Virus record (IMG/VR): IMGVR_UViG_3300044712_000083
Coordinates: 32,001 to 96,000 of that record
Origin: a virus
DNA length: 64,000 nt
Strand: one strand, 5' to 3'
The notes under the pieces were generated by a model that saw nothing but the letters and a program-made list of their open reading frames with translations, ran no database searches and was not told the DNA's origin. This document shows positions 1 through 64,000 of the stretch, one piece after another (the first letter of the stretch is position 1; every line of letters begins with the position of its first letter). The position numbers were made by a program, and so were the translations under genes.

Positions 1-65
1 ATGATTTCATTAGGAATAATCCAGATAAGATTAATCAAGAGTACAAAGAACGTTACTTTCAATAA
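1..65 (+). CDS. 3' end of a truncated, convergently transcribed gene (...DFIRNNPDKINQEYKERYFQ*)
   Basis: Open frame from 3 to TAA at 63-65, ending directly at the bidirectional terminator; start lies outside the window. Confidence 0.55.
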   Translation, partial: DFIRNNPDKINQEYKERYFQ

Positions 66-68
66 AAG

Positions 69-96
69 AAAAAGGGAGCCAAATGGTTCCCTTTTT
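69..96. terminator. Bidirectional intrinsic terminator
   Basis: AAAAAGGGAGCC-AAAT-GGTTCCCTTTTT hairpin with A and T tracts on both sides, between convergent genes. Confidence 0.85.
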
Positions 97-131
97 ACTT
101 ACCAAAACACACAAAAATGAAAAACAAAAAT

Positions 132-287
132 CTATTTAGATAGTCTTTTCTGCTTCATAGGAAGCATAGGACTCTTTAATCTTTTAGGAGTGTCTGCTTC
201 TCTCATGAAGTTATTCTTAGGAGAAGGATTAGGTACTTTAGGTGCCTTACGTGGTTTACCTGATTTCTTAGCGTTACCTGATGTCAT
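132..287 (-). CDS. Small Lys/Pro-rich protein, 51 aa (MTSGNAKKSGKPRKAPKVPNPSPK...), not in ORF track
   Basis: Hand translation: ATG at 287, TAG at 132-134; starts 1 nt after the upstream stop; composition matches the neighbouring basic proteins. Confidence 0.75.
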   Translation of the reverse strand: MTSGNAKKSGKPRKAPKVPNPSPKNNFMREADTPKRLKSPMLPMKQKRLSK

Positions 288-288
288 A

Positions 289-978
289 TTATCTATTGTT
301 TAAAATAAAGTTAAGCACTTCTGGTGATATAAACCAACTATCGTGCATTGATATTTCAGGAATTACATGGATGTATCCTTTGCTCTTTAATAAATCAATC
401 ACTGGTTGTTTAGTGTGAGTATCATTATGTTCTATTGTCAATACATTAAACTTACGAGAGAAATCATAAGCTTCTAAAATCAATTGCTCTGTCCCCTCAG
501 TGTCAATAGATAAATAATCTATAATAGCGGGACAATTGTGTTTATCTAACAGATCATTAAGTGAAATAGTTTTAACTGTATAAGTTTCACCATGTGTTTT
601 TCTATGATCACTCCAGTAATCTCCAACAGAATGCTCAGTTATTCCTGATATACATGGCATGTTGGCAACTTGTGTAAATTCTATTTCATCTCCTGTTATA
701 TCAGATACACATAATGTATCAATTGTAGATGTTCTTATTCGTTTGAGATGCTTATTATAATACTCAAGAGGCTCAACTAATAAACCATTCCAATTATAAT
801 ATGTTTCAAGAAGAAATGTATTACTTAACATCACTCCATCACAAGCTCCAAATTCTAAGAAGTATTTAGGAGATTCTCCCAAACAAAACAAAGCAAAAAC
901 ATCTTGTTTCAATTGAGAATATGATTCATAGTTTTTACTAAATGCTAAAAACTTATCACCAATTACCTTATCAATCAT
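289..978 (-). CDS. FkbM-family SAM-dependent methyltransferase
   Basis: FLEFGACDGVMLSNT, GLLVEP, DYLSIDTEGTE and LTIEHN motifs typical of FkbM/Methyltransf_21. Confidence 0.85.
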   Translation of the reverse strand: MIDKVIGDKFLAFSKNYESYSQLKQDVFALFCLGESPKYFLEFGACDGVMLSNTFLLETYYNWNGLLVEPLEYYNKHLKRIRTSTIDTLCVSDITGDEIEFTQVANMPCISGITEHSVGDYWSDHRKTHGETYTVKTISLNDLLDKHNCPAIIDYLSIDTEGTEQLILEAYDFSRKFNVLTIEHNDTHTKQPVIDLLKSKGYIHVIPEISMHDSWFISPEVLNFILNNR

Positions 979-2225
979 ATCTTTTTGGTATTATCTGTAG
1001 TCCAAACTCTACTAAGTAGATGATTAGTGAAACAGTTGTTCATTTTCTCTAGCAACATTAGTAAAAGCTGTTTATTAGGTTGAATGTTAAAATACTTTAA
1101 CAAATCAATGGCAACTTCTATTGCCTCTTGTTGAACTTTTACAATCTGTAAATCGTGTTCACAAGATAATCTTTTTATTCCTGAATCATCCCAGCTACTT
1201 ATAGCACCTACATCCAATAGATTTAGTTTCTCACAAGCATCTGTTTTAACATTCAGCCATTCTTCAAAACCAGATGCATTTCTAGCAATAGAACTATAGT
1301 TCATCGATACTGGTCCAGTTAGATAGATCATTCCAGGAGTTGGTAAGTTTGTTCTTATTAAGAATGATTCTAAAGACTTACCACTTCCTTGAACATCAAC
1401 TATTGTTCTGCAACCATCTATGATTTGTTCTTGAAAGTATTTTACAAATGCATCGCTTGCATCTGCATAACATTGTCTAGATGTTTGATACTCTATAGCA
1501 TCTCCTCCAACAACAGCTTTATATATAGTTAGCCAGTTTGCAGAAGTTCTATATGTAAAAGCAAGAGGTTCATCAGGAAGTTCCAACGATGCTAGTGCTA
1601 AAGTTGGAATGTTTAAACCAGCTTGATCATTCCAAATTAGTTTATTAGAATCTCTATAAGGACAACTAAGTCTAGTCATTCTCATCCAACAAGCTAGTTC
1701 TACATCTAGTTTAGATGTTTCTAATTCTACATCATTGAATGCGTGATCTGTATAAAACTCAACATTAATTCCCTTTTCTCTAGGAACTAACACATCTGAT
1801 CTAAGATTATCACCTACATGTAAGTCAGGACGTTCTATCTTATCCCAAATCCAACCATCCCATTTACCTCCCCAAGTTACATAAACTTTAACATCTTTAG
1901 TTAAACCACAAGATCTAAGTAAATCTGTTACTTGTTCTACAGAAAGATACATATCAGATACAATGATGTCTCCATCATTGACTCTATTCATGTTTTCTAC
2001 TATAGGAAATAGATGTTCTTTCTCAATCTGTAGTTCAATGTTCTTATCAATCCCTGGAAGACGATTGTAAATATCATCATATGTACCATTGGATTGTTTT
2101 TCTGCCTCTATTCTAAGCTCTGTAAAGTCTGAAATACCTAATTGTTTTCCTACTTCATTGAATACACTGTGAGGATGTACATATCTTCTAGCAATTAATG
2201 TATCAAAACAATCCCAAGATGTCAT
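975..2225 (-). CDS. HAD-superfamily hydrolase of the type found in polysaccharide loci
   Basis: N-terminal SWDCFDTL, IVSDMY, GGKW and LHVGDN..SDV motifs; ATGA overlaps with both neighbours. Confidence 0.75.
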   Translation of the reverse strand: MTSWDCFDTLIARRYVHPHSVFNEVGKQLGISDFTELRIEAEKQSNGTYDDIYNRLPGIDKNIELQIEKEHLFPIVENMNRVNDGDIIVSDMYLSVEQVTDLLRSCGLTKDVKVYVTWGGKWDGWIWDKIERPDLHVGDNLRSDVLVPREKGINVEFYTDHAFNDVELETSKLDVELACWMRMTRLSCPYRDSNKLIWNDQAGLNIPTLALASLELPDEPLAFTYRTSANWLTIYKAVVGGDAIEYQTSRQCYADASDAFVKYFQEQIIDGCRTIVDVQGSGKSLESFLIRTNLPTPGMIYLTGPVSMNYSSIARNASGFEEWLNVKTDACEKLNLLDVGAISSWDDSGIKRLSCEHDLQIVKVQQEAIEVAIDLLKYFNIQPNKQLLLMLLEKMNNCFTNHLLSRVWTTDNTKKI

Positions 2226-2857
2226 AATAGTTTTTTAATTATATCATTTAGATACATGTTATCCTCATGATTTGAATAATCGCCACCTTCATCCTGCGTA
2301 ACTGTTGTAAGATTTACAAACATTAGGTTTCTACCATTAATTAATCTATGTGATCGATAACCTGTTACGTAATGATGTACTGCAATTATTTTAAAATTGG
2401 TTGTATGTTTTTCAAAAAACTGAGATAACAATAAAGCATCCTTAATAGATGCAGTTATATCAGAGTCTTTATTTGGGTAGATTATTAAAAATGTTTTTTG
2501 TTCATCAGAAGAAAGTAGATCTCTGAATCTTTCTACACATCTTTTATAATAATTATAGGCATCATCATCCATCATTGGATCACGATGCCTAAATATTATA
2601 TGCTTTTCAGGCTTTGGATTATCCTGTAATAACGGAGCATAGAAATCATGTTGACAACACTCGTGGTCATCCCAATGATTATCTATTTTACAATATTGTT
2701 CTCTATTAAGAAAGGTTTTAAAGTCATCCTCTATACAATGTTTGATCATTTCAGATCTACTATTCATCCAATCAAAGGGAAAAGATTCAACTTTTAGTCC
2801 TTGATATTTAAATATTGCAGCAGAATGGCAACCTTGTCCTAAAGAACAATACCTCAT
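2222..2857 (-). CDS. DUF1796-like putative papain-fold protein
   Basis: SLGQGC, PFDW, FRH and YYKRCVERF motifs resemble DUF1796. Confidence 0.7.
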   Translation of the reverse strand: MRYCSLGQGCHSAAIFKYQGLKVESFPFDWMNSRSEMIKHCIEDDFKTFLNREQYCKIDNHWDDHECCQHDFYAPLLQDNPKPEKHIIFRHRDPMMDDDAYNYYKRCVERFRDLLSSDEQKTFLIIYPNKDSDITASIKDALLLSQFFEKHTTNFKIIAVHHYVTGYRSHRLINGRNLMFVNLTTVTQDEGGDYSNHEDNMYLNDIIKKLL

Positions 2858-3078
2858 TAGTTACAACCGTACTTACATTTCCCCATTTTAGCACCATTCT
2901 TAGCCATCTTAGTAGCACCTAGTTGCTTATCTTTTGTAAGAGAAGCTTTGCCTTTAGAACCAGCTAATGCATTCTTTTGTACTTTAGTGTACGCACCTTT
3001 AGGATCTACAGGTCCAACACGTTTTGTAGAGGCTGTCATTCCTTTAAGACTACCTCCTGATTTCTTTGCTGTTGCCAT
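2857..3078 (-). CDS. Small Lys-rich protein, possible internal virion protein
   Basis: 73 aa, basic, contains MAKNG motif; translationally coupled to the downstream gene. Confidence 0.75.
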   Translation of the reverse strand: MATAKKSGGSLKGMTASTKRVGPVDPKGAYTKVQKNALAGSKGKASLTKDKQLGATKMAKNGAKMGKCKYGCN

Positions 3079-3084
3079 GATTAT

Positions 3085-3459
3085 TTATTTTTTAACTTTA
3101 CCACCATTCTTTTGGAAACCCATCTTGTTTCTTACAGGTGTAGGAAGTTTCTTTAAACCTGGTTTACCAGCAGGAACAGGCTTTAAAGAAGCACCATTTG
3201 CAGCTTTCTTAATCATTCCACCTTTTTTCATTGGTGATTTTTTAACTGCAACTTTGCTAACATTATCTCTTTTAGCATCTCTTGCTTTTTGTTCTTTTTC
3301 CATTTGAATAGTGGTTTCATAATTATCTCCACCACCTGGTGTACGAGGAAAACGTTTTTCATAAGACTCTGGATAAAAGTCTGCAGGAGTTTGGTAACGT
3401 TTAGCAGGTTTACTTTTAACTACAGTACCTGTTTGAGCTTTTTTAATTGCTTTTGCCAT
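3085..3459 (-). CDS. Lys-rich protein with repeated KKAQxG / KKGG / KNGG motifs
   Basis: 124 aa: KKAQTG, MKKGGMIKKAANG, FQKNGGKVKK. Confidence 0.8.
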   Translation of the reverse strand: MAKAIKKAQTGTVVKSKPAKRYQTPADFYPESYEKRFPRTPGGGDNYETTIQMEKEQKARDAKRDNVSKVAVKKSPMKKGGMIKKAANGASLKPVPAGKPGLKKLPTPVRNKMGFQKNGGKVKK

Positions 3460-3463
3460 TGTA

Positions 3464-3604
3464 TTATTTCTTTTTAGATTGAGCTTTAATTTTCTTTTCC
3501 TGCTTTAACATAGCAGCTGTAGGTTTCTTACCAGATCCCTTATTAGCACGGATGTTATCCCATAGTCCTCTACGAGATGTTGATCCGTCCTTACGTTTTA
3601 ACAT
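3464..3604 (-). CDS. Small basic protein, 46 aa (MLKRKDGSTSRRGLWDNIRANKGSGKKP...), not in ORF track
   Basis: Hand translation: ATG at 3604, TAA at 3464-3466; fills the gap between two genes. Confidence 0.75.
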   Translation of the reverse strand: MLKRKDGSTSRRGLWDNIRANKGSGKKPTAAMLKQEKKIKAQSKKK

Positions 3605-3852
3605 TTCCATTTGCGTAAAGATTTATTGATACGAGAATTAGGATCGTTAGCTGTCTTAGCAGACGTTAGTTTCTTTTTCATACCTGACATCCTAGCACAG
3701 AATGATTTCTTGCGAGGACCACCTTCAGGTTGTGGAGCTTTTAAACCAGGCTTACCTGGATTAGCTTTATTGTAGGATGCTCTACCTTTTGCGTTGAGGC
3801 CACCAGAAGGATTCTTACCTTCTTTTCTTTGCCATGCTGGACTTTTTGCCAT
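3598..3852 (-). CDS. Basic phage protein, DUF6321-like
   Basis: WQRKEGKNPSGGLNAKGRASYN...RKKSFCARM...SLRKWKC; the likely true start is MAKSPAW at 3852 rather than 3894. Confidence 0.75.
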   Translation of the reverse strand: MAKSPAWQRKEGKNPSGGLNAKGRASYNKANPGKPGLKAPQPEGGPRKKSFCARMSGMKKKLTSAKTANDPNSRINKSLRKWKC

Positions 3853-4150
3853 AGTTAGGATTTTCTCTGTGCCACTTCTTGACTGAAGCAACACCTTGTT
3901 TAACAGTTTTAGCTTTAGCTTTGTTAGTGAGATTGATTTTATCCCACTTACCTGCAGGAATACCAGCTGTATGATCTACAACTATATCTCCTTTATCACC
4001 TATCCCTCTATCGGTGGTCTTTTTAAATACTTTATGTGTTTGTCCGCCAACTTTAACAATAGCTTTACCACCGTTCTTTAGTGTAGAACCTTTAAACTGT
4101 CCTTTCTTTTTAATTAAAGGACCATCAGGAACGGGTGTAAACTTTTTCAT
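3815..4150 (-). CDS. Lys-rich hypothetical protein
   Basis: 111 aa, contains LKNGG motif; TAATG coupling at 4150. Confidence 0.7.
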   Translation of the reverse strand: MKKFTPVPDGPLIKKKGQFKGSTLKNGGKAIVKVGGQTHKVFKKTTDRGIGDKGDIVVDHTAGIPAGKWDKINLTNKAKAKTVKQGVASVKKWHRENPNYGKKSSMAKKRR

Positions 4151-4308
4151 TATTTACCAGCTTTACGAGCTCTGCCCATTGCTTTAAATGTCTTAGCTAA
4201 AGCTTTACGTTTTGGTGTACACGTAGCTTTAGTCATAGGAGTGCAGTATCCTTTATGTTTAGGATTGACTGCTCCTTGAATCCAGTTCTTCTTTGATGCT
4301 TTTGCCAT
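4150..4308 (-). CDS. Small basic protein, 52 aa (MAKASKKNWIQGAVNPKHKG...ALAKTFKAM), not in ORF track
   Basis: Hand translation: ATG at 4308, TAA at 4150-4152 overlapping the next ATG. Confidence 0.75.
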   Translation of the reverse strand: MAKASKKNWIQGAVNPKHKGYCTPMTKATCTPKRKALAKTFKAMGRARKAGK

Positions 4309-4495
4309 ACCTATGATAGGTTAAATTGGGTTTTACTATAATATCTTTATGAGTAAATTGCCAGAGCTCCCCAGTGGCATTGATGATTATCGTATAGATA
4401 GTGTCAGTCTCATGACCATAATCTAAAACCAACCAAACGATTCCATCACCTTTAGGTGTAGTGACTTCTAATCGATTGGCTGGTTCATAGATCAT
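4259..4495 (-). CDS. Hypothetical protein
   Basis: 78-aa ORF (VTTPKGDG...TGELW); its 3' end overlaps the next gene by 50 nt. Confidence 0.65.
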   Translation of the reverse strand: MIYEPANRLEVTTPKGDGIVWLVLDYGHETDTIYTIIINATGELWQFTHKDIIVKPNLTYHRYGKSIKEELDSRSSQS

Positions 4496-4542
4496 ATAGT
4501 TTGTTTTTAAAGTGCAGTTCTATGTCTGAGCATAGTTGGGCA

Positions 4543-4800
4543 CTATTGTTCTGGAACTTCTACAACAGAACCGTTTTCAACAGCTTCTGCTAATGTAGCT
4601 TCCATGATTTGACTAGCTTTTTCAGCTAATAAGATACGTTGTGCTTCTTCTGTAGACAAAATTGCACGTAATGAGTTTAAAAGAATACCAAAATCATTTC
4701 CTGATAATACAAATTCTGAGTCAATTGCCCAAGTGTATTTCTTATTTGGATCAAATGTTGGTGTTTCTTGAACTTCTGGTTCGTCTTTTACAATCTCCAT
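4543..4800 (-). CDS. Hypothetical acidic protein
   Basis: 85-aa ORF, in operon order, preceded by a candidate promoter. Confidence 0.7.
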   Translation of the reverse strand: MEIVKDEPEVQETPTFDPNKKYTWAIDSEFVLSGNDFGILLNSLRAILSTEEAQRILLAEKASQIMEATLAEAVENGSVVEVPEQ

Positions 4801-4824
4801 GTTTGTTATTTATTTTGGTTTGTG

Positions 4825-4855
4825 TAAAAGTAAATGGAATATTTTAGAATTGCAA
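4825..4855 (-). promoter_or_regulatory. Possible Bacteroidota-type promoter (variant)
   Basis: Minus strand TTG-N20-TACTTTTA, one mismatch to TAnnTTTG. Confidence 0.35.
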
Positions 4856-4857
4856 GA

Positions 4858-6216
4858 TTATTTAAAAACTTTTCTTTCATGCCACAACTGACCATAATGA
4901 GGCATGTTTCTATTATGGTATATAATACTAAAGTGATTATTTAATTTTTTTACAATCAGGGGTTTTTTACGTTTATCAACAATAAACATACCCATCATCT
5001 CAATATTATCCAATGTTTTAGTTTTACCAGATACACCGATGTAGATAGGAGATTTAGGATTATTATAAACAACCTCACAAAATGCACGTCCTAAAACACG
5101 AGGACCTGTTACATCTAATGTATTGAATCCATATAACTTATTATCAATATTATGTTTAGAAAGTTCTATAGCTCGTTTTACAATAACGTCTCCTGCTTTA
5201 CTACACATAAATGCATTATATAAAGCATTAGGAGCTTCAGGTGTATCCACTGCAAACACCCTATCCATGTCTTCAATAATCTCATCAAATGGTACTAATA
5301 TTACTTGAGAGAAATCATTGTAACATCCTCCATGTCTATGTAGAATCAAGTATCTCCAGAAATCAGCTTTGTATGCTGTAGGAACAAGACTATTATAAGT
5401 TGCTAAATATTCTTCACCATAGTAATCTCTGATGTAATTTTCACAATCTGCATCAGAGAAATAGAACAACTGATATCCAGGATTTTTTTCCATCATATCA
5501 TAATAGATGAGCTTCATCACATTAGGAAGAGCATCTTCAGACATAGGACCTGTTCTAAATATCCATTTAGGAATACCATCCTCTCTCCACTCTTTGCCTT
5601 TGAAATCTTGATATGTTCTTATAGGATTATACCATTGATTAGGTTTGTAGTATTGATTCATGTTAGTAAACTTTGGATAGATTCCATTGTTCTCTAATAT
5701 GTTAGCAACCATTACATCTTCTAATGGATACTGTTTACCATCTGCTTGAGCTATACATTCTATAGCTTTTCTAGAAACAATATAACTTAGTCCACCCTCA
5801 CACCAGTCAGAGATTTCACCTTCATAAGGTTTGTCATTCCAATAATGACCTTCACATCTTCCTATATGGTGATTACGATTAATCATGTGCTTACCAGCAA
5901 TCATTCCCATATAGTCTGTGAGTTCGAAATCAATCTCTTTAATAAGAGTCATATCCTCATCCAATTTATGGAAGTGAGTATATGAATCAAATACAGAGTT
6001 CTCACTGATAAACTTAAACATAGATGCTACCTTATCAGGAAGTCCGCAATAAGAGTCATCACAATTTAGTTTAATTACATCACCCTCATAAGAGTTATCT
6101 TCATATCCACCAACTACAACAACATAGTCAGTAAATGAGCTACTAACTTTATCTAGTGTAGCTTGTAGATTATCTTGGTGTGTGATAAATACTTTTAATA
6201 TCTTGTTGGTTTGCAT
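4858..6216 (-). CDS. Two-domain glycosyltransferase: GT31-like N-terminal domain plus GT32 (Och1/DXD)-like C-terminal domain
   Basis: N-terminal: DSYCGLPDK, KLDED, GGLSYIVSRKA, EDVMV. C-terminal: IPKWI, YFSDAD, ADFWRYLILHRHGGCYND, TGPRVL. Confidence 0.8.
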   Translation of the reverse strand: MQTNKILKVFITHQDNLQATLDKVSSSFTDYVVVVGGYEDNSYEGDVIKLNCDDSYCGLPDKVASMFKFISENSVFDSYTHFHKLDEDMTLIKEIDFELTDYMGMIAGKHMINRNHHIGRCEGHYWNDKPYEGEISDWCEGGLSYIVSRKAIECIAQADGKQYPLEDVMVANILENNGIYPKFTNMNQYYKPNQWYNPIRTYQDFKGKEWREDGIPKWIFRTGPMSEDALPNVMKLIYYDMMEKNPGYQLFYFSDADCENYIRDYYGEEYLATYNSLVPTAYKADFWRYLILHRHGGCYNDFSQVILVPFDEIIEDMDRVFAVDTPEAPNALYNAFMCSKAGDVIVKRAIELSKHNIDNKLYGFNTLDVTGPRVLGRAFCEVVYNNPKSPIYIGVSGKTKTLDNIEMMGMFIVDKRKKPLIVKKLNNHFSIIYHNRNMPHYGQLWHERKVFK

Positions 6217-6221
6217 ATAGT

Positions 6222-6503
6222 TTATAATGTTATCTCAAAAGAAATAACAGCATTGGTTTTAATACTCTTACTCATGTTCAACTTAATCTGAAACTGATTA
6301 TGAAACTTAAACAGCTCCTCTATCAAAGCATTTGTATACTTTGGTAGAGAAGGTGCAAGTCTAAACGTATAAGATTTAGGATGTTTAGTTATTTCCATAG
6401 TTGATAACTCATCTACAGAATCGATAACACCTTCTAGATGTGCAAAGTATAGCTCATCATTATGGGGCATTATCTTTGGAAAAAACTTTTTACTAATTTG
6501 CAT
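6222..6503 (-). CDS. Hypothetical protein
   Basis: 93-aa ORF coupled to the ferritin-like gene. Confidence 0.7.
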   Translation of the reverse strand: MQISKKFFPKIMPHNDELYFAHLEGVIDSVDELSTMEITKHPKSYTFRLAPSLPKYTNALIEELFKFHNQFQIKLNMSKSIKTNAVISFEITL

Positions 6504-6925
6504 TAGCTCAATGTTAGTAGGTATTTAGTTGTAGCTGCTTTTCCAGACAAGCTTTGAGCAACATTTTCAATGTCAGGCATATTGTTTGTAGCTCCGTAGT
6601 TCTGCAGTTGCTTAGCAAACGCCATTAACTCAGACACCACTTGCTCAGATACACCTGGAGCATAATCTTTCAATTGTCCTGGATTACCAATCTTAGCACG
6701 AGTACCTGAGTAGCCCATGATCTTCTCAATAATCTCATCTTTGAAATCAAAGACAGCATCGTACAATCCACCTAAAGCCTGGTGCTCTGCATAAGAACGT
6801 GTGGCCCAGTGCAAGTTATGTAGTTGTAGTTCAAAGTATGTTAGCTTTGTAGCAATAACATCAGGAGAAAGATCTCCTGACGCACTGCTTAGCATTTCTT
6901 GTGGGAATAATGATTTTAATGCCAT
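6503..6925 (-). CDS. Ferritin/Dps-like four-helix bundle protein (DUF5856-like)
   Basis: LHNLHW, YAEHQALGGLYD, DEIIE and terminal KYLLTL motifs. Confidence 0.8.
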   Translation of the reverse strand: MALKSLFPQEMLSSASGDLSPDVIATKLTYFELQLHNLHWATRSYAEHQALGGLYDAVFDFKDEIIEKIMGYSGTRAKIGNPGQLKDYAPGVSEQVVSELMAFAKQLQNYGATNNMPDIENVAQSLSGKAATTKYLLTLS

Positions 6926-6937
6926 GTTGTTTAAATA

Positions 6938-7402
6938 TTAGAAGCACTGAGTACAGCTGTAAATGTATGTAGCAGTTCCTCCAGTTGTATTCCAGTAGCA
7001 GTTAGAGTACTGCGGAGATTCCGAAAACAAAAGAGAAAAACCATAGACATTTATATTAAATGGAATAGTTAATGCAGCATCTTCCCAAAGAGTTGTCCAA
7101 TCTGCAAGAGTGCTACTTTGTGTATATCCAATAGAAGTCTGTGGGTTAATGTTATTACATGCATCTGAACTATTTGCATAACTTGTTATTACCCATGCTG
7201 TAGGTTGATTTCCACCACCACCACTGTGACTAGTTGATGTAGTTGTTGTACTAGGATTAGATCCTCTATAGTACATAGGAATTTCTCTCCAGTTACCATT
7301 CTTTGGTTTGGAGGTTCTAAACACAGGTGATCCTGATACTACACGACCTGTACCGTCAGTTTGCACATATGCTTTTAATTTTGGTGTTATATTATTTGCC
7401 AT
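6938..7402 (-). CDS. Putative virion accessory protein: MANN-type N-domain, Thr/Ser/Gly linker, Cys-containing C-domain
   Basis: N-terminus paralogous to 7424..7825 (KLKAYVQTDGTGRVVSGS...WREIP). Confidence 0.75.
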   Translation of the reverse strand: MANNITPKLKAYVQTDGTGRVVSGSPVFRTSKPKNGNWREIPMYYRGSNPSTTTTSTSHSGGGGNQPTAWVITSYANSSDACNNINPQTSIGYTQSSTLADWTTLWEDAALTIPFNINVYGFSLLFSESPQYSNCYWNTTGGTATYIYSCTQCF

Positions 7403-7423
7403 TTTCTATATCTTATTTAATTA

Positions 7424-7825
7424 TTATACACAGTTATAAACACTTAATACACCACCAGCATTAACTAAATACTTGGTCATAAGATCAGAAATAACCAATC
7501 CTGTTGTAACAGGTGTAGTTAGTGCACTATCAGTAAATACACTAATTCCTGCAGCTAATGTTGACGAAGATGAATAGAATGTTATGTTAGCTGAAATTGT
7601 AGTATTACATGCATCAGTTACATTATCCCAGTAGCCTTTAGTAAATGATGTAGGGGCTGCTGTGGTAGTTGTTGATGTAGTATCATTACAACAGTTATAA
7701 GTAGGAATTTCAAACCAACGTCCAACACGTGGTCTGTTCTTTCTCAGAATCAGGCTGCCTGCAACAACCCTTCCGCTACCATCGTAGCGAACAAATGCTT
7801 TTAATTTCTTCTGATTATTAGCCAT
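7424..7825 (-). CDS. Putative virion accessory protein: MANN-type N-domain, Thr linker, Cys-containing C-domain
   Basis: KLKAFVRYDGSGRVVAGS...WFEIP, then TTSTTTT, DAC...FTD...C. Confidence 0.75.
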   Translation of the reverse strand: MANNQKKLKAFVRYDGSGRVVAGSLILRKNRPRVGRWFEIPTYNCCNDTTSTTTTAAPTSFTKGYWDNVTDACNTTISANITFYSSSSTLAAGISVFTDSALTTPVTTGLVISDLMTKYLVNAGGVLSVYNCV

Positions 7826-7830
7826 TTTGA

Positions 7831-8850
7831 TTAATAGTTTAAATTGTATTTTTCTTTAAGTTCTATAAGTTTAGATACGTAGAAATGAGTACCAAGTCTC
7901 TTGCTACGCTCATCAGTATATACTGTCATCATATGAGGATCTGTAAAAGGATCTGTTCCACCGTGGTATTTACCTTTATAGAATGTTGGAACATCACCCA
8001 TGTAATCACCAACCATTCCAGCATTATGAAATATACCTAACTTATCAACTTTTTCTATAGAATCAGAAGCCCAAGAGAATTCCATTTCAGGAATCACCTT
8101 TGTATCATCTCCTCTACGCCATAAGTTCCATAGAACTGCCCACATATCTGCACACCAACTTTGAAAACCTTTATCTTCACTTTCAAAGAATTCTCGATTA
8201 ATACTCATTAAATAAACTCTAATAGAAATACAATCTTCCATTACATGTTTCCAGAAGTCTGCATCAATATTCTTTAATAGATATTGAGCTCCTCCTGAAT
8301 CATCATTAGATTTTTCAGCAATGAAACGTGTAATACCACAAAGATTTGTTGTCTCTTCTAGAATATCACGTTGTTTGTATTCTTCTAGTTTATCAGGTAG
8401 AACATCTCTTTCTTTACTATCAAAGTAACGAGCGTTGATGTAGCTATTAGTATCTGATAAATAGTGTACATCATCATCTACATACTGATCAATGTTGAAC
8501 TTCTCTGTAAAGTATACATCACAATCACAATAGAACAATGCTTTTTCTTTCATCTCAGGATGATCCTGGAAGTAACGCATTAATGTGTATGGACGTAAGA
8601 CAGAAACGTAGATTCCTAACATCTCACTGATTGTATTATCTTCATCCTTATAGAAAGCAAACTCTGCTTCTGGATATAAGTCTACAATCTTTTGCCATTT
8701 GTCATTAGGCTCTCTGAAATGTGGAGTAAAGACTAGCACAATTGCTTTGTCTGAATGTCCTAGCTTTCTTAATGATTCTAGCCATAAATGCACTTGCCAT
8801 GTAAAATATACATCGTCTGGCTGTGCACAGATAAATTTAAGATCCCTCAT
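7831..8850 (-). CDS. GT-A fold glycosyltransferase resembling plant SERGT (GT96) / HPAT (GT95) protein O-glycosyltransferases
   Basis: Ordered motifs YFTWQ, LRP, DCD (DxD), GG and WCADMW parallel the YFDWQ, NKP, DAD, GG and WISEMY motifs I recall for SERGT. Confidence 0.65.
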   Translation of the reverse strand: MRDLKFICAQPDDVYFTWQVHLWLESLRKLGHSDKAIVLVFTPHFREPNDKWQKIVDLYPEAEFAFYKDEDNTISEMLGIYVSVLRPYTLMRYFQDHPEMKEKALFYCDCDVYFTEKFNIDQYVDDDVHYLSDTNSYINARYFDSKERDVLPDKLEEYKQRDILEETTNLCGITRFIAEKSNDDSGGAQYLLKNIDADFWKHVMEDCISIRVYLMSINREFFESEDKGFQSWCADMWAVLWNLWRRGDDTKVIPEMEFSWASDSIEKVDKLGIFHNAGMVGDYMGDVPTFYKGKYHGGTDPFTDPHMMTVYTDERSKRLGTHFYVSKLIELKEKYNLNY

Positions 8851-8876
8851 GTAGTTAGTTGTTTTATTTTTTAATT

Positions 8877-9680
8877 TTATACAGATCCTACTTGTAATGA
8901 TCCTTCATATCCTACAAATGGATTAAGTGTAGAGTAATTAGCTCCGCTGTTTGTAGCATTATGACCATTACCACTATTGTCAGTTAATTCTGCAGTGATG
9001 TTTGTTCCTTGGAAGATTAATAATTTAGTAGTAGGTAGAGCAGCTAACGGTGCAGTTGGTACAGATCCACTAAATGGTGCTGTATACACTGCAGAATCTG
9101 TCCATCTAAAATTGCTTAGATATCCATTTATGTAAGAGTCTGGCTCATTACCATATCCAATGGTTAATGGTAAGCCTGAGCTAGATATAGATGTAGACCA
9201 TGATGATGTAGCTAATTCATAACCATCAATATACATATACACTAAACTACCATTACCTACAATAGCAATGTGATGCCAACCTCCTACTAAGTTGATTCCT
9301 AAGCTACCAGGAGTTCCTGCTATTAGTGGACTACCGTTGCCCCAGAAGTAAATAACAGAGGCACCACCTTCAATAGAAATAGCGTTAGGAGCAGGATATG
9401 CACCAAAGCTGTAGACACGTGGAAATCCATTTGGATTAGCCATGTTCAAGAAGAACTCAATTGTAAAGTCTCCTGAAATATCAAAGTCCGTACTAGCAGC
9501 GATGCCTATATTGCCAGGAGGCGTTGGAGCAATTGTAGTAGTTGTAGTAGTAGTAGGATTTACATACACAGGATTATTATACATCACACGTGTAAGACTC
9601 TCCAATTGCTTAGAGATGTCCCAAAGCAATGCTGCCTTAGTGCTAGATGGTTGTCCTATCTGTTTTGAAGGTATTGCCAT
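8877..9680 (-). CDS. MAIPSKQ-type N-domain, Thr7 linker and LamG/concanavalin A-like domain
   Basis: DFTIEF, WHHIAIV, MYIDG, LTIG and GYLSNFR are LamG-like jellyroll motifs. Confidence 0.8.
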   Translation of the reverse strand: MAIPSKQIGQPSSTKAALLWDISKQLESLTRVMYNNPVYVNPTTTTTTTIAPTPPGNIGIAASTDFDISGDFTIEFFLNMANPNGFPRVYSFGAYPAPNAISIEGGASVIYFWGNGSPLIAGTPGSLGINLVGGWHHIAIVGNGSLVYMYIDGYELATSSWSTSISSSGLPLTIGYGNEPDSYINGYLSNFRWTDSAVYTAPFSGSVPTAPLAALPTTKLLIFQGTNITAELTDNSGNGHNATNSGANYSTLNPFVGYEGSLQVGSV

Positions 9681-9684
9681 GATC

Positions 9685-10182
9685 TTAAGGAGTATATGAT
9701 GGTAATGTAAATAACTTTACTGTATATAACACTTGAAGTTGAGTAACGTCAATGTCTTCACCAAATGAAAAAGATACCAATTGATCTGTTACTGAAGTTT
9801 GAATACCAGCTGCTGATTCATTAGATCTATTATTCTCACCCTGTAAATTTTTCGAAAAAATTCCAGAGTTTGCACCAAACCACAAAGTGCCTGTAGAATT
9901 ACCAAATACAGGATTAGAAGTATTAGCAATCATTGAATATTCAATAATTCCTCCTGATGATTGAGATAAGTCTACTGTAAGAAATGGAGATCCATCCTGT
10001 AACCCAATCCAAGCTCCTGAGAATGTCTCAATCTTAGCACCAGCGTTATCACCACTTGATACGTTTAATAATGTCTTCTTACTATTATAAGTGACGCTTG
10101 TCAAACTCTCTAACTGCTTAGAGATTTGCCACAACAGATTTTCTTCTGTTCCCCAACCTACTTGTTTAGATGGTATAGCCAT
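9685..10182 (-). CDS. MAIPSKQ-type N-domain with a different C-terminal beta domain
   Basis: MAIPSKQVG...LLWQISKQLESLT is nearly identical to the N-terminus of 8877..9680. Confidence 0.75.
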   Translation of the reverse strand: MAIPSKQVGWGTEENLLWQISKQLESLTSVTYNSKKTLLNVSSGDNAGAKIETFSGAWIGLQDGSPFLTVDLSQSSGGIIEYSMIANTSNPVFGNSTGTLWFGANSGIFSKNLQGENNRSNESAAGIQTSVTDQLVSFSFGEDIDVTQLQVLYTVKLFTLPSYTP

Positions 10183-10201
10183 GATAAATTTATTTTATAT
10201 T

Positions 10202-11419
10202 TTAATTTGTAGTTATAAGTGCTCCTCTTGCTTGAAGAGTTGCTTTGTCTATTAATCCTTGTCCTGTTGGAGCTGCGTTTGTTCCACCATCTAGTACTAC
10301 ACTATGACTTGGTCCAAATAACGTTGTACCATTTGTACCATCTAAGCTTACAAGTAATGCAAGTATACCATTTACAGATGCCTCATCTAACGCATTAGAT
10401 GAAAAAACAATTTGAATATCGTCTATTCTTTTAATTGTACCAATTACACCTAGTGATAGTGATGTCAATAATGAATTATATGCTATTGAAATACCGCCAT
10501 AAATATTAACAACTGTTGGTGGAACTGTAATACTTGTTACTAATGTATTTTCTATTATAAATGAATTAATAGCAGTTACATTAGGAAGATCAATTGTTAA
10601 TGTTGAAATCTCATAATTTAGCTCAACACCAAAAGTAGTTACTAGAGGGAAAGATAAAGTTGTTCCTTTATATCCTATAAGTGTTAAATTAGTAACATTA
10701 GGAAAATTAGTTGAGGTTAAATCTGTAATAGGTACATTACTATTATCCATAACTAATCTAACTGTAGAAGCATCTGATGATACTGTTGTGAACAAAGGTG
10801 CATTAGCAATATCAAGATCAAATACTGTATCAGATAAAACAACACTTGTTAATGCTGGTGCATCAGTAATTACAAGAAGTGAGGTATATGATGGTAATGA
10901 TAAAGATTGTAGACTAGTAGCACCTTGAATAATACGATTTTGACCTCCTGCACTAACCAAATTAGGAGCACTAATTGTAGTGAGAGAAGTTAAATTATAA
11001 AATTCAAAATTACTAGCAATTGTAACAACTGATGGTAAATTTATTGTAGTTAAATTTAAATAATCAGTAAGAGAAATACTTCCTAATAAAGTTATTCCTG
11101 GGAATGTAATAGAACTTACGGTTTCTGCAGCACCATTACCAAGACTACCAGCATCTCCAGTAATATATGGAAGTGTACGACTCTGAGCAATTTTAGTTCC
11201 TCCTGTTGAAGCAGAATCTGCTGCAGTAATCTGAGTTAGAATATCTACAGTTAATGTATTGATAGCCCCCACTGTACTAAACGTAACTGTAGGATCCGCA
11301 GCAGGAATACCAGAAGAAATTATAGTGTCAACTACAGAATCAAGACTAAGCTCACCCTTTACAGGTTTGTCAGTGTTCTTCCATAAACCACTCTTAATAT
11401 AAATATTAGACTTAGCCAT
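10202..11419 (-). CDS. Leucine-rich repeat / L-domain-like solenoid protein, probably structural or adhesion-related
   Basis: Repeats such as LTTINLPSVVTI, LTTISAPNLVS, LQSLSLPS, LTIDLPNVTAI. Confidence 0.7.
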   Translation of the reverse strand: MAKSNIYIKSGLWKNTDKPVKGELSLDSVVDTIISSGIPAADPTVTFSTVGAINTLTVDILTQITAADSASTGGTKIAQSRTLPYITGDAGSLGNGAAETVSSITFPGITLLGSISLTDYLNLTTINLPSVVTIASNFEFYNLTSLTTISAPNLVSAGGQNRIIQGATSLQSLSLPSYTSLLVITDAPALTSVVLSDTVFDLDIANAPLFTTVSSDASTVRLVMDNSNVPITDLTSTNFPNVTNLTLIGYKGTTLSFPLVTTFGVELNYEISTLTIDLPNVTAINSFIIENTLVTSITVPPTVVNIYGGISIAYNSLLTSLSLGVIGTIKRIDDIQIVFSSNALDEASVNGILALLVSLDGTNGTTLFGPSHSVVLDGGTNAAPTGQGLIDKATLQARGALITTN

Positions 11420-11441
11420 GATAAATTTTTGTTAAATATTA

Positions 11442-11471
11442 CAAATATATGTTACTTTAAATGATATGCAA
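11442..11471 (-). promoter_or_regulatory. Bacteroidota sigma-A-type promoter
   Basis: Minus strand TTG (11471-11469), N19, TATATTTG (11449-11442); 22 nt separate it from the ATG at 11419. Confidence 0.75.
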
Positions 11472-11528
11472 TAGAATACTATAAATTCAGATTAACGTAT
11501 TTGATTACACCATCTCTAATTAAATTAG

Positions 11529-12719
11529 TTATAGATTGATCTTGGTACCGATCATACTCATGAATGTTACTGGTACGCTTGTGTTTGTACTCAAACTAAC
11601 CTTCAATCCACAGTTGAATCTAAACCTTTTACTCAATGCTACATCAAATCCAGAGCCTGTTAATATACCCACATCCTTTGTCAGTGAGTTAGAAACATAG
11701 ATATCTGGAGACATAGATAAGTATTTATTCACTTTGAATGGTCTAGTGTAAAATGCCATCAAGCCATTACCAAACTCTCCTGTGTATGTTAATGCGTAGT
11801 TGAAACCTGTAACTCCTTTACCTATTGGTTTAATAACAGCTGCTGTAGCAAACGCTATTGTGTTACCTTGTAGATAAACTCCTGTTAAACCGTAGTTGAA
11901 AATAGCCTTACCCATCTTTGTGTATCTTGCAGACAGAGCAAACTGGTTAAAGCTACTCCATATCATAGATGTAAGTCCGTAAGACACGTTACCAAGCAGT
12001 GAGGACTGTGATGCCCCCAGTGATATGATAGCACTAAAAGGACTATCAGGTCCGCCAAGCATAGTAAGGTCAGAGCTGTAAACAATAGGATTAAGCTTAG
12101 CAGCAGCTTTGTTGGAAGCCTTAGAAGACTTCTTATCATCACTCTTTTTCTCTTTAGACTCACTTTTACTTTCTGATTTCTCTTCAGATTTAGATGAACT
12201 TTCTTCACTTTTAGACGAACTTTCACTAGAACTACTTGATTCTGAGCTACTTGAGCTTGAAGAATTAGACGAACTATTAGACGAACTAGTAGTAGGTGCA
12301 GGAGTAGAAGCTACTGCTGATGAAGTGGCAGCACTTGTAGCAGATGCTGTAGCACTACTAGTTGCAGCAGCTGTGGCAGCTTGTGTTGCTTGGGCAGTTG
12401 CTTGCTGTGTAGCTTGTTGTGTTGCCTGAGCAACAGCTTGGGTTACAGCCTGAGTAATTATTACGGTTGTAGTTGTAGTTTGTGGACAAGGCGTAGAGTT
12501 AATCATATTAATCCACGCTGTTAAAGCTCCTGTTGTTATGTCATCAGCTGTAACAACTCTAGCTTGTCCTCTATAAACTATAGTAACTGTCCCATTATTT
12601 AGTGGAACAGTTACTGTTAGTACTTGCCCAGAACACGGATCTACATACACTTGTGTTAGAACTTGAGCACTCGCTAAGTTAAAACACAATAACAGTATGA
12701 AGGTCCATATCCATTTCAC
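11529..12719 (-). CDS. Exported protein: signal peptide, small Cys domain, Thr/Ala/Ser/Glu/Lys low-complexity linker, beta-barrel-like C-terminus
   Basis: MKWIWTFILLLCFNLASAQ signal; long low-complexity tract; amphipathic strands to the C-terminus. Confidence 0.7.
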   Translation of the reverse strand: MKWIWTFILLLCFNLASAQVLTQVYVDPCSGQVLTVTVPLNNGTVTIVYRGQARVVTADDITTGALTAWINMINSTPCPQTTTTTVIITQAVTQAVAQATQQATQQATAQATQAATAAATSSATASATSAATSSAVASTPAPTTSSSNSSSNSSSSSSSESSSSSESSSKSEESSSKSEEKSESKSESKEKKSDDKKSSKASNKAAAKLNPIVYSSDLTMLGGPDSPFSAIISLGASQSSLLGNVSYGLTSMIWSSFNQFALSARYTKMGKAIFNYGLTGVYLQGNTIAFATAAVIKPIGKGVTGFNYALTYTGEFGNGLMAFYTRPFKVNKYLSMSPDIYVSNSLTKDVGILTGSGFDVALSKRFRFNCGLKVSLSTNTSVPVTFMSMIGTKINL

Positions 12720-13057
12720 TATTTAGGATCAATCTTAATAGTAGAGTCGATAGCTACCTGAGAACGTTTCAATTGTAACATCTCTTCTTGGTAGTCCCAC
12801 TTAGCTTCAAGAGCTTTGATTTTTTGGCGAGCCTTAATCTTAGCACGCATCTTGAAAATCTTTCCTTCAATCTTGGAAATCTTTACATAACGTGCAGCAG
12901 GATCTTCTTCTGTCAACTTAACAATCTCCAACTTGTGTTCTAAGTTAGAGATACGAGTTTGATACATAGGAATCTTAGCTCCTTGGTAGATTCTGTATGC
13001 AGGATATGCACTCATCACTAGTGCAATAGAACCTGCAATAATTAATTTTTCTAACAT
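12719..13057 (-). CDS. Membrane-anchored coiled-coil protein
   Basis: N-terminal hydrophobic segment followed by a helical, charged region. Confidence 0.65.
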   Translation of the reverse strand: MLEKLIIAGSIALVMSAYPAYRIYQGAKIPMYQTRISNLEHKLEIVKLTEEDPAARYVKISKIEGKIFKMRAKIKARQKIKALEAKWDYQEEMLQLKRSQVAIDSTIKIDPK

Positions 13058-13065
13058 GGTATTGG

Positions 13066-13791
13066 TTATTTAGTGAAAATCTTTTTCTTAATCATGCGTA
13101 CCACAATTTTACTAGTAGCATCTTCAAGTGCTTTCTTAGTCGTTGTACCAATTGTGGATTGATTAAACTTAACATCAGTAAAGTTAGCATCGTTCATTAA
13201 AGTTGCTTCTCTGGTAGTCTGAGCTGTACCCAAACCTGAACCAGTGAAGTACGCTCCAGTCTCAGCGTCTACAAATCTAACTTGTAAACCTAGACGAGTT
13301 ACTACAGTTTGTTTAACTCCGTTCTTCAAAGATACGGATTCATCTTCAGAAACGGAAAAATCATACACCTCAATATATACAAAATATTTTGCAAGTCTGA
13401 TTTTACCTCTTCCATCAAGTTTGTCTTCAGTGATCCCCTTTTGAGATGCCTGAAACTGCTTGACCATTCGGTTCTTGATCTCAGCTTTATCTTCAGTAAA
13501 TATAAATCGGTTGGTTTCTTCTAGGTATTCTACAACTATATTAGTGACACCAAGACCCACTCTTTTGTCTTTGAGTTCTGGATAAGAAGCATAGACATCT
13601 TCATTGATACCAAGAGATAAGAGTTGAATAGGAATGGTTGGGCCGTCATAATCCATCAATGAGTCTATGTTAATCTTCTTTTCAAAGGAAGCTGTGTAGC
13701 TTTCTGTCTTAGTTGTAGCAATCTGACCACTAACTTTGTACGTTAGTGATAAGCTCAATAATAAACTGAATAATAAGCTTAATCTCTTCAT
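13066..13791 (-). CDS. CsgG/HfaB-like exported protein
   Basis: Signal peptide; LEETNRFIFTE...AKYFVYIEVYDFS...LQVRFVDAETG...G.G...KALEDA matches the CsgG-like pattern. Confidence 0.7.
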   Translation of the reverse strand: MKRLSLLFSLLLSLSLTYKVSGQIATTKTESYTASFEKKINIDSLMDYDGPTIPIQLLSLGINEDVYASYPELKDKRVGLGVTNIVVEYLEETNRFIFTEDKAEIKNRMVKQFQASQKGITEDKLDGRGKIRLAKYFVYIEVYDFSVSEDESVSLKNGVKQTVVTRLGLQVRFVDAETGAYFTGSGLGTAQTTREATLMNDANFTDVKFNQSTIGTTTKKALEDATSKIVVRMIKKKIFTK

Positions 13792-13819
13792 ATAGTTTTC
13801 TCATTAAGAGGGGGTTTCG

Positions 13820-14131
13820 TTACCACTGTGGCTCCTCTTTCAGAGCCTCTTTTTCTGTTTTCTTTTTAGGAGCAGCCTCCTTTTCTTTAATAATAACTGT
13901 CTTACCAGCAGGAGCTGCTGATTGTTGTTGAGAGTTATTAGTAGTGATATTGATTACAGGAGCAGGTGCTGATACAGCAGCAGGTTGAGCAGCCTCAGCA
14001 GCTTTCTCTTCTCCACCACCAAATAACTGTGAACCTAAATAAGCTCCACCAGCTGTTACAATTGTTCCTACAGTTCCTACTATAGTCTTGACCAATCCTG
14101 ACCAAGTACCATCATTGTGTTCGTCTGACAT
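13820..14131 (-). CDS. Small membrane protein with Ala/Pro/Gln-rich tail
   Basis: Hydrophobic Gly/Thr segment at about aa 10-36. Confidence 0.65.
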   Translation of the reverse strand: MSDEHNDGTWSGLVKTIVGTVGTIVTAGGAYLGSQLFGGGEEKAAEAAQPAAVSAPAPVINITTNNSQQQSAAPAGKTVIIKEKEAAPKKKTEKEALKEEPQW

Positions 14132-14487
14132 TATCGTTTAATAATTAAAGGTTTTTTAATAGATACACCAGCTACATCAGTTAATGTGATGTCATATAAT
14201 CCATCAGGTAGATCTGCAAGATCGTACACTCTGGTTACAATCTCTTCCTCAGCTGTCAAAGGAAGAGTTTTAGTTGGATCAGATTGACCAAACTCATATA
14301 CTTGTACAGAATACTTTGCTCCTGTAGTTACATTATACATGACTGTAATTTTTGTTCCTTGTGCCATTACACTAAGGATATTTGTTTTATTTGTAGGATT
14401 AGCACCTAGGTTTATCTCAGGTGCAGGCAATTCTACATCAGCACACGCTGTGAGAAACAGCGATGCGATCATTATTAATTTTTTCAT
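14131..14487 (-). CDS. Lipoprotein with an Ig-like domain resembling a T9SS C-terminal sorting domain
   Basis: Lipobox LTAC; C-terminus YDLADLPDGLYDITL...KKPLIIKR. Confidence 0.65.
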   Translation of the reverse strand: MKKLIMIASLFLTACADVELPAPEINLGANPTNKTNILSVMAQGTKITVMYNVTTGAKYSVQVYEFGQSDPTKTLPLTAEEEIVTRVYDLADLPDGLYDITLTDVAGVSIKKPLIIKR

Positions 14488-14499
14488 TATAGAACTAAG

Positions 14500-16230
14500 T
14501 TAGAAGTTGTTGTATCCTGTAAGTTTAATCTTGTCTGTATTCAGGCTAATAGATAACTGTACACCTTTAGAGTCAGCAGCATCCATGATAGGGCTAACCT
14601 TGATGAATGTATTGATGTCCAATCCATTCTGTAATGCTGTAAAGCGTAACTTGAATGGAATAATATCACCTTCTACAGGAGCATTCAATTGCTGATCTAA
14701 TGCACCAAACTTGATATAACCTGTACCTTTGTTAGCAAACACATACCATTTGTTAGGTAGCTCATTCTTTAACTCTTCAAACTTAATCTTGCTCTCATCA
14801 TAAGAGAACTGGAACTGTAGAGCACCTACCTTGTTTCCATTTGTGGAAACTTTTACAGGGATCTCAATAGAGTTAGATGTCACTACAGTGTTTGTTAAGT
14901 TAACTGTAATAGGAGCTACAGCAATTGTTCTATTAACTACACCTGCACCAGCTTGTGTAACAGATGATGAGTGTGACTTATTGATGTCACCAAACAATAG
15001 ATAACTAATGTTGATAGTCTCAGGATTACCCATTTGAGGTAATGTAGTATATGAATAGAATGTAGGTCCTACAGGAAAGTTTGTAATCCAATCAGCTGGT
15101 GTAGCATTATTGTAAGAAGACTTCTTGAATGTCATCATGCTCATCCAACCATTAGATCCTACAGTGTAACCTGCTGGTAGTACAGTGAGCTGATCTACGT
15201 TTACAACTTGTGCAAACAAACGAGTCAAGTCACCACCATCTAATGCACCACTTCTATTAACATCAGCAGCTTTATATCCCGCACCACTAGTGATAACTGT
15301 GTTCTTGAATGTACCATCTAAGTTCTGTGAAATGAATTCAGACTGAGCAGCTGTGTAGTCAGAGGTTGTAATAGCAGAGTTGTATAAGTTTTGGATATGA
15401 TCCATGTTATACATAGCCAAGATCTTGTACTGTGTACTAGGAGTTAATAAACTATCAATAACATTTACAGTTCCTGTAGCTGTTACATCAAACAAAGGTC
15501 CTTGGTTAGTTGTAGCATTAATGAACGCTACCTTCATTTTAGTAGGATCAATGTTAGGACTCAAGTCAACAGTAGCCTTTACATACTTAGTAGCATCAGG
15601 ATTCTGTGTAATAACTGTAGTTAGAGGAATCTCCATCAATGTAGAACCAGAAGAACCATTCTGATTGAATGACGCAGCAAAGTTCATCTTGATAGGATCC
15701 CACGAGTTACCTACAGCTGTAGGCTTTAATCTAAATCGTAGAACTAATAAACGATCATAGTTACCGTAAGGTAGAGGATTAGGAGATGCCCAGTTTAAAT
15801 ACGCACGAACAATAGTCTTAGGTCCCCCTTGTGTAAATGTGTAGTTAGAATACTGATAGTTAATATTACCATTAGTAGTTGTGTTCTGTTGCGTAGAGTT
15901 CCAATTATAACCAGGATATTGATAGAATGTAAAATCAATTGCGGAACCTGCAGGAAGAACGCCACCATTACCACCAGTGCCAGTGTGGTTAATAGAAATT
16001 AATTCAAACGCAGCATTGTTGTATTCAAAATCAAAGTAGAGTGCACGTGATGTTGTGTTACCATTTCCGTTCATTTGAACAATAACATCAAACTCATCAC
16101 CTTTGTCAATCACACCACCACCAATATCAAATTTAGTAGAATCAGAAGCAAGCTTTAATTTAACATCTTGAGCATAAGAATGTCCAGTTAATAGCGCAAA
16201 AAACTGGACAATTAGGAGGAGTTTTTTCAT
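14500..16230 (-). CDS. Exported cohesin-like / dockerin-like / cohesin-like protein
   Basis: Signal peptide SYA-Q; GDEFDVIV...YFDFEYNNAAFELISI; EF-hand-like ADVNRSGALDGGD and GDINKS; IEIPVKV...GALQFQFSYDESKIKF. Confidence 0.7.
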   Translation of the reverse strand: MKKLLLIVQFFALLTGHSYAQDVKLKLASDSTKFDIGGGVIDKGDEFDVIVQMNGNGNTTSRALYFDFEYNNAAFELISINHTGTGGNGGVLPAGSAIDFTFYQYPGYNWNSTQQNTTTNGNINYQYSNYTFTQGGPKTIVRAYLNWASPNPLPYGNYDRLLVLRFRLKPTAVGNSWDPIKMNFAASFNQNGSSGSTLMEIPLTTVITQNPDATKYVKATVDLSPNIDPTKMKVAFINATTNQGPLFDVTATGTVNVIDSLLTPSTQYKILAMYNMDHIQNLYNSAITTSDYTAAQSEFISQNLDGTFKNTVITSGAGYKAADVNRSGALDGGDLTRLFAQVVNVDQLTVLPAGYTVGSNGWMSMMTFKKSSYNNATPADWITNFPVGPTFYSYTTLPQMGNPETINISYLLFGDINKSHSSSVTQAGAGVVNRTIAVAPITVNLTNTVVTSNSIEIPVKVSTNGNKVGALQFQFSYDESKIKFEELKNELPNKWYVFANKGTGYIKFGALDQQLNAPVEGDIIPFKLRFTALQNGLDINTFIKVSPIMDAADSKGVQLSISLNTDKIKLTGYNNF

Positions 16231-16745
16231 TATAAGAGTTTATTAATCAGGGTGTTACAAGACTTTTTCAAAGCGGCACTTAGGTTGGTTTGATTAAATT
16301 TGCCTCCATCATCAATGACCAGTGCAGCCATTGATACTTCTTCAGCAGACTCTTCTACTATTACTGTCTTTTTTACTTTATTATCTTCAATCAACTGACC
16401 TCTCATACGTATTACTACAGCATCAGAGTTGCGATGGAATACAGATAAATTAGTTTGCGTTTTGAGAACATCTAAGTACAGTAGTTCAATCTTTATTTCT
16501 TTACTAGCATCATCAGAGATATCATATCCTTCTTCTTGTAAGAACTCCTCCATAATGTTCTTAACTCCAAACGCTAAGTTTCTATTACCAGCCATCTGTC
16601 CCATTACAATTCTATTGTTAACAGGTGCAACCTTAATAGGATTGTCTGGTTTAGTGAAGTGTTTAAATATGTATACAGCCTGGATAGCCAGTGATGATCC
16701 TACAATCATGGATACGATAGCGTAGGTAATAGTAAATAGTTTCAT
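16230..16745 (-). CDS. Signal-anchored alpha/beta protein, remotely CsgG/LpoB-like
   Basis: N-terminal TM segment; FGVKNIMEEFL and FNQTNLSAALKK resemble LGVTNIVVEYL and FNQSTIGTTTKK of 13066..13791. Confidence 0.6.
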   Translation of the reverse strand: MKLFTITYAIVSMIVGSSLAIQAVYIFKHFTKPDNPIKVAPVNNRIVMGQMAGNRNLAFGVKNIMEEFLQEEGYDISDDASKEIKIELLYLDVLKTQTNLSVFHRNSDAVVIRMRGQLIEDNKVKKTVIVEESAEEVSMAALVIDDGGKFNQTNLSAALKKSCNTLINKLL

Positions 16746-16759
16746 GAGATTGGTTGTTT

Positions 16760-16787
16760 AAAAAAAGCAGGATATTATCTACCCTGC
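16760..16787 (-). terminator. Intrinsic terminator after the lysis cassette
   Basis: Minus strand GCAGGGTA-GATAA-TATCCTGC followed by T7. Confidence 0.7.
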
Positions 16788-16906
16788 CCTCTGTATTTCT
16801 TCTTCACTGATTTATCTTTCGGTCCTGCAGACTTAGCATGTTTGCCCTTACGTCTTACACCAAAGATAATCTTCTTAGATTCTGAAGATCCTTTTGCTTT
16901 TGCCAT
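16775..16906 (-). CDS. Small basic protein, 43 aa, ending KKYRGQGR; not in ORF track
   Basis: Hand translation; ATG overlaps the endolysin TAA (TAATG). Confidence 0.75.
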   Translation of the reverse strand: MAKAKGSSESKKIIFGVRRKGKHAKSAGPKDKSVKKKYRGQGR

Positions 16907-17769
16907 TATTTTAGAAGGTTATAGTATTCAATAAAATGTTTCTGTCTGTCAGCTAATCCAATAGTTCCACCGTTAACACGTTTAGTTACAGAAGTAACTG
17001 TAGCGTTATCAGCTCCTTTGTCACAAATAGCCCATAGCTTATTACTGTTAAAGAAGAATGCTGCGGAGGCTAAAGGATATTTAGTTGCTACTAAATCTGG
17101 ATCAGCTAGAATATTCTCAGGAACTGTAGCATCAAACTTAGTGTAGTTGTCTTTACCAGTTAACTGAATATATCCTCTTCCTCTAAATTTATATCCATCT
17201 CCTGAAGATTCAGGCCCATTACCCATACGACTAGCGTAAACACGGTTAGCAATTTTTTCAGGTTTACGTTCATAAGCATTTGCAAGTGCTGCAGTTGGGA
17301 AGTATTTTTTAAATATACCTAATAGTCCTTTGGCAGAATAGTTTAAGTTCTCACGAACAGCTTTCCAGTTACCACTCTCATGTCCACATTGTGACAAGAA
17401 GTGAGCAAGACGTAAGTTGTTTGTAATACCAAAACGTGCAGCTGTATCAGGAATCTGTGCAATAACTGCATCAGGTATATGTCCTTTTAATTTATCTAAT
17501 TTGAATCCAGAGTTGTTAGGGATAACTACAGGTGCTGGTGCTGGTGCAGCTTGCACAGGAGCAGGGGCTGCTTGAGGAAGAGCCTCAATACCAAGCTTAG
17601 CTAATGTAAATGGACCAGCGATACCATCAGCCTGTAAGCCATTAGCTTTTTGCCATGCAATTAAAGCAGCTTCAGTCTTAGGACCAAACTTACCAATAGC
17701 TTCTACACCAAGCTTCTCTTGTAACTTAACAACTAATGGACCTTCGTCACCTCTACGTAATGTTGCCAT
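16906..17769 (-). CDS. Endolysin: peptidoglycan-binding domain, Pro/Ala linker and GH19 catalytic domain
   Basis: LRRGDEG...FGPKTEAAL...ADGIAGPFT; AHFLSQCGHES, ENLNYS, FRGRGYIQLTGKDNY, VTKRVNGG. Likely start MATL at 17769. Confidence 0.92.
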   Translation of the reverse strand: MATLRRGDEGPLVVKLQEKLGVEAIGKFGPKTEAALIAWQKANGLQADGIAGPFTLAKLGIEALPQAAPAPVQAAPAPAPVVIPNNSGFKLDKLKGHIPDAVIAQIPDTAARFGITNNLRLAHFLSQCGHESGNWKAVRENLNYSAKGLLGIFKKYFPTAALANAYERKPEKIANRVYASRMGNGPESSGDGYKFRGRGYIQLTGKDNYTKFDATVPENILADPDLVATKYPLASAAFFFNSNKLWAICDKGADNATVTSVTKRVNGGTIGLADRQKHFIEYYNLLK

Positions 17770-18001
17770 TGTATTTCTTTTTCTTAGATGGTTTCTTTTT
17801 CTTAGGAGTAACAACCACTGCTTCACCAGCAATCTTTTCTGCAACAGCTTCAGGAATTTCTACAATTGGAGCTTTCTCAGGCTCTACAATTGGTTCTAAT
17901 TTTGATTCATCCACAGCTAAGTTAGCTTTATATGCAGGAGCAATTGGAGTTTGTTCTTTCTTTCCAAAAAGTAAAGAACGTAAAAAGTTTAAAAATTTCA
18001 T
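17753..18001 (-). CDS. Hypothetical protein in the lysis cassette
   Basis: 82 aa; amphipathic N-terminus and Lys-rich C-terminus; coupled to neighbours. Confidence 0.65.
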   Translation of the reverse strand: MKFLNFLRSLLFGKKEQTPIAPAYKANLAVDESKLEPIVEPEKAPIVEIPEAVAEKIAGEAVVVTPKKKKPSKKKKYNGNIT

Positions 18002-18618
18002 TATTTTTTTAGTTTGATTTTAAAATAAGATTGGATACCATAGGTAATCGATCCATCAACATTCACGCCAACTTTTGCACCGATTATCTGATCCTTTTTG
18101 GTTTTGTATAGAAGACCACCTTCTACACCACTGAAAGAAGACATACTTCGCATGTTAATTCCACCCCCTACATAAACCTGTCTTTGAGGTTCTGCATATT
18201 TAGTTATGGTCATTGTTTCCTTAACTATAGGAATCTTGAAGTTATCTTTGGTAGTACGTTTGCCAAGTTTGTTTTCAGACACAGTGTCTGTAACTTGAAT
18301 GTATCCGTGTGTACCAACTTTAATAGAGTCTTTATAAACACGTTTAGATGCATAGTTCTTAACCAATGCATCATATTGTTTCTTCAACCCATTGTAATTT
18401 GTATCAGGTTGATATTTTGTAACCAACACTTCGTGGTTTACAGGAATCTCATGTACAATAGGAACCTCTTTAACAATAGTTTTTTCGTGCACTTCCCATG
18501 TAGTATCGTGTACAACTAATGTATCTGGACCTTTTACACCTTCATGCTTAGAATTGTTATAGAAATATATAACTAATGTGCCAAGAATGATGATGATTGC
18601 TAATGTTAGTTTTTTCAT
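18001..18618 (-). CDS. Membrane-anchored protein, spanin candidate
   Basis: N-terminal TM segment, extended periplasmic region and C-terminal amphipathic beta-strands; sits between the holin-like genes and the endolysin. Confidence 0.55.
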   Translation of the reverse strand: MKKLTLAIIIILGTLVIYFYNNSKHEGVKGPDTLVVHDTTWEVHEKTIVKEVPIVHEIPVNHEVLVTKYQPDTNYNGLKKQYDALVKNYASKRVYKDSIKVGTHGYIQVTDTVSENKLGKRTTKDNFKIPIVKETMTITKYAEPQRQVYVGGGINMRSMSSFSGVEGGLLYKTKKDQIIGAKVGVNVDGSITYGIQSYFKIKLKK

Positions 18619-18626
18619 AAGAGATG

Positions 18627-18932
18627 TTATCCCTCTTCGTAAGGGGCTGGTTGTTCATTCTTATCACCAGCTTCTCCTTTTGTTTTCTTTCCCATGACGT
18701 TCTCAACGCCAGAGATACCAAAACAACCAAGAACAATGATGGTTAAAGAATTAAATACGTAATCGTTAAGAACCAATTCTTTTCCATAGTATCCTGTAAC
18801 TAAATCTACAGTAACTACAATAAGCATAAACAAGAATGCGATAGCTCCAATGATGGACTTCTCATTCCAATCGTTATCATCTTTAAAAATGCTGAAGAAA
18901 GATTCTTTAGGATCTTCAATTAAATGTTTCAT
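18627..18932 (-). CDS. Holin candidate with two TM segments
   Basis: Two hydrophobic helices and charged termini; upstream of the endolysin. Confidence 0.6.
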   Translation of the reverse strand: MKHLIEDPKESFFSIFKDDNDWNEKSIIGAIAFLFMLIVVTVDLVTGYYGKELVLNDYVFNSLTIIVLGCFGISGVENVMGKKTKGEAGDKNEQPAPYEEG

Positions 18933-19206
18933 ATTTTTTAGGGGTTAGGTCATTATCATTCATCACTGCAACAACCTCATGCATATTTACCTGCTTAGGT
19001 AATTTAGATGGAGGCATTGGTACTTTATACGATGTCTTATATACTTCTCTCTCTAGTCCTTCTATACGTACCACTGTACCAGCAGACACTTCAATTAACT
19101 TATCAACCTTAGTATTCAATGTATTTAATTGATAGCTAAACCAACCAAACACTCCTACAACAGCATAGGATAGAGCATTGTCTTTTAAGTCTTGAAAAGA
19201 GGCCAT
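18916..19206 (-). CDS. Single-TM coiled-coil protein, holin/antiholin candidate
   Basis: One TM segment followed by LNTLNTKVDKL...RIEGLE. Confidence 0.55.
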   Translation of the reverse strand: MASFQDLKDNALSYAVVGVFGWFSYQLNTLNTKVDKLIEVSAGTVVRIEGLEREVYKTSYKVPMPPSKLPKQVNMHEVVAVMNDNDLTPKKYETFN

Positions 19207-19331
19207 AGGTATAGAAAAACCATAGAATCCCCAGCCTTTTCAGGAGGGGATCTATGTAGTTTAACAAAAAGAGAGAATGAAAAATCTTAGGAGGATTCCG
19301 AAGAGTTGAAGTTGGTAGGAAACTTCTGTAG

Positions 19332-19362
19332 CAAATATATGTAAGCTAAATTAAATAAGCAA
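19332..19362 (-). promoter_or_regulatory. Bacteroidota-type promoter for the lysis cassette
   Basis: Minus strand TTG-N20-TATATTTG. Confidence 0.65.
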
Positions 19363-19378
19363 GTAAATTATATAAAAT

Positions 19379-19807
19379 TTATGAAACTAACTTAAATAAC
19401 ACTACATAATTGTCATTGGTGGTAACGCTTTCTAAATCTGAGATAGATAGAGGAGTGTATTCAATTTCTTTCTTCTCATTTAATAATTCTGTATAGCGTT
19501 GTTGAAGTTCAATAAACTTTGGATTGATTTTAGTTTTAGCTTCATCTTCAAACATCTCAACAGTTATATTACCATCTTCTTTTTCTTCACCGTATTCTTT
19601 AATTAACTCAGTTTTTAATTTATCAAGAATTTCTTTTTCTTTTACTAATTCAGTAGCAATTTTTGATAAACGATACTTAGTTGCAAGATTAAGTTTCTCT
19701 TTGAGGAAACCTTCCACAACTCTTTGATTTGTTTGGGGATCTGTAAATCCGTTCAACTCAGCTTCTAATGTAAGAATCTCAGCTAATGATAATTCAATTT
19801 GTGCCAT
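19379..19807 (-). CDS. Acidic helical protein, possible tail-fibre chaperone
   Basis: 142 aa directly downstream of the tail fibre; function inferred from position only. Confidence 0.6.
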   Translation of the reverse strand: MAQIELSLAEILTLEAELNGFTDPQTNQRVVEGFLKEKLNLATKYRLSKIATELVKEKEILDKLKTELIKEYGEEKEDGNITVEMFEDEAKTKINPKFIELQQRYTELLNEKKEIEYTPLSISDLESVTTNDNYVVLFKLVS

Positions 19808-19829
19808 TTTTATTTAGTTAGTTTATTTG

Positions 19830-19837
19830 CAAATATA
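19830..19837 (-). promoter_or_regulatory. Bacteroidota -7 element
   Basis: TATATTTG with 22 nt between it and the ATG at 19807; no clear -33 element. Confidence 0.5.
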
Positions 19838-19842
19838 TAAAA

Positions 19843-22800
19843 TTAATAATAAGTAAACGAAAGTTGGGAAGCATCTCTCGCAAATATCATAATAGTCGCA
19901 GCAGCTTTAAATCCGCCAGCTCCAGTACCCGTTGTTGCTGTAATTATATATCCGTTTCCATCAGTATTCATTTCTCTTTGATATCCACCAACATTATTAC
20001 CTCCAAACCACTGTAAGTCAAAATATTTATCAACATGAACACCACTTCCATCACTCCATCCTCCAAATTGATATGCTACTCCAGAACCTGTACTTGCTGC
20101 TGAATTTGGAGGATAGTTGTCAAAGTTTAATCCAAAAATAAATCCAGTAAAGTAGTTATTTACCCCTGCGTATATTTTTACAAATTTAGTAGAGCCAACC
20201 TTGTTAACTGAATGGCTAACCATCTTCATACCAGCCACGTTGGTATCTACACCTCTAAATCCAACAGGTCCAAATAAATCTAAACCACCAGTATATCCTG
20301 AGCCATTATTATTCATTCTTACCATCCAATAAGAAGAACTATTTAACATACCAGCATAACCAGGTTCGCTATATAATCCTAATAATGAAGTACCTCCATA
20401 TGCATTTCTTAGCCATAATCTAGGGTATCCACCAGTAGCTCCTATATTCCAATCATTTGAACTTGTTGAATAAAAGTGGTTTGTGGTTGCTTGATTATAT
20501 AGTCCAGTTCCAGAATTGTTATTTCTTAACCATCCATTAGCATAGATATCAAAAAATGTTGGGCTACTACCAGTTGCTAAATTTTGATTAATGGAATATG
20601 CAGTGATATTACTTGCGTTACCAGAAATACTTATTCCCCAAGTCCCTGTAGCACCAGTTCCATTTGTTGGAACATATGTACTATTGTCATAAGAGATAGT
20701 AGTACCCGATGCCTTTACAAATCCTGTACCATTTAAAACAGTTCCAGCAGGTATTGTCCAGCTTCTATCTGCTGATAGATCATAAGCTGTACCATTGATT
20801 GTAAGTGTACGAGAAGTTGGTACTTTATTATTAAATGTAGTCCAGTCAGCAGCAGATAATGCTCCTCTGTTAGATGCACTAGCTGTAGGTACATTTAATG
20901 TAATTACAGGCGTTGTAGTTCCGTTTGCTACAGATGATGATATATCTGTACCTGTAGTTCCAATTGTAAGAGCTGCTACAGATGTAACAGTTCCTGTGTT
21001 AGATGTATAACCGTTAGGGTTAGATGCAGGATAGTAAGCTGTTGTATCTAGTGCAAACGTATTAGGTCCTGTCATCTTTACAAATGATTCAGAAACAAAA
21101 GCTAGTGTTGCTAAAGATGTTAAATTTGCAGAACCTGCCTGTTTACTATTGAAAGTGTTCCAATCAGTTGAACTTAAATAACCATCAGTTGATGTAGTAG
21201 ATTGTGTAATAGAGAATGTTCTATTAGCACTTAGATTACCACCACCTTGTAGAGGAGCTGTAGTGGATATAGTTATAGCTGCATTTGCAGGAGTGTATCC
21301 TAATACACCAGAAATAGATTTATTTACCCACAACTGATTACCTGAAATAGTCTCTAAGAATAATCCTTGACCATCTGTTTTAGGAGCAGTGATTAATACA
21401 TCATGTATTTCATTTAACTCAAAACCATTCTGGATGTTTACAAAGATTTCACCATTGTTAGATTGCTTTCTTGTAACAACACCGATGTAAACCATGTGAG
21501 CAGGAGCTACAGGTTTGTTAGCTAGTCCATATAATAATGTACCATTAGGTCCTAACCATACAGGATCCCCCGCAGCGTTTGCAGCAGATGTATTTAGTCC
21601 TGTAACTAAACCATAAGTTACACATTTAACAATATCATTTAATGCACCACCTGTCTCAAGTAAACCGAATGTTTTAGACGATCCTGCTTCTGTTAAGTTT
21701 GAAGATGCTACAACAATTATATTAGTACCATCTGCGCCAGAAACATACACTGGTGTTCCTTTTGTTAAAGCTGCGCCTAACTTAACTTCATTTTTAACTT
21801 GAGTAGCATAGTTATCAATCCATTGTGTATTGTAGTCTGTAGCATCAATTTTAGCTAAGATTTGTCCAGCAGTACCACCAGTAGGTAATGCACCTCCAGT
21901 AGAAATAGTCCACGTTCTATCTGCTGATAAATCATATGATGTACCATTAATAGTTAATGTGCGAGTTGTTGGTACATATCCAGCTAATGCTGCACTAGTA
22001 ATATAACCAGCAGGGTTTGTAGAATTATATGGTGTATAACCTAACGCACCTGTAATATCTCCTGATGAGAGTGTCACAGCTCCTGTACGCGTATTGAATG
22101 ACGTAACACCACCTTGATATTGAGGAATATTTAATACACCAGTTATATTATCATATGTAGCTGCACCAGATGTTCCAGTTGTTGTAAGAGAGATAGCTGT
22201 ACGAGCACGAGCAGGAGTGTAATATAAGTTAGTTAATCCTTCAGGAATATCAGAAGATGCTAACGATACAGCACCTGTCTGACCATTAACAGATACAACA
22301 GCATCTGTATTATCTACTTGTTGCCAAGCTGTACCATCAAAGATAATCCAGTCACCTAAATTCCAGTCTGAGATACCATCAATAGTTGTAGATCCAGGAA
22401 CAGAAACAATATAATACCATCCTGTTGTACCTACACCAGATGTGATAGTTGGCGTATTTGTAGAAGCATTCCAAGTTCCTTTGTAGATAGAGCCGCCAAT
22501 CAAACCATTGATTTGATTCTGCACTTTACCAAATGCTTCTAGAATGCTATCTGTAGCAACTACAGAACCACCAGTAATATTAATACCTGTCAATACTTTG
22601 CCAGTAACAGCAGAGTTAGATAGAGTGACGTTAGCAGAACCAGGTCCTGATGCAGAAGCTTCTCCTGTTAAATCAGTGATATAATTACCAGCAGCCTGTT
22701 TACTGTTAAACGTATTCCAATCTGTAGAAGAAAGATATCCGTCTGTAGATATACTAGCTTGAGAAATTGTAATATTAGGAGTAGTTCCTCCTGAAGAAGC

Positions 22801-23859
22801 TAATGGAGCAGAAGCTGTAACACCTGTAACAGATCCTGTGTTTGTAGCAGCTACTGTAAAGTTTGGATAGGATCCAGTAACATTAATACCCGTACCAGCA
22901 GCAATAGATACAACTTGATCAGGTGCTGTGTTAGTAATAGTAATGTTAGGAGTTGTAGCAGGATTAGTTACACTAACAGAAATACCTGTACCTGCTGTAG
23001 CAGATACGTTAGTTACACTACCTCCACCAGGAAGTGTCCAAGATCTATCAGCTTGAAGAGTTTGTGTAATACCATTAATAGTGATAGTTCTTGTATTAGG
23101 TACAGGTGTGAATCCTAATGCAGAGTTAATATCAAGACCTGTAACAGGTGTAGCACCTGTAACTAATCCTTTTGCATTAACCTTAAATTTTAAAAAAGTG
23201 TTATTTGTATAAACATTTAGGTTAACATCATTCAATGTTAATGTTGTTGTAGATCCCGTTGATCCACTACCATATACATCTCCTGTGAACGATAGAACAG
23301 AAGACGGTAAGCTAATAGCTGTAGAAGTTACAGCAGTAACTCTACCTTTAGAGTCCACTGTAATACGTGGTACATGTGTACCATCTCCATATATTCCAGG
23401 ATTACTATTTACACTAGCTAACGTAGCAACAGCTGTCCCTGGACCAGATGCAACAACATCTCCAGATAAGTTTGTAATATATGCACCTGCAACTTGATAA
23501 GGTGTAGAGTCTAATGTACCATCTCCTTTTAGAAACTCAGAAGCTGTACCACCAGCTGTAGCAAGTTTAGAACCAATGATTGGACCAACAAACGATAATG
23601 TGAAATTACCACCAATGGTTGTATCTTCAATCAACGAACCACCAAGCTTAACTGGCTGACCAGGAGATAGTTGCACAACACCGTTGGTAAATATATATCC
23701 AACATGAGAATCTCCAAACTTAGCATCTATCTTTTGTAGAGCAGTTTGAATAGAATCATTTTGAGTAATACCAGTGTATGTCAAAGTGTTACCTTCGTAG
23801 AACACGCAGGTAGAGTTCAATATAACTGGGCACATATCAGCCGTGCATAATATATCCAT
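19843..23859 (-). CDS. Tail fibre protein
   Basis: Gly/Thr/Ser-rich, with modular repeats (RTLTINGT.YDLSADR.W x3, DGYLSSTDWNTFNSKQ, SVNGQTGAV, ALGYTP). Likely start MDILC at 23859. Confidence 0.85.
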   Translation of the reverse strand: MDILCTADMCPVILNSTCVFYEGNTLTYTGITQNDSIQTALQKIDAKFGDSHVGYIFTNGVVQLSPGQPVKLGGSLIEDTTIGGNFTLSFVGPIIGSKLATAGGTASEFLKGDGTLDSTPYQVAGAYITNLSGDVVASGPGTAVATLASVNSNPGIYGDGTHVPRITVDSKGRVTAVTSTAISLPSSVLSFTGDVYGSGSTGSTTTLTLNDVNLNVYTNNTFLKFKVNAKGLVTGATPVTGLDINSALGFTPVPNTRTITINGITQTLQADRSWTLPGGGSVTNVSATAGTGISVSVTNPATTPNITITNTAPDQVVSIAAGTGINVTGSYPNFTVAATNTGSVTGVTASAPLASSGGTTPNITISQASISTDGYLSSTDWNTFNSKQAAGNYITDLTGEASASGPGSANVTLSNSAVTGKVLTGINITGGSVVATDSILEAFGKVQNQINGLIGGSIYKGTWNASTNTPTITSGVGTTGWYYIVSVPGSTTIDGISDWNLGDWIIFDGTAWQQVDNTDAVVSVNGQTGAVSLASSDIPEGLTNLYYTPARARTAISLTTTGTSGAATYDNITGVLNIPQYQGGVTSFNTRTGAVTLSSGDITGALGYTPYNSTNPAGYITSAALAGYVPTTRTLTINGTSYDLSADRTWTISTGGALPTGGTAGQILAKIDATDYNTQWIDNYATQVKNEVKLGAALTKGTPVYVSGADGTNIIVVASSNLTEAGSSKTFGLLETGGALNDIVKCVTYGLVTGLNTSAANAAGDPVWLGPNGTLLYGLANKPVAPAHMVYIGVVTRKQSNNGEIFVNIQNGFELNEIHDVLITAPKTDGQGLFLETISGNQLWVNKSISGVLGYTPANAAITISTTAPLQGGGNLSANRTFSITQSTTSTDGYLSSTDWNTFNSKQAGSANLTSLATLAFVSESFVKMTGPNTFALDTTAYYPASNPNGYTSNTGTVTSVAALTIGTTGTDISSSVANGTTTPVITLNVPTASASNRGALSAADWTTFNNKVPTSRTLTINGTAYDLSADRSWTIPAGTVLNGTGFVKASGTTISYDNSTYVPTNGTGATGTWGISISGNASNITAYSINQNLATGSSPTFFDIYANGWLRNNNSGTGLYNQATTNHFYSTSSNDWNIGATGGYPRLWLRNAYGGTSLLGLYSEPGYAGMLNSSSYWMVRMNNNGSGYTGGLDLFGPVGFRGVDTNVAGMKMVSHSVNKVGSTKFVKIYAGVNNYFTGFIFGLNFDNYPPNSAASTGSGVAYQFGGWSDGSGVHVDKYFDLQWFGGNNVGGYQREMNTDGNGYIITATTGTGAGGFKAAATIMIFARDASQLSFTYY

Positions 23860-23905
23860 GGTATGCAATTAAATTTTAATATAAAAATACGGAATTGTGT
23901 TGAGT

Positions 23906-23935
23906 TGTAGGATAGTTATAGAAAACTATCCTACA
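23906..23935. other. Perfect 12-bp hairpin without a U-tract
   Basis: TGTAGGATAGTT-ATAGAA-AACTATCCTACA, just downstream of the stop of 23944..29469. Confidence 0.7.
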
Positions 23936-23943
23936 TAATATAG

Positions 23944-26900
23944 CTATCGCATATTGTTCTCTGCCTGAATTGTAATATCAAATTCTTTAGCAAAGTCATT
24001 ACTAAATGATGCACCTAAGTTAATCACTGGTTTGAAACCTGGAGTTAACTTCATCAATGTTTTAATAGGGTAAACTTTCTTTCTAACTTCTTCAGGAGTT
24101 GTTTCTGCATCAAAATCTTGTCCTGTAATTTCTTGACCTAATTGTCCAGCAAACTTAAATACGTCTGCAAACAATCCTAATGCAGGAAGTTTATCTCCAG
24201 AAAGAATACGCTCAATCTCCATAGGGTTATAGAAGAATGAAAGCTCATCTGTAAACTTGTTCAGCATACGTTCTGTGTAACGCTTAGCGTTCTTCGTAGC
24301 TTTATCATCATCATCGTCTGGAGCAATCAAACCAAATCCACCTGTGAACAAGATTGTCATCAATGTAAATAATATACCAAGCTCTTTAATCTGATTACGA
24401 AGGTTGTTTACAATCATATCAGTGAAATCAGCTTTGGACATATTCATCTCTGTTCCTGTACGATCTTTCCACTCTTTCTTATACTTAAGGAATAGCTCAT
24501 CAATGATCGCCATACCCTTCTCATTAGCAGTTAGAATGTTAGTGATGTTAGAGGATAAGTCACGAACACTAGTTACCCATACAGTTGTTAATAATCTAAG
24601 ACGACCTATATCATATCTTTCTCCAGTTACTTTTCCTGTTACAGGATCAATACGTACAGAGAAGTCATCACTTGTTTTCTTGAACTCTGAGAAACGTACA
24701 TCAACAAGACGAGGAATCCAGTTTTGGAATACCATCGCACTTCTTGCCCAGATGTTCATACCTGCTTTATTAATATCACCGTTAGATAAGTTACCCGTGA
24801 TACTTCTAGCAATGTTTCTTGATAGATTAGTTAGACGTTGTGTCTCATCTAAGTTATTCAAGTCTAATCCAGGGATAACAAGCTTACCGTTTTCTAAACG
24901 TTTAGTAACCCACATGGACTTTGTCTTCTTAAGCTCCTCAATCTCTTCATTAATTTTTTTCTTACTTTCTCTGTATAGAGCAGAAGAGTCAGCTCTGTTC
25001 TGATACTTAGCACTCACATACTGTTTGATATTAACAATGTTACCATCAACAACCATGGAGTTCTTCATCAATGTCAAGAACACAGCTTTATCAATAAACT
25101 CTTCGGGCTTTCTCATGAAGAACATTAACATGTCTCCAAGGTTAGCTCTAGTAAGTGCTGAGATACCTGCCTCCTCATATAGCTTCTTAAACGGACTATC
25201 TTTAAGTGGCATGAATGTTTCCATCAATTGAACGAATGTTTCTGCACTTTCTTCATTTTGAAATATACCACTCATTAAATCAGCCTCACTACTTAAGAAC
25301 TCTCTACTTTTAAAGTATGTACCAGCTAATGCAGACATCTGAATGTTTGCACCAAATAAGTTGGCAAGACCAGAGAACGGATCAAGACCTAATGCTTTCA
25401 ACTGATACCACTTATTGATCTTCTCCATTGTCTTAACTGCAGACAAAGGTGTAGGATTCTCTTTGTACACTTCTCTACCAGCAGCCTTGTTAATCAATCG
25501 CTTAATGATATTCATAGGATTACCTATAGCAGTATCTGCATCAGATAAAGGATATCTTTGCTGTAACACTAATGCTTTGTAGAAGTTATCATACGTCTCA
25601 GTGTTTTCTTTATTCTCTGTAGTAATAACTACTGGTGTACCATCTTCTTTAGTAACAACGTCACCAAGTCTAGTTGTTTGTAAGTGTCCTTTGAACTCTT
25701 CAATTGTACTAAGTAGTTTCAACTGACCAGACACTTCTTTCAAATACTTGTACTTCTGTACGTGTTGAATATATAACACCAAGTTTGCAAAGATGTCCTC
25801 ACTAATTTGTGAAAAGTCTGTAGTATCACCAGCTTCTTTCTTTGTAAAGTCTTTGGTGTAGTATTTAGGAATACCGTTCTCAATCTGTTGTGTAAATTGG
25901 TTAATCTCACCAAGTCCAACATCTTTAGATGTAATTCTTAAATCATCTCCAATCTTACCTAAGTTCTCATAGAAATTAGCAATAGCAGAACCCACACCAT
26001 CAAATGCAACCTCCTCAGCCATAGTCTTAGCAACAAATGGTAAGAAGGTTTTCTTAATCATGTTACTAATGTATCCTTCTTCTGCAGCAATATTGTTTAC
26101 TTTCTCAATAAAGTTATAGAGCTTTAATAATCCTGGATCCTGCATAATTCTTTTGTATTCTTCTGAATACCATTTCTCAAGAGGATGACGCTTAACAATA
26201 TAGTTATTCCAACCATCAAAGTCTACACGGTCAATATCATATTTACGTTTCTGTTGTTCAATTAAGAACTTTCTACGTTTGATAGTCTCATCGTCATTAC
26301 CTGGATTGTTTCTTTCTATAGATTTTATTTGTCTATCAAGAACTTCAGCAGCCTCTTTCTTATAAGCTTCTACATCAATATTATTTAGTAACCAGTTCTT
26401 ATCTCCACCTTCTGGATCATTAGCATTCTTATCAACAGCCTCACGGAATTCTTTAGTATAAACATATACTAAGTTATTCATTCTCTTACCCTCATCATCT
26501 TTTTGATAGATGCTTCTAATCTTCTCCATGACGTTACCACCTTCCATCAGTTCTTTTCTGATTTCCAATAGTTCATTAACTAAAGCAATGCCATCTTTAG
26601 AAGCTTTATTTTCTGCAGCTTGTGTAACCTTAAATAAGATTTGTAAAGACTTCGAACCTAAGTCAGATACTCCACGGAACCAAGAGCTAATACCTTTGAT
26701 TACAGCTTCTGGATCCATCAATCCACCAACTAAGTTTCTCCATCCAATATACTTATCACCAAACCCGCCTTTACCTATTAATAACTTCTTAACACTTTGT
26801 TGAGTTCTAGCAATAGCACTTGCTTCTAATGTAAGTTCTTCTAATACACGTTTTCTTTCTGCAACTTGTTTCTTCTCCTCTTTAGTCTTAGCACTTTCTG

Positions 26901-29469
26901 CTAACTCATCTGTATAAATAAGATTACCTAATTTGACAGCAACATCTTTGAATCTATCAGATGTTTTGATAAATAATCTCATTTCATCAGAAAACTCTGA
27001 TAATTGTTTATCAGTTAATGACTTATCAAATACATCTCTGTCTTTGTATAGTAAGTTGTATTCATTGATGATACGCTCACCAGTGTTTCTTATATTACGA
27101 ATAACCTGAACAAGCTCACTTAGATCACCAGCTGTTTGTGTAATACGAATAGCTCTACTAAGAAGTGCAAGTCTTTCTTTTCTTAAGTCACGATCTTCTT
27201 CTTTAACTTCTTCTTGTTCTGTCATTTTATATAACAATACAAGATCCGCTACAACTTCATCAAGATCAGTATCACCTGTAGATTCTAATTCTTCAGATAC
27301 TGGCAATAAGTATAACTCATTCTCAACATCAATTCTACTAGCATCAACATCTCCAATAGAAATACTAGATAAACGTAAATCTGATTCAGGATCTTTTCTA
27401 TCCTTACGCTTGAACTCCATAGCAATTGGAATAGCTCTCACCATACCAAAGTCCTCAACTCCATATTGCTCACGCAAGATTTGACGATATCTACTCAACT
27501 GAATACCAAATGCACCTTGCTTAAACCAAGCAACATCATCTTGATCATTCTTAATGTGCATGAACTTCCAGTCAAGGATGTGTGTCTTACCAGAAGGTTC
27601 TATAGCTAAGAAGTCAATTGTACCAGCCTCATCTGCAATAGGATCATAGATTACAACCTCAGATAAGATTAATGTATCTTTATCAAGTGTATCTATTAAT
27701 TCTAAATAGTAGTTCTCTAGTTCTTCATACATTCCATATGAAGGAAGATTAATCTCTTCTTGACTAGGAGCTTCTAAAGGTTTTGTTCTTCTAGTTCCAT
27801 CTTCATTAAAGTATCTTCTATGGATTTCTTCTAAGTCTAAGTGACCAGCAATACCATAAGTTCTCTTTAATTCATTGAACTTCTTCTCTATGTCTGTAAA
27901 CTCTTTTTTAGGAAACTTCTTATTATACCAAGCTTTAACACGGTCTGTTACACGATTAGCAATTTTCTTAGCACTAGCTTGATTCTCATACCAGTTAGTA
28001 GCTTCTTCTGTATCTAATAGAATAGGATCAGCCTTTTCATCAGAGTATTTCTTTTTAATAAGATTCTTTGTATCCTCGATGTTCTTTATAATTTGCTCTT
28101 GAGCAGCAGTTACTGACTTCTGATAGAATACACCATTTGCTTGTAATTGATCTACAGTACCAATGTCTCCTGTAATAATCTGTTGAGCAGCCTCCTCAAA
28201 CAAAGACATATCTGTCTTACGATATTGTCCATTGATGAAATCCATAATAGCATTCCACCATCTACGAATCATAGACAGGTTCTCTCTTTCAAGAAGCTCT
28301 GGGTATTGTTGTGAGTTGTCTAGGCTATTGATTATAACCTCAGCGATCAATTTATCTACAGCTTCCTTCTTGATCTTACGAATATCAGGTTTACCATTTG
28401 GTAACTGATAGTCTGGATCATTCTTGTAGGCTTCTAGCACTTCTTTATAGATGGCAAAGCGATCAATCTTAGAGATCATTTCTGTTACCATAGAAGGATT
28501 CATGATCTCTATCATTGCTGTAGCAACGTGCACAACCTCTTCTGTTAATGCTTGTCCTTCTTTACCATCAGCAATAGCAATAACACGTCTTACTAAGTCA
28601 GCAAGACCAGTGATATCATTACGCTTAAGTCCAGTTGATTTCATGTAATCAGATAACTTCTGGATAGGTACACCCATCTTCTCAGCTATCTTCTTAAGTT
28701 TTTCTAAAGCTTGCTCAGATGCTACAGACTGACGCATTGGTCCTTTCTTCTGATAGGATGTAGCAGAAGAAGCTGATTTATTAGTTGCTACAAACTTTCT
28801 AAATCCTTCTATATCTTTTGCAGAACCTAGTATATGAATTTGTTCTGGATCAAATACAGTGACATCATTCTTTGTTACCTTCTCACCATTAACATTATAC
28901 TTAATTGGTAGAATTATAGAATCTTTTTTAGCTGCCTTTAATCTTTTTTCATTTGGTGAAGTAGGACTACCAAATTTTTTTTCACGCATTTCATCAAAGC
29001 CTTCTATTGTTGGTACTATAGTATATGGAGATTTAACATCTAAGATTGCTTGATATACTCTTCCTTTTCCATCTTCACCAATATAAGAAGAAGTTATTCT
29101 TTTACTAGGTGTAAAAAATATACCAGATGTAGTTCCATTAGATGGATCACTCATCTCCCAACCTTCTGAAAATGGCTTTTTAAAAACTTCAATATTAGTA
29201 GCTTTACTTCCGTGATATAAAATATCTTTTACTTGACTATCAGGAAAGATAGTATCTAAGTATGCAGAGTATTCTTCTTCATCACCAATCTCAGCTAGTT
29301 CAGGAGTAGATGAGAATACACTAGCTACTCCTGGTTTAACTGTTGGTATATATTCTTCTTGAGGAACTTCTCCTTCATATATATCCCATAGGAAATATGC
29401 TATATCGTTTCCTCTAGCTGCTACTAACTGATTCCAAGAATCTAAATTTTTATTTGGACAAGTTGCCAT
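23944..29469 (-). CDS. Large virion cargo protein with a polyvalent-protein-type ART-like domain, degenerate zincin and PD-(D/E)xK nuclease-like domain
   Basis: LYHGS...GIFFT...VFDPEQIHILG; LTEEVVH; SEVVIYD...AGTIDFL...ILDWK...QLSRY; hydrophobic segment near the C-terminus. Confidence 0.75.
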   Translation of the reverse strand: MATCPNKNLDSWNQLVAARGNDIAYFLWDIYEGEVPQEEYIPTVKPGVASVFSSTPELAEIGDEEEYSAYLDTIFPDSQVKDILYHGSKATNIEVFKKPFSEGWEMSDPSNGTTSGIFFTPSKRITSSYIGEDGKGRVYQAILDVKSPYTIVPTIEGFDEMREKKFGSPTSPNEKRLKAAKKDSIILPIKYNVNGEKVTKNDVTVFDPEQIHILGSAKDIEGFRKFVATNKSASSATSYQKKGPMRQSVASEQALEKLKKIAEKMGVPIQKLSDYMKSTGLKRNDITGLADLVRRVIAIADGKEGQALTEEVVHVATAMIEIMNPSMVTEMISKIDRFAIYKEVLEAYKNDPDYQLPNGKPDIRKIKKEAVDKLIAEVIINSLDNSQQYPELLERENLSMIRRWWNAIMDFINGQYRKTDMSLFEEAAQQIITGDIGTVDQLQANGVFYQKSVTAAQEQIIKNIEDTKNLIKKKYSDEKADPILLDTEEATNWYENQASAKKIANRVTDRVKAWYNKKFPKKEFTDIEKKFNELKRTYGIAGHLDLEEIHRRYFNEDGTRRTKPLEAPSQEEINLPSYGMYEELENYYLELIDTLDKDTLILSEVVIYDPIADEAGTIDFLAIEPSGKTHILDWKFMHIKNDQDDVAWFKQGAFGIQLSRYRQILREQYGVEDFGMVRAIPIAMEFKRKDRKDPESDLRLSSISIGDVDASRIDVENELYLLPVSEELESTGDTDLDEVVADLVLLYKMTEQEEVKEEDRDLRKERLALLSRAIRITQTAGDLSELVQVIRNIRNTGERIINEYNLLYKDRDVFDKSLTDKQLSEFSDEMRLFIKTSDRFKDVAVKLGNLIYTDELAESAKTKEEKKQVAERKRVLEELTLEASAIARTQQSVKKLLIGKGGFGDKYIGWRNLVGGLMDPEAVIKGISSWFRGVSDLGSKSLQILFKVTQAAENKASKDGIALVNELLEIRKELMEGGNVMEKIRSIYQKDDEGKRMNNLVYVYTKEFREAVDKNANDPEGGDKNWLLNNIDVEAYKKEAAEVLDRQIKSIERNNPGNDDETIKRRKFLIEQQKRKYDIDRVDFDGWNNYIVKRHPLEKWYSEEYKRIMQDPGLLKLYNFIEKVNNIAAEEGYISNMIKKTFLPFVAKTMAEEVAFDGVGSAIANFYENLGKIGDDLRITSKDVGLGEINQFTQQIENGIPKYYTKDFTKKEAGDTTDFSQISEDIFANLVLYIQHVQKYKYLKEVSGQLKLLSTIEEFKGHLQTTRLGDVVTKEDGTPVVITTENKENTETYDNFYKALVLQQRYPLSDADTAIGNPMNIIKRLINKAAGREVYKENPTPLSAVKTMEKINKWYQLKALGLDPFSGLANLFGANIQMSALAGTYFKSREFLSSEADLMSGIFQNEESAETFVQLMETFMPLKDSPFKKLYEEAGISALTRANLGDMLMFFMRKPEEFIDKAVFLTLMKNSMVVDGNIVNIKQYVSAKYQNRADSSALYRESKKKINEEIEELKKTKSMWVTKRLENGKLVIPGLDLNNLDETQRLTNLSRNIARSITGNLSNGDINKAGMNIWARSAMVFQNWIPRLVDVRFSEFKKTSDDFSVRIDPVTGKVTGERYDIGRLRLLTTVWVTSVRDLSSNITNILTANEKGMAIIDELFLKYKKEWKDRTGTEMNMSKADFTDMIVNNLRNQIKELGILFTLMTILFTGGFGLIAPDDDDDKATKNAKRYTERMLNKFTDELSFFYNPMEIERILSGDKLPALGLFADVFKFAGQLGQEITGQDFDAETTPEEVRKKVYPIKTLMKLTPGFKPVINLGASFSNDFAKEFDITIQAENNMR

Positions 29470-29470
29470 A

Positions 29471-32400
29471 TTAACAGATTAAATCATTTAGAATTTTACC
29501 AATTTCCTTTATGGAGAAGCCAGCAGCTAGTAAGTTCTCTGCAGTTACATCAGCTTTATTCCAAGGCTTACCTCTTAATAGAACTGTTTCTTCAGCAGTA
29601 GGATTCTCAACTACAGCATCTCCTTGATCACCGCGTAATTCATCTCTAACTTCCATAATTATTTTTGAGAATCTTCCTTTATCTTGTTCTACACCACCAA
29701 GCTTATGTGTAATTTCCATGTTGCCTGTTTCTAATAACTTCTCTAACTTGTCTGGATTCTGAGTGAATGATTCAGTCATTAACTTCTTCATCACTTTGTT
29801 GTAAGCACCATCCCACTGTTTAGTGTTCAAGTCTTTGATTCCTTCACCAATCTTCTTAGCGTTGTAACCATTTGCTTTAACTAATGAATCTAAAGTCTTT
29901 TGCTGATCAGCAGTTAGTTTACGAGTCTTTAAGTAACTGTTTGTATATAACAATTTAGATGCTTGTAATGCTCCTTCTACAGTTAAGAATACTTTATACT
30001 TTCCTGCAATTAATGTACGGAAACGCTTAAAGGCAAAGTTACTTAAATCTTTGTATTCTCCACTAGTAAACATTACATTTATTTTTTCAACATCTTCTGT
30101 CTGCTCATTCTGTACAGGAGTTCCTAAAGACTTGTCAAAATAGTAAAGTACATTCTCATCTGTAACTTCTGATTTAGAAATACGTTGACCTTTGCTGTTC
30201 TGTGCATTTACAACTTTGATGTATCCATTGTCAATTACAGAAGCTCTATTTGTGTCATAGTATTCATTAGCTCTGAAACCATCACCCAAAGCATTGATCA
30301 TCTTATAGATGTAGCTCTTGTATGTTTTACCATCACTACCAATGTTTGTTCTCATGTAAGGTTTTCCATCTGCATCTTTAACACGTTGGAACAATCCTTT
30401 ATATATAAATGAATAGTCTCCTTTAGCTCTCATTGCAAACTTCTGCTTTGATGTAAGCTTAGGATCTTCCCATGTATATGTAATCACATCACTATTAGAC
30501 TCTTTGCTAAATGCAGAGATCTTAATGATCATTGGTAAGTTCTTGAATGCTACAGCTTGCTTCACTGATTTAGGAAGGATAAGATCAGGATTAAACTTAC
30601 GACCTGTAGCTTCACTAACTTTATACTTACCACGCTTAGTAGGTACAACATCGCTATTGTTCCAGTTGTTTCTTTGGAAAGCATTCATTGTATAGAAATC
30701 ATCCAAGTTTGTCATCTTATCAATCTTAGATAAGGCAGCATTGTAGATATCTGTAAAGTCCTCATAAGGAAGTAAAGATGTAAATGAAATAGGAGATGAT
30801 GTAAGACCTGACTGTAGAACAGCTACGTTAACTAAGTTCTTGTATAGATCTTCGTTCTCTCTTCCTTTCAAATAATTCTTGATCTCTTCAAATGCATAGA
30901 TGATTTGGTTTTGATCGTACACCTTGTTATCCTTATTGATAATCTGAATGTTATATACGTTGCTACCATCTTGATCAATGGAAGTCATACGTAACGAGTT
31001 GATTACCTGATTGTTATAAAGATCATGAGTTGGATTAGCTTTAACTTCATTCACAAAGTTCATCATCTTATTAGCAAAGTTTTCCTTATCGCTAATTAAT
31101 AACTCAGGAATAAACGCTGCCATATTACCATCAACTTGTACAGCCCAGTCAAATAAACTCTTAACTGCCATCTGTGCAACCTTAGTAAAGTCTCTATCTG
31201 ACATATCTACATATGGCTCAAGAACACGGTGCATCAACGGTCTAATGTTTCCTGAATCAGAGATTAGGAACTTAGCAAGACCATCTCTAATTTCTTTGAT
31301 GTAGTCATATAGATTTTTGATGAATGATTCTTCCATCAACATATCTACACCAGGAACAACTGTACCCTCACTGTTTAATGATGAGAACATTGTACCTTGA
31401 GCTTTGTCAAGTTGCATTTGCTTCTTGAATACAATGAATGGATCATTGATTGTAGCTGTGTCAAAGTTAGAACCTTGTGTCACTTGATATAAGTGATTAG
31501 CCATTCTAGCATACTTCAAGAACTCCTTCAACATGTATCTCTGCTCAGCTTTCTCTGATGAAGTAAGTTTAGAAACTTTCTTACCAACTAAACCTGCAAG
31601 AGTATCCGCATCAGGAATCTTTGTAGATTTCTCTGACATAGTAGAAGAGTAATCATTTAGAGTATCTTCTAATACACCATCATTGAACAACCAACTATAT
31701 CCTTGGCTTTCTAACTTACGTAAGAAGTCACGAATGATTGGTTGGTTCATGAACATAGCTACATCACGAATAGGTACACCAGCCTTAACTAAGAACATCC
31801 AAGTGGAGGCTACGTTAGGAGTAGCACCAAGTTCCATAATCCATGGACCTTTTGCAATATCCACATAACCATCAATGAACTGTCCTAAGATGTCAGAGAT
31901 GTATTCTTTAGCTTTGTTCTTAATCATTGACAAAGTAACAACCTTTCCTAATGTAGGATGATCAACTTCATTCTTCATCTCAAAGTTAATCACACCATCT
32001 CCTAACCACATTTGATCTTCTTCAGACATGTTCTCTATCTTAGGTCTATCTAAGAACATGAACATACGCTGATTGTTAGCATGGTTAGTTTGGTTAACAG
32101 CAGCAATACCAATTGCATACTTACCTGTAACAAACGCATGACGAAGCTTAGACATAAACTCTCTGCTCAACATGTTTCCTGGAGAAGAGTAGTCTATCTC
32201 TTGAATACCAAGTAAACCATTAATCTCAGTTGCTAAACCTTTCAATTGATCAGCTGAGTTAGGTTTAGTTAACTGCTCAAAGTTCTCAGGAGATGTAACT
32301 AGATTCTCAGAAGATTGAATGTAAGCGTTCTGTAGAGATTTTTTATATAATGAATCAATTACAGCTTCTCTTTTTTCTACAGCAGTTATTGCTGCTTTTA

Positions 32401-35400
32401 AATCGCCTTCAATAAATGATTCTTTTTGAGCTTCTTCAAATAACTCATCATATAAAGATGCTTCATCTTTATTCATTGAATCGTACATCTCAGCAAACTT
32501 AGCTCTTGCTTCTTTACCAATTCCATAGAAAGGAATTACTTCAGGATAACCATTCTTGCCTGTACGCAAGTTTTTGAAGTAAATACTCAACTTATCTATG
32601 TCAAAGTCAGATCCTGCTTTCTGTACAAGTGGTCCTGGAACAATTACAGAGTCACCAAACTCTGCTGGTAAGAACTTAGCAATACGGAATGCATCAATAG
32701 AGTTTTGCTTTTGTGTAGGAATACGGAATGCAATACCAGTGATAGCAGCTAATTGAGCTTTACCTTCTTCAGTGTTATTGAAGTAGTTCATCAACTCCTC
32801 ATCTGTCTTATCAGACTTAAACCAACGACCAACCATAATCTCACATACACGCTGACCATCATCATCTACATAGAATTTCAACACCTCAGATATGTATGCT
32901 TTACCTTTAACAGGATCTTTCTTAGCATTAACTGTTTCTAATAGACGAGAAGACATCTGTACCTTTTGACCACCAGTAATCTTTGGAGAGATAACTGTAG
33001 AATCTGCAATAGAATACAAGATGTTTCTAAGTTGATCATACGCAGGCGTAGCCTCCATGATAACTTGTCCAGCTCTCATTCCTTCTAAAGCAGAGATCAC
33101 ATTATCGTTTACATCACGACTAGCAATTGAACTAGTTAATAAATCAATTACTTTATCAATGTTCGAAACAACATAACCATCCTTAGTTTTAGTAAGTCCT
33201 AACTTCTTTAATAATGTTTGGTAGCCAGTTTCTGTAATGGCTTCTAAAAGAGCTTGATTGTTTTTAATCTCTTTGTAAAGCTTAGACGCAGTTTCTTTAT
33301 TTGTTTCTTGTGACCAAGCAATGAAACGCTCTTCAAACTCTTTACCTGGCATATAGTCTACAGGAACTCCTCCAGCCATAAAGTCCATAGTGATTAACTT
33401 TGTAGCTTGTGATCCACGAGTTACAATGTCTTCACTCTTAGAAGGAACTTCTGATTGAATATCAATGATACCAAAAGGAACATTAACAATCCCTTTGAAC
33501 TTAGCGGTGTTCATTGCACCAGACTTATCATATAGATCATTAACTTGCTCAGCACCAACCTTTCTACCACTAGCATATACAGCATAGTCAATATCTTCAG
33601 CTATCATCTTATCATATAGCTTAAGAGCATTGGTAGAATTAACTAAGTTACCTGCTTCATCCTTCTCACTTAACTCATGTAAAATACGATATGATAGAGG
33701 GAATAATGCAAACTTGTCTAGCATTATATCATTGTAATCTTTACCATTATCTTTGTTACCACGAGAGATAGGCTTCAATGGAGTGTATGCACTCTTGACA
33801 CCAGGATTTCCTTTAGCAAGAAGTTCTTCTTCTTGTGGACTTAGCTTTTGTTTCTTATCACGCTTCTCCCACGCAATATCATAACGATACTGACGCTCTT
33901 CTGCACTATTCCATTCTCCAGCACGAATTCTAAACTTACGATGTGCAGGGAATGTAATCATACCACCACCATCAGTTTCATCATATGCTTTCCCCATGTA
34001 TCCTTTAAGATCATGGATAGCTTTAACGTCTGCTAATGTAATAGTTCTGAAGTGATCACGAATGAAATTACTATAGCCAATTCCACCTTTCTCAAAGCCT
34101 TCATTGTATACACGCTCCATAGCCTTGTTCATCTTAGGGCTACCAGCCATAATCTTTTGACCTGGAGAGTTGAAGTTCTTGATACGCTTTAATTCATCAG
34201 CATACTGATAAGGATCAGAATACAATAACTTATGCAATTCAATATTAGCAATCATGTAGTTTGCTGTTTGGGCATACATGATTTTATTGAATTGCTCTTT
34301 AGAAATTGTAGACTTAGTAATGAATGGTAGATCCTCTACCTTGTATGAGTTCTCATCTTTTGTAGACTCAGTTACAATCTCGTATTGTTTTAATACGTTT
34401 TCTGTAAATGCATTTGCATCTTTAGTAATGAAATTAACAATAGCTTTATTAATTTCTTTCTCGTACTTCTCGTAAACTTTTTCTATAGAACCTTCAGCAT
34501 TAACAATCTTATCATGTAAAGCATTGCGTTCTGTTTCAGTCTTAGCAGCATCATCAGCTAAAATAGCTTTGAAGAAACGTAAATCTTTCTTGCTACGAGT
34601 TTCTTGTTTGTTCTGTACAAAGGTACGATTTGTATCACGAGATAAGCTAAGCTCATCCATGAAGTAACCTTTGAAGATGTTTAACACTTCTTCTGGATCT
34701 TTTGCTGTTACATGTTTACCCATGTAGTTCATCCACTCCATAGAAGCATCGCCTGGAACAAGACTTAGGAAGTATCCTGCTTCATTCAAGTTCATTTCAA
34801 GAATAGTACGCTCTTTGAAGTTTAACTTAGATGAAGGTTTCTTCTTGTTAGTAACAGCATTGTTCATACCATCAGCAACACCTGGCTTGAAATATCTCTC
34901 TGAATTTTCCTTACGAAAACCTTTAGACGTAAACATTGATTTAATCAATACAGAGTTTCTTGCAAAGTCATCTGTAAGAATATATGAATAACGTGTGTCA
35001 CGTAACTCTTCTAAGTTATCAATCTTTGATAATACATCAAACAATTCACTAGCAGCATTTGGTCCAATGAATGTCTGTGTCTTCTCACCATTAATGTTGT
35101 AGTATGTACTACTAAATTCAGGGTTATCAATCTTAGCCTTAAGTTCAGATAGAGTGTTCAGACGACCATCAATATCCAAAGTCTTTCCTTGGTTACTAAT
35201 AATCTTACTTCCTTTAGAAATACTTTCATAAATACCTTTTACAGCATCATCAAAGTTCTTTCTATCTTGAACATTAAGTCTATCAACTTCAGAACGAGTG
35301 AAACCTTTAATTCCTAAATTATTTAAGAATGCTATTTGACCAGCAGTTTTCTTAAGATCAACTTTAGATAAACTACCTTTCTTACCTACATAATTAACGC

Positions 35401-38400
35401 CTGACTTCTGAATGTATAATGATCCAGTTCTTGCTCGGTTAGTTAAACCTGCAAGGAAGTCTTTCTTAACTTGTCTAGCAGCTGTAGAGAAGTTAGAATC
35501 ACCCACTTGGATATCACCATTAGCAAGAATGTAAACGTTCTTTACATCAGGGTTTTGCTTCTTGAACAATCTCCAGAATGCATTAACTAAGTTAACATCA
35601 CCTTCTGTTGCTAAATCAGATAAGTCTCCATTGTGTGTTAAACGATTAACAACTCTCTCGTAGTTCTTATCACGCTTTGCTAAGTCAGTAAGATTATCAA
35701 TCATCTCCTCTACATTACGTGCACCTACTACAGCATTCTGAATAGTTACATAAGCTTGTGCTGTAGGGATCAAACGAACACCACCTAATGCTGTCTCAAC
35801 AAATTCTCCTGTTACAGGATCTACTTGTGGTAAGCTAGAAATTAATAACTTAACTGCAGCGTTGGCTTTCTTCAAACTATCAATCTTATCAGCTTGTTGG
35901 TAATCTCCACGTCCTGAGTTATTCTCATCATTTAGAATAACATTATCGTTCTCATCAAACTCAATACCAAACTTCTTCAAGTATGAATCAAGTTCACTGA
36001 AGATGTTATCCCACTGTTGATTAACTACAGAAAGTAAATTGTTTTGATTAGTTACTAACTTAGTGTAAACATCTTCTTCAATCTTTTTACTATTACGTAA
36101 TTCTTTAAGTAACTCAATGTTTGTTTCAAATAATTCTAATGTGATGTCTTTAAGCTCATCATATAGAATGTCTTTGTTTACATTGTTAAACTCAAAGAAG
36201 TTTGTATCTGGTCTTTCAAGAATAGAGATTACAGCTTCGAATGTCATGTTCTGCAAGATGTCATTCAATTGAGCACTTGTTAAACCTGCCACACGATACT
36301 TACTTGCATTGTCTCCAAATGCATCTTCAATATCAATGATTCCCTTGTTAGCAAAAGACAAAGCAGATTCATTAGCACTTGATTGTGCATAGTATCCAGA
36401 TCCCATTTGTTGGAAGATCTTCTCTAAGTTACTCTTGGCTTGAGGACCAACAAATAATTCTTTAATGAATTGCCATAAGTCAGCAAAGAACTGAGCAATA
36501 GCAGACTTCTCTTTATTAGCAGCTACAGGACGCTTTCCGTATTGGAAGTAATCTCTAGCTTCTTCAGCCATCTGCTCTCTAATCTCATCATTACTAGCTT
36601 TAGAATACTCTATAGTTCTACCAGTTTCTCTATCTACAAATGTTCCTGTTCTAGCTCTAAACTCAGCACGTAATGCAGAACGCTCTGCAGGAGTAGTGAA
36701 CATGTCCATTACTGCCTCAAATGCCTCGTGATAGATTGAACCAACCTCAGCATTCTCAGCTAAGTAGATAGCAGAATCTTTCAACATACCAAAAGCTCTA
36801 ACACCATTAGCACCTTGAATTAAATTCTTAACACGATATAAAGGAATAGTTGGGAAGTTAGCTTTCATAAATGCAGCTACCTTCTCCCAGTTCTCACCTT
36901 CGTAATGATTGATTGATTCTAATAATTTTGCAAGTCTATACTTAGAATTATTACGTCTAGACTTACGTCTTTCTTGTTTAAGTAATTGCTCAGCAGTTGG
37001 TTCTTCTGATGTTGTTTCTTCTTCAGCTGTTTCTAATGCTGCTAATTCTTCATCATATTTACTATTTATCCAGTCTACAGCCTCTTCATAAGTATCAAAT
37101 ATATCACTCTCCTTTGTAGTCTGATAGAAAGCACTAAATCTTCCATCAGCTCTAGGTTCTTTAGGAACAAAGTCAAACGGATCACCTGTGTCTTCTAAAT
37201 TTTTTTCTCTTCTTCTTTCTATATCAGCTATAGCATCTGTAGTTTCTTCTTCGGTAACCTCTTCCTCTTCAACAACTTCTTCCTCAGCAACTTCTTGTGG
37301 AGTTGTTTTATTCTGCATAAGCTGAGCAGAAATAATCAACTGTGTAGCAATTTTAAATAACTCCTCTGGTTCTAAATCTTTAGCTGTTTCAAAATCAAGA
37401 GGAGCGTCTGCAGGATATGCTATCTTAGCAATAGCAAATAACTTATTAACTGCTTCTTGATGTTCTGGATCAGATGCAACAGAACGCATCTCATCATTGA
37501 TCTTAACGTCTACAGCATATCCATCACCTTCTTTTACAGCAGTGTATTCAATCTCACCCAAGTATGGATGTGATTCTAATTGAGTTGTATTTAAGTCCTT
37601 ACCATTTGTTTTAGTAGGCTTAGGTTCTGATGTAGTCTTCTTAGGTTTATTTGCCTTGCTTGCTGGAGTTAACTTTTTACTAGCCATAGCTTTTCTATTA
37701 CTAGCAGTAGCTTTCTTCTCAGCTTTCTTCTCAGCAGTTTCAACTTTACTTCTATAGTATTCACGCTTACCATTGATAGTAAAGTAGATTGAATCTCTAT
37801 TGATATCTGTAGCAGCTTCAATAGGTTTTAATCTTGTAGCTAATGGAATATCTTCTGTAGCTCTAGCAGAACCATCTGGGTTTTTGTTAGATAGTAAGAA
37901 TGATTGATAGTTCTCCCATCTCACCTTTGTCAACTCACCTTCTTCATTTACACCAGTGATTTGGTAGTAAGGAGCATCCCAGTTCTTAGTAGCTTGTGTA
38001 GAGTTAACATTACCATACATTCCTTGGATGATAGCAATAATTCCTTCTTTGCGTCTTTCTAATTCTGTAGGAGTGAAAGGAATCTTTAATCCTTTACCAG
38101 ACATAGACAACAATAATGAATCCTCTTCATCGTTTGCATACTCAAAGAATATACTACTGAAGCCAGGATCTTTTTTGTTTCCTTCGGAATCTTTAGGAGT
38201 TCCCCAATAAACTACAGTCTTTAACCATTCGATAATCTCTGGTGAATCAGATGATATAGCATTACCATCTTTGAAGATATTATTAGATAGACGTAAGATC
38301 ATCTCATAGATAACTTCAGCTTCTTTCTTGTTGAAGTTTCTATTAACTAATTTAGCAAGACCATTTCTTAATGCAAGAAGAGGCATACCAACTTTAGCTT

Positions 38401-41400
38401 CAATAGAAACCTCACCTCTACGCTCATTACCTTTCACTGTAGGAACAATGATTAAAGGAGTAGTTTCTAGCGAATCATCGGTAATTAATTGCGCATCTTG
38501 TGCAGAAGTTCTTGTTTGATAGTCAGGTTGATCTTTACCATTCTCATCTTTATATGTATTGTAAACAGGTACACCAAAAGATGCCTCAATGCTTTCAGGA
38601 ATTAACTCATCACTAGCTAAGTATTCTTCACGATCTTGAGCATGTTGTTCTTTAATCTGCTTAATAAGATCTTCATCAGTTCCTTTTCGGAACATAGATT
38701 CTCCACCATACTTCTCGCTCCATCTAAATTCTTCAGTAGGCATTACTTGATATACTGCCTCATCTAATACACGCTTTTCAAATACTTCATCTGTCTCACC
38801 TTCCTTACGTACAATACGCTCTCCGAACTCATTAATTACATGTAACTTTCCATCCTCATCCTCTTCTACAACTACCATAGGTAACATAGTCTTATGATCA
38901 ACATCATTTGTAGCAAGATGTTGAGTTAATCCTGGGATACCTAAAGTAACTTGTGTTTTAAAGTTAACGATTACACCCTTAACTCTATTTCTAAGTTCTG
39001 TAGGAAAGTTTGAAAGACGTGCACCAAAACGAACTGATCTATCATATCCTTCAAACTGTTGAGAAGGAATTGTAGAAGAAGCAATATCAGCTGTGTCTTT
39101 CTTACTAGTTGTTTCTATAGTGTTATCTATAGGACCTACTGGAACGCTAGACTTATCTTCTGTACCAAGGATAGCTTTTTGTAAAGCTTTATCTTTTCTT
39201 AACTTCTCCTCTTCAGCTAATTGTTCTTCGTATTCTTTAATTGTATTCTGAAATGAATCTAAGATTGTAGCCTTAGACATTTGTTGTGCAATTAAGTTAT
39301 CTAACTCAGAAGTTAATTCACCAACTTTAGCAATTAATGCATTAGTTTTAATTTGTAAGCTAGGAATCTTTAACTCATCAGCAAAGTCATTGATGTCAGA
39401 TTCTAATTGTAATACAGCTTCTGTAAATCCTAGACGCTGTTCAATAAACAATTTAGCACCTTCTTCTCCTTGGAACTTTTCAATCTGTTCTTGTAAAGCT
39501 TCAATGTTCAAAGGCATACCAGGATTCTCTTCTCTAAGTCTCTTGATATAATCGCTTAATAAAGATAAAGCATCTGTCAATGCTTCTTGTGTAGCCTGTA
39601 ATAAATCTTGATTGTATTTAATAGCATCGTTTGTATTGTCAATTAAGTCTTCTAATACATTGATGTCTTTCTTAACTTGCTCAAGAATGTCACTAGCTTC
39701 TCCTTCCATAGTATCCATATTATCATATAGATTCTCAATGTAAGGAATAGCAGATTCTAATTCTGTTTTCTCAGCCTCAAGACTTGCAATCTCTTCTGTT
39801 AAATCATTTGCAAGTTTAGCTAGATTATTAATCGTAGTCTTTACTTTCTTAGTTAGCTTCTTACCACCATCTACTTCTGAATTAATTTTCTTTAATTCTT
39901 CTTCTGCAGTAGCTAAACGTTCTTTGTTCTTTGTAAGCTTCTCTGTAACCTCATCTAATCTTTCTTTTGTATTGTTGTAAAGATCAGTGATCATCTTAGT
40001 TCTTAGGTAAGATGGATCTGTAGAAAGTGTATCTTCTGAAGATAAGTAATCCTCTAATGCTTGTTGCTCCTCAGCAGTTAACTTACCTATAGCTTGAAGC
40101 ATTGCTTGTTTATAGCCTTTCTTAGCTTTAAACATAGACTGCTTAACTTCTCTTGTAACAGTTTTACCTTTAGCATTCTTATACTTGAATACTAATGCAT
40201 CTTTTACTGGATCATATTCTAATGTACCTTCAGTACCTTTTCCTTCCTCATCTTTAACTCCGTGGTGAAGATACTTCTTATTCCAGTTAGCTAAATAGAA
40301 TTTAAGCTTGCTATTCTTAGCAGCATCAGCAGTATCACCTACATGTAACTTGTTGAAATAGTTAGCAGGAACATCTAACTCTGTACCATCAGATTCTTTA
40401 ATACGATATGTACCATCCTCGTTCTTTCCAATTAAAGTGAACTTAGGAGATTTGTAAACGTCTTCACCTTTCTCATTCTGTGTAGCAGGACGTGGAGAAT
40501 AATACTCTTTACCAATCTGTAAGTTTAAATCACCATTCTTAGCTTTAACTTTGATAGTTTCGTTCTCACCAGCTTGTTCAGCTGCCTTACGCATTTCTTC
40601 TTGCAGCTTTTCTTTCATATCCATTACGACATACTTTAATGGATTATCAACGATATCGTTGTATTCTGCAATGAATTTACTTCTACGTAATGCTAACTCC
40701 ATCACGTCTACAGCAGACTGAGTTAGTTCTTTCTTATCATCATTATCTAATAATGGAAGCTCATCAATTTTTGCAAGTATTGCATCTCTTGTTTCATTTG
40801 CAATCTCACCAGTGGTGTTTGCTTCTTGAATTGCTGCACTAACATCAATTTCACCTAATGATGTTTCTAATTGAGGAATACGTCTGTTATAATCAGTTAC
40901 TTTAGCTTTAGCATAAGTTAACTTGTTGATGATAGATTTCGGATACAAAGGCTTCTTTGTTTCAGGATCTATCATTCCTTCATACTTCAACTTAATACCT
41001 TCGTGAATCTTAGCTGTAGTATTAGCCTGCTCTTGAATAGCATCTAATCTAGCAATGAAAGATTCTTTATTATCAGTCTCAGCTGCTTTACCAGATTTTT
41101 GTAAATCTTCAAAATCACTAATAGCTTGTTGTCTAAGTTCATTGATTTCTAAATCAATAGCTTCTTTAGCACCATACTCTAAACGTGCAGCAATAGAAGC
41201 ATGTAAGTAATCAAATTCCTTATCTTTAGATTCTAGTTTATCATTTGCAACAATTGCATCTGCACGTTCTTTTTGAGCAGCTGCACCAATTTTAACAAAG
41301 TCATTTACTGCTTTTAACTTATCACCAATCATACTATCGTTCCAAGCTTTGATTGCTGACTCTCTTAATCTACCTTCTTCTCCACCATAACCTGTAAACC

Positions 41401-42817
41401 CTCTTTGTTTTACAGTACCAACAACACTAGATAAACCTCCTGAGAATGCCCCTGTAAAAATATTTAGTAAACCCTCGTCTGTAGTTAATGCTTCTTCAAT
41501 ACCATAGTTTACACCATCCTTAATAATGTCTGCACCTTCTCCTTTGTATTTTTTACTAAAGTAATTTTGTGTAGCATTCTGAATAGCAAACTGTGCACCT
41601 TCCTCAAATCCTTCTGATTTACTAAAAAGTAATCCACCTACTTTAGCTCCTTGATATAATAACTTTTTAAATCCTGATTGAGGCAATGCGCTAACATACT
41701 TACCTTCTCTCAGCATAGTATTAAGTACCTTTGTTTCACCTTTGAATGTAGATGAAAATACTTTAGGTAACATGATGTGGTTAGTAACTGTCAACAACGC
41801 AGTGTTTGCTAACCAGCTGTAGTTACCTACACGCTCAGCATAGTCATTAATCTCAGCCAATGCATCATCATCTGGAGCATAACCATGTTTTTGTTTATAC
41901 TCAGCAATCATCTTCTCTCTAAACTCTTGAGAGTTATTCAACGCTTCAAAACCTGCCTCAGATGCAGTAGCAGTTGTAGCTACAATTGATTTATTAACTA
42001 CTGCAGGATCTTTAAGTTTACCTCCTACAGATGCTTTTGCTCTTGCTAAAATTTCTTCAAGTCTAGATGTAGTGTTTGCAATAGACGCAGATTCTCCTGC
42101 TACAACTCCTTCACCAATTACAGCATCTGCTTCAGCTGCCCACTTAGCACCAAATCCAGAAATTTTAGATGTGACACCTAAAGCTTTTAATGCACCACCC
42201 CAAACAAAACCAGCACCAATAGAACCTACTGTATATCCTAAGTTCTTTACAATGTTATCAAAGAAGAAGTTACCTGTAAATAAGTTAGCAGGTTCCCACC
42301 AATTACCTTTTTTCTCACGTTCTGTTTTGTAATGAGCGTAATTGTTTTCTAATTGTTGTGTATACTCATTAAGACTTTCAGATAAATCATTCTTCCAAAA
42401 TGAAGTAGCATCTTGATCACCAATAGCTTTGGTAATACCATATACTGTTCCTACAGTACCATTAATGAATGCACTTGATGCAATACCTGCGAATTTAGCA
42501 ACACCATTGATTGCTTTATCACCAAGAGATTGTTGCTGCGCATACATCTCTTCGTTATCTCTACCAGCATAAAATTTTGGATAACGTCCTGAAAAATCAA
42601 TCTCACTTCCAGGAATAGAAGGCAAGTCATTTCCTTTACTTGTGGTTTGTAATGCTAAGTTGTTAAACATTTCCACCTGATTAAGAGGACCAGCACTTGC
42701 TCTAGGAGCAGATGCGCCACGTATTCTTGGTAGGTTCGCTGTTTCATCTGGAAAAACTACACCTAGATTCTCAGTAGGTTTGAATCCTTTGAATTCTTCT
42801 GGAAGTTGATCTGCCAT
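29471..42817 (-). CDS. Giant virion-packaged DNA-dependent RNA polymerase (crAss-like type) with a zincin-like domain and C-terminal NADAR-like domain
   Basis: FRIPTQ followed by GSDFDIDKL (about 32594-32608), the catalytic motif of crAss-like virion RNAPs; YHEAFE; C-terminal LSNF...TVEGALQASK...LLETG...MEVRDEL. Confidence 0.9.
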   Translation of the reverse strand: MADQLPEEFKGFKPTENLGVVFPDETANLPRIRGASAPRASAGPLNQVEMFNNLALQTTSKGNDLPSIPGSEIDFSGRYPKFYAGRDNEEMYAQQQSLGDKAINGVAKFAGIASSAFINGTVGTVYGITKAIGDQDATSFWKNDLSESLNEYTQQLENNYAHYKTEREKKGNWWEPANLFTGNFFFDNIVKNLGYTVGSIGAGFVWGGALKALGVTSKISGFGAKWAAEADAVIGEGVVAGESASIANTTSRLEEILARAKASVGGKLKDPAVVNKSIVATTATASEAGFEALNNSQEFREKMIAEYKQKHGYAPDDDALAEINDYAERVGNYSWLANTALLTVTNHIMLPKVFSSTFKGETKVLNTMLREGKYVSALPQSGFKKLLYQGAKVGGLLFSKSEGFEEGAQFAIQNATQNYFSKKYKGEGADIIKDGVNYGIEEALTTDEGLLNIFTGAFSGGLSSVVGTVKQRGFTGYGGEEGRLRESAIKAWNDSMIGDKLKAVNDFVKIGAAAQKERADAIVANDKLESKDKEFDYLHASIAARLEYGAKEAIDLEINELRQQAISDFEDLQKSGKAAETDNKESFIARLDAIQEQANTTAKIHEGIKLKYEGMIDPETKKPLYPKSIINKLTYAKAKVTDYNRRIPQLETSLGEIDVSAAIQEANTTGEIANETRDAILAKIDELPLLDNDDKKELTQSAVDVMELALRRSKFIAEYNDIVDNPLKYVVMDMKEKLQEEMRKAAEQAGENETIKVKAKNGDLNLQIGKEYYSPRPATQNEKGEDVYKSPKFTLIGKNEDGTYRIKESDGTELDVPANYFNKLHVGDTADAAKNSKLKFYLANWNKKYLHHGVKDEEGKGTEGTLEYDPVKDALVFKYKNAKGKTVTREVKQSMFKAKKGYKQAMLQAIGKLTAEEQQALEDYLSSEDTLSTDPSYLRTKMITDLYNNTKERLDEVTEKLTKNKERLATAEEELKKINSEVDGGKKLTKKVKTTINNLAKLANDLTEEIASLEAEKTELESAIPYIENLYDNMDTMEGEASDILEQVKKDINVLEDLIDNTNDAIKYNQDLLQATQEALTDALSLLSDYIKRLREENPGMPLNIEALQEQIEKFQGEEGAKLFIEQRLGFTEAVLQLESDINDFADELKIPSLQIKTNALIAKVGELTSELDNLIAQQMSKATILDSFQNTIKEYEEQLAEEEKLRKDKALQKAILGTEDKSSVPVGPIDNTIETTSKKDTADIASSTIPSQQFEGYDRSVRFGARLSNFPTELRNRVKGVIVNFKTQVTLGIPGLTQHLATNDVDHKTMLPMVVVEEDEDGKLHVINEFGERIVRKEGETDEVFEKRVLDEAVYQVMPTEEFRWSEKYGGESMFRKGTDEDLIKQIKEQHAQDREEYLASDELIPESIEASFGVPVYNTYKDENGKDQPDYQTRTSAQDAQLITDDSLETTPLIIVPTVKGNERRGEVSIEAKVGMPLLALRNGLAKLVNRNFNKKEAEVIYEMILRLSNNIFKDGNAISSDSPEIIEWLKTVVYWGTPKDSEGNKKDPGFSSIFFEYANDEEDSLLLSMSGKGLKIPFTPTELERRKEGIIAIIQGMYGNVNSTQATKNWDAPYYQITGVNEEGELTKVRWENYQSFLLSNKNPDGSARATEDIPLATRLKPIEAATDINRDSIYFTINGKREYYRSKVETAEKKAEKKATASNRKAMASKKLTPASKANKPKKTTSEPKPTKTNGKDLNTTQLESHPYLGEIEYTAVKEGDGYAVDVKINDEMRSVASDPEHQEAVNKLFAIAKIAYPADAPLDFETAKDLEPEELFKIATQLIISAQLMQNKTTPQEVAEEEVVEEEEVTEEETTDAIADIERRREKNLEDTGDPFDFVPKEPRADGRFSAFYQTTKESDIFDTYEEAVDWINSKYDEELAALETAEEETTSEEPTAEQLLKQERRKSRRNNSKYRLAKLLESINHYEGENWEKVAAFMKANFPTIPLYRVKNLIQGANGVRAFGMLKDSAIYLAENAEVGSIYHEAFEAVMDMFTTPAERSALRAEFRARTGTFVDRETGRTIEYSKASNDEIREQMAEEARDYFQYGKRPVAANKEKSAIAQFFADLWQFIKELFVGPQAKSNLEKIFQQMGSGYYAQSSANESALSFANKGIIDIEDAFGDNASKYRVAGLTSAQLNDILQNMTFEAVISILERPDTNFFEFNNVNKDILYDELKDITLELFETNIELLKELRNSKKIEEDVYTKLVTNQNNLLSVVNQQWDNIFSELDSYLKKFGIEFDENDNVILNDENNSGRGDYQQADKIDSLKKANAAVKLLISSLPQVDPVTGEFVETALGGVRLIPTAQAYVTIQNAVVGARNVEEMIDNLTDLAKRDKNYERVVNRLTHNGDLSDLATEGDVNLVNAFWRLFKKQNPDVKNVYILANGDIQVGDSNFSTAARQVKKDFLAGLTNRARTGSLYIQKSGVNYVGKKGSLSKVDLKKTAGQIAFLNNLGIKGFTRSEVDRLNVQDRKNFDDAVKGIYESISKGSKIISNQGKTLDIDGRLNTLSELKAKIDNPEFSSTYYNINGEKTQTFIGPNAASELFDVLSKIDNLEELRDTRYSYILTDDFARNSVLIKSMFTSKGFRKENSERYFKPGVADGMNNAVTNKKKPSSKLNFKERTILEMNLNEAGYFLSLVPGDASMEWMNYMGKHVTAKDPEEVLNIFKGYFMDELSLSRDTNRTFVQNKQETRSKKDLRFFKAILADDAAKTETERNALHDKIVNAEGSIEKVYEKYEKEINKAIVNFITKDANAFTENVLKQYEIVTESTKDENSYKVEDLPFITKSTISKEQFNKIMYAQTANYMIANIELHKLLYSDPYQYADELKRIKNFNSPGQKIMAGSPKMNKAMERVYNEGFEKGGIGYSNFIRDHFRTITLADVKAIHDLKGYMGKAYDETDGGGMITFPAHRKFRIRAGEWNSAEERQYRYDIAWEKRDKKQKLSPQEEELLAKGNPGVKSAYTPLKPISRGNKDNGKDYNDIMLDKFALFPLSYRILHELSEKDEAGNLVNSTNALKLYDKMIAEDIDYAVYASGRKVGAEQVNDLYDKSGAMNTAKFKGIVNVPFGIIDIQSEVPSKSEDIVTRGSQATKLITMDFMAGGVPVDYMPGKEFEERFIAWSQETNKETASKLYKEIKNNQALLEAITETGYQTLLKKLGLTKTKDGYVVSNIDKVIDLLTSSIASRDVNDNVISALEGMRAGQVIMEATPAYDQLRNILYSIADSTVISPKITGGQKVQMSSRLLETVNAKKDPVKGKAYISEVLKFYVDDDGQRVCEIMVGRWFKSDKTDEELMNYFNNTEEGKAQLAAITGIAFRIPTQKQNSIDAFRIAKFLPAEFGDSVIVPGPLVQKAGSDFDIDKLSIYFKNLRTGKNGYPEVIPFYGIGKEARAKFAEMYDSMNKDEASLYDELFEEAQKESFIEGDLKAAITAVEKREAVIDSLYKKSLQNAYIQSSENLVTSPENFEQLTKPNSADQLKGLATEINGLLGIQEIDYSSPGNMLSREFMSKLRHAFVTGKYAIGIAAVNQTNHANNQRMFMFLDRPKIENMSEEDQMWLGDGVINFEMKNEVDHPTLGKVVTLSMIKNKAKEYISDILGQFIDGYVDIAKGPWIMELGATPNVASTWMFLVKAGVPIRDVAMFMNQPIIRDFLRKLESQGYSWLFNDGVLEDTLNDYSSTMSEKSTKIPDADTLAGLVGKKVSKLTSSEKAEQRYMLKEFLKYARMANHLYQVTQGSNFDTATINDPFIVFKKQMQLDKAQGTMFSSLNSEGTVVPGVDMLMEESFIKNLYDYIKEIRDGLAKFLISDSGNIRPLMHRVLEPYVDMSDRDFTKVAQMAVKSLFDWAVQVDGNMAAFIPELLISDKENFANKMMNFVNEVKANPTHDLYNNQVINSLRMTSIDQDGSNVYNIQIINKDNKVYDQNQIIYAFEEIKNYLKGRENEDLYKNLVNVAVLQSGLTSSPISFTSLLPYEDFTDIYNAALSKIDKMTNLDDFYTMNAFQRNNWNNSDVVPTKRGKYKVSEATGRKFNPDLILPKSVKQAVAFKNLPMIIKISAFSKESNSDVITYTWEDPKLTSKQKFAMRAKGDYSFIYKGLFQRVKDADGKPYMRTNIGSDGKTYKSYIYKMINALGDGFRANEYYDTNRASVIDNGYIKVVNAQNSKGQRISKSEVTDENVLYYFDKSLGTPVQNEQTEDVEKINVMFTSGEYKDLSNFAFKRFRTLIAGKYKVFLTVEGALQASKLLYTNSYLKTRKLTADQQKTLDSLVKANGYNAKKIGEGIKDLNTKQWDGAYNKVMKKLMTESFTQNPDKLEKLLETGNMEITHKLGGVEQDKGRFSKIIMEVRDELRGDQGDAVVENPTAEETVLLRGKPWNKADVTAENLLAAGFSIKEIGKILNDLIC

Positions 42818-45519
42818 TATCTATTCTTTTTTTGCATTAATAAATCAAGTTGCGATGGACTAATTCCATGCGAAGCATTTTGTAATACTGGATTTAATTG
42901 TCCATCAGGTAAATACTTAGGAAGTCCTTGTGGATAATCAATAGGATCAGGATATAAAACTTTTTTACCATTTGATCCTGGAACATTATATAATTCAAAC
43001 CAAACAGATGCTGGATTTGCTTTATCACTAATTAAATTACCAGATACTCTACTATATTTTGTTCCTTTTAAATGAATAAACTTATCTGAATTAAACCAAG
43101 GTACACCTGGTGCTTTTGCAGTTGTACCATCTTCATTTAATTTTAAAATTACTTCTGGAGTAGGAGTTAAGTCATATGCTGGATTACCAGTCATAAATGT
43201 ATAATCTTCAGCATCAACTATTACACTAGCTCTACCTTTACTAGAAGTAGTAACCATTTTATATTTTGCTTTACCATCTATGTCAGAAATTTCAAATATG
43301 GTTTTAGCACCTGGTGCATTAGCTACAGTGTTGTATTGATCAGGATTAAATGAAGAATCCTCATTTAAACCTGAACTATATTTTTCAAGAACTGTTGCTC
43401 TATTTTGTGCAATTGTAGCTGCATTATCTGTACCCTCTTTAACAGGTTCAATATATGGAGCTTTCATATATCCTGCAGCAGCATACAATTTACCAACTGC
43501 TTGAGCAATTTTTGTATTAATAGAACTAGCTAACAAGTTACCTGCTTTTGTTACTTCAGGATGAGTTACAATTGAACTTGCTAAACCAAATAAACCTTCT
43601 CTTTCACGAACTAATGCATCTTTGATTATATCATAACGCTCTCCATACTTTGCTTTTAGTTTTCTTTCAGCTAATGCAGCGTTTGCTTTTTGAGAAGCAT
43701 CAACTGTAAATCCTCCAAAAACATTAAATTGCTTTGGAACTAGTTTAGCAAATTCTACAATATCTTGTTTAGGAATTAAAGCGTTCATTCCTCCTGGAAG
43801 AGCCACTTTAACATCATTCACCTTACTTAAAACATCTGTGTATTCAGATACATCTTCTCCTTCAGCTGCAACAATTGCTTTAGCTTTCTCTAAAGTCTTT
43901 TTAATTCTAGCTCCTTTTGCAGAAACAGAATCATTTGTTTTAATGAAGTCTCTAATCAATCCATGATAGTCACCATCTACACTAGCAGGATTTTCAGTAA
44001 ATTGACTAACTAATCTACCAGCAAATCTATCGATCATTGCTTCATAACTTTTATCATCCCCACCTGACCATTTTTCAATAGACTTAAGTACTTCCTCGTC
44101 ACTTAGATTAGGCTTATTTCTTTTAACCCATTGAATAGCTAATTGTCTAGCAGTAGCAGCTTGTTTTTCTACATCTGCTTGATAACCCGCTTCGTAATCA
44201 TTTTTAATTGCTTCAGGATCACTAGTATCTAATGGTCCTTTTACTTTCTTCTCATTTACACCAACTTTTTCAGGAAACTGACCATACTTACCTTTATACT
44301 CAAATCTCCATTTTTGAAAATCAGCTTCTTTATCAGCAGCGTGTTCTTTTCTTAAAGTATTAAATTCACTACGTTGTCTAGCTTCTGTCTGCAATTGTAA
44401 AGCAAACTTTCTATCCATGTCCATTACTTGATACCAAGGATTAATCTTGTATTCAGTAATGTCAGAAACTTCTTTCATCTGAGCAGCTGTGCCTTGTAAG
44501 AAGTTTGTACTATATAGATTAGCTCTTATTGCATCTGCATTCTTAGCAACATAATCAAGATTAGTAACTTCACTGCGTTGTTTCTCAATTGCAGAAAGTG
44601 CACTTACAGCATCTTCTTTAGCTGCTTGTAATACTTGTAGTTTTTCTGGATCATATTCAGAGTTACTAGCAAAGTCAATTGCCATATCAAGACGTGCAAT
44701 CTCTGTTTCTAATTTACCAATGTGTTCAGTAAAAGTAAGATTAGTTGTAGCAGCTAATTGTTCAGGAGTTAAGTCCTTGTTCTCATACATACCTGTAATA
44801 GCAAGTTGTTGCTTTATTTCAGGTGTAAGAGAATTCTTAAACGCAAGTAATAACTTCTCTGCTGTCTTTCCTTTGAGGTGACGCTCAGCCATTACCTTAT
44901 TAATCTTAGGTGATAATTGTCCTTGAGCATTACGCTCCATTACAACTTTACCATTGACTGTTTCAAACAATTCAGGAACAACTGCCTCATCAATACCTGT
45001 GTCCTTTGCAACTTTTCTAAAGTGCTCCATCACATCTACATAAGGAATGTACTTACCATTGAATTGATCGCCAAGCTCTCCATTCATGTAAGTTTGCAAT
45101 TGCTTATCGTAGAAGTCTTTATTCTCAGGCTTTAACAATCCCTTCTTCTCAGCCTCTGCCATCTTCTGATTATTCTTTTTGATTTGAGCAGCAGAATAAA
45201 CAGCAGATTGAACGTAAGGATCTTTAATGATTTGAGAAGCCATACCACCAACAGATGATACTAATTGTTGATTAGAGAAGTCTCCAGCAGCGACTGCTGT
45301 AAGATTATCTCCCAAAGCATTGAGTTTAGATTCAATATATGCTTTATCCTGAGGTCTAGGAGCATCTAAGCCAGCTACATTATCAATGTAGTTTTGAATT
45401 TTCTCAACACCTTGATCATACTGTTTTTGCTTATACGCACCAACTTTCATCATCAACTCCACTGGGAGCTGTTGAACGTAGGGTTTGAATTGCGTTATTG
45501 CGTCTTTATATGAAGCCAT
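42817..45519 (-). CDS. Virion cargo / ejection protein
   Basis: 900 aa, helical; syntenic position upstream of the virion RNAP, coupled by TAATG. Confidence 0.7.
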   Translation of the reverse strand: MASYKDAITQFKPYVQQLPVELMMKVGAYKQKQYDQGVEKIQNYIDNVAGLDAPRPQDKAYIESKLNALGDNLTAVAAGDFSNQQLVSSVGGMASQIIKDPYVQSAVYSAAQIKKNNQKMAEAEKKGLLKPENKDFYDKQLQTYMNGELGDQFNGKYIPYVDVMEHFRKVAKDTGIDEAVVPELFETVNGKVVMERNAQGQLSPKINKVMAERHLKGKTAEKLLLAFKNSLTPEIKQQLAITGMYENKDLTPEQLAATTNLTFTEHIGKLETEIARLDMAIDFASNSEYDPEKLQVLQAAKEDAVSALSAIEKQRSEVTNLDYVAKNADAIRANLYSTNFLQGTAAQMKEVSDITEYKINPWYQVMDMDRKFALQLQTEARQRSEFNTLRKEHAADKEADFQKWRFEYKGKYGQFPEKVGVNEKKVKGPLDTSDPEAIKNDYEAGYQADVEKQAATARQLAIQWVKRNKPNLSDEEVLKSIEKWSGGDDKSYEAMIDRFAGRLVSQFTENPASVDGDYHGLIRDFIKTNDSVSAKGARIKKTLEKAKAIVAAEGEDVSEYTDVLSKVNDVKVALPGGMNALIPKQDIVEFAKLVPKQFNVFGGFTVDASQKANAALAERKLKAKYGERYDIIKDALVREREGLFGLASSIVTHPEVTKAGNLLASSINTKIAQAVGKLYAAAGYMKAPYIEPVKEGTDNAATIAQNRATVLEKYSSGLNEDSSFNPDQYNTVANAPGAKTIFEISDIDGKAKYKMVTTSSKGRASVIVDAEDYTFMTGNPAYDLTPTPEVILKLNEDGTTAKAPGVPWFNSDKFIHLKGTKYSRVSGNLISDKANPASVWFELYNVPGSNGKKVLYPDPIDYPQGLPKYLPDGQLNPVLQNASHGISPSQLDLLMQKKNR

Positions 45520-45535
45520 AAGAGAGTATAATTAA

Positions 45536-45565
45536 CAAATATAATTTAAAATATTATATATACAA
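45536..45565 (-). promoter_or_regulatory. Bacteroidota sigma-A-type promoter
   Basis: Minus strand TTG (45565-45563), N19, TATATTTG (45543-45536). Confidence 0.75.
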
Positions 45566-45607
45566 GGGCTAGTAACAAAAGTTGTTAATCTTGTATAATC
45601 AACTTGG

Positions 45608-48600
45608 TTATAGGTTTTTAATTGCTCTAGCTAGATTACCACCATTTCTTGTAAGTACATCTTCTGTATCATCATCACTACTAGCTTTAGTCTTTTTAAT
45701 TGTGTAACCTTTAATGTTTCCATATGGATCGTATTGAGGAAGTAATGTATTACCGCTCTCATCATCAATTACTCCCATACCTCTAGACTTACTTGAACCT
45801 CCTCCAGACATATTGAAAAAAGTATTATACAATGGATTTTTGTAAGCTTGTCCGCCAGGAGTGTAGTTAAATGCTGGGAACGTAGCACGTGCAACATTAA
45901 ATTGCATTTGCTCATTTCTAGCTTTAGCAATCTTCTCGCCAATAGATTCCAATGCAGCTTGAGTTTGTTTAATTGTATTTTGCTTAGCTCCAACCATCTT
46001 ATCAGCTTGGTCAGCATACAATTGAATGTTAGCCATTTTAGCTTGATTCAATGCATCTGTATTAGCTTTCATTACATTAAATCTCTGTTCTTGATTTGCT
46101 AGTAAAGCTTTTGATCTAATTTGATTCTTAGCATTGTAAGCTTGAGCAGCTGCATTTGCAGCAAGTTCAGGATTATTTTGCATTAATCTATATGCAGCAT
46201 TTGCTTCAGAAGTAACTTGATTTATCTGATCATCCATTCCGATAGAATACGGAGCAATCAATTCAGGAGTGTATGATTGTGCAAACACTGGCTCTTGCTG
46301 ATTGTTAGCTAATGCAAAACGCTCTCCTAGTAATTGATTAGCATCTAATTTATATTGATCAGAACCTTGAACAAAAGGAACAAGTGAATTAAGTGCAGAT
46401 CCAAATATATTAAGTAATGAGTTATCTTTTGGAGTAGCGGCATTCTTTTTTGCTTTACGTAACTTCTCTTCTGCCTCAGATACCCCTGGAGTGAATACTC
46501 TAGATTCAGCAGGCATCCAGTTTGGTACATTAGGAGCATATTCTTTTGGTTCTTCTCCTTTAGGAATTGGTTGTACAGCTGTATCAATACTAGTATTCCT
46601 AGGCTCAACTGTGTCATATATCTTTTTTGTTACAGCTTTACCAAGTGCATTTGTTGCTGGTCCAAATCTACCATCTACAACACCCTTCTTTGTAACTTTC
46701 TTCATTCCTGTAATTCTCTTAACCTCATCTGCACCAAGTGCTTCAAGAGCTGCTTTTTGGAATTTACCAATAGCCATCGCATCTTTAGTCTTTACAGCTG
46801 TTTGATACAATGCAGCAAGATCACCAAGAGTTTTCATATTCAAGCCATCTTTACCAAGAGCTAAACCATGTCTACCATAGATGTCTGATTCTTTCAATGG
46901 TGTAATCTTACCCTTAGCAAGATCTGCAGCTTTGTAACCAAACTCTTGAGCAGTATCTTTAATTGCATTCTGTAAAATAGCATATTCTTGATTCTGTTGA
47001 CCAAGTTGACCTAGTTTCATCTTAGCACCATCCTCAATAGCCTTAGCTGTATTTAATCTAATCTTATCTATAGTAGTATAAGTCTTTGTTTTATTAGCTA
47101 AGTCTGCAGCTTTTTGTAAAAGTTTAGTTTGTTTTTGTTCTTTCATAGCAATGTCTTTAACATCTTTTTTAAACTGTCTATTAGTTATAGGATTAACCAT
47201 TGCTCCAACTACAATCTTATCACCAGAATTTCCGCCATTTTGCATACTCATTACAGGCTCATTAGTTTCAATCTCTGCTTGTGCATCATCTATTGTACCA
47301 CCTTGCTCATACCCTACACCAATTCCTGTTTGTCCTGTACGAGAATCTCTCTTATCATGAGAGTTTCCTACAGCAAGATCTATTGTTGTACCTGTAACAG
47401 GGTTGTATGATAATGGTTCAAATCCTCCACCCCACAATGCATGTAGTTCACCATCAGAAGTTGAGCCTTGCATTTGTCCACCATATTGCATTTGATATGG
47501 TAAGTCACGTCCTGTGTACATAGCTCTTTCACTAGGTGGAGTGTATTCTTTTAAATGTCCACCTGCGCGTAACATATCAGCATCAGCTGGAGGTGCAAAC
47601 AATTGATCGACATCATAATCACCAAACTTAGCAATTACTTGTGGATTGTATTCTGGATTCATATATCCTCCCTCTTCTAAAGTCATTCCATTTTTAGCAA
47701 ATGACTTATATTTACTTTGCAACAAGTCTTGTGTAGAAGCTGTACCCACTAATCCTATTCCTTTGTTTCTTTTCTTCTCTGCTTCTTCCATGGCATTCTG
47801 ACCAATTATTCCACCAATAAATCCTCCAGCGGCTGAACCTATTGCTGAACCAGCAGGACCAAAATATGCACCAGCTAGTCCACCAATAGCAGATCCTGTA
47901 TCAGCTGCTGTATTAGTTTTAAACTTTCCTCCACTAAATGCAGATCCTGCAGATCCTCCTATTGCACCAAATGTTGGAGCAAATTTAGCATAGTCTATAG
48001 TTCCTCCAGTTTGGAATTGTTTAATGTTACTGTCACCTAATGGTTCAAATCCAAGATCAGAATACAAGTCACCAGGATTGTACATGTTCTGAATCTCTGT
48101 AGGATTACCACCAATCTCAGATCCATTTCTAGATAAGTAAGTGAAGTTAGGATCTCCTAAAGGTTTGTACATTTGTCCTGGAGTAGTTCTTGAATCTTCA
48201 GGACGCATAATTCTTTGCGGATATTGTTCAACTGGTTTGATGCCTTTTTCAAGATCAGCTATCTTAGCAAGAGCATCCATTTTTCTAAGTTGATCTCTTT
48301 CTTCAGATAATGCTTGAAGACCTCCTACAATACTATTAGCAGAACTTAATGCTGTTTTAATAAACTTTTCATTACGTTCTTTCTTAGCTTTTTTTGCAGC
48401 AGCATAAGAATCTTCAACCGAAATACCTTTATCAATAGATTTATCCATTGCATCCGTAGTAGATTGAATATTCACAGGAGCTTGAGCTTTTTTTATAACA
48501 GCACTATACTGAGCCTTCTGTAATTTTTTACCATGCTTCTCCATGAAAGCCTCCTCTGTAGGATACTTCTTGTAGAATTCAGCTTCTGTTTTAACTCCAG

Positions 48601-48625
48601 CAATTTTTAAGATTTGAGCTTTCAT
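45608..48625 (-). CDS. Virion cargo / ejection protein with a glycine-zipper segment and many xxxGG motifs
   Basis: GSAIGGLAGAYFGPAGSAIGSAAGGFIGGIIG; VDGRFGPAT (PG-binding-like); Gln/Ala/Asn-rich C-terminus. Confidence 0.75.
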   Translation of the reverse strand: MKAQILKIAGVKTEAEFYKKYPTEEAFMEKHGKKLQKAQYSAVIKKAQAPVNIQSTTDAMDKSIDKGISVEDSYAAAKKAKKERNEKFIKTALSSANSIVGGLQALSEERDQLRKMDALAKIADLEKGIKPVEQYPQRIMRPEDSRTTPGQMYKPLGDPNFTYLSRNGSEIGGNPTEIQNMYNPGDLYSDLGFEPLGDSNIKQFQTGGTIDYAKFAPTFGAIGGSAGSAFSGGKFKTNTAADTGSAIGGLAGAYFGPAGSAIGSAAGGFIGGIIGQNAMEEAEKKRNKGIGLVGTASTQDLLQSKYKSFAKNGMTLEEGGYMNPEYNPQVIAKFGDYDVDQLFAPPADADMLRAGGHLKEYTPPSERAMYTGRDLPYQMQYGGQMQGSTSDGELHALWGGGFEPLSYNPVTGTTIDLAVGNSHDKRDSRTGQTGIGVGYEQGGTIDDAQAEIETNEPVMSMQNGGNSGDKIVVGAMVNPITNRQFKKDVKDIAMKEQKQTKLLQKAADLANKTKTYTTIDKIRLNTAKAIEDGAKMKLGQLGQQNQEYAILQNAIKDTAQEFGYKAADLAKGKITPLKESDIYGRHGLALGKDGLNMKTLGDLAALYQTAVKTKDAMAIGKFQKAALEALGADEVKRITGMKKVTKKGVVDGRFGPATNALGKAVTKKIYDTVEPRNTSIDTAVQPIPKGEEPKEYAPNVPNWMPAESRVFTPGVSEAEEKLRKAKKNAATPKDNSLLNIFGSALNSLVPFVQGSDQYKLDANQLLGERFALANNQQEPVFAQSYTPELIAPYSIGMDDQINQVTSEANAAYRLMQNNPELAANAAAQAYNAKNQIRSKALLANQEQRFNVMKANTDALNQAKMANIQLYADQADKMVGAKQNTIKQTQAALESIGEKIAKARNEQMQFNVARATFPAFNYTPGGQAYKNPLYNTFFNMSGGGSSKSRGMGVIDDESGNTLLPQYDPYGNIKGYTIKKTKASSDDDTEDVLTRNGGNLARAIKNL

Positions 48626-48626
48626 A

Positions 48627-51600
48627 TTAATCTTGGTATTTATCTAACCAGCCGCCTGGTTGTTTAGTGTTGTAATTAGTAAAGTTAGTTAATTGGTCCA
48701 GCTTTGTCAACTGTCCTCCTTGTTTCATCATAGGGTACTCTGTAACAGAATCTCCAATGTATTGATACTCTTGGTTAGGATACATCATTTGCATGTCTCC
48801 TGTGTCAGATATACCTAGTACAGGATAAGGTACACCTTTCATTGTTATCTTATTAGATTTGATCTTAGTAACTTTTCCAGGATGAGCCCATTGTCCCATA
48901 TCATCTTCAATCACAGAACCGTTCTTAGAGATTGATTTAGGTTTGAAGTCTAAACCATTCTGATAAAACTGCATTCCATTTTGTGCCATAGGTAATCCTT
49001 GTTGAGGATCATTGGCTGCAATAGTATTTAATAGTTCAACAACATCCTCAGGACTCATTATTTTTAAAAGATCTCTTAGTCCAGAGACTTTACCTTTTAA
49101 ACTATTAACATGTTCAAGTGTAGCTTTATCTGTTTTAGGATCATAATACTGATATTGATTATCACTTGATTTAAAACCTGAACCAAAACCTGAACCAGAA
49201 GATTGAGCACCTACATTATTACTTTCATCATTTTTTATTAATAAAGGATATTTCTTCAATGCTCCACGAATCTCTTGAAGTCTACCTGTAACTTCTGTTG
49301 GCTCACTTAAATACCTATATTTATCCACACCAACCTTTTCTAACTTCTTACTTACTTGTTCAGAAGTTCCCATTGTTTTATTAGAAATTAAATTCTTTTC
49401 ATACTCAGTTAGATATCTTCCCCCATCATCATAAGCATGTCTAAATTCATGTCTTACTGTATTTCCAAATTCATCAATACCATACTTATCTAAATTATCA
49501 CTTAATGATATTAATGCACCTTTATTTTCAGGATCATAGTAACCAAGTACAGGACCTGTACCACTAGCTGTTCCACTACCTGTAACAAACTCTACTGTAG
49601 GATTAGCTAATTTACTTTCTCTTTTAACAAGTAGTTCCTTTGTTCTTTTATCTAAAGCATCTTTATCTACAGCACCTAAATCAATATTTTGTTCAGCAGC
49701 CATATCATGTCTAACTGCATCTTCAAGCATGTTATATCTAAACTTAGATCTACCTTCTTCAATAATATCCAAAGGTGCTCTATTCATTATCTCTTCTTCT
49801 TGCTTAATTCTTCTTTTATTTTTTGTAGTTGATTGTTTAACAGGTTCTGTTTCATTTAATTCTATACCATCTACTGCAGAAGGTAATGTCTTCTTAGCAT
49901 ACGGACCATTGCTAGGAGCAGGATTGTTTGTACGTGCGTATGTGAATCCTACAGCTCCTGGAAGAGAGCCCCCCATTGCATAATCTCTAGTTTTAAATAG
50001 TAAAGGAATGTTCTTATTCTTTTCTACATAGTCATGTCTAAACTTAGCAAAGTCTTCAGCAGATTGTATAGTTTTAAATGGACCACCTAAATGTTCTCCT
50101 GTAAAATTAAACAATCCTTCAGGATCCTCCACTAATCTTCCTTGTTTAAATCCTGGAACTAAGTAGTACTCACCATCTTTACCAACTGTTGTAGAATACT
50201 CTGTAGATATTCCGTTTTCTCTTGGATTATATCCAATATTTTGAAAAGTTTGAGTTGGTTGTAAGAACTTCTTAACAGGTCCACCATCTTCAAACTGTCC
50301 TCCCCATGCAGGAGAATAGTTACGTCCTACGTTACTATATCCACTACCTTCATATCCTTCAGGAGCTGAGACTGTATAGTTGTTAGCATTTAAGTCTCCA
50401 CCATCTTCATACTTATCTAACCAACCTCCTTCTTTAAATTGTAAGAATGGTTTAGTAAGTTTAATCTCAGTAGTTGGAGTTATAGAATTGATAGGAGCAT
50501 GTTGCTTAATATTGCTCTTTACTTTATTTAAGTAATCAAATCCTTCAAACTTTGGGTTATCTTTAAACTCATAGAAGTAATCTACAAGTTCTTGATTGTT
50601 AGCTTTACTTGGAGAGTTCCAAGATAACGTAGCCATATCATATAACTTCTGATCACTCCAATCAGGATGCTTCTTTGCTAATGAATTTTTTAAATCATAG
50701 AAGTTAGCTATTGCTGCAGTTAATTCATTTTCAGCACTGTTGTAAAAATCATTCTTACCACCTTTACCTATTTTTAAATCTCCTTCAGTTAAACCTAATC
50801 TCTTTGCTGTTTTAGATAAGTATTTTTGTCTAAATGTACCAACAGATGGATCTGTATTAGATAAAGCAAAAGGCTTTGGTCTATTATAAGTAGTAGTATA
50901 TAAACTCTCCAATGCTTCATTAAATGAAATACCTTCTTTCTCTGCTAGTTTACTAGCTTCCATTTGCATTTTACTTTTGCCAGGAAATTCTAATAAATCT
51001 GGATTCTCTACATATTTTCTATTGCCATATTCTTTAACAGCATTTATAACTTCCTTAACAGGTTTAGTTAATCCTACTTCTCTTAATTTATCTTGAATTA
51101 GTACTTTGGCTTTAGTTAAACCTTTTGCCATTTTACCAGACATCTTAGATTCTTGGATACCAATACCTAATACATGTCTGAAGATTTGATCAAGCTCATC
51201 TGCATGAATACCTAAGTTACCAATTAATGTAGGTTTTATTTTATCATAAACTTCTTTATAAGGTTCTAGTTCTGGACTCACTCCAAAATCTATTGTACCT
51301 GTATTTAAGTTTATATCATTTAGAATAGCTCTCTTTGCAATCTCTTTGGACTTACCTACAAATTGCTGAGGTCTAACAATACTTCTAATTCCTCGATTAG
51401 AAGCAGCATTATAATAAACATTGTTTTGTATAGGCACAGTAATTAACCTACCATCAAAACTTTCACCAATCAATAGATTATTTCCATCTGGACTCATGCC
51501 CACAACAGTTGCTCTATGATTAACACGTGGTTCTTTAAGATTTCCAGTAAGAGGAGATTGTTGAGGATGTGCAAGAAATGCGTCTGGACCAAACATCACT

Positions 51601-54290
51601 TGATCACCAACTTGTACATTTTTTAAAATATCCGAATTAAGTGGTCCGTGTGTACCTTCATTATATACTAACTCTCCCTCATTCTTTAACATCTGATATG
51701 TAGTGTACCAAGCATTGTCTGCATTAGCAGCATAGTTATATGCTTCACCAGGAAGTATTTGTCTACTAACACTTGATGCTATAGAATTTGCAATCTTTGC
51801 ACATTCTGCATCAGATCCACACCCATGCATTAATTTATTTCTCTGGTATAGATGACTTAAGTTTTTATCATATACTAGTTTCTTAAATTCTTTACTTGTT
51901 TTATAACCTGTTGGAAATAACCCACTACCAGACCCTGGTTCATAAATAGGTAGCTTGTATTGTTCTGCTAATTCTGGATAAGCATCCAAATGCTGATCTA
52001 TACTGCTAGAAAAGTCTCTACCTATATTAGTGTCAAATAAATCATCTATAATATGAGAAGGTCTTATGTAACGCTTTGGCTCAGCACTAGTATTAATACT
52101 AGGTGTTCTACGCAGTGCACTAACTGCTTCTCCTAAAGTAGATCTTACTCCTGGTAATGCAGATGCTACAAACGGTAAAGCATTTAATGCTGTATATCCT
52201 GTTTGCAAAGATGCATCTGCTATATTTCCTGAAGTAGGATCTTTAAAAGCTTTCTTAACTGACTGTGCAACATTAGGTATATTATTAGCTGCCTCATATG
52301 CAAATCCAGCATTCAAAAGATTATTAGCAGTTAATCCTGCTACTCCAGCTATAGGAGCTTCCATTGCTGCTCCTATGTATGGTAATATTGCAGGACCAGC
52401 TACAGCACCCGCAGCTATGGCAGGAGTTGTATACATGAACTGATTAGCAGCTACATCACCTGCTGTTGGATTGTATCCAGTAGGGGTTAATGAACCAAAG
52501 GTTTGGGCAAGCTGAGAGTTATTAATCATATCTTGTCTCTCTCTAGCTTTTTTAACTGCAGCTCTTTGAGAAGGTGATATGTTATCTGCAGAAATATATG
52601 TTTGTCTTTTAGCAGCTTCTGCAGCAAGTCTAGCTTTTTCTATCTCAGCATCTCTTGCTATTTCTTCTTTAGTCTTTAGACGTACTTTAGCTGGTTGTTG
52701 TACAGTTACAGCATCTTTCTTAGCAACAGTACCACTATATTGATATTTATCTAACTCACCCCCATTCTTGTATGGATTAAGAATAGATGTTGTAATTTCT
52801 GAAGGACCTGTTGTATTTTCTACACGTCTAATCAATCCTTTAGGTAATAATATTTCAGATTCATTAGGGAATTTACTATAACTTGTTGCATTAGGAAATG
52901 CATAAGATTGCATTCTGCCACCTGGAAGAATTATATTATCTAAGAATTTATATTCATTTTGGTGATCCATGTTGTAAAAACTAGTAGGTAATGATGTAGA
53001 TAAAAACTCATTGTCTTTATATATATCTCCCACTTGTAATTCTGATCTACGTTTTTTACCAAGAAATGAATTAGTATTAGGATCAATTAAATTTACATCG
53101 TAGTTATTAACTGTTCTATTAACTACTGTTTCTTTATTAATTTTATTTTTTAAAATTGCATCATTTAATCTATCAGATAATGTTGTAAAATGATTTATTA
53201 AATTTTCAGGTAATTTTCCAGTTGCGGATACTCTATTATTAAAATAAGGATAATAACTTTCTGTATAAGCACCCATCAATGCTCGTTCTTCTGGAGTTAG
53301 TTTAGAAAGATCATAACCTTCAGTATCATAGAATTGCTTAGAGGCAACACCTCTTAGATCATAATTACCAGACTTCATGAAACTGTGTTCAGGAGCTATA
53401 TAATCATTTATAGTATATTGTGGCAATCGATCTGCAACTCTTAATCTCATGTTCAATAACATAGCTTGATCAACAGCCTCTCGTGCGTTAAAATCTCCTT
53501 GACTGATTAAGTCAGGTCTTAGTTCATCAACTGCTTTATTATATATTTCCTTTAATTCCTTATCTGAAAACTTAGTAAAATCATTTCCAAGTGCTCGTTT
53601 AGCAAATTCTATATGTTGAGTAGGTTGATAATCAGAGATAGGTCTACCATATTTTTGATGTACGTTACGAGATACACCTGCTGCTTCTTGTAAAACATCA
53701 TTAGTAGTATTAGCTACTTGACCAGCATCAGCAATATAATCTGTTACACCTGCAACTTTTGCAGCATTAGCTGGAATATTTGCAGCATTAGCAAATGGTC
53801 TATATGCTGCTAATCCTAATCCTGTAAGTCCCGCATTAAGTAAAGCAGAACCATAGTTACCTTGCAATGCATCTCTTCCTCCTAAATAACTAGAACCAGC
53901 CATGCTTAATAATGTACCAGCACCTTCAAGATATGGGGAAGCAGGTCCTGTGATTGGAGCAATCAGTTCTAGTCCACCGCCAATATATTGAGCCTTATTA
54001 GCAACATCGTCATACATCTTTTGTCTCTGCTCTTGTGTAGCTATGTCTTCCATAGCTTGCTTCATAGCAGGAGAAGCAGATGTACCTAGTTTATTAATGT
54101 AAGTTTTTCTCTTAGCTACCTCCTCATTAAACTTATCTTTTCGATTAGCTTCTATTCTTTTCAATTCTTGAGAATCCAATACCTTTGGAATAACTACTTT
54201 ATCTTTCTTAACAGTAGTTAATCCAAATGGATCTAAATTACCATCGTAAGCATATTTATCTAACCAACCTGAAGATTTCTGCTTTCCCAT
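48627..54290 (-). CDS. Multi-effector cargo polyprotein (R-S-E ADP-ribosyltransferase, CHAP-like, lysozyme-like, HExxH metallopeptidase)
   Basis: AYT...VNR...FLSTS...ESEILLP; CAK...GDQVMF...NH...IGES; QES...GTFRQ...SWN; HEFRH...EPTE; domains separated by G(W/E)LDKY and xxxGG motifs. Confidence 0.8.
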   Translation of the reverse strand: MGKQKSSGWLDKYAYDGNLDPFGLTTVKKDKVVIPKVLDSQELKRIEANRKDKFNEEVAKRKTYINKLGTSASPAMKQAMEDIATQEQRQKMYDDVANKAQYIGGGLELIAPITGPASPYLEGAGTLLSMAGSSYLGGRDALQGNYGSALLNAGLTGLGLAAYRPFANAANIPANAAKVAGVTDYIADAGQVANTTNDVLQEAAGVSRNVHQKYGRPISDYQPTQHIEFAKRALGNDFTKFSDKELKEIYNKAVDELRPDLISQGDFNAREAVDQAMLLNMRLRVADRLPQYTINDYIAPEHSFMKSGNYDLRGVASKQFYDTEGYDLSKLTPEERALMGAYTESYYPYFNNRVSATGKLPENLINHFTTLSDRLNDAILKNKINKETVVNRTVNNYDVNLIDPNTNSFLGKKRRSELQVGDIYKDNEFLSTSLPTSFYNMDHQNEYKFLDNIILPGGRMQSYAFPNATSYSKFPNESEILLPKGLIRRVENTTGPSEITTSILNPYKNGGELDKYQYSGTVAKKDAVTVQQPAKVRLKTKEEIARDAEIEKARLAAEAAKRQTYISADNISPSQRAAVKKARERQDMINNSQLAQTFGSLTPTGYNPTAGDVAANQFMYTTPAIAAGAVAGPAILPYIGAAMEAPIAGVAGLTANNLLNAGFAYEAANNIPNVAQSVKKAFKDPTSGNIADASLQTGYTALNALPFVASALPGVRSTLGEAVSALRRTPSINTSAEPKRYIRPSHIIDDLFDTNIGRDFSSSIDQHLDAYPELAEQYKLPIYEPGSGSGLFPTGYKTSKEFKKLVYDKNLSHLYQRNKLMHGCGSDAECAKIANSIASSVSRQILPGEAYNYAANADNAWYTTYQMLKNEGELVYNEGTHGPLNSDILKNVQVGDQVMFGPDAFLAHPQQSPLTGNLKEPRVNHRATVVGMSPDGNNLLIGESFDGRLITVPIQNNVYYNAASNRGIRSIVRPQQFVGKSKEIAKRAILNDINLNTGTIDFGVSPELEPYKEVYDKIKPTLIGNLGIHADELDQIFRHVLGIGIQESKMSGKMAKGLTKAKVLIQDKLREVGLTKPVKEVINAVKEYGNRKYVENPDLLEFPGKSKMQMEASKLAEKEGISFNEALESLYTTTYNRPKPFALSNTDPSVGTFRQKYLSKTAKRLGLTEGDLKIGKGGKNDFYNSAENELTAAIANFYDLKNSLAKKHPDWSDQKLYDMATLSWNSPSKANNQELVDYFYEFKDNPKFEGFDYLNKVKSNIKQHAPINSITPTTEIKLTKPFLQFKEGGWLDKYEDGGDLNANNYTVSAPEGYEGSGYSNVGRNYSPAWGGQFEDGGPVKKFLQPTQTFQNIGYNPRENGISTEYSTTVGKDGEYYLVPGFKQGRLVEDPEGLFNFTGEHLGGPFKTIQSAEDFAKFRHDYVEKNKNIPLLFKTRDYAMGGSLPGAVGFTYARTNNPAPSNGPYAKKTLPSAVDGIELNETEPVKQSTTKNKRRIKQEEEIMNRAPLDIIEEGRSKFRYNMLEDAVRHDMAAEQNIDLGAVDKDALDKRTKELLVKRESKLANPTVEFVTGSGTASGTGPVLGYYDPENKGALISLSDNLDKYGIDEFGNTVRHEFRHAYDDGGRYLTEYEKNLISNKTMGTSEQVSKKLEKVGVDKYRYLSEPTEVTGRLQEIRGALKKYPLLIKNDESNNVGAQSSGSGFGSGFKSSDNQYQYYDPKTDKATLEHVNSLKGKVSGLRDLLKIMSPEDVVELLNTIAANDPQQGLPMAQNGMQFYQNGLDFKPKSISKNGSVIEDDMGQWAHPGKVTKIKSNKITMKGVPYPVLGISDTGDMQMMYPNQEYQYIGDSVTEYPMMKQGGQLTKLDQLTNFTNYNTKQPGGWLDKYQD

Positions 54291-54291
54291 A

Positions 54292-55158
54292 TTACTTGTA
54301 AGAGATTTGACTTGGAGCTAAAATGAATTGAGATACTAAATGAACTGTAGAACTATTATCTAAAATGTGTCTCACTTTTAAATCTTTAGCTCGTAGAGGT
54401 GCTTTGTTAAATGAACGTGTAGTATAATCTAAATTGCTTAGATTAAGCTCTTTATCTATTGATAAAGATTGACAAGTTGTACCGAACATTGGCTGGTTTG
54501 GATTCTTAAGAATAGACCAGAAAGTATTGTATTGATAGAAGTTGTCGGATTTGGTTACTAATATACTCTTACTATCGTTAAAATACAAGGGGTAAGCCAT
54601 ATATGCAGCAAGATTATTTTGTGGTTTAGGTACCAAGTTCAATAAACCTGTACATTGCTGACCATTATATAGGATAGCTTTGTTAAAATATTTATTAGTT
54701 TGGATTACTGCATTGTCATTAAATACACCATCTGGTATAGGAAGATATTCGTAAGCTTTAGTAAAGTCTACAATATTTTGTAAAATCTCATCTTGTACTT
54801 GATAAGCTATTGGATACTCAATAATGTATGGCTCAACATTACCATAGAACTTGTTATAGTTAATAACATCAGTTAAATGTCTCCATAGAGATGTTGTATT
54901 AGTAGGAGTGAATACAATATTATTAATCTGAGCATTTGTTAAGTATTGAATATCAATGGACTTAACTGTCTTACACTTACCTATAGATGACAATACAATC
55001 TTAGTCGCAGCGTCACTTACATTATTATAAGTGACACCAAGAATCAATTGTTGTTTTGTAACACCGCCCCCTAAAAACGTTCCGATATTATCTCGAACGT
55101 CAAATGGACCGACACCATCTCCAGCACTTTCTAATTTTACAATTACTGTTTTAGGCAT
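54292..55158 (-). CDS. Probable C-terminal part of a split tail stabilisation (muzzle) protein, with an extra N-terminal beta domain
   Basis: LWRH...YNKFYG...PYIIEY segment; same frame as the upstream gene, separated by TAA TAA. Confidence 0.6.
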   Translation of the reverse strand: MPKTVIVKLESAGDGVGPFDVRDNIGTFLGGGVTKQQLILGVTYNNVSDAATKIVLSSIGKCKTVKSIDIQYLTNAQINNIVFTPTNTTSLWRHLTDVINYNKFYGNVEPYIIEYPIAYQVQDEILQNIVDFTKAYEYLPIPDGVFNDNAVIQTNKYFNKAILYNGQQCTGLLNLVPKPQNNLAAYMAYPLYFNDSKSILVTKSDNFYQYNTFWSILKNPNQPMFGTTCQSLSIDKELNLSNLDYTTRSFNKAPLRAKDLKVRHILDNSSTVHLVSQFILAPSQISYK

Positions 55159-55176
55159 TTTCTTTTCTTTTATTTA

Positions 55177-58100
55177 TTAGCAGATTCCATCTGATATCAC
55201 TGTACCACCTGTATTCAATTGAATATATCCGTTGTCAGTGTTGTAATATCCAGATCCTAATGTAGATGATCCAATTGAATCTGTGTAGATTGTTTTACCT
55301 ATACTAGGAACACCACCTGTACAGTATGCTAATTGATCTACAGCTCTTGTACAAACATTGACAGGCGTTCCAACTGTACTGATATAGAATGGATCATATG
55401 AAGGAGGTACGTATCCACATGTAGGGCTATTAACTTCAACTACTTGTTGATTTCTTGTAGCACTTGTACATGAGTTAACTTCTTGGCTCCATAGAGTAAA
55501 TCCTACACAGTAGTATTGTAAATCCCAAGTACCACAGCTTTCGCTCACTGTACCTGTATCAATTGTTCTTGTAGTTCCTGCAGCACAAGGATTAGTTTGT
55601 ACTTGATCTTGACGTAATGTACATGATCCTGTTATGCAATATGCATTTCCTGAATTAACCCAAACTGGAGTAGTGTCAGGATAAGAGTTAGAAGGATTAG
55701 TTGATTGCCATGTTCCACCTACTAAATAGATGTTAGCTCCTGTGTAACAAGGATTGCTATTAACATAAACTGGAGTTGAATTAACTGTACCACTTGAACA
55801 TGTGTAGTATGTACCTACTTGACCTCCTTGGGTTTGAGTGTTACTAGCACCGCAAGCACCACTACATGTTACATCGTAAGTGTTACCTGTTGGATTACCA
55901 TTACAGTAGTATTTCTCAATGAAACGCTGTGTTGTTCCTAAACAAATGTAATCTGTGTAGTAAGTTCCGTTACATGCTTCATTACACTGACAAGAGCAAT
56001 TACTAATTACATAAGATGAACTTTCTCCACAGTCATTGATTGTAGGTTGAATCAATGCGTTTCCACTACATATTGGAGATCCCGAAGGTACATAATTTTG
56101 TCTATTATACAATGTAAATGTTAAATTATTACCAGCAGTTAATGTAACAGTTGATCCACTGCCGTATGACGATCCATTAAGTATAGCTGAACAAACATAG
56201 AAACCATCATAGTCTACACGAATTGTAGTTCCTACAGGATAACTTCTAGAACCTCCATCCCAACTAGGATCTGCAGTACCATTGATATAAGGTGTGTAAG
56301 AACTAACATTCAATCCATTTAACGGATTCAATGTTACTGTTACAGGAGCAATAGTAGTACTTGTAGTAGTAGTACTGCTTGGAGGTACAGTGGTACTAGT
56401 TGATGTAGTAGATGTTGAGCTAGTACTTGTTGTTGTACTTGTACTAACAGGATTCATATAAAGTGTAATAGGATCACTAAGGTTAGTACATGCTGCACTA
56501 CCAACATATGCTTGAATAAAGTTACCAGTAGGAGTACCATCCCAATCAACATTAATTGTCTGACTTCCTGCAGAATTAAATGTTAATGATATAGGAGTTC
56601 TAGTTCCACCAGCAATTGAAGTACCGACTACAATTGGATATGAAGTAGAGCTAGGAGCACTCATTGTAACTGTGTAAACAGCAGATTCAAATGGTGCTAC
56701 TGTTGTAGGTCCTGTGAATGTCCAATCACCATTTACAATCGGCACACATGCAAGCGTTGTACTTGTACTAGTTGTAGAAGTAGAAGTAGAAGTAGACGTA
56801 CTTGTTGAAGTAGATGTACTAGATGTAGATGTTGAAGTAGATGTTGTAGGTCCTACATATTCTGTTGTTGTACTAGTAGTAGTTGAAGTAGGTCCTGAGG
56901 TAGTACTAGTAGTGGTACTTGTAGTTGGAGTTAGAGTACTTGTAGTACTTGTAGTTGGAACTATTGTAGTAGTAGTACTAGTTGTAGGAGCAATAGTAGT
57001 AGATGTGCTTGTAGTTGAAGTAGTAGATGTACTTGATGTTGACGTAGATGTTGAAGTCGAAGTAGATGTACTAGTTGAACTTGTAGAACTTGTTGTAGAA
57101 GTTGTTGTTGGAGTGTAGTTTATAGCATCAATAGTAAACACACAACCTTCTTTAACTGCATTTCCTACCAACTGACAAGGAGTTACATATGACGCACTAC
57201 CATTCAATGAACAATAAACATCTATTGGTCCAAATGTAGTTGAAGTAGTTGTAGTAGATGTACCAAGAATTGTACTAGTTGTAGTAGTAGTTGATGGTCC
57301 TACATATGCAGTGGTAGTTGTTGTAGTAGTTAATCCTGATGCAATAGCAGAAAAATCACAACCTTGATTGTTTCCAGAATAGAAGAAGTTATTCTCAGCA
57401 ATGTAATAGTTAGGAATATAACTATGGAAAGAGATCCAACTCTTTGTATTCATGTTGTAAGACAATGTCCATGACTTATTACAGAAGTATGTAATGTCAT
57501 TTAACTGAACAACCTCTTTAATTGTAGTATTTCCTGCAATAGGATAGATGTAATATTCTTTATAGTAACCTACTTGTGCAGGATCTGTACCATAGAAAAT
57601 CTTACCAACCCAATTTGGTTGTGGGATGTAGTCAAGTTTAGTGATAATGATTCTATCAAATTTAGAATCATACACACCTGTTAAACCAACCTTAGTATAA
57701 TTGTTATCTACATCAGCTTCAGGGAAGTAACGTAAGATTTCAAATGCTAAATGGTCAGTCATAAAACGATTGACACCTGAACCAAATGCAGATAAGTCCA
57801 CAACTTGTGTTCCTGTTACTAAGAATATCTGTCCACGTTTAGCATCAATTGTTACTTGTCCATTAGGAATCTTTAGCAACATCTTGTGTTGAGATCCTAC
57901 ATATCCTAAATCTGTCTCAGCAAAATCAATTGGAGGAGCAGATCTAAACAATGTAGAATTACCAATATAAGCAGCTTGTGGATTGCTTGTATCGATTGTA
58001 AGCATTGTGTTGTATAACAATGACTTATTCTCAAAACGAGCTAAGATAGCCTTGTTTTGGATACCATCTAATGATGTAAGCTTTCCGTATGTTTGAGGGA

Positions 58101-61100
58101 AATCAAAGAAAGAAGCAGGTCTATACAATAACCAGTTATTCACCTTACTTGTAGAAGATGGATCTTGTTGATCTGAATATATAGCTCTAAACGGAAACTC
58201 TTTTTCACAAGCACTATTTGTCCAATTTAAAGGAAGGTGTGAGAAGAAGTTCTCTGTATTCTGTTTAGAATAACTTAAGTTGTAGTAGTATGTATTATCT
58301 ACTGCAATAGGTACTCTAACTTGTTGCAACCAATCATCAGGAATACCAGAACTTACACGAGGGTAGAAGTTACCTTCATTACCATTATATGCTTGACGCA
58401 AGTCTAAGTTGATAGAACTCTCACAATAGAAGTAAGGAATTCCATACGCAAACATATACATCTTACCATCGTAGAATGATTGAGTATTACTTAAACTTGT
58501 AGCTCCATCATAATTAGTACCACTAGGTGGGGTTGGTGTAGTTGGTGTACTTGTATATATAGGATCAGAAGGGCAATCAAAACAATGTGCTTTGATTGAA
58601 ATAAAATTTGTTAATGTATCACTTCCTAAAACAATATCACTCAAAACAGAACGAGATGAATGCCAGTATTGAGGATAAGCAATATTACCTAATTGATCAT
58701 AATTAATATCTGAATCATCTGGAGCTAATACCCTATTGTCAATAAAGAATGGAAGTTTAGTTTTAAATGCAAACTTACCAATGAATGTATCACCACCAAA
58801 TATAGTTTTAACTCCTGTAGGAGAATCTCTATCTACTTGGAATCCTGTATCAATTGTTTCGTATGTATAGAGTTGTCCCCATTGATTACGAACAACATTC
58901 TTAATTGATGCATAGTAAGATACAACCTTAATAGATTGTAACTCTTCAGGAACTGCACATTTCTTTTTCTGTGATAATGTAAATCTAGAATCATCAGAGA
59001 TTTTACCAGCAATAGAATCTATATCATTTGGAAATCTAAGAGGAATAACTGTAGTAGTGTTATCACTACGCTTTTCTATAGTTTTTAAATAAACAGATGA
59101 CTCACGTTGGAAGTTATTAAGATCCCAAGTATCTCCTACTGATTGTACGCCTGGATATACATATTGATACTTATCAAGTTGTCTTTGCTTAACACCATCA
59201 CCGTTCTGAATATTTCCAAAATAGTCATAACTTGCAATTGAGTTGAATGAGTATGCAAAGTTTTTTCTAGTAATTCCACTAATATAAATCTGTAGATAAG
59301 ATTGGTATGCAGCAAATACAGCATTCATATCTCCATCTGCTATAGCATAGCTAGAAACTAATGCTTTTTGTTGAATAGCTTTTGTAATTAGCTTATAACT
59401 TGCATTACTTTTAACAGGAACAAAATGTGCTTTTCCTGCTCCATACATTACATTCTCAAGCTTCAATACATCTCCTAATGTAGGTTGTCCAAACGATGTT
59501 TCAGGAGAGTTAAATACTTGTCTGTATTTAGTTTCATTATTAATCTGACCACCTGGCTCATTGTTTACAGTAAAACCAGTGAATTTTTTAGGATAACATT
59601 CAGGATTAAATGAATCTGTAGATGTTGTTATATAATTCTTTGATCCACTTACATATGTTAACTTTGCACCAATTGGAAATCCAGGAATTTCAATATATTC
59701 AACAAGAACAGTTTTTGGAGAATCTGCTACAGTAACTGTTATTTCTTTAGTAGCTCCATCTGCATACGGATCTCCATATGTAAATTTAGTAGAATCTAAA
59801 GCTCCGTCTTGATTTACAACAATAGTAACGACAGTTGTATATTTCCCAATGTATGGACTAAATATGTTACATACTAATCCACCTGTTTTTTGTGGAAATG
59901 TAGTTGAGCAAACATATTGTGGCTCCGTTTGAGCAACAATATTAATTGTTTTTACTTCATTAGTAAAACAGTCATTATAAATTAATGAGCCAGGAGATGT
60001 AACACCAGTAATCTTATACTTCTCCGATTGACCACTATATGCATTGTTTTGCTTAAGTAAGAACGGATCTGTGTTAAGATCGTTATATGGATAGTTAGGA
60101 TAATAGTAGTATGTAGGATTAGGAGAACTTGATTCATCTCTTGTATATCTACCTACGTTTCTTAAAATACCCTTTGCAACAATAGATTTGTTTGTATTAC
60201 GATTACCACGGACAATCTTATATCCAGCAATTTCGTTTCTTTGTTCAGGAGTTAAGTATGTCTGAATTAATGATTCAATCTGTGCTGTGTCAACTCTAAT
60301 ACCAAGTGGGTAGATAGCATTAGCAGATTTCATCTCCACTTGATACTTACCTGCAACTTCGACAGGAGTAGCACTTTCAAATGCAGGACTTACTAAAATA
60401 TCAGGAAACTTGTGATGACGAATTGGTCCTGTTAATCCTGCTTCTGTAAATACTGGTCCTTTATATTCTTCAGTTGATTGCCAGAATGCAAAATCACCAT
60501 ATTGATATGGTGTTGCACCATTAATTGTTGGTCCTGTAGCAGCAACCCCATTACCTGCAGTGTTATACACTTTCCAACGATCAAGTGGTTGCAATGTATC
60601 ATCCTCAGCAATATAGTCTGGATTACTTTTATCAACTTTAGGATTTATATCTGAATCTTTAATTGCTCTTCCTGGAATATGGAAACCATCTGTCTGCTTA
60701 CCATTCTTTAACAAGAATACAATCTCAAATGCATATACCTCATCACGTAGATAACCACGTAAATTAAGTGCATTTAATTCATCTGCATAGTTTTGCCCTG
60801 CTGCCATTTTGTATGACTGCCATTGCAATGTAATTCTAGCAGCAACTTTTTGATAGTCAACTCTATTATTAGATTTTAATCCATCCCAAATCAAAACATC
60901 CTGTACAGAAGTTACATCATTGGCAATATCATAGTATGGATACTTCTCAAAGATTTCTTCAATAGCTACAGCAATTGGAGTTTTGTTTTGTCCAGAATAG
61001 ATGACAGTATTTTTACCAGTAGTTGCACCAGTTTCAGCAGGAATTTTATCAATTAAGTATGTACCTAATAACTCAGCAGAAGTTGCATTATTAACTGTTT

Positions 61101-61911
61101 TAATTACAGCAACATTGTAATAATCAAAGTAACCTTTGATATCAATGTTAGTAATAGTAAGCTGAATAGACTTGTTAACTTGATAGTTGAAGTCTTGTGT
61201 TTCTACAGTTGTATTAGCAATAGGAAGAGGATTCGTAACAGAATAATAAGATGTATATCCTGCTCCTGTAGAACTACAATACTGAATAGCAAACTGATAT
61301 GTACCAGCAATCAACTCTCCACCATTTAAAACATCTGTAACTGAAAGTTGAGGGATGTCAAAATTAGGTTGGATATTTAAAATATTACAATCAGTTAATT
61401 CATTATCATCAGTATCAAATCTACCTAAGTCTAAATATCTACGAGGGTTTTTACCATCAGTCCAATATATCTCAATAGAAGGCTCATCATCAATTACACA
61501 ATTTGCAACCTTATGTACAACTTTATGTATAGGATAGTTTACATCAAAGTTCAAACATGCTCCTTTGACGTATGTATGATATTTACAATCATTATTAACC
61601 ATGTAACCAATCTGATATTCAGGATTGATTGAACTAGGTTTCATTAAAAAGAAAACATGTTTATTCTGTTCAGGAATAAAATGTTTACCAATTAAAATAA
61701 AATTATCAGGAAACTTTACGCATAGCTCATTACCTGCTTCATTCTGATAGTTAACAGAATTAGCATCAAAGTTTTCTACAGCAGCATTCAATGCGTAAGT
61801 TAAACTTCCTTTAGGTATTTGTGCTACTGCACTATCTAAATTCAGTCCTGTTTGTGCAAAGTTATACTCGTTAGTAACGTTACCCTGATTAGTTGTTTCT
61901 TCTGCGGCCAT
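55177..61911 (-). CDS. Tail stabilisation / muzzle-like protein with a mucin-like Thr/Ser stalk and Cys-rich C-terminal domains
   Basis: GLNLD...YALNA, IYWTDGKNPRRYL, GYLRDEVY, FGGDTFI, WISFHSY motifs of crAss-like stabilisation proteins; position after the tail tubular gene. Confidence 0.8.
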   Translation of the reverse strand: MAAEETTNQGNVTNEYNFAQTGLNLDSAVAQIPKGSLTYALNAAVENFDANSVNYQNEAGNELCVKFPDNFILIGKHFIPEQNKHVFFLMKPSSINPEYQIGYMVNNDCKYHTYVKGACLNFDVNYPIHKVVHKVANCVIDDEPSIEIYWTDGKNPRRYLDLGRFDTDDNELTDCNILNIQPNFDIPQLSVTDVLNGGELIAGTYQFAIQYCSSTGAGYTSYYSVTNPLPIANTTVETQDFNYQVNKSIQLTITNIDIKGYFDYYNVAVIKTVNNATSAELLGTYLIDKIPAETGATTGKNTVIYSGQNKTPIAVAIEEIFEKYPYYDIANDVTSVQDVLIWDGLKSNNRVDYQKVAARITLQWQSYKMAAGQNYADELNALNLRGYLRDEVYAFEIVFLLKNGKQTDGFHIPGRAIKDSDINPKVDKSNPDYIAEDDTLQPLDRWKVYNTAGNGVAATGPTINGATPYQYGDFAFWQSTEEYKGPVFTEAGLTGPIRHHKFPDILVSPAFESATPVEVAGKYQVEMKSANAIYPLGIRVDTAQIESLIQTYLTPEQRNEIAGYKIVRGNRNTNKSIVAKGILRNVGRYTRDESSSPNPTYYYYPNYPYNDLNTDPFLLKQNNAYSGQSEKYKITGVTSPGSLIYNDCFTNEVKTINIVAQTEPQYVCSTTFPQKTGGLVCNIFSPYIGKYTTVVTIVVNQDGALDSTKFTYGDPYADGATKEITVTVADSPKTVLVEYIEIPGFPIGAKLTYVSGSKNYITTSTDSFNPECYPKKFTGFTVNNEPGGQINNETKYRQVFNSPETSFGQPTLGDVLKLENVMYGAGKAHFVPVKSNASYKLITKAIQQKALVSSYAIADGDMNAVFAAYQSYLQIYISGITRKNFAYSFNSIASYDYFGNIQNGDGVKQRQLDKYQYVYPGVQSVGDTWDLNNFQRESSVYLKTIEKRSDNTTTVIPLRFPNDIDSIAGKISDDSRFTLSQKKKCAVPEELQSIKVVSYYASIKNVVRNQWGQLYTYETIDTGFQVDRDSPTGVKTIFGGDTFIGKFAFKTKLPFFIDNRVLAPDDSDINYDQLGNIAYPQYWHSSRSVLSDIVLGSDTLTNFISIKAHCFDCPSDPIYTSTPTTPTPPSGTNYDGATSLSNTQSFYDGKMYMFAYGIPYFYCESSINLDLRQAYNGNEGNFYPRVSSGIPDDWLQQVRVPIAVDNTYYYNLSYSKQNTENFFSHLPLNWTNSACEKEFPFRAIYSDQQDPSSTSKVNNWLLYRPASFFDFPQTYGKLTSLDGIQNKAILARFENKSLLYNTMLTIDTSNPQAAYIGNSTLFRSAPPIDFAETDLGYVGSQHKMLLKIPNGQVTIDAKRGQIFLVTGTQVVDLSAFGSGVNRFMTDHLAFEILRYFPEADVDNNYTKVGLTGVYDSKFDRIIITKLDYIPQPNWVGKIFYGTDPAQVGYYKEYYIYPIAGNTTIKEVVQLNDITYFCNKSWTLSYNMNTKSWISFHSYIPNYYIAENNFFYSGNNQGCDFSAIASGLTTTTTTTAYVGPSTTTTTSTILGTSTTTTSTTFGPIDVYCSLNGSASYVTPCQLVGNAVKEGCVFTIDAINYTPTTTSTTSSTSSTSTSTSTSTSTSTSSTSTTSTTSTSTTIAPTTSTTTTIVPTTSTTSTLTPTTSTTTSTTSGPTSTTTSTTTEYVGPTTSTSTSTSSTSTSTSTSTSTSTSTTSTSTTLACVPIVNGDWTFTGPTTVAPFESAVYTVTMSAPSSTSYPIVVGTSIAGGTRTPISLTFNSAGSQTINVDWDGTPTGNFIQAYVGSAACTNLSDPITLYMNPVSTSTTTSTSSTSTTSTSTTVPPSSTTTTSTTIAPVTVTLNPLNGLNVSSYTPYINGTADPSWDGGSRSYPVGTTIRVDYDGFYVCSAILNGSSYGSGSTVTLTAGNNLTFTLYNRQNYVPSGSPICSGNALIQPTINDCGESSSYVISNCSCQCNEACNGTYYTDYICLGTTQRFIEKYYCNGNPTGNTYDVTCSGACGASNTQTQGGQVGTYYTCSSGTVNSTPVYVNSNPCYTGANIYLVGGTWQSTNPSNSYPDTTPVWVNSGNAYCITGSCTLRQDQVQTNPCAAGTTRTIDTGTVSESCGTWDLQYYCVGFTLWSQEVNSCTSATRNQQVVEVNSPTCGYVPPSYDPFYISTVGTPVNVCTRAVDQLAYCTGGVPSIGKTIYTDSIGSSTLGSGYYNTDNGYIQLNTGGTVISDGIC
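56350..57330 (-). repeat. Low-complexity Thr/Ser(Pro) coding tracts
   Basis: Three tracts of ACT/ACA/TCT/AGT codons; the longest is about 56756-57115. Confidence 0.9.
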
Positions 61912-62863
61912 ATCGGTTTGTTCTGTTTGGCAGTTCGTACATGTTGAACCTGTTCAGGTCATTCTTAATTCTGCGTTGTTTATCCCAAGCAGTTTGTTTC
62001 TTTATTTCAATATCGGCCATAATGAATGCCTCTTCAGAAAGTTGCTTATAATAAGCAAGCTTCTGTTGTATTTGTTGGAACGTTTCATCTGTTAATTGGT
62101 TGGAAAGCATTTCAAACACTTTGTATTTAATGAACGCTTCTATGTATTCACGAATACGATAGTTATCAGGAATCAACTGATTACCAATTTCATCATATTC
62201 TGTAGCATAGAATACTAAGTGTACAATGCCATTTCTAAAATTAGTTACGAATTTATTATCTCTAATATCAAATGATCCATATCCAGAAGATCCTGGAGTG
62301 AAATTAGCTCTGGTAGCCGCTGCTGTACCATTATCCCATGCAGAAGTGTAAGATAAATCACAATTGCCTCTTGCAGAGATATTACCTGGTTGAAGTAAAT
62401 ATTCTTTAGTGTACAAGTTTGCAGCACTATTGTTTGTCTTGTAAACAGTCTGAATTAACTCAGGCATACATTGTCCATCACAGCCTACATTAGCGCAGCT
62501 AGGATTAGTACAAGAGCCATCTTGTGTAGTGATTGGACTAACTTGTATAGTTGTAGCAGTAAATGCTTGAGAATAGAAAGAACTAGCCTCCTGGTAAGTG
62601 TTACCATATACTGATGTACACATCCAAGCTTCTCTTACAGCATAGAAGTTATCTGGAAGACGAGCTTCAAAATCCATAACATCAAGAGGCTGCTCTGCAA
62701 TAACATAAGTAGTTCTACCTAACTTACGTAGACACTTGTCTAAATAAGTGGGAAACAATAAATCATCAACAGCTCCTGTATCAAAGTAGCTTTTTAATTC
62801 TTCCTTTACTGTAGCATATACAGGCTCAGGAGAAACAAAATCATATTTATAGTAGTATGACAT
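61889..62863 (-). CDS. Tail tubular / ring protein (crAss-like)
   Basis: Synteny between the IHF-like and stabilisation genes; ARLPDNF and IPDN..IREYIEAFI motifs. Confidence 0.7.
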   Translation of the reverse strand: MSYYYKYDFVSPEPVYATVKEELKSYFDTGAVDDLLFPTYLDKCLRKLGRTTYVIAEQPLDVMDFEARLPDNFYAVREAWMCTSVYGNTYQEASSFYSQAFTATTIQVSPITTQDGSCTNPSCANVGCDGQCMPELIQTVYKTNNSAANLYTKEYLLQPGNISARGNCDLSYTSAWDNGTAAATRANFTPGSSGYGSFDIRDNKFVTNFRNGIVHLVFYATEYDEIGNQLIPDNYRIREYIEAFIKYKVFEMLSNQLTDETFQQIQQKLAYYKQLSEEAFIMADIEIKKQTAWDKQRRIKNDLNRFNMYELPNRTNRYGRRRNN

Positions 62864-62869
62864 AGTAAT

Positions 62870-63349
62870 TTATTTTTTCCACTCTCGATAGATATGTTGA
62901 TATTTATCGTCAGTCTTTATGTAATGAGATAATAGTCTTGATGTAGTGCGTGTAGGTTTGAAGTACCAAAGATCTACAAGTCTTATTCGTGTAGTTTCTT
63001 TAAACCAAATCCAGCCAAAGAAATAGCCTTCCGTATGATAGTTAAAGTTGTAGATTCGTTTACCTTTCTCCTTACTCTTTTGCCAATCTATAGGAAGATT
63101 AACCATCTCCACACCATTGATTGTTTTCATCTTCTTACGCTTCTTCTTGTTAATGGAGAATTCACCAAAGCCCAAAGGCAATCGTGCTTTATCTCCAGTT
63201 TCAAGAATGTAGTTTTTGAAGTATTCGTTGTAGGAATAGATGATATTCCTCCAATCATCAAATGATATTTGAATAGATGGGTTCTTCTTGCAGAAGTTTT
63301 TGTAGTTATCTTTGCTGGAACTTCTCCAGTCAACTTTTACTCTAGGCAT
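62870..63349 (-). CDS. IHF/HU-like protein of the crAss-like structural module
   Basis: Basic; ILETGDKARLPLGFGEFSINKKK and IDW..SK motifs. Confidence 0.7.
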   Translation of the reverse strand: MPRVKVDWRSSSKDNYKNFCKKNPSIQISFDDWRNIIYSYNEYFKNYILETGDKARLPLGFGEFSINKKKRKKMKTINGVEMVNLPIDWQKSKEKGKRIYNFNYHTEGYFFGWIWFKETTRIRLVDLWYFKPTRTTSRLLSHYIKTDDKYQHIYREWKK

Positions 63350-63352
63350 AAA

Positions 63353-64000
63353 TTAGCTTCCAGGTAATGTATTAGGAGATTGTCCATCCAAGTTGTCTGA
63401 TGTAATATCCTGTTTTAGTTTGAAGTAGGTTTGTAATAATTTCTGTGATGTAAGTTCTAGCACTTGTTTTTCTAAATATCCTGGAACACCATACTCTTTA
63501 TCTAATGGATTCTTACAATAGTCATTAGGATCAGGAGTTACTCCTGAACATGGAGCAAACATAATATCGCTACTAACATCACTTTCAAAGAATGCAGCAA
63601 TTCTAGCTTTCTGTAATAATGGATTACTAACATATAAATAATCATTAATAATCCAGTAATAAGACTCATTCTTAATAATAGGAAGCTTAAGGAGATTCAT
63701 GTAACGATTGATAGTAATCTCCTTATATCTAGTTCCTTTTCCTCCCATAGCATTAATAGACCACACACCTTGGATAAGATATTGATAGTTACCTTCTGAT
63801 ATACGAGGAAGTTTAAATTTGCTTCTAGCAACTGTACAAGGATCTTTATAATCGCAACATTCTGCAATAGGTACAGGTATCATCTCTAAACACGGAATGG
63901 TTGTAAACAATGTATCTGTAGCCCATAATCTGCGAAGATTAGTCTCTCGCTTTACTAACATGATAGTATTGTTCTTAACTTCAGAGGCAATAGCTCTATC
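63353..64000 (-). CDS. Ring/structural protein, truncated at the 5' end by the window edge
   Basis: Frame is open to 64000 (DRAIASEVKNNTI precedes MLVKR); CLEMIPV, RSKFKLP and YLYV motifs. Confidence 0.7.
   Translation of the reverse strand, partial: DRAIASEVKNNTIMLVKRETNLRRLWATDTLFTTIPCLEMIPVPIAECCDYKDPCTVARSKFKLPRISEGNYQYLIQGVWSINAMGGKGTRYKEITINRYMNLLKLPIIKNESYYWIINDYLYVSNPLLQKARIAAFFESDVSSDIMFAPCSGVTPDPNDYCKNPLDKEYGVPGYLEKQVLELTSQKLLQTYFKLKQDITSDNLDGQSPNTLPGS

Follow-up and report, generated by a model that had tools for sequence, protein, structure and literature searches.

To our knowledge, a few mycobacteriophages are the only phages in which experiments have shown phage-encoded enzymes to glycosylate the virion; there, the modification alters recognition of the particles by antibodies. 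Transferases of the phages Che8, Corndog, and Myrna modify the phages' own capsid and tail-tube subunits according to two reports (PMC12619734, PMC12363180). This system (Freeman et al. 2023) resembles the one proposed here in that phage-encoded transferases act in the cytoplasm on the C-termini of the phage's own subunits and produce a glycan-covered particle. Plant and algal HPAT (GT95) and SGT1/SERGT1 (GT96) offer a second comparison, because these enzymes place a sugar directly on hydroxyl side chains of low-complexity, extended protein regions. We know of no solved structure from GT95 or GT96. A GT-A-like fold has been predicted for GT95 (PMC8476585), and a relationship between the two families is stated in PMC8012813. 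Giant-virus glycosylation (PBCV-1 A64R, mimivirus transferases) differs in linkage chemistry and acceptors, takes place in eukaryotic hosts, and uses no poly-Thr tag; the title of its PDB entry assigns A64R a part in glycosylating the major capsid protein of PBCV-1.

The locus examined here lies in a window of 64,000 nucleotides from a phage genome of 114,191 bp with direct terminal repeats. Matches to CrAss_Ring_1 (E 3e-9) and CrAss_Ring_2 (E 2e-11 to 3e-15) beside crAss_MUZ place it in a crAss-like context. An earlier sequence-only reading had proposed that a 339-aa transferase encoded among Thr-stalked proteins forms a protein O-glycosylation system. All open reading frames that it named are present on the minus strand where it had placed them, and its three poly-Thr linkers were found in the translations, starting at residues 51, 49, and 43. 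The features of the locus are as follows.

4858..6216, minus strand: accessory two-domain glycosyltransferase, 452 aa, with a GT31-like Galactosyl_T domain (42-179) and a GT32-like DXD domain (234-315)
6938..7402, minus strand: family-A paralogue, 154 aa, with the family-A anchor, linker STTTTSTS (residues 51-58, 7229..7252), and a different C-terminal domain; candidate acceptor
7424..7825, minus strand: family-A protein, 133 aa, with anchor (1-47), linker TTSTTTT (residues 49-55, 7661..7681), and a Cys-bounded C-terminal domain; candidate acceptor
7831..8850, minus strand: core glycosyltransferase, 339 aa, GT-A fold, DxD at D109/D111; phrog_4417
8877..9680, minus strand: family-B protein, 267 aa, with a 37-aa N-terminal anchor and a T7 linker (residues 43-49, 9534..9554); candidate acceptor
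9685..10182, minus strand: family-B paralogue, 165 aa, with the anchor of the 267-aa protein and no Thr tract
56347..57330, minus strand: S/T-rich stalk of the crAss muzzle protein, residues 1528-1855, ~328 aa; largest candidate acceptor

We could establish that the 339-aa protein, encoded by a single-copy gene in the 114-kb genome, has a Rossmann-like GT-A fold and a DxD motif for binding of metal and nucleotide-sugar. Every motif of the ordered series noticed earlier is present in the translation (YFTWQ 15-19, LRP 85-87, DCD 109-111, GG 186-187, WCADMW 231-236). An alignment of 60 family sequences shows no variation at D109 and D111 and at least 90% conservation of W18, R86, G186, G187, and D235; D109-C-D111 is also invariant in 78 further family members. 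This family diversity was drawn from GenBank phages and a pattern scan; a search of IMG/VR for relatives of two distant members found none. The protein matches the profile phrog_4417 (E 1.3e-51, residues 4-305 against profile positions 1-271 of 293), which is annotated as of unknown function. Pfam returned no family at E ≤ 1, Glyco_transf_8 included, NCBIfam returned no family, and PDB sequence searches with the protein or its family profile gave only noise. The best solved fold matches are GT8-type retaining enzymes, led by glycogenin and including GlyE, AgtA, and xyloside xylosyltransferase. Several of these enzymes glycosylate proteins; GT8-like folds also include lipooligosaccharide enzymes. 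The phage enzyme has only the fold in common with the GT8-type group (glycogenin, LgtC, Skp1 AgtA, GlyE, UGGT catalytic domain): structural alignments gave about 9-11% identity, with about 80-100 extra residues in the phage protein. In relatives of the transferase, fusions to GT2, GT6, GT7C, GT29, GT32, and methyltransferase domains are indicative of enzymes of glycan assembly. The protein contains no membrane segment.

The sequence-only reading had called the enzyme SERGT/HPAT-like, a label that we keep as a weak lead and do not regard as established. In its favor, HPAT was the top-ranked yet sub-threshold Pfam family among the transferase relatives (best E 0.012, in 2 of 60), and a protein-atlas look-up, which serves as a lead only, listed HPAT for 10% of a nearby cluster's members and gave the label to 11 of the 30 nearest clusters. 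On the other side, the Pfam HPAT model (PF23452, cut-off 23.9 bits) matched neither the 339-aa protein nor anything in the whole phage genome or in control genomes, and none of 78 further relatives (0/78) reached HPAT at E ≤ 0.001. The plant enzymes also differ in biology. HPAT transfers arabinofuranose to hydroxyproline, and the HPAT and SERGT1 acceptors are Hyp and Ser of Golgi-resident extensins, whereas the tracts paired with the phage enzyme are runs of Thr/Ser, not Pro/Hyp. Unlike the membrane-anchored plant enzymes, the phage transferase is soluble.

The proteins flanking the transferase share a modular build. The two family-A proteins are 40% identical over 114 aligned residues (E 5e-19), most strongly in the N-terminal anchor. 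In the AF2 model of the 133-aa protein (pLDDT 78) the linker is disordered (pLDDT <50, residues 47-54) between two folded parts; a fold search with this model found no PDB match, and BFVD returned only uncharacterised viral proteins. The 267-aa family-B protein carries a ConA-like lectin domain (Laminin_G_3, residues 63-197). Its 165-aa paralogue, which retains the anchor and lacks the Thr tract, shows that the linker is an optional module; 4 of 20 distinct family-A proteins likewise lack it. The T7 run of the 267-aa protein did not occur in 20,000 shuffles of that protein. The T4 runs of the 133-aa and 154-aa proteins occurred in ~4% of shuffles each, which is weak taken alone, and they gain weight from the linker lying at the same position in relatives. 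The tracts are encoded by mixed synonymous codons (ACT/ACA/ACC) and are therefore not simple DNA repeats. Neither family matched known virion proteins, and genes for secreted or envelope-type proteins adjoin both families at 11529..16745. Complex prediction for the transferase and its 133-aa neighbour was returned as "no answer" (score 0.00), which weighs on neither side. The largest tract belongs to the product of 55177..61911, which matches Pfam crAss_MUZ (E 7e-37) and is by family assignment a virion tail protein. The sequence-only reading was right about its Thr/Ser stalk and too short in its estimate of 120 aa, because by S+T composition the stalk extends over about 330 aa (57% S+T versus 17% elsewhere in the protein).

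The transferase and Thr tracts are genomically coupled. Of the 532 same-strand ORFs that lie no more than 2 kb from the transferase in 80 related loci, 135 contain Thr/Ser runs (25%), compared with 38 of 1355 further away (2.8%), so that the co-occurrence expected from the earlier reading was indeed observed. In all 80 loci the next gene downstream of the transferase is a Thr-linker family-A gene. The pairing extends to 13 annotated phage lineages (phiFL1A, VPE25, iLp84, vB-SscS-F1, phiCTP1, bIL285, 1706, LpeD, LP65, SAC12B, PMBT8, TPWB06, MA9V-3), in which the transferase gene is adjacent to, or within 1-2 genes of, a gene for a protein with a Thr-rich tail, mostly a major tail or capsid protein (capsid, tail-tube, structural). 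In a blind reverse scan, 117 viral loci were picked solely by eight consecutive Thr codons and 117 controls by an acidic tract. The transferase was present in 6 of the former and none of the latter (Fisher p = 0.03). Since this p-value is modest, the weight of the scan comes from perfect adjacency: in all six loci the transferase gene is directly downstream of the Thr-tract gene. The six enzymes are mutually 28-40% identical, except for one pair at 60%.

Gain and loss follow the same pattern. MA9V-3, which has the transferase, contains 15 tracts of six ACN codons, all on the coding strand, and no such tract was found in four crAss-like relatives without the transferase (510 kb). In phiFL1A the capsid and tail-tube proteins are Thr-tailed, and the transferase gene has been inserted behind that of the tail tube. 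The related capsid and tail-tube proteins of Streptococcus phages 315.6 and Javan273, phiJL-1, and SPP1 (40-57% identity for MTP) have no Thr tracts, and these phages have no transferase. In this phage and in some twenty unrelated lineages, the transferase is always found next to proteins with Thr runs. Given this constancy, comparative genomics makes it very probable that these phages coat proteins of their own particles with sugar. Adjacency and co-occurrence nevertheless fall short of proving an enzyme-substrate relation.

The arrangement differs from the mycobacteriophage system in several respects. Che8 gp108-110 have no detectable relation to the transferase family profile (hhalign probability 0.04-0.8%), and the Che8 capsid and tail-tube C-termini lack a Thr run. 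The Che8 transferase genes are far from the structural genes, whereas here the enzyme gene adjoins its presumed acceptors. The hosts here are Bacteroidota and Firmicutes instead of Actinobacteria.

We consider it likely that the product of 7831..8850 would sugar Thr/Ser runs of the phage's own proteins and thereby give glycan-covered stalks. It would be a cytoplasmic, metal-dependent GT-A glycosyltransferase that probably retains the anomeric configuration and uses a host nucleotide-sugar as donor; neither enzyme nor candidate acceptors carry a signal peptide, which would make the reaction cytoplasmic. The sugar would be transferred to hydroxyls of Thr (and Ser) runs either ahead of particle assembly or while it proceeds. 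In this phage the acceptors are likely to be the small anchor-linker-head proteins on both sides of the enzyme gene, by way of their disordered Thr linkers, the muzzle stalk, and two S/T-stalked proteins of the head gene module just beyond the window. Here the sugar chain may be lengthened by the 452-aa transferase. As a result, the particle surface would bear mucin-like stalks, with stiffness and protease resistance, shielding, or adhesion as possible benefits. We infer the acceptor, donor, linkage, and benefit, as well as the virion status of the small neighbours. The core of the sequence-only reading, action of a phage transferase on the phage's own Thr tracts, thus agrees with the comparative tests (adjacency, controlled blind scan, joint presence or absence in two phage groups), while the small Thr-linker neighbours are presumed members of the virion. 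We also lean, with somewhat more reserve, toward a portable two-part system: phages from Firmicutes to Bacteroidota would share a phrog_4417 transferase and a short poly-Thr tag for any particle protein (capsid, tail tube, muzzle, fibril), gained and lost together.

One alternative is that glycosylation of the tracts is started by a different enzyme, from the host or from the phage, and that the GT8-like enzyme extends the glycan. Such a division of labor exists on Gram-positive serine-rich repeat proteins, where GT8 enzymes such as GlyE, part of the pneumococcal pathway, act after GtfA/B. This explanation would fit the frequent fusion of relatives to other transferase domains and the fold likeness to three enzymes that elongate glycans on proteins, namely GlyE, AgtA, and xyloside xylosyltransferase. 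We regard it as unlikely, because the structural modules of phiFL1A, bIL285, 1706, and phiCTP1 contain this family as their sole transferase and because glycogenin, the top fold match, itself initiates a chain on protein. Furthermore, the hosts of the family range from Firmicutes to Bacteroidota, for which we know of no common cytoplasmic Thr-glycosylating enzyme.

It is slightly less probable still that the small anchor-linker-head proteins are sugared as glycoproteins that are released from the cell or associated with it, such as adhesins or decoys, and form no part of a virion coat. Their lack of resemblance to known virion proteins and their envelope-type gene neighbours are compatible with such a role, but families A and B have no signal peptide, the largest stalk sits on the muzzle, and the tagged proteins of Gram-positive phages are capsid and tail-tube subunits. 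Finally, DNA or host O-antigen is the substrate of most phage transferases characterised so far (PMC12619734), LgtC-type GT8 enzymes act on lipooligosaccharide, and three Herelleviridae genomes carry the transferase gene near recombination and replication genes, yet modification of phage DNA or of a host surface glycan for superinfection exclusion, with the Thr tracts as plain flexible linkers nearby, is very unlikely in view of the joint presence or absence in two independent groups, the adjacency seen in the blind scan and never among its controls, the location inside head or tail morphogenesis modules, and the missing membrane segment.

As for glycosylation of the phage's own Thr tags, the searchable literature, which covers few subscription journals, yielded no paper on this transferase family or on phages that pair a transferase with poly-Thr, and no reported glycan, mass shift, or enzyme activity for any family member. 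The earlier statement that nothing of the kind is described for crAss-like phages accords with this search. If the family does sugar Thr tags, glycoprotein particles are produced by environmental crAss-like phages, with a mucin-like, glycan-covered tail muzzle and fibrils, and by many dairy, enterococcal, staphylococcal, and clostridial phages that have been studied in depth. Virions would then become glycosylated by a second route, with a mechanism of its own and a far wider distribution than the mycobacteriophage one. It would bear on phage stability, on adhesion to mucus or polysaccharide, on immune recognition in phage therapy, and on how cryo-EM maps and anomalies in SDS-PAGE and mass spectrometry are read, and would supply a compact enzyme-plus-tag pair for glycosylating proteins in the bacterial cytoplasm. 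The hypothesis is directly testable in cultured phages such as phiFL1A and VPE25 of Enterococcus, 1706 and bIL285 of Lactococcus, LP65 of Lactobacillus, and MA9V-3 of Chryseobacterium.

A sigma-70 promoter and terminator scan of 4000..13500, of a kind unsuited to Bacteroidota phages, stayed at background level. The accessory 452-aa transferase, for which a role in glycan elongation is possible, was found in 4 of the 60 related loci that reach far enough downstream of the core transferase and is outside the conserved core.

The window covers bases 32001-96000 of a complete virus record (114,191 bp with direct terminal repeats). The record is from a crAss-like phage. It encodes a 2244-aa protein assigned to the Crassvirus muzzle family (55177..61911, E 7e-37), with tail ring proteins 1 and 2 encoded alongside. 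The genes discussed for the enzyme (the candidate glycosyltransferase), its neighbours and the muzzle protein are packed closely, with gaps of 4-26 nt, and all lie on the minus strand:

7831..8850, minus strand, enzyme gene (339 aa; phrog_4417)
7424..7825, minus strand, family-A gene (133 aa) downstream of the enzyme, Thr tract
6938..7402, minus strand, family-A paralogue, second gene downstream of the enzyme, Thr tract
8877..9680, minus strand, family-B gene upstream of the enzyme, Thr tract
9685..10182, minus strand, family-B paralogue, N-terminal anchor in common with 8877..9680
55177..61911, minus strand, muzzle protein gene, Thr/Ser stretch

Every motif that the sequence-only reading quoted for the enzyme is present, and the Thr tracts that it placed on both sides of this gene were found in the two downstream genes and the one upstream. 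Runs of at least four Thr occur in 5 of the 36 window proteins, 3 of which flank the enzyme. The muzzle protein does contain a Thr/Ser stalk, but at about 328 aa (57% S+T) this stalk is longer than had been estimated.

No Pfam or NCBIfam family matched the enzyme. It falls in the PHROGs family phrog_4417 (E 1e-51; function unassigned there), and its relatives form 760 clusters at 50% identity. An AlphaFold2 model computed from an alignment of 60 diverse relatives (pLDDT 97.5) was identified as a GT-A fold by both Foldseek and VIA-align, with retaining GT8-type enzymes such as WbbM as the nearest structures. The proposed label "SERGT/HPAT-like" is a lead, yet unproven. HPAT was the top sub-threshold Pfam family among enzyme relatives (2 of 60, E 0.012) and labels 11 of the 30 nearest atlas clusters (10% of the members in one listed cluster), but the HPAT Pfam model matched neither the window's enzyme nor, at E ≤ 0.001, any of 78 further relatives. 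Published work predicts a GT-A-like fold for GT95 (HPAT) itself and describes this family as a relative of GT96 (PMC8476585, PMC8012813). Among the family representatives P0121-P0270, one member carries a fused GT29 sialyltransferase domain and another a fused radical-SAM/SPASM domain, a hint that some lineages build elaborate or unusual glycans.

The core of the earlier proposal, that a phage enzyme acts on the phage's own Thr tracts, is well supported by comparative genomics. In five independent comparative tests the enzyme is tied to Thr tracts; the anticipated co-occurrence was found in the close clade, in annotated lineages, in a blind scan, and in crAss-like and Gram-positive comparisons. 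On this footing the enzyme probably glycosylates Thr tracts of phage proteins. Among the same-strand ORFs of the close-clade set (80 IMG/VR loci, enzyme 65–83% identical), 135 of the 532 that lie no more than 2 kb from the enzyme contain Thr/Ser runs, versus 38 of the 1355 farther off. All 80 loci contain, directly downstream of the enzyme, a family-A-type gene coding for a conserved 47-aa N-terminal domain, a Thr linker and a variable C-terminal domain.

The enzyme also occurs in 77 GenBank phage records from at least 13 lineages. In all inspected lineages a protein with a Thr-rich tail is encoded next to the enzyme gene or within one or two genes of it:

Major tail protein: phiFL1A, phiCTP1, 1706, PMBT8, TPWB06
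Capsid and tail proteins: iLp84
Tail protein: VPE25, bIL285
Short poly-Thr proteins: vB-SscS-F1, LpeD
Proteins with TTVKP or TETQ repeat tails: Herelleviridae SAC12B, LP65
Two long T/S-tract proteins: Chryseobacterium phage MA9V-3

In Lactococcus phage 1706 the major tail protein and a 686-aa "head maturation protease" (L323 2468-4528), which is probably a fusion of protease and capsid, share the same end, T9-10 and then HHD; T9-RHD is found in bIL285. The similar tails suggest copying of the tag as a unit. The poly-Thr protein immediately upstream of the transferase in Lactobacillus phage LpeD (L324 5584-5988) bears the annotation "major tail protein; GP2_EHV1B glycoprotein gp2", indicating that the annotator's search matched a herpesvirus mucin-like glycoprotein, presumably by composition alone.

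For a blind reverse test we scanned IMG/VR for eight successive Thr codons. The enzyme was present in 6 of the 117 new loci (0.96 Mb), each time encoded directly downstream of the tract-holding gene, and in none of 117 loci (1.03 Mb) from a matched control scan in which the tract was eight acidic residues (Fisher p = 0.03). Compared with one another and with the window's enzyme, these six enzymes are 28–40% identical, except for one pair at 60%. The crAss-like relative MA9V-3 contains the enzyme and 15 six-Thr-codon runs, every one on the coding strand; both features are absent from Flavobacterium FpV4, Cellulophaga phi17:2, Leptolyngbya Lbo-JY46 and csAssE-Sib (510 kb in total). Streptococcus 315.6 and Javan273, Lactobacillus phiJL-1 and Bacillus SPP1 encode tail-tube proteins 40–57% identical to that of phiFL1A, and a motif of phiFL1A gp45 recurs at the capsid C-terminus in both 315.6 and Javan273. 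The related proteins in these four phages end without Thr runs, their genomes lack the enzyme and any Thr-codon run, and chaperone genes come immediately after their tail-tube gene. The phiFL1A capsid and tail-tube proteins are each longer by a Thr-rich tail of 20–26 residues, and in this phage the enzyme gene forms an insertion following the tail-tube gene.

Families A and B are two paralogue pairs, each with an N-terminal anchor common to both members. Family A continues with a Thr linker and a Cys-bounded domain of about 70 aa; in some relatives this linker–domain unit is present twice. In the AlphaFold2 model of the 133-aa protein, residues 47–54 form a disordered linker with a folded part on each side. 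The bounding Cys residues of its C-terminal domain are conserved and possibly form a disulfide outside the cell. This domain has no structural relative among solved structures; some weak BFVD matches of the model are viral proteins with a ClpP-like protease annotation. Family B contains a ConA-like lectin domain. Two likely additional acceptors are encoded just outside the window:

Whole-genome record G000 97474-98088 (L332 2474-3088), S/T-stalked paralogue, 204 aa
Whole-genome record G000 98114-98752 (L332 3114-3752), S/T-stalked paralogue, 212 aa

Both consist of a common N-terminal domain (46% identity across the first 67 residues) and a long S/T stalk. They lie in the head/structural gene region, flanked by matches to PHROG "virion structural protein" families, and are perhaps head fibres. 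As had been noted, none of the presumed acceptors has a signal peptide, and we infer that those other than the muzzle protein are particle components.

Virion glycosylation is a known process. According to Freeman et al. 2023, as summarised in PMC12619734 and PMC12363180, mycobacteriophages use their own enzymes to glycosylate capsid and tail-tube C-termini. However, Che8 gp108-110 are unrelated to the enzyme family (hhalign probability <1%), and the capsid and tail-tube proteins of Che8 end without a Thr run, unlike the Thr-tagged proteins paired with the enzyme. The process is therefore analogous, with a different enzyme and tag. In the searchable literature, of limited coverage, we found no description of the enzyme family or its pairing with Thr tracts. 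What would be new here is the enzyme family together with a portable poly-Thr tag, a type of virion glycosylation undescribed for crAss-like phages.

In many relatives (L013-L020, L028, L040, L047, L048, L067) the family-A ORF, starting right after the transferase, codes for just 58–78 aa, comprising the anchor domain and a terminal poly-Thr tail without a head domain; these ORFs may be real mini-proteins, truncations or frameshifted genes. The transferase/family-A pair is followed by a DUF5856 protein (window 6503-6925; Dps-like, PHROG label "starvation-inducible transcriptional regulator") in 76 of 80 related loci and by a 93-aa protein (window 6222-6503) in 71 of 80. A 396-aa protein (window 11529-12719) contains a T5 run, a long stretch rich in Ser, Glu and Lys, and a signal peptide; being exported, it is unlikely to be modified by a cytoplasmic enzyme. 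It adjoins a cohesin-domain protein (14500-16230).

Follow-up and report, generated by a model that had tools for sequence, protein, structure and literature searches.

The removal of ADP-ribose from DNA bases by NADARs, and its use by phages as a counter-defence, was shown only in 2023-2025. To our knowledge, all characterised phage NADARs are small free proteins that are produced after infection. The crAss-like phages include the viruses that are most abundant in the human gut, and the searchable literature contained no mention of NADAR or DUF1768 in crAss-like phages. AdfN (gp30.3) of phage T4 is by experiment a DNA ADP-ribosylglycohydrolase that is used against host ADP-ribosylation by DarTG1 (PMC11825919, PMC11125620). 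DarT1-NADAR and YarT-YbiA provide precedents for the pairing of an ART with a NADAR, and in both the eraser is the antidote to the writer (PMC11543638, PMC11125620). Packaged NADARs were predicted earlier (Iyer et al. 2017, 2022; PMC9503650); the survey in PMC9503650 described the NADARs of phages as mostly standalone proteins that occur chiefly in myoviruses, and crAss-like phages were unmentioned there. What is new here is a predicted eraser that is built into the putatively injected RNA polymerase of crAss-like phages and that recurs in hundreds of sequence clusters.

The window, a stretch of 64,000 nucleotides, derives from a complete 114-kb crAss-like phage genome. One uninterrupted open frame of 4448 aa (P0001; 29471..42817, with this and all other features given here on the minus strand) encodes a protein that, by its homology, its DxDxD motif and its association with a muzzle/cargo block, is the crAss-like virion RNA polymerase of the phi14:2 gp66 type. 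In a tblastn search, aa ~2966-3706 matched phi14:2 g066, the "catalytic RNA polymerase subunit" (5e-20), and the "putative RNA polymerase" of crAss001 (9e-9). The polymerase core spans aa 2898-3751 (31565..34126) and contains the metal-binding DFDID at aa 3404-3408 (32594-32608); D507, F508, D509 and D511 were invariant in an alignment of 12 core sequences. Upstream of the polymerase gene lie the genes for the muzzle protein (55177-61911; Pfam crAss_MUZ, 6.9e-37) and ring protein 1 (61889-62863; Pfam CrAss_Ring_1, 3.4e-9), which together (55177..62863) are markers of the crAss-type virion/cargo gene block. An orthologue (P0002) shares 91% identity with the protein across 4594 aa. No match came from comparing the region with GenBank phages by megablast or from searching PDB sequences with the full 4448-aa polymerase.

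Profile searches and structure prediction confirmed that aa 4242-4400 of this polymerase (29618..30094) are a true NADAR domain, as the earlier note had proposed for the C-terminus. Pfam NADAR (PF08719) matched aa 4255-4371 (29705-30055) over profile positions 9-121 of 163, with an E-value of 4.8e-9 and 37.1 bits (cut-off 35.1) when the query was a 309-aa C-terminal piece. The score was 36.6 bits in the genome-wide profile search and 32.6 bits, under the cut-off, against the whole 4448-aa polymerase. The profile of the NADAR family in turn matched YbiA (E 1.3e-15) and the NADAR of P. nicotianae (3.4e-10). An AF2 model of the domain (pLDDT 91.2) adopted the NADAR fold, which answers the structural comparison that the earlier note had suggested: its three best PDB matches were the three solved NADARs, with Foldseek values of 1e-6 and 1e-5, probabilities of 1.00 (2b3w, 8bau) and 0.99 (8bat), and VIA Z scores of 16.6 (8bau, computed over model residues 13-171), 14.5 (2b3w) and 8.9 (8bat), followed by a next match at 3.0. 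The motifs that had first drawn attention to the region all lie in frame within the last 200 residues, namely DLSNFA (aa 4257), TVEGALQASK (aa 4279), AKKIG, QWD...VMKKLM..SFTQN, LLETG, MEITHKLGGVEQDKGRF (aa 4367) and MEVRDEL. The NADAR is followed by a 48-aa tail (aa 4401-4448; 29474..29617) that was predicted by AF2 to form a beta-hairpin and two helices. This tail is 98% identical to its counterpart in P0002, gave a weak HTH_38 match (E 0.036, under the cut-off), and has similar counterparts after the NADAR in P0012, P0022 and P0063.

The catalytic residues of characterised NADARs are present in the domain. Glu4281 (codon 29975-29977) and Lys4288 (codon 29954-29956), both within TVEGALQASK, align with the corresponding Glu and Lys in both YbiA and 8bau, are equivalent to E43/K50 of the P. 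nicotianae NADAR and to E88/K95 of the E. coli C7 NADAR, and occurred without exception in all 139 family domains. Mutating the catalytic Glu or Lys abolishes guanine-ADPr hydrolysis by NADAR (PMC11543638). Trp4335 and His4371 were likewise invariant across the 139 relatives, and Asp4379 was nearly so. The last strand ends in Thr4370-His4371, after which comes a variant loop, KLGGVEQDKGR (aa 4372-4382; 29672..29710 with the Thr-His); the counts around this strand were T 138, H 139, Q 136 and D 130 among the 139 domains. The earlier note had read the usual E.S..D..WG segment as ITHKLGGVEQD. That reading was right in that the Trp-Gly is gone, replaced by Gly-Arg-Phe with a 5-residue insert, but the Asp of this pyrophosphate-contacting loop (D130, alongside W133, in the P. 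nicotianae NADAR) is retained as Asp4379 and the "ITH" is the last strand with its invariant Thr-His. Nor does the segment depart from the catalytic set through loss, since it is a conserved loop subtype: EQD-type loops occurred in 21 of 141 family domains (~15%) and the Trp-type THTQDKGKWG in 113. A conserved minority form of this kind is not decay-like. The 21 EQD-type domains fell into 17 lineages in a FastTree phylogeny built with the loop masked, in which the 150-aa domain was poorly resolved, and we therefore draw no conclusion about the EQD loop as one clade.

Two other interpretations of these residues were rejected. The domain is not a decayed NADAR remnant, given its intact catalytic set and the retention of the variant loop in 21 diverged domains. 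The Glu of "MEIT" does not serve as the YbiA-type catalytic Glu, given a variable column (T 66, E 38, I 11, others) in which the 91% orthologue P0002 has Gln. At the position used by YbiA the last strand has neither Glu nor Asp, and its Thr-His aligns with a His of T4 AdfN and of YbiA in a register that the sequence alone does not fix. Elsewhere, the domain differs from the family in 13 of the 57 columns that are highly conserved; it has Glu at the position of Arg79, which binds pyrophosphate in the P. nicotianae NADAR and is a basic residue (Arg or Lys) in 106 of the 139 family members, and Tyr where Ser stands in 124 of 139 relatives. At 90% identity to P0002, the domain has diverged no further than the remainder of the polymerase.

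The NADAR subfamily to which the domain belongs is large and almost phage-only, comprising 488 clusters at 50% identity, and the NADAR shared an open reading frame with the polymerase core at 64 of 81 loci. The 38 nearest polymerase relatives had neither a NADAR nor an ART-PolyVal. In the eight nearest relatives that were checked, homology ended at aa ~4201-4242, exactly at the NADAR start, and the NADAR is thus a lineage-specific addition.

One nucleotide downstream of the polymerase gene begins the gene for an 1841-aa cargo-type protein (23944..29469), the two meeting in the junction TAA-t-ATG (29467..29473). This protein contains an ART-PolyVal domain (aa 83-211; 28837-29223; Pfam PF18760, E 1.7e-10 and 7.8e-14) in which His27 and Glu150 of the signature YHG...EPEQIHILG are invariant. 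The domain sits within an insertion at aa ~62-256 (28702-29286) that is specific to the lineage: the same eight relatives matched aa 1-~60 and ~245-1841 of the cargo protein and skipped the ART. By these alignments, the NADAR and the ART-PolyVal are lineage-specific insertions on either side of one gene junction, 263-278 nt apart. A tblastn search of GenBank phages with the ART domain gave no match. The two domains were joined in a single protein in eight representative clusters. Relatives such as P0041, L006, L007 and L075 have the ART-PolyVal in the same open reading frame. More broadly, an ART occurred within 10 kb of 19 of 86 NADAR clusters versus six of 80 polymerase-seeded loci (odds ratio 3.5, p 0.009), in samples that were seeded differently and uncorrected for shared ancestry. 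The ART lay downstream of the NADAR in 17 of the 19 cases, and an ART was within 10 kb of six of the 10 NADAR clusters with the loop type found here. A second ART-PolyVal subfamily was detected by Pfam and included in the ART HMM.

The earlier note was correct that the phage has two ARTs of its own in cargo-type proteins. The second, an ADPrib_exo_Tox (Pfam E 1.7e-9), occupies aa 329-493 (52812..53306) of an 1887-aa protein (48627-54290). We found no tie between this R-S-E type ART and the NADAR; its family was present in one of 40 NADAR-bearing records. The proposed co-ejected writer/eraser set fared unevenly. Its link between NADAR and ART-PolyVal was supported by the co-insertion at one junction, the fusions elsewhere and the ~3.5-fold enrichment. 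It does not provide a general reason for the NADAR: 67 of the 86 NADAR clusters (78%) had no ART nearby, 17 of 21 near-complete records in the 40-record NADAR-bearing subset were without either ART family, and 73 of 80 ART-PolyVal loci were without a nearby NADAR, the enrichment of NADAR there being not significant (p 0.53). The co-occurrence in relatives that had been suggested as a check gave the same divided answer, with ART enriched near NADAR but most clusters unpaired. An obligate toxin-antitoxin relation between ART-PolyVal and NADAR was rejected as a general rule by these unpaired loci and clusters.

The reading that we favour, tentatively and with confidence a little short of even, is that aa 4242-4400 most likely form an active glycohydrolase of the NADAR type, which would remove ADP-ribose from nucleobases; the residue pattern and the modelled fold point in this direction. 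The phage would probably thereby keep its DNA or RNA clear of ADP-ribose as soon as infection begins. Proteins associated with the polymerase belong to the virion cargo and are expected to be ejected (PMC10172136); judging from PhiCrAss001 and phi14:2, the crAss-type polymerase would be packaged in the particle and enter the cell by ejection. An eraser that is part of the ejected polymerase would therefore be on hand before phage genes are expressed. Tethered to the polymerase as it opens the incoming DNA, the NADAR could strip ADP-ribose from the template strand, the nascent early transcripts or both, and this removal would leave early transcription unblocked. The ART-PolyVal, situated in the next cargo protein and gained together with the NADAR, would be the likeliest origin of the modification in this phage; the tethered eraser would shield phage nucleic acids in cis, and the transferase would modify host targets. 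Host nucleic-acid ARTs may be a second source, and the likelier one in the numerous relatives that possess a NADAR but no ART.

Less probable, and in our estimation rather unlikely, is that the same activity is aimed only at host ARTs that modify phage DNA or RNA (DarT1-like, pierisin/ScARP-like or CmdT-like). The NADAR would then be a counterpart of T4 AdfN that is made in advance and injected, and the ART-PolyVal would be a separate host-takeover effector that shares its insertion hot spot. Phage NADARs of several clades do neutralise DarTG1 by taking ADP-ribose off DNA (PMC11825919), and the prevalence of NADARs without a phage ART, both among clusters and among near-complete records, implies that the NADAR has a role independent of the phage ART. 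The presence of a polymerase core within 10 kb at 61 of 80 ART-PolyVal loci, most of them without a NADAR, fits a hot spot for accessory domains. The specific proposal of the earlier note, that a host DarT-type defence is countered, nonetheless drew no support from Bacteroidota, the presumed host phylum: DarT was found in 34 of 401 sampled genomes, and all 18 of the loci inspected were DarT-Macro (DarTG2), none being DarT1-NADAR. The thymidine adduct of DarT2 is not removed by the tested NADARs (PMC11125620). The domain itself is unlike the BC4488 type of DarTG1, which combines a catalytic Asp with an N-terminal extension that binds DNA, having Thr-His rather than Asp-x-Glu in the last strand, and the DarG1-type structure from G. 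lovleyi was its weakest NADAR match (Z 8.9), aligned only from residue 48 of that structure. PF14487 (DarT) had no match in the 114-kb genome. The gain of NADAR and ART at one junction in this lineage, along with the enrichment of ART beside NADAR, argues against an exclusively host-directed role.

More doubtful still is an elaboration in which the NADAR and the ART-PolyVal are an injected toxin-antidote pair that tells self from non-self by tethering. The diffusing ART-PolyVal would ADP-ribosylate cellular nucleic acids indiscriminately and the eraser copies would be present only on the phage RNA polymerase, so that only the transcribed DNA and its transcripts would be kept clean. If this is true, the broad occurrence of polymerase-NADAR fusions among crAss-like phages would imply that base ADP-ribosylation is a major, largely unstudied battleground between Bacteroidota and their phages.

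We regard it as improbable that the NADAR acts on small molecules, degrading or binding free ADP-ribose derivatives that serve as immune signals or toxins (e.g., cyclic ADPR isomers of the TIR/Thoeris type, or what NADase effectors such as retron Eco1 produce) in place of nucleic-acid adducts. According to PMC11825919, which cites Carabias et al. 2024 on Retron-Eco1, another phage NADAR protein works without enzymatic activity, and a different ligand could explain why two positions that contact the pyrophosphate are altered (Arg79 to Glu and Trp133 to Arg). Set against this, tethering to a DNA-bound polymerase, perhaps with few copies per virion, would be ill suited to clearing a signal that diffuses; the repeated fusion to the polymerase and to a transferase suggests a macromolecular substrate; and the genome holds no SLOG, Macro or Nudix partner. 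Least probable of all is a non-catalytic module, which would have lost its hydrolase activity and would read ADP-ribose or serve in the structure or packaging of the giant cargo protein, for although the missing Trp-Gly of the pyrophosphate loop, the Glu in place of Arg79, the 13 deviating columns and the sub-threshold whole-protein Pfam score would suit it, all five of Glu4281, Lys4288, Trp4335, His4371 and Asp4379 are kept, the variant loop is itself conserved, the domain has diverged from its orthologue no further than its surroundings, and T4 AdfN is active with an aligned loop that also lacks Trp-Gly (PMC11825919).

If the favoured reading of an active, polymerase-borne glycohydrolase is right, the polymerase-NADAR architecture provides a concrete idea of how crAss-like phages may protect their first round of transcription. 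The link to NADAR also hints at what the widespread ART-PolyVal domains might modify, and the Trp-type and Gly-Arg-Phe-type loops constitute a natural experiment on substrate recognition by NADARs.

The same NADAR subfamily, at 39-41% identity, is present in cr126_1 (QOR59539.1), cr130_1 (YP_010113266.1) and cr131_1 (YP_010113391.1), which belong to different families (Steigviridae, Suoliviridae) and in which the proteins bear no annotation beyond "DUF1768 domain-containing", "DprA-like" or "hypothetical". In cr130_1, as here, the NADAR is C-terminal to the polymerase core and an ART-PolyVal-like domain is found in the next gene; in cr126_1 the NADAR and the core share one open reading frame, but the NADAR is N-terminal and has a Trp-type loop. 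The closest solved structures are 8BAU (P. nicotianae, with ADP-ribose; Z 16.6, rmsd 2.2 A) and 2B3W (E. coli YbiA; Z 14.5, 2.9 A), each over ~146 residues. Equivalents of E43, K50, K75, G78 and W89 of the P. nicotianae NADAR are kept, whereas overall identity to YbiA and 8BAU is 18-25%, the last-strand Glu (E125) appears to have no equivalent, W133 is replaced, R79 is Glu, R93 is Tyr and ~14 residues are inserted after the catalytic Lys.

T4 AdfN resembles the domain in being a phage-encoded NADAR with conserved catalytic Glu and Lys, in apparently having a last-strand His at the place that Glu takes in enzymes of the YbiA type, and in lacking Trp-Gly in the following loop (G-L-T-K-D-D in AdfN, G-V-E-Q-D-K here). 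The two are remote in sequence: hhalign gave a probability of 78% (E 1.8e-5), and BLASTP gave no significant match. AdfN is a free-standing early protein of 152 aa, with no polymerase fusion and not described as packaged, whereas the NADAR described here is the C-terminal part of a structural-block protein. The known opponent of AdfN, DarT1, was absent from the 18 inspected Bacteroidota DarT loci. With the DarT1-NADAR and YarT-YbiA pairs the locus shares an ART gene that adjoins the NADAR gene. It differs from the DarT1-NADAR pairs in that the transferase is an ART-PolyVal and not a DarT, the NADAR has Thr-His and not the Asp of the BC4488 subfamily, the partners are parts of giant virion proteins rather than a chromosomal two-gene operon, and most members of its family have no partner ART.

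Like the polyvalent virion effectors and the packaged ARTs of the T4 Alt type, which are giant multi-domain virion proteins with ART and ADPr-processing domains for which injection and early action are predicted, the protein is a very large virion protein with unrelated domains, here the polymerase core and the NADAR in one open reading frame; in contrast to the phage NADARs surveyed in PMC9503650, this NADAR is carried by the virion RNA polymerase itself. The RNA-virus polyproteins of nidoviruses and others belong to RNA viruses of eukaryotic hosts, contain another class of polymerase and have presumed host PARP-type targets, and they share with this phage a NADAR that is physically linked to the viral polymerase, in their case by the RdRp (PMC9503650).

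The sequence motifs from which the earlier note had proposed a NADAR domain, fused to the C-terminus of the virion RNA polymerase, were all in frame and lay within the last 200 residues of the 4448-residue protein. When the C-terminal 309 residues were scanned alone, Pfam NADAR matched residues 4255-4371 (E = 4.8e-9, 37.1 bits, cut-off of 35.1); the NADAR region also matched PHROG 1017 (1.9e-13), and a profile built from 47 relatives matched E. coli YbiA (1.3e-15) and the P. nicotianae NADAR (3.4e-10). The top three PDB matches of an AlphaFold2 model of residues 4230-4448 (mean pLDDT of 91.2) were exactly the three solved NADARs, according to Foldseek (1.1e-6, 1.0e-5, and 1.7e-2) and VIA-align (Z of 16.6 with rmsd of 2.2 Å over 146 residues, 14.5, and 8.9; next PDB entry, 3.0). 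The structure comparison that had been suggested as a check thus returned a NADAR fold; the observation is confirmed, and the domain was identified correctly. The domain spans residues 4242-4400 (window positions 29618-30094, minus strand) and is 90% identical to that of P0002, an orthologue with the same level of identity (91%) over the whole protein. It is followed by a 48-residue tail (residues 4401-4448; 29474-29617, minus strand), predicted to form a β-hairpin and two helices, that is 98% identical in this orthologue, shows a weak HTH_38 match (E = 0.036, below the cut-off), and recurs after the NADAR at the C-termini of three relatives (P0012, P0022, and P0063). The tail may act as a small element for DNA binding or docking.

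The key residues of NADARs are known from mutagenesis and an ADP-ribose complex (Schuller et al. 2023, PMC11543638): Glu (E43/E88) and Lys (K50/K95) in the first core helix; Glu, Asp, or His in the last strand; and R79, W89, R93, D130, and W133 as pyrophosphate contacts. In an alignment of 139 family domains with YbiA and T4 gp30.3, Glu4281, Lys4288, Trp4335 (the W89 equivalent), His4371, and Phe4383 were invariant across the family, and Thr4370, Gln4378, and Asp4379, all present in the window's domain, were kept in 138, 136, and 130 of the 139 domains. The last-strand signature of the family is Thr-His; its His aligns with that of T4 AdfN (profile comparison, E = 1.8e-5), and T4-like NADARs, in which His is described as replacing the Glu, are active (PMC11125620, PMC11825919). 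The Glu of a nearby MEIT segment was rejected as the last-strand residue, its column being variable and occupied by Gln in the 91% identical orthologue. After the His, 113 domains have a Trp-type loop (T-H-T-Q-D-K-G-K-W-G) and 21, including the window's, read T-H-K-x-x-G-V-E-Q-D-x-G-R-F; Q-D is common to both forms, and relative to the Trp-type the second has a 5-residue insert and Gly-Arg-Phe in place of Lys-Trp-Gly. The window's loop is a conserved alternative form, not decay. Its domain does show oddities, with Glu at the R79-equivalent position (Arg or Lys in 106/139), Tyr at a column that holds Ser in 124/139, and deviations at 13 of the 57 columns that are highly conserved. When the loop columns were masked, a tree of 141 domains scattered the 21 Gly-Arg-Phe domains over 17 lineages among the Trp-type ones, a pattern that could reflect recombination-driven loop exchange, convergence, or the poor resolution of a 150-residue tree.

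The source record is a complete virus genome of 114,191 bp with direct terminal repeats, and a crAss-type virion block occupies the minus strand of the window. The gene order runs from ring protein 1 (61889-62863) and the muzzle protein (55177-61911; Pfam crAss_MUZ, 6.9e-37) through several large cargo-type proteins to the 4448-residue ORF (29471-42817), an 1841-residue cargo-type ORF (23944-29469), all on the minus strand, and a tail protein. Because the 4448-residue protein contains one DxDxD motif (DFDID, residue 3404) and its residues ∼2966-3706 show tblastn matches to phi14:2 g066, annotated "catalytic RNA polymerase subunit" (5e-20), and to the "putative RNA polymerase" of crAss001 (9e-9), it is assigned as the virion RNA polymerase. 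Compared with P0002, residues 1801-2000 (window ∼36800-37400) are only 50% identical, and P0002 possesses ∼146 additional residues directly after the DFDID region (residues ∼3430-3490, window ∼32350-32530). Mass spectrometry detected the polymerase-associated proteins of PhiCrAss001 in its virions, and they are modelled as ejected cargo that enters the host (PMC10172136); by analogy, we infer that the polymerase described here is packaged.

Both ADP-ribosyltransferases (ARTs) that had been noticed in this phage are genuine according to Pfam: ART-PolyVal at residues 83-211 of the 1841-residue protein (28837-29223, minus strand; 1.7e-10 / 7.8e-14) and ADPrib_exo_Tox at residues 329-493 of an 1887-residue protein (1.7e-9). 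Neither DarT nor a Macro domain was found in the 114-kb genome. The His of Y-H-G and the Glu of E-P-E-Q-I-H-I-L-G are invariant in ART-PolyVal; the window's copy has Phe-Phe within the G-I-Y-F-T motif, the Tyr position being Phe here and Asn in locus L007, so the Y of the presumed H-Y-E triad is not strictly kept. The polymerase-NADAR gene stops with TAA and the ART gene starts one base later. Of the 80 IMG/VR loci retained in the polymerase-seeded set, the 38 nearest the window's polymerase (44-54% core identity) had neither NADAR nor ART. In the eight closest that were checked, polymerase homology ended at residues ∼4201-4242, exactly at the NADAR start, and the next protein matched residues 1-∼60 and ∼245-1841 with the ART skipped; the NADAR with its tail and the ART are therefore two lineage-specific insertions on either side of one gene junction.

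The expected co-occurrence of ART and NADAR in relatives was partly borne out. Of 86 NADAR-seeded clusters (clustered at ∼80% identity), 19 had an ART-PolyVal-type domain no more than 10 kb away on the same strand, and in 17 of the 19 it lay downstream of the NADAR, at distances of 31-5112 nt. Because the samples were seeded differently and the statistics ignore shared ancestry, the comparisons are indications only: 19/86 versus 6/80 polymerase-seeded loci (odds ratio of 3.5, p = 0.009), 6/10 for the window-type versus 12/62 for the Trp-type loop (p = 0.012), and, for NADAR at ART-seeded loci, 7/80 versus 4/80 polymerase-seeded loci, which is not a higher rate (p = 0.53). An obligate NADAR/ART-PolyVal pair is rejected as a general rule: 73 of 80 ART-seeded loci had no NADAR within 10 kb and, among the 21 near-complete records of a 40-record NADAR-bearing subset, Pfam detected ART-PolyVal in 4 and ADPrib_exo_Tox in 0. 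A second ART-PolyVal subfamily (W-H-G-T ... G-F-Y-F-S-P; L034:12841-13515(+), L025:12604-13263(+), L020, L074, and L232), with strong Pfam matches (1e-21) and missed by an HMM made from the window-type ART, is found downstream of Trp-type NADARs, mostly at a distance of ∼2 kb (0.2-2.4 kb). The ART-seeded loci (L087-L166) had a polymerase core within 10 kb in 61/80 cases, and in ∼25 ART-PolyVal shared the ORF of the core, on either side. ART-PolyVal is itself often added to the polymerase region, and the gene of the polymerase looks like a hot spot where accessory effector domains are acquired.

Most likely, the NADAR is a working ADP-ribosyl-base glycohydrolase that is delivered into the cell within the polymerase, and there it would hold the template, the early transcripts, or both clear of ADP-ribose. 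Given the co-insertion and adjacency, the phage's own ART-PolyVal is the most likely ADP-ribose source, and the eraser would then provide cis-protection; a family-wide, ART-independent role must exist, presumably against host enzymes. Alternatively, the NADAR may act on a small molecule, as Iyer et al. 2022 proposed in general terms, or may be a non-catalytic reader, for which PMC11825919 notes a precedent, citing the Retron-Eco1 paper: another phage NADAR protein that needs no enzymatic activity. The suggestion of the earlier note that the domain counters host DarT-type defence fared less well. In a sample of 401 Bacteroidota genomes, taken as a proxy for the presumed host phylum and chosen through a "Bacteroidetes bacterium" MAG, DarT (PF14487) occurred in 34, and all 18 DarT loci with a scanned neighbour (L175-L192) were two-gene DarT-Macro systems, i.e., DarTG2, with macrodomain proteins of 340-360 residues. 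Adducts on guanine and cytidine can be removed by NADARs (PMC11543638; PMC12945103), but the thymidine adduct of DarT2 is not reversed by those tested (PMC11125620). An anti-DarT1 role is thus a reasonable analogy that these loci do not directly support, and the interpretation in the earlier note is partly right: the NADAR fold, the polymerase fusion, and the two ARTs stand.

Among 1.84 billion cluster representatives searched, 488 NADAR clusters were found at E ≤ 1e-3 (266 at ≤ 1e-10), the majority being 2000-6900-residue proteins with the domain at variable positions; of the best 150, simple phmmer found the polymerase core in 34 and ART-PolyVal in 8. Across 80 IMG/VR loci plus the window, NADAR and core shared one stop-free ORF at 64 loci (NADAR downstream in 52, upstream in 12), and 11 further loci had the NADAR downstream but on another ORF piece; several of these appear to be recoded. 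With table 11, the polymerase/NADAR frame breaks into pieces of 68-130 residues or more at L045, L049, L050, L074, L082, L002 (cr131_1), and L003 (cr130_1), where GenBank annotates long proteins; this fragmentation looks like stop-codon reassignment in late genes. A set of 185,579 prokaryotic species genomes contained only 8 matches to the subfamily, all on MAG contigs (L167-L174; Dehalococcoidia, Clostridia, Bacilli, Pseudomonadales, Saccharibacteria, and Bacteroidota; one contig of 114,697 bp), and since the assigned phyla are unrelated, these are probably mis-binned crAss-like phage DNA.

The phi14:2 and crAss001 records gave no tblastn match to the NADAR, and no paper in the searchable literature names NADAR or DUF1768 alongside crAss-like phages. 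Three crAss-like phages in GenBank carry the subfamily, namely cr126_1, cr130_1, and cr131_1, where it is annotated as "DUF1768 domain-containing", "DprA-like", or "hypothetical"; cr126_1 has polymerase core and NADAR in a single ORF, and cr130_1, like the window, has an ART-PolyVal-like domain in the following gene. Phage NADAR erasers and packaged ARTs are already known as concepts, Iyer et al. 2022 having predicted packaged NADARs and ARTs and called phage NADARs typically standalone; the searchable literature does not describe the polymerase-NADAR architecture, how widely it occurs among crAss-like phages, the alternative loop, or the co-insertion of NADAR and ART.

Follow-up and report, generated by a model that had tools for sequence, protein, structure and literature searches.

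In T4 internal proteins, in Alt and in encapsulin cargo, a short terminal peptide directs the cargo into an HK97-type shell. The tagged cargo of T4 includes an ADP-ribosyltransferase, a flexible stretch connects peptide and cargo, and the capsid targeting sequence, which is N-terminal only, is removed by the prohead protease. Short peptides are also known from bacterial toxins, where VENN in CdiA and PxxxxDPxGL in Rhs proteins mark the border of exchanged toxin cassettes. Polymorphic toxins diversify via cassette recombination (Zhang et al. 2012, PMC3482391), and domain combinations have been described for the polyvalent proteins of phages and conjugative elements (Iyer, Burroughs, Anand, de Souza and Aravind 2017, PMC5512222). 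In crassviruses, the reference is cargo protein 1 of PhicrAss001, gp45 (PDB 7QOG, 7QOI, 7QOJ, 7QOL and 8CKB; Pfam PF25725, crAss_CARG1), of which residues 425-552 form an ordered segment bound to the portal; the published model traces its chain without a break between tail and capsid, neither a protease nor a cleavage during maturation was reported, and it was proposed to form a membrane channel (PMC10172136).

The window that we analysed, a stretch of 64,000 nucleotides, comes from an uncultured, probably marine, crass-like phage, and the closest cultured phages are only ~24-28% identical to it in the muzzle. Marine Flavobacteriia are the probable hosts. It encodes a protein of 1887 aa, with a frame that is open throughout, in which G[WE]LDKY occurs four times: once near the N-terminus, twice internally and once at the extreme C-terminus (Table 1). 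These four copies had been noticed in a sequence-only reading and they are real, since 0.0002 copies are expected from composition and at least one copy was obtained in 4 of 20000 shuffles; the other frames of the 64-kb window contain none. The FEDGG, YAMGG, MAQNG and MKQGG sites listed in the same reading are also present. [FYM]xxGG is in excess (8 vs 1.3 expected, z 5.6), and a comparable enrichment was seen in no other gene than the adjacent one of 1005 aa (6 vs 1.0, z 5.2). In an AlphaFold model, low-confidence linkers separate the folded blocks, and the motif copies and the PhixxGG sites are situated within these linkers or border on them, the motif itself being predicted as a short helix in these otherwise low-confidence parts.

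Table 1. Coordinates of the 1887-aa protein, of its parts from N- to C-terminus and of the neighbouring genes in the window.
Feature	Position	Strand	Residues	Details
Crassvirus muzzle homologue	55177..61911	-		Pfam PF25731 crAss_MUZ, E 6.9e-37
Conserved 288-aa gene	54292..55158	-		directly upstream; there in nearly all loci
1887-aa protein	48627..54290	-	1-1887	
Motif copy 1, GWLDKY	54252..54269	-	8-13	N-terminal; core from aa 8, 54252-54269; N-terminal copies kept in relatives
Cassette 1 leader	53601..54251	-	14-230	charged helix and Gly/Ala-rich hydrophobic stretch
ADP-ribosyltransferase domain	52812..53306	-	329-493	Pfam PF03496, E 1.7e-9
Motif copy 2, GGELDKY	52743..52763	-	510-516	E for W; core from aa 511, 52743-52760
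Cassette 2 leader	52071..52742	-	517-740	paralogue of cassette 1 leader
Probable CHAP-type Cys-His amidase and lysozyme/SLT-like pair	50436..52013	-	760-1285	
Motif copy 3, GGWLDKY	50409..50429	-	1288-1294	then EDGG; core from aa 1289, 50409-50426; conserved backbone begins here
Backbone segment 1	50280..50408	-	1295-1337	ends in near-invariant GRNYSPAWGGQF-xx-GG
Inserted small domain	49968..50279	-	1338-1441	between FEDGG and YAMGG
Backbone segment 2	49857..49967	-	1442-1478	PGAVGFTYART...SA-x-x-G
Inserted zincin-like metallopeptidase module	48990..49853	-	1480-1767	HEFRH at aa 1614-1618
Conserved small beta domain	48726..48917	-	1792-1855	pLDDT 84-91
Conserved C-terminal tail	48630..48725	-	1856-1887	LDQLTNFTNYNTKQPGG-WLDKY-QD
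Motif copy 4	48636-48656	-		within conserved C-terminal tail; core from aa 1880, 48636-48653
Adjacent 1005-aa cargo-type protein	45608..48625	-		same PhixxGG punctuation, own conserved termini

The order of muzzle gene, 288-aa gene, 1887-aa-type gene and large presumed cargo genes is the same in 44 related contigs, where the slot is occupied by one motif-bearing protein each, of 161 to >2100 aa. Judging from this gene position (synteny) alone, the 1887-aa protein is probably a virion component that enters the host by injection. The extreme termini of the 1005-aa neighbour are invariant in 36 loci. The portal gene of this phage is located at 105810-108392 of the genome. As for the 288-aa gene, no family match was obtained, and we rejected it as a candidate protease, considering that it is also beta-rich and without obvious catalytic motifs. 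For the gene of the 1887-aa protein, nothing was found in the INPHARED phage collection at either DNA or protein level, PHROGs and NCBIfam gave no match for the protein, and a PDB sequence search returned a chance-level match only.

The modules that the sequence-only reading had proposed for this protein were borne out to varying extents. The Ala/Gly-rich hydrophobic segments announced for the first two cassettes were both found as leaders homologous to one another (E 7e-8), the leader of cassette 1 being present in 17 of 120 relatives. The ADP-ribosyltransferase call holds: this domain, the sole match in a Pfam scan of the protein, scores 37.7 bits against a curated cut-off of 23.4 and displays the catalytic motifs STS at aa 431 and ESE at aa 477. 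The CHAP-like and lysozyme-like pair is probable and stands as a lead, the nearest ESM Atlas clusters for aa 760-1285 being CHAP and Lysozyme_like/SLT (scores 0.90-0.92), with no Pfam match for this region. The small domain, which had been left without assignment, has a folded core at ~aa 1364-1429 (pLDDT 65-81) and is present in 62 of 120 relatives, being missing from the minimal family members; an ESM Atlas search with it gave nothing. The HExxH peptidase call was borne out by a zincin fold around HEFRH: VIA gave Z scores of 9.2, 8.8 and 8.7 to M13 peptidases (9.2 to PepO 4iuw and 8.8 to neprilysin), with nearly all top matches being zinc peptidases, and Foldseek gave weak matches to SPRTN and selecase. 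This module is found in 22 of 120 relatives. Finally, the best VIA match of the small beta domain is a cupin-like small barrel (Z 5.3), which is not a convincing relative. Every inserted module is bordered by a site on both sides.

What these proteins share is a backbone, whose two segments consist of nearly invariant columns and are predicted to be disordered, and a C-terminal tail that is the most conserved stretch of the family. A profile of this backbone matches 3072 representative clusters at E<=1e-3. GGWLDKY(Q) ends 230 of the 252 sampled members (~91%), and 207 of them (82%) have a copy within their first 60 aa, so that the conservation of the motif in homologues, on which the earlier proposal depended, is established. 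W-L-[DE]-K-[YF] with its preceding G is kept alike in N-terminal, internal and C-terminal copies, with 2-8 residues before the W in N-terminal copies and 0-3 residues after the Y in C-terminal ones; WLNKY, WLSKY and WLDTL occur as variants of WLDKY. Since the synonymous codons of the motif vary freely, like the background, selection acts on the peptide; considering also that the shared DNA spans just ~12-18 bases, what is conserved is not the DNA as such, and a pure DNA-level recombination site is ruled out by this codon analysis. This building plan, common to thousands of uncultured marine crass-like phages, seems to be undescribed. A literature search for the motif letters gave nothing relevant, and one that combined crassvirus cargo with ART or polyvalent terms gave no direct paper.

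The comparison of relatives strongly supports the proposal of a cassette-built protein in a cargo-gene block, with motifs that persist while the content between them varies. The relative P0002 corresponds to the 1887-aa protein (P0001) without aa 14-516, the two agreeing at 1380 of 1384 residues (99.7%); the absent unit is exactly one motif-to-motif stretch of 503 aa, with motif copy 2 as one of its edges. Another relative, P0003, carries different modules in two slots and is 94-98% identical to P0001 elsewhere, and in P0376 the ADP-ribosyltransferase cassette is at the C-terminal end, again closing with the motif. That the motif tracks module borders is also seen across the family, since 76% of homology breakpoints fall within the 10% of length around motif sites, including 84 breakpoints in aa 1281-1290, at motif copy 3. 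A search for stand-alone cassette proteins of <1037 aa returned just four relatives, and all of these still have the backbone or the motif.

The likeness to gp45 concerns the place of its gene just downstream of the muzzle gene (with the 288-aa gene between in our case), a Gly-rich hydrophobic N-terminal region, the PhixxGG punctuation and a GG[WYF]L motif. In gp45, AF-GGWLNTQGG is found at aa 425-435, exactly at the start of the ordered portal-bound segment, and gut crassvirus homologues have GG[WYF]L at the corresponding place, DAC17 with GGYLYEDGGG and GGFLDDY. Unlike gp45, the 1887-aa family has the motif at both termini and between cassettes, together with enzyme payloads and a hugely variable length, and the window also encodes a second, more gp45-like protein, the 1005-aa neighbour. 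Aligned by hhalign, the backbone profile gave E 0.11 over 13 columns against gp45, which is not significant, so that the resemblance consists of the short motif only; against the 1005-aa neighbour it gave E 0.024, again for a short motif-level match only. The crAss_CARG1 profile PF25725 had no match at E<=10 in the whole genome. We had also considered the C-terminal beta domain as a counterpart of the portal-binding domain of gp45; since 7qog was not listed by Foldseek or VIA, the best Z was 5.3 and crAss_CARG1 was absent, such a homology is not supported.

Like polyvalent proteins, the 1887-aa protein brings together unrelated effector domains in one polypeptide (an ADP-ribosyltransferase, cell-wall hydrolases as a lead, and a zincin peptidase), and its gene stands among virion genes, with a presumed delivery along with the DNA. 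What sets the family apart is its conserved backbone, in which one peptide recurs at junctions and termini, and we found no mention of such a motif in the polyvalent-protein work (PMC5512222). A loading in the style of T4 or encapsulins is putative for the 1887-aa protein; unlike the T4 tag, its peptide is at both ends and also inside the protein, and no S78, S77, ClpP, C48 or C39 protease gene was found. With CdiA and Rhs proteins, it shares a short conserved peptide at the border where variable cassettes change by recombination. However, VENN and PxxxxDPxGL each stand at a single C-terminal cassette of a toxin that bacteria secrete, whereas here several cassettes are encoded in a phage virion-gene block and the motif is also at the extreme termini.

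Our favoured explanation, to which we give about an even chance, is that this is a hypervariable cargo (ejection) protein in which WLDKY and the tail act as a docking or loading element and also as a cassette joint. The conserved backbone, predicted to be mostly disordered, carries short invariant peptides, the small beta domain and WLDKY at both ends, this Gly-Gly-flanked WLDKY being predicted to form one helical turn. Enzyme cassettes are added on the N-terminal side as units, each with a further GGWLDKY copy, or enter by insertion at [FYM]xxGG hinges. WLDKY and the invariant C-terminal tail would then hold the polypeptide on a conserved inner part of the virion, most likely the portal or the tail-barrel lining by analogy with gp45, and the entire string, once packed, would leave the particle in a mostly unfolded, thread-like state. 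Given its conservation at all junctions, the peptide would also act as the joint where co-infecting phages gain, lose and swap cassettes. We favour loading or docking since the motif is a few residues from both termini and since its gp45 counterpart is in an ordered portal-bound segment; we infer that the protein is present in the virion, docks there and is not cleaved. Against this docking explanation speak the motif-only resemblance to gp45, the lack of a crAss_CARG1 match in the genome and of a convincing fold match for the C-terminal beta domain, and the placement in the virion by synteny alone. Moreover, a single tag should suffice for loading, which leaves the presence of three to five copies to be accounted for, and exposed Gly-flanked linkers also look like protease sites.

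The sequence-only reading had left the motif as either a protease cleavage site or a loading tag, and of these two the tag fits the data better. Cleavage is known for T4 internal proteins, phiKZ inner-body proteins and the GG-X polyproteins of large DNA viruses, and a phage or host protease could similarly cut at GGWLDKY and [FYM]xxGG, freeing effectors in the prohead or after ejection. Sites at every module border, on either side of each inserted module and in Gly-rich linkers predicted to be disordered would suit such a processing, as would the zincin module of the protein itself, autoprocessing by such peptidases having been proposed for polyvalent proteins (PMC5512222). Nevertheless, we regard cleavage at the motif as the less likely of the two, and as unlikely overall: the terminal copies, which are the best conserved, would free only 0-8 residues, minimal members of 161-240 aa cut at all sites would yield short peptides only, the zincin module is limited to 22 of 120 relatives, and the motif of gp45 is inside an ordered segment of a continuous chain with no reported maturation cleavage. 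In addition, searches of the complete genome found no S78, S77 or ClpP gene (the S77 search having no positive control) and no match at E<=0.1 to C48-type PF02902 or C39-type PF03412 peptidases, although a protease of another kind, a divergent one or a host enzyme could still do the cutting. The release of several separate effectors at infection, as the sequence-only reading had it, is accordingly hypothetical.

The motif could also be a junction and nothing else, a conserved flexible joint comparable to VENN or PxxxxDPxGL that serves exchange and the unfolding of modules through the portal and tail, with no specific partner. The indel that runs exactly from one motif to the next in a relative of 99.7% identity, the module swaps in a 94-98%-identical one, the homology breakpoints at sites and the presence of the same cassette in different positions all point that way, as does the cassette recombination of polymorphic toxins (PMC3482391). 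Yet a pure hinge has no need for an invariant W, L, K and Y, the synonymous sites of the motif are unconstrained over a shared DNA of just ~12-18 bases, and the extreme-terminal copies, where nothing is joined, are left unexplained, which makes a junction without docking distinctly improbable. Colicin Tol/Ton boxes provide a parallel for yet another role, after ejection, in which the amphipathic W/L/Y turn would anchor the protein at a membrane interface, mediate self-association of a trans-envelope conduit or capture a host envelope protein. Each N-terminal cassette couples the motif with a Gly/Ala-rich hydrophobic leader, gp45 was proposed to form a membrane channel, and action in the periplasm is suggested by cassettes with cell-wall enzymes. 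This role is nonetheless quite doubtful, given that, in the sole structural datum for a similar motif, this motif is located at the portal within the capsid, and that minimal members have the motif without any hydrophobic leader.

Returning to docking or loading, a peptide found at both ends and at all cassette junctions is a concrete and testable candidate for such a signal. Few known viruses are as abundant as crass-like phages, and a single genomic slot holds >3000 sequence clusters with presumably injected payloads. Since a Pfam domain was detected in just 6 of 63 sampled family members, this slot would be rich in unknown host-takeover, cell-wall and anti-defence enzymes. More tentatively, and with somewhat less than an even chance, the Gly-Gly-flanked WLDKY and the invariant 25-residue C-terminal tail might together constitute a portable address peptide, enough to load any protein into crass-like virions through docking at the lining of the portal or tail, and the post-muzzle slot might be the natural plug-in site for the mostly unknown injected effectors of thousands of phage lineages. 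If the tag is portable, chosen proteins could be loaded into phage particles in laboratory phage-bacterium systems.

The sequence-only reading had described the 1887-aa protein as an effector polyprotein in which a GWLDKY motif recurs, together with secondary sites such as FEDGG and YAMGG. Scanning all six frames of the window, we found G[WE]LDKY confined to four copies in this open reading frame, starting at aa 8, 511, 1289 and 1880, against 0.0002 copies expected from the composition of the protein and at least one copy in only 4/20000 shuffles. The secondary sites were also confirmed. As a class, [FYM]xxGG is enriched (8 observed versus 1.3 expected, z 5.6), and a similar enrichment was detected in the window only in the adjoining 1005-aa gene (6 versus 1.0 expected). 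Structure modelling predicts that the motif copies are single helical turns within disordered linkers. Codon choice at the G, L, D, K, N and Y positions of 99 motif copies from the related loci is about as variable as elsewhere in these genes, and the four copies of the window have only some 12-18 identical bases in common, indicating conservation of the peptide rather than of a DNA site.

The proposed coincidence of motifs with module borders was borne out by comparisons with relatives, as 76% of the BLAST alignment endpoints fall inside the 10% of the query length that surrounds the WLDKY and [FYM]xxGG sites. The relative P0002 corresponds to the query without residues 14-516, a stretch of 503 aa that makes up precisely one unit from motif to motif; outside it, 1380/1384 residues are identical. 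The content between motifs varies while the motif persists: P0003, with 94-98% identity to the query in cassette 2 and in the C-terminal part, carries another first cassette and another insert in the small-domain slot, and P0376 has its ADP-ribosyltransferase cassette as the last module, ending in NGGWLDKY right before the stop codon. In eight members (P0015, P0038, P0053, P0054, P0088, P0094, P0134 and P0183), the usually C-terminal QPGGWLDKY is internal and followed by an extra cassette, mostly with a precomputed Amidase_2 match, and these proteins end in ...KEY.RIL.YM...NFK; extension on the C-terminal side is thus also possible.

The modules of the 1887-aa protein are collected in the table together with neighboring features. 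The leaders that open the two N-terminal cassettes are homologous, about 170 aa long, and include a Gly/Ala-rich hydrophobic stretch. The resemblance of the following region to CHAP plus lysozyme/SLT enzymes is a lead only. An AlphaFold model of aa 1280-1887 showed three folded blocks with low-confidence stretches between them. In a VIA comparison, the HEFRH block matched zinc metallopeptidases (Z 9.2 for PepO and 8.8 for neprilysin), with zincins making up most top rows, and gave weak Foldseek matches to SPRTN and selecase; fold searches with the small beta domain returned no convincing structural relative. Precomputed Pfam matches in relatives include Amidase_2, LysM, PG_binding_1, YkuD, SET, SprT-like, ART-PolyVal and DUF6973, and only 6/63 scanned family members had any Pfam match: the payloads are diverse and mostly without a known family.

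Features of the 1887-aa protein, its family backbone and neighboring genes
Feature	Position	Strand	Details
1887-aa protein	48627-54290	minus	open reading frame
1005-aa cargo-type protein	45608-48625	minus	homologues in related viral loci L002-L045
Muzzle homologue	55177-61911		upstream of 1887-aa gene; Pfam crassvirus muzzle family, E 6.9e-37
ADP-ribosyltransferase	aa 329-493		Pfam; STS and ESE motifs present
CHAP plus lysozyme/SLT-like region	aa 760-1285		ESM Atlas cluster likeness, 0.90-0.92
First folded block, small domain	about aa 1364-1429		AlphaFold model
Second folded block, 270 residues	around HEFRH, aa 1614		AlphaFold model
Third folded block, small beta domain	aa 1792-1855		AlphaFold; pLDDT 84-91 when modelled alone
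Bare backbone, N- to C-terminal			WLD-x-Y; peptide ending GRNYSPAWGGQF-xx-GG; PGAVGFTYART...SAQNG; beta domain; invariant tail

A word-indexed search returned 207 homologues of 1037-3303 aa, to most of which only aa 1280-1475 and 1775-1887 of the query are common. In almost every one of them, motif copies stand at the N-terminus (M-K-GWLDKY, or a zinc-ribbon-like CxCG[WH]SW unit and then NGGWLD-x-Y), at internal junctions (consensus [KE][ND]GGWL[DE]KY-x-DGG) and at the extreme C-terminus (FTNYNTKQPGGWLDKY, then 0-3 residues), the copies at the very ends being the best conserved. Conservation in homologues, on which the sequence-only reading depended, is strongly supported: 230/252 members in hand end with the motif, and in 207/252 a copy lies among the first 60 residues. 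The zinc-ribbon-like unit (about 38 aa, CxCG[WH]SW...CHxCG) opens 84/252 members before the first GGWLD-x-Y (e.g., L022:9638-10327 and L025:9281-10321) and is absent from the window's protein.

When IMG/VR was scanned with the C-terminal domain, 44 loci were recovered, and gene order is constant in those covering it: three small virion genes, the muzzle gene, a 288-aa gene, one motif-bearing gene and homologues of the 1005-, 900- and 4448-aa genes. The length of the motif-bearing gene product varies from 161 to over 2100 aa, the shortest members being the bare backbone. Among 1.84 billion representatives, a profile of this backbone matched 3072 clusters with E<=1e-3, of which 1073 also pass 1e-30. 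Three loci (L022, L026 and L033) have about 700 extra bases between the 288-aa gene and the motif-bearing gene, where an additional small gene may lie.

The window belongs to a viral record of 114 kb that is complete and has terminal repeats. The closest cultured phages are remote (24-28% identity at the muzzle N-terminus): Cellulophaga phi4:1 and phi17:2, Flavobacterium FpV4 and a Leptolyngbya phage. Downstream of the 1887-aa gene lie genes of 1005, 900, 4448, 1841 and 1341 aa, the same layout as the cargo and virion RNA polymerase block described for crassviruses with PhicrAss001 (PMC10172136), and this position suggests that the 1887-aa protein is present in the virion. The 1841-aa protein (23944-29469, minus strand) contains an ART-PolyVal domain (PF18760, aa 83-211, E 1.7e-10), so that two giant proteins of this phage each carry an ADP-ribosyltransferase. 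An endolysin-like gene (16906-17844, minus strand; PHROG 181, E 2.9e-64) is separate from the cell-wall enzymes of the cargo protein. A run of five very basic, K/G/A-rich small proteins of 52-124 aa (2857-4308, minus strand), some with KKAQTG- and FQKNGG-like bits, may represent DNA-associated internal proteins.

The extreme termini of the adjacent 1005-aa protein are invariant in 36 loci: it starts with MKAQILKIAGVK..EKEFYKKYP and ends with RNGSIVKAIKNL, or with SQSSIVRAFK in one subgroup, in keeping with the idea of terminal address peptides on cargo proteins here. A Gly-zipper region and six [FYM]QxGG sites are further features of this protein, which may be the nearer counterpart of PhicrAss001 gp45 (cargo protein 1).

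The gp45 gene directly follows the muzzle gene. Cryo-EM showed gp45 residues 425-552 as a compact domain, with twelve copies on the portal wing; the remainder of the chain is largely unresolved and thought to thread the portal into the tail barrel (PMC10172136). The start of this segment coincides with a GGWL site (aa 425-435, AF-GGWLNTQGG), and homologues from other gut crassviruses have GG[WYFI][LIMV] at the same place, together with [FYM]xxGG punctuation. In the homologue of Bacteroides phage DAC17 (L052), a GGGIHIKK...RKRA.FA.NA.KWN-x-AEGG[YF]L unit is duplicated in tandem, with ends GGYLYEDGGG and GGFLDDY close to the window's motif, so that gut crassvirus cargo protein 1 can likewise contain repeat units ending in GG-aromatic-L. 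In Cellulophaga phage phi4:1, gp040 (L046:29121-31808) has four [FY]QxGG sites versus 0.8 expected; it is annotated as a virion protein by mass spectrometry and encoded two genes after the muzzle homologue. The likeness of the window's protein to gp45 is at the motif level only: hhalign of the backbone profile against gp45 was not significant, Pfam crAss_CARG1 was not found in the window's genome, and the fold search with the small beta domain did not recover gp45.

The motif had been proposed to be either a protease cleavage site or a capsid-loading tag, and our results favor the tag. The end copies are the best conserved, and cleavage there would remove almost nothing, which argues for a peptide that would be recognized wherever it is placed, as a docking or loading element. 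Proteolytic release of modules at motif sites ranks second and seems unlikely to us, since only 22/120 relatives have the zincin module, no S78, S77, ClpP, C48 or C39 peptidase genes were detected in searches of the complete genome, and the PhicrAss001 paper mentions neither a protease nor maturation cleavage (PMC10172136). A combined docking and junction role, to which we give about an even chance, is therefore the favored reading. Less probable still, and on a par with each other, are a role of the motif purely as a recombination or hinge joint and one that it would play after ejection.

Earlier work had described polyvalent proteins of phages (PMC5512222) and the cargo proteins of crassviruses (PMC10172136). 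The literature searched contained no conserved backbone with one peptide at its ends and at its cassette junctions in a fixed hypervariable slot. This plan is common to thousands of lineages.
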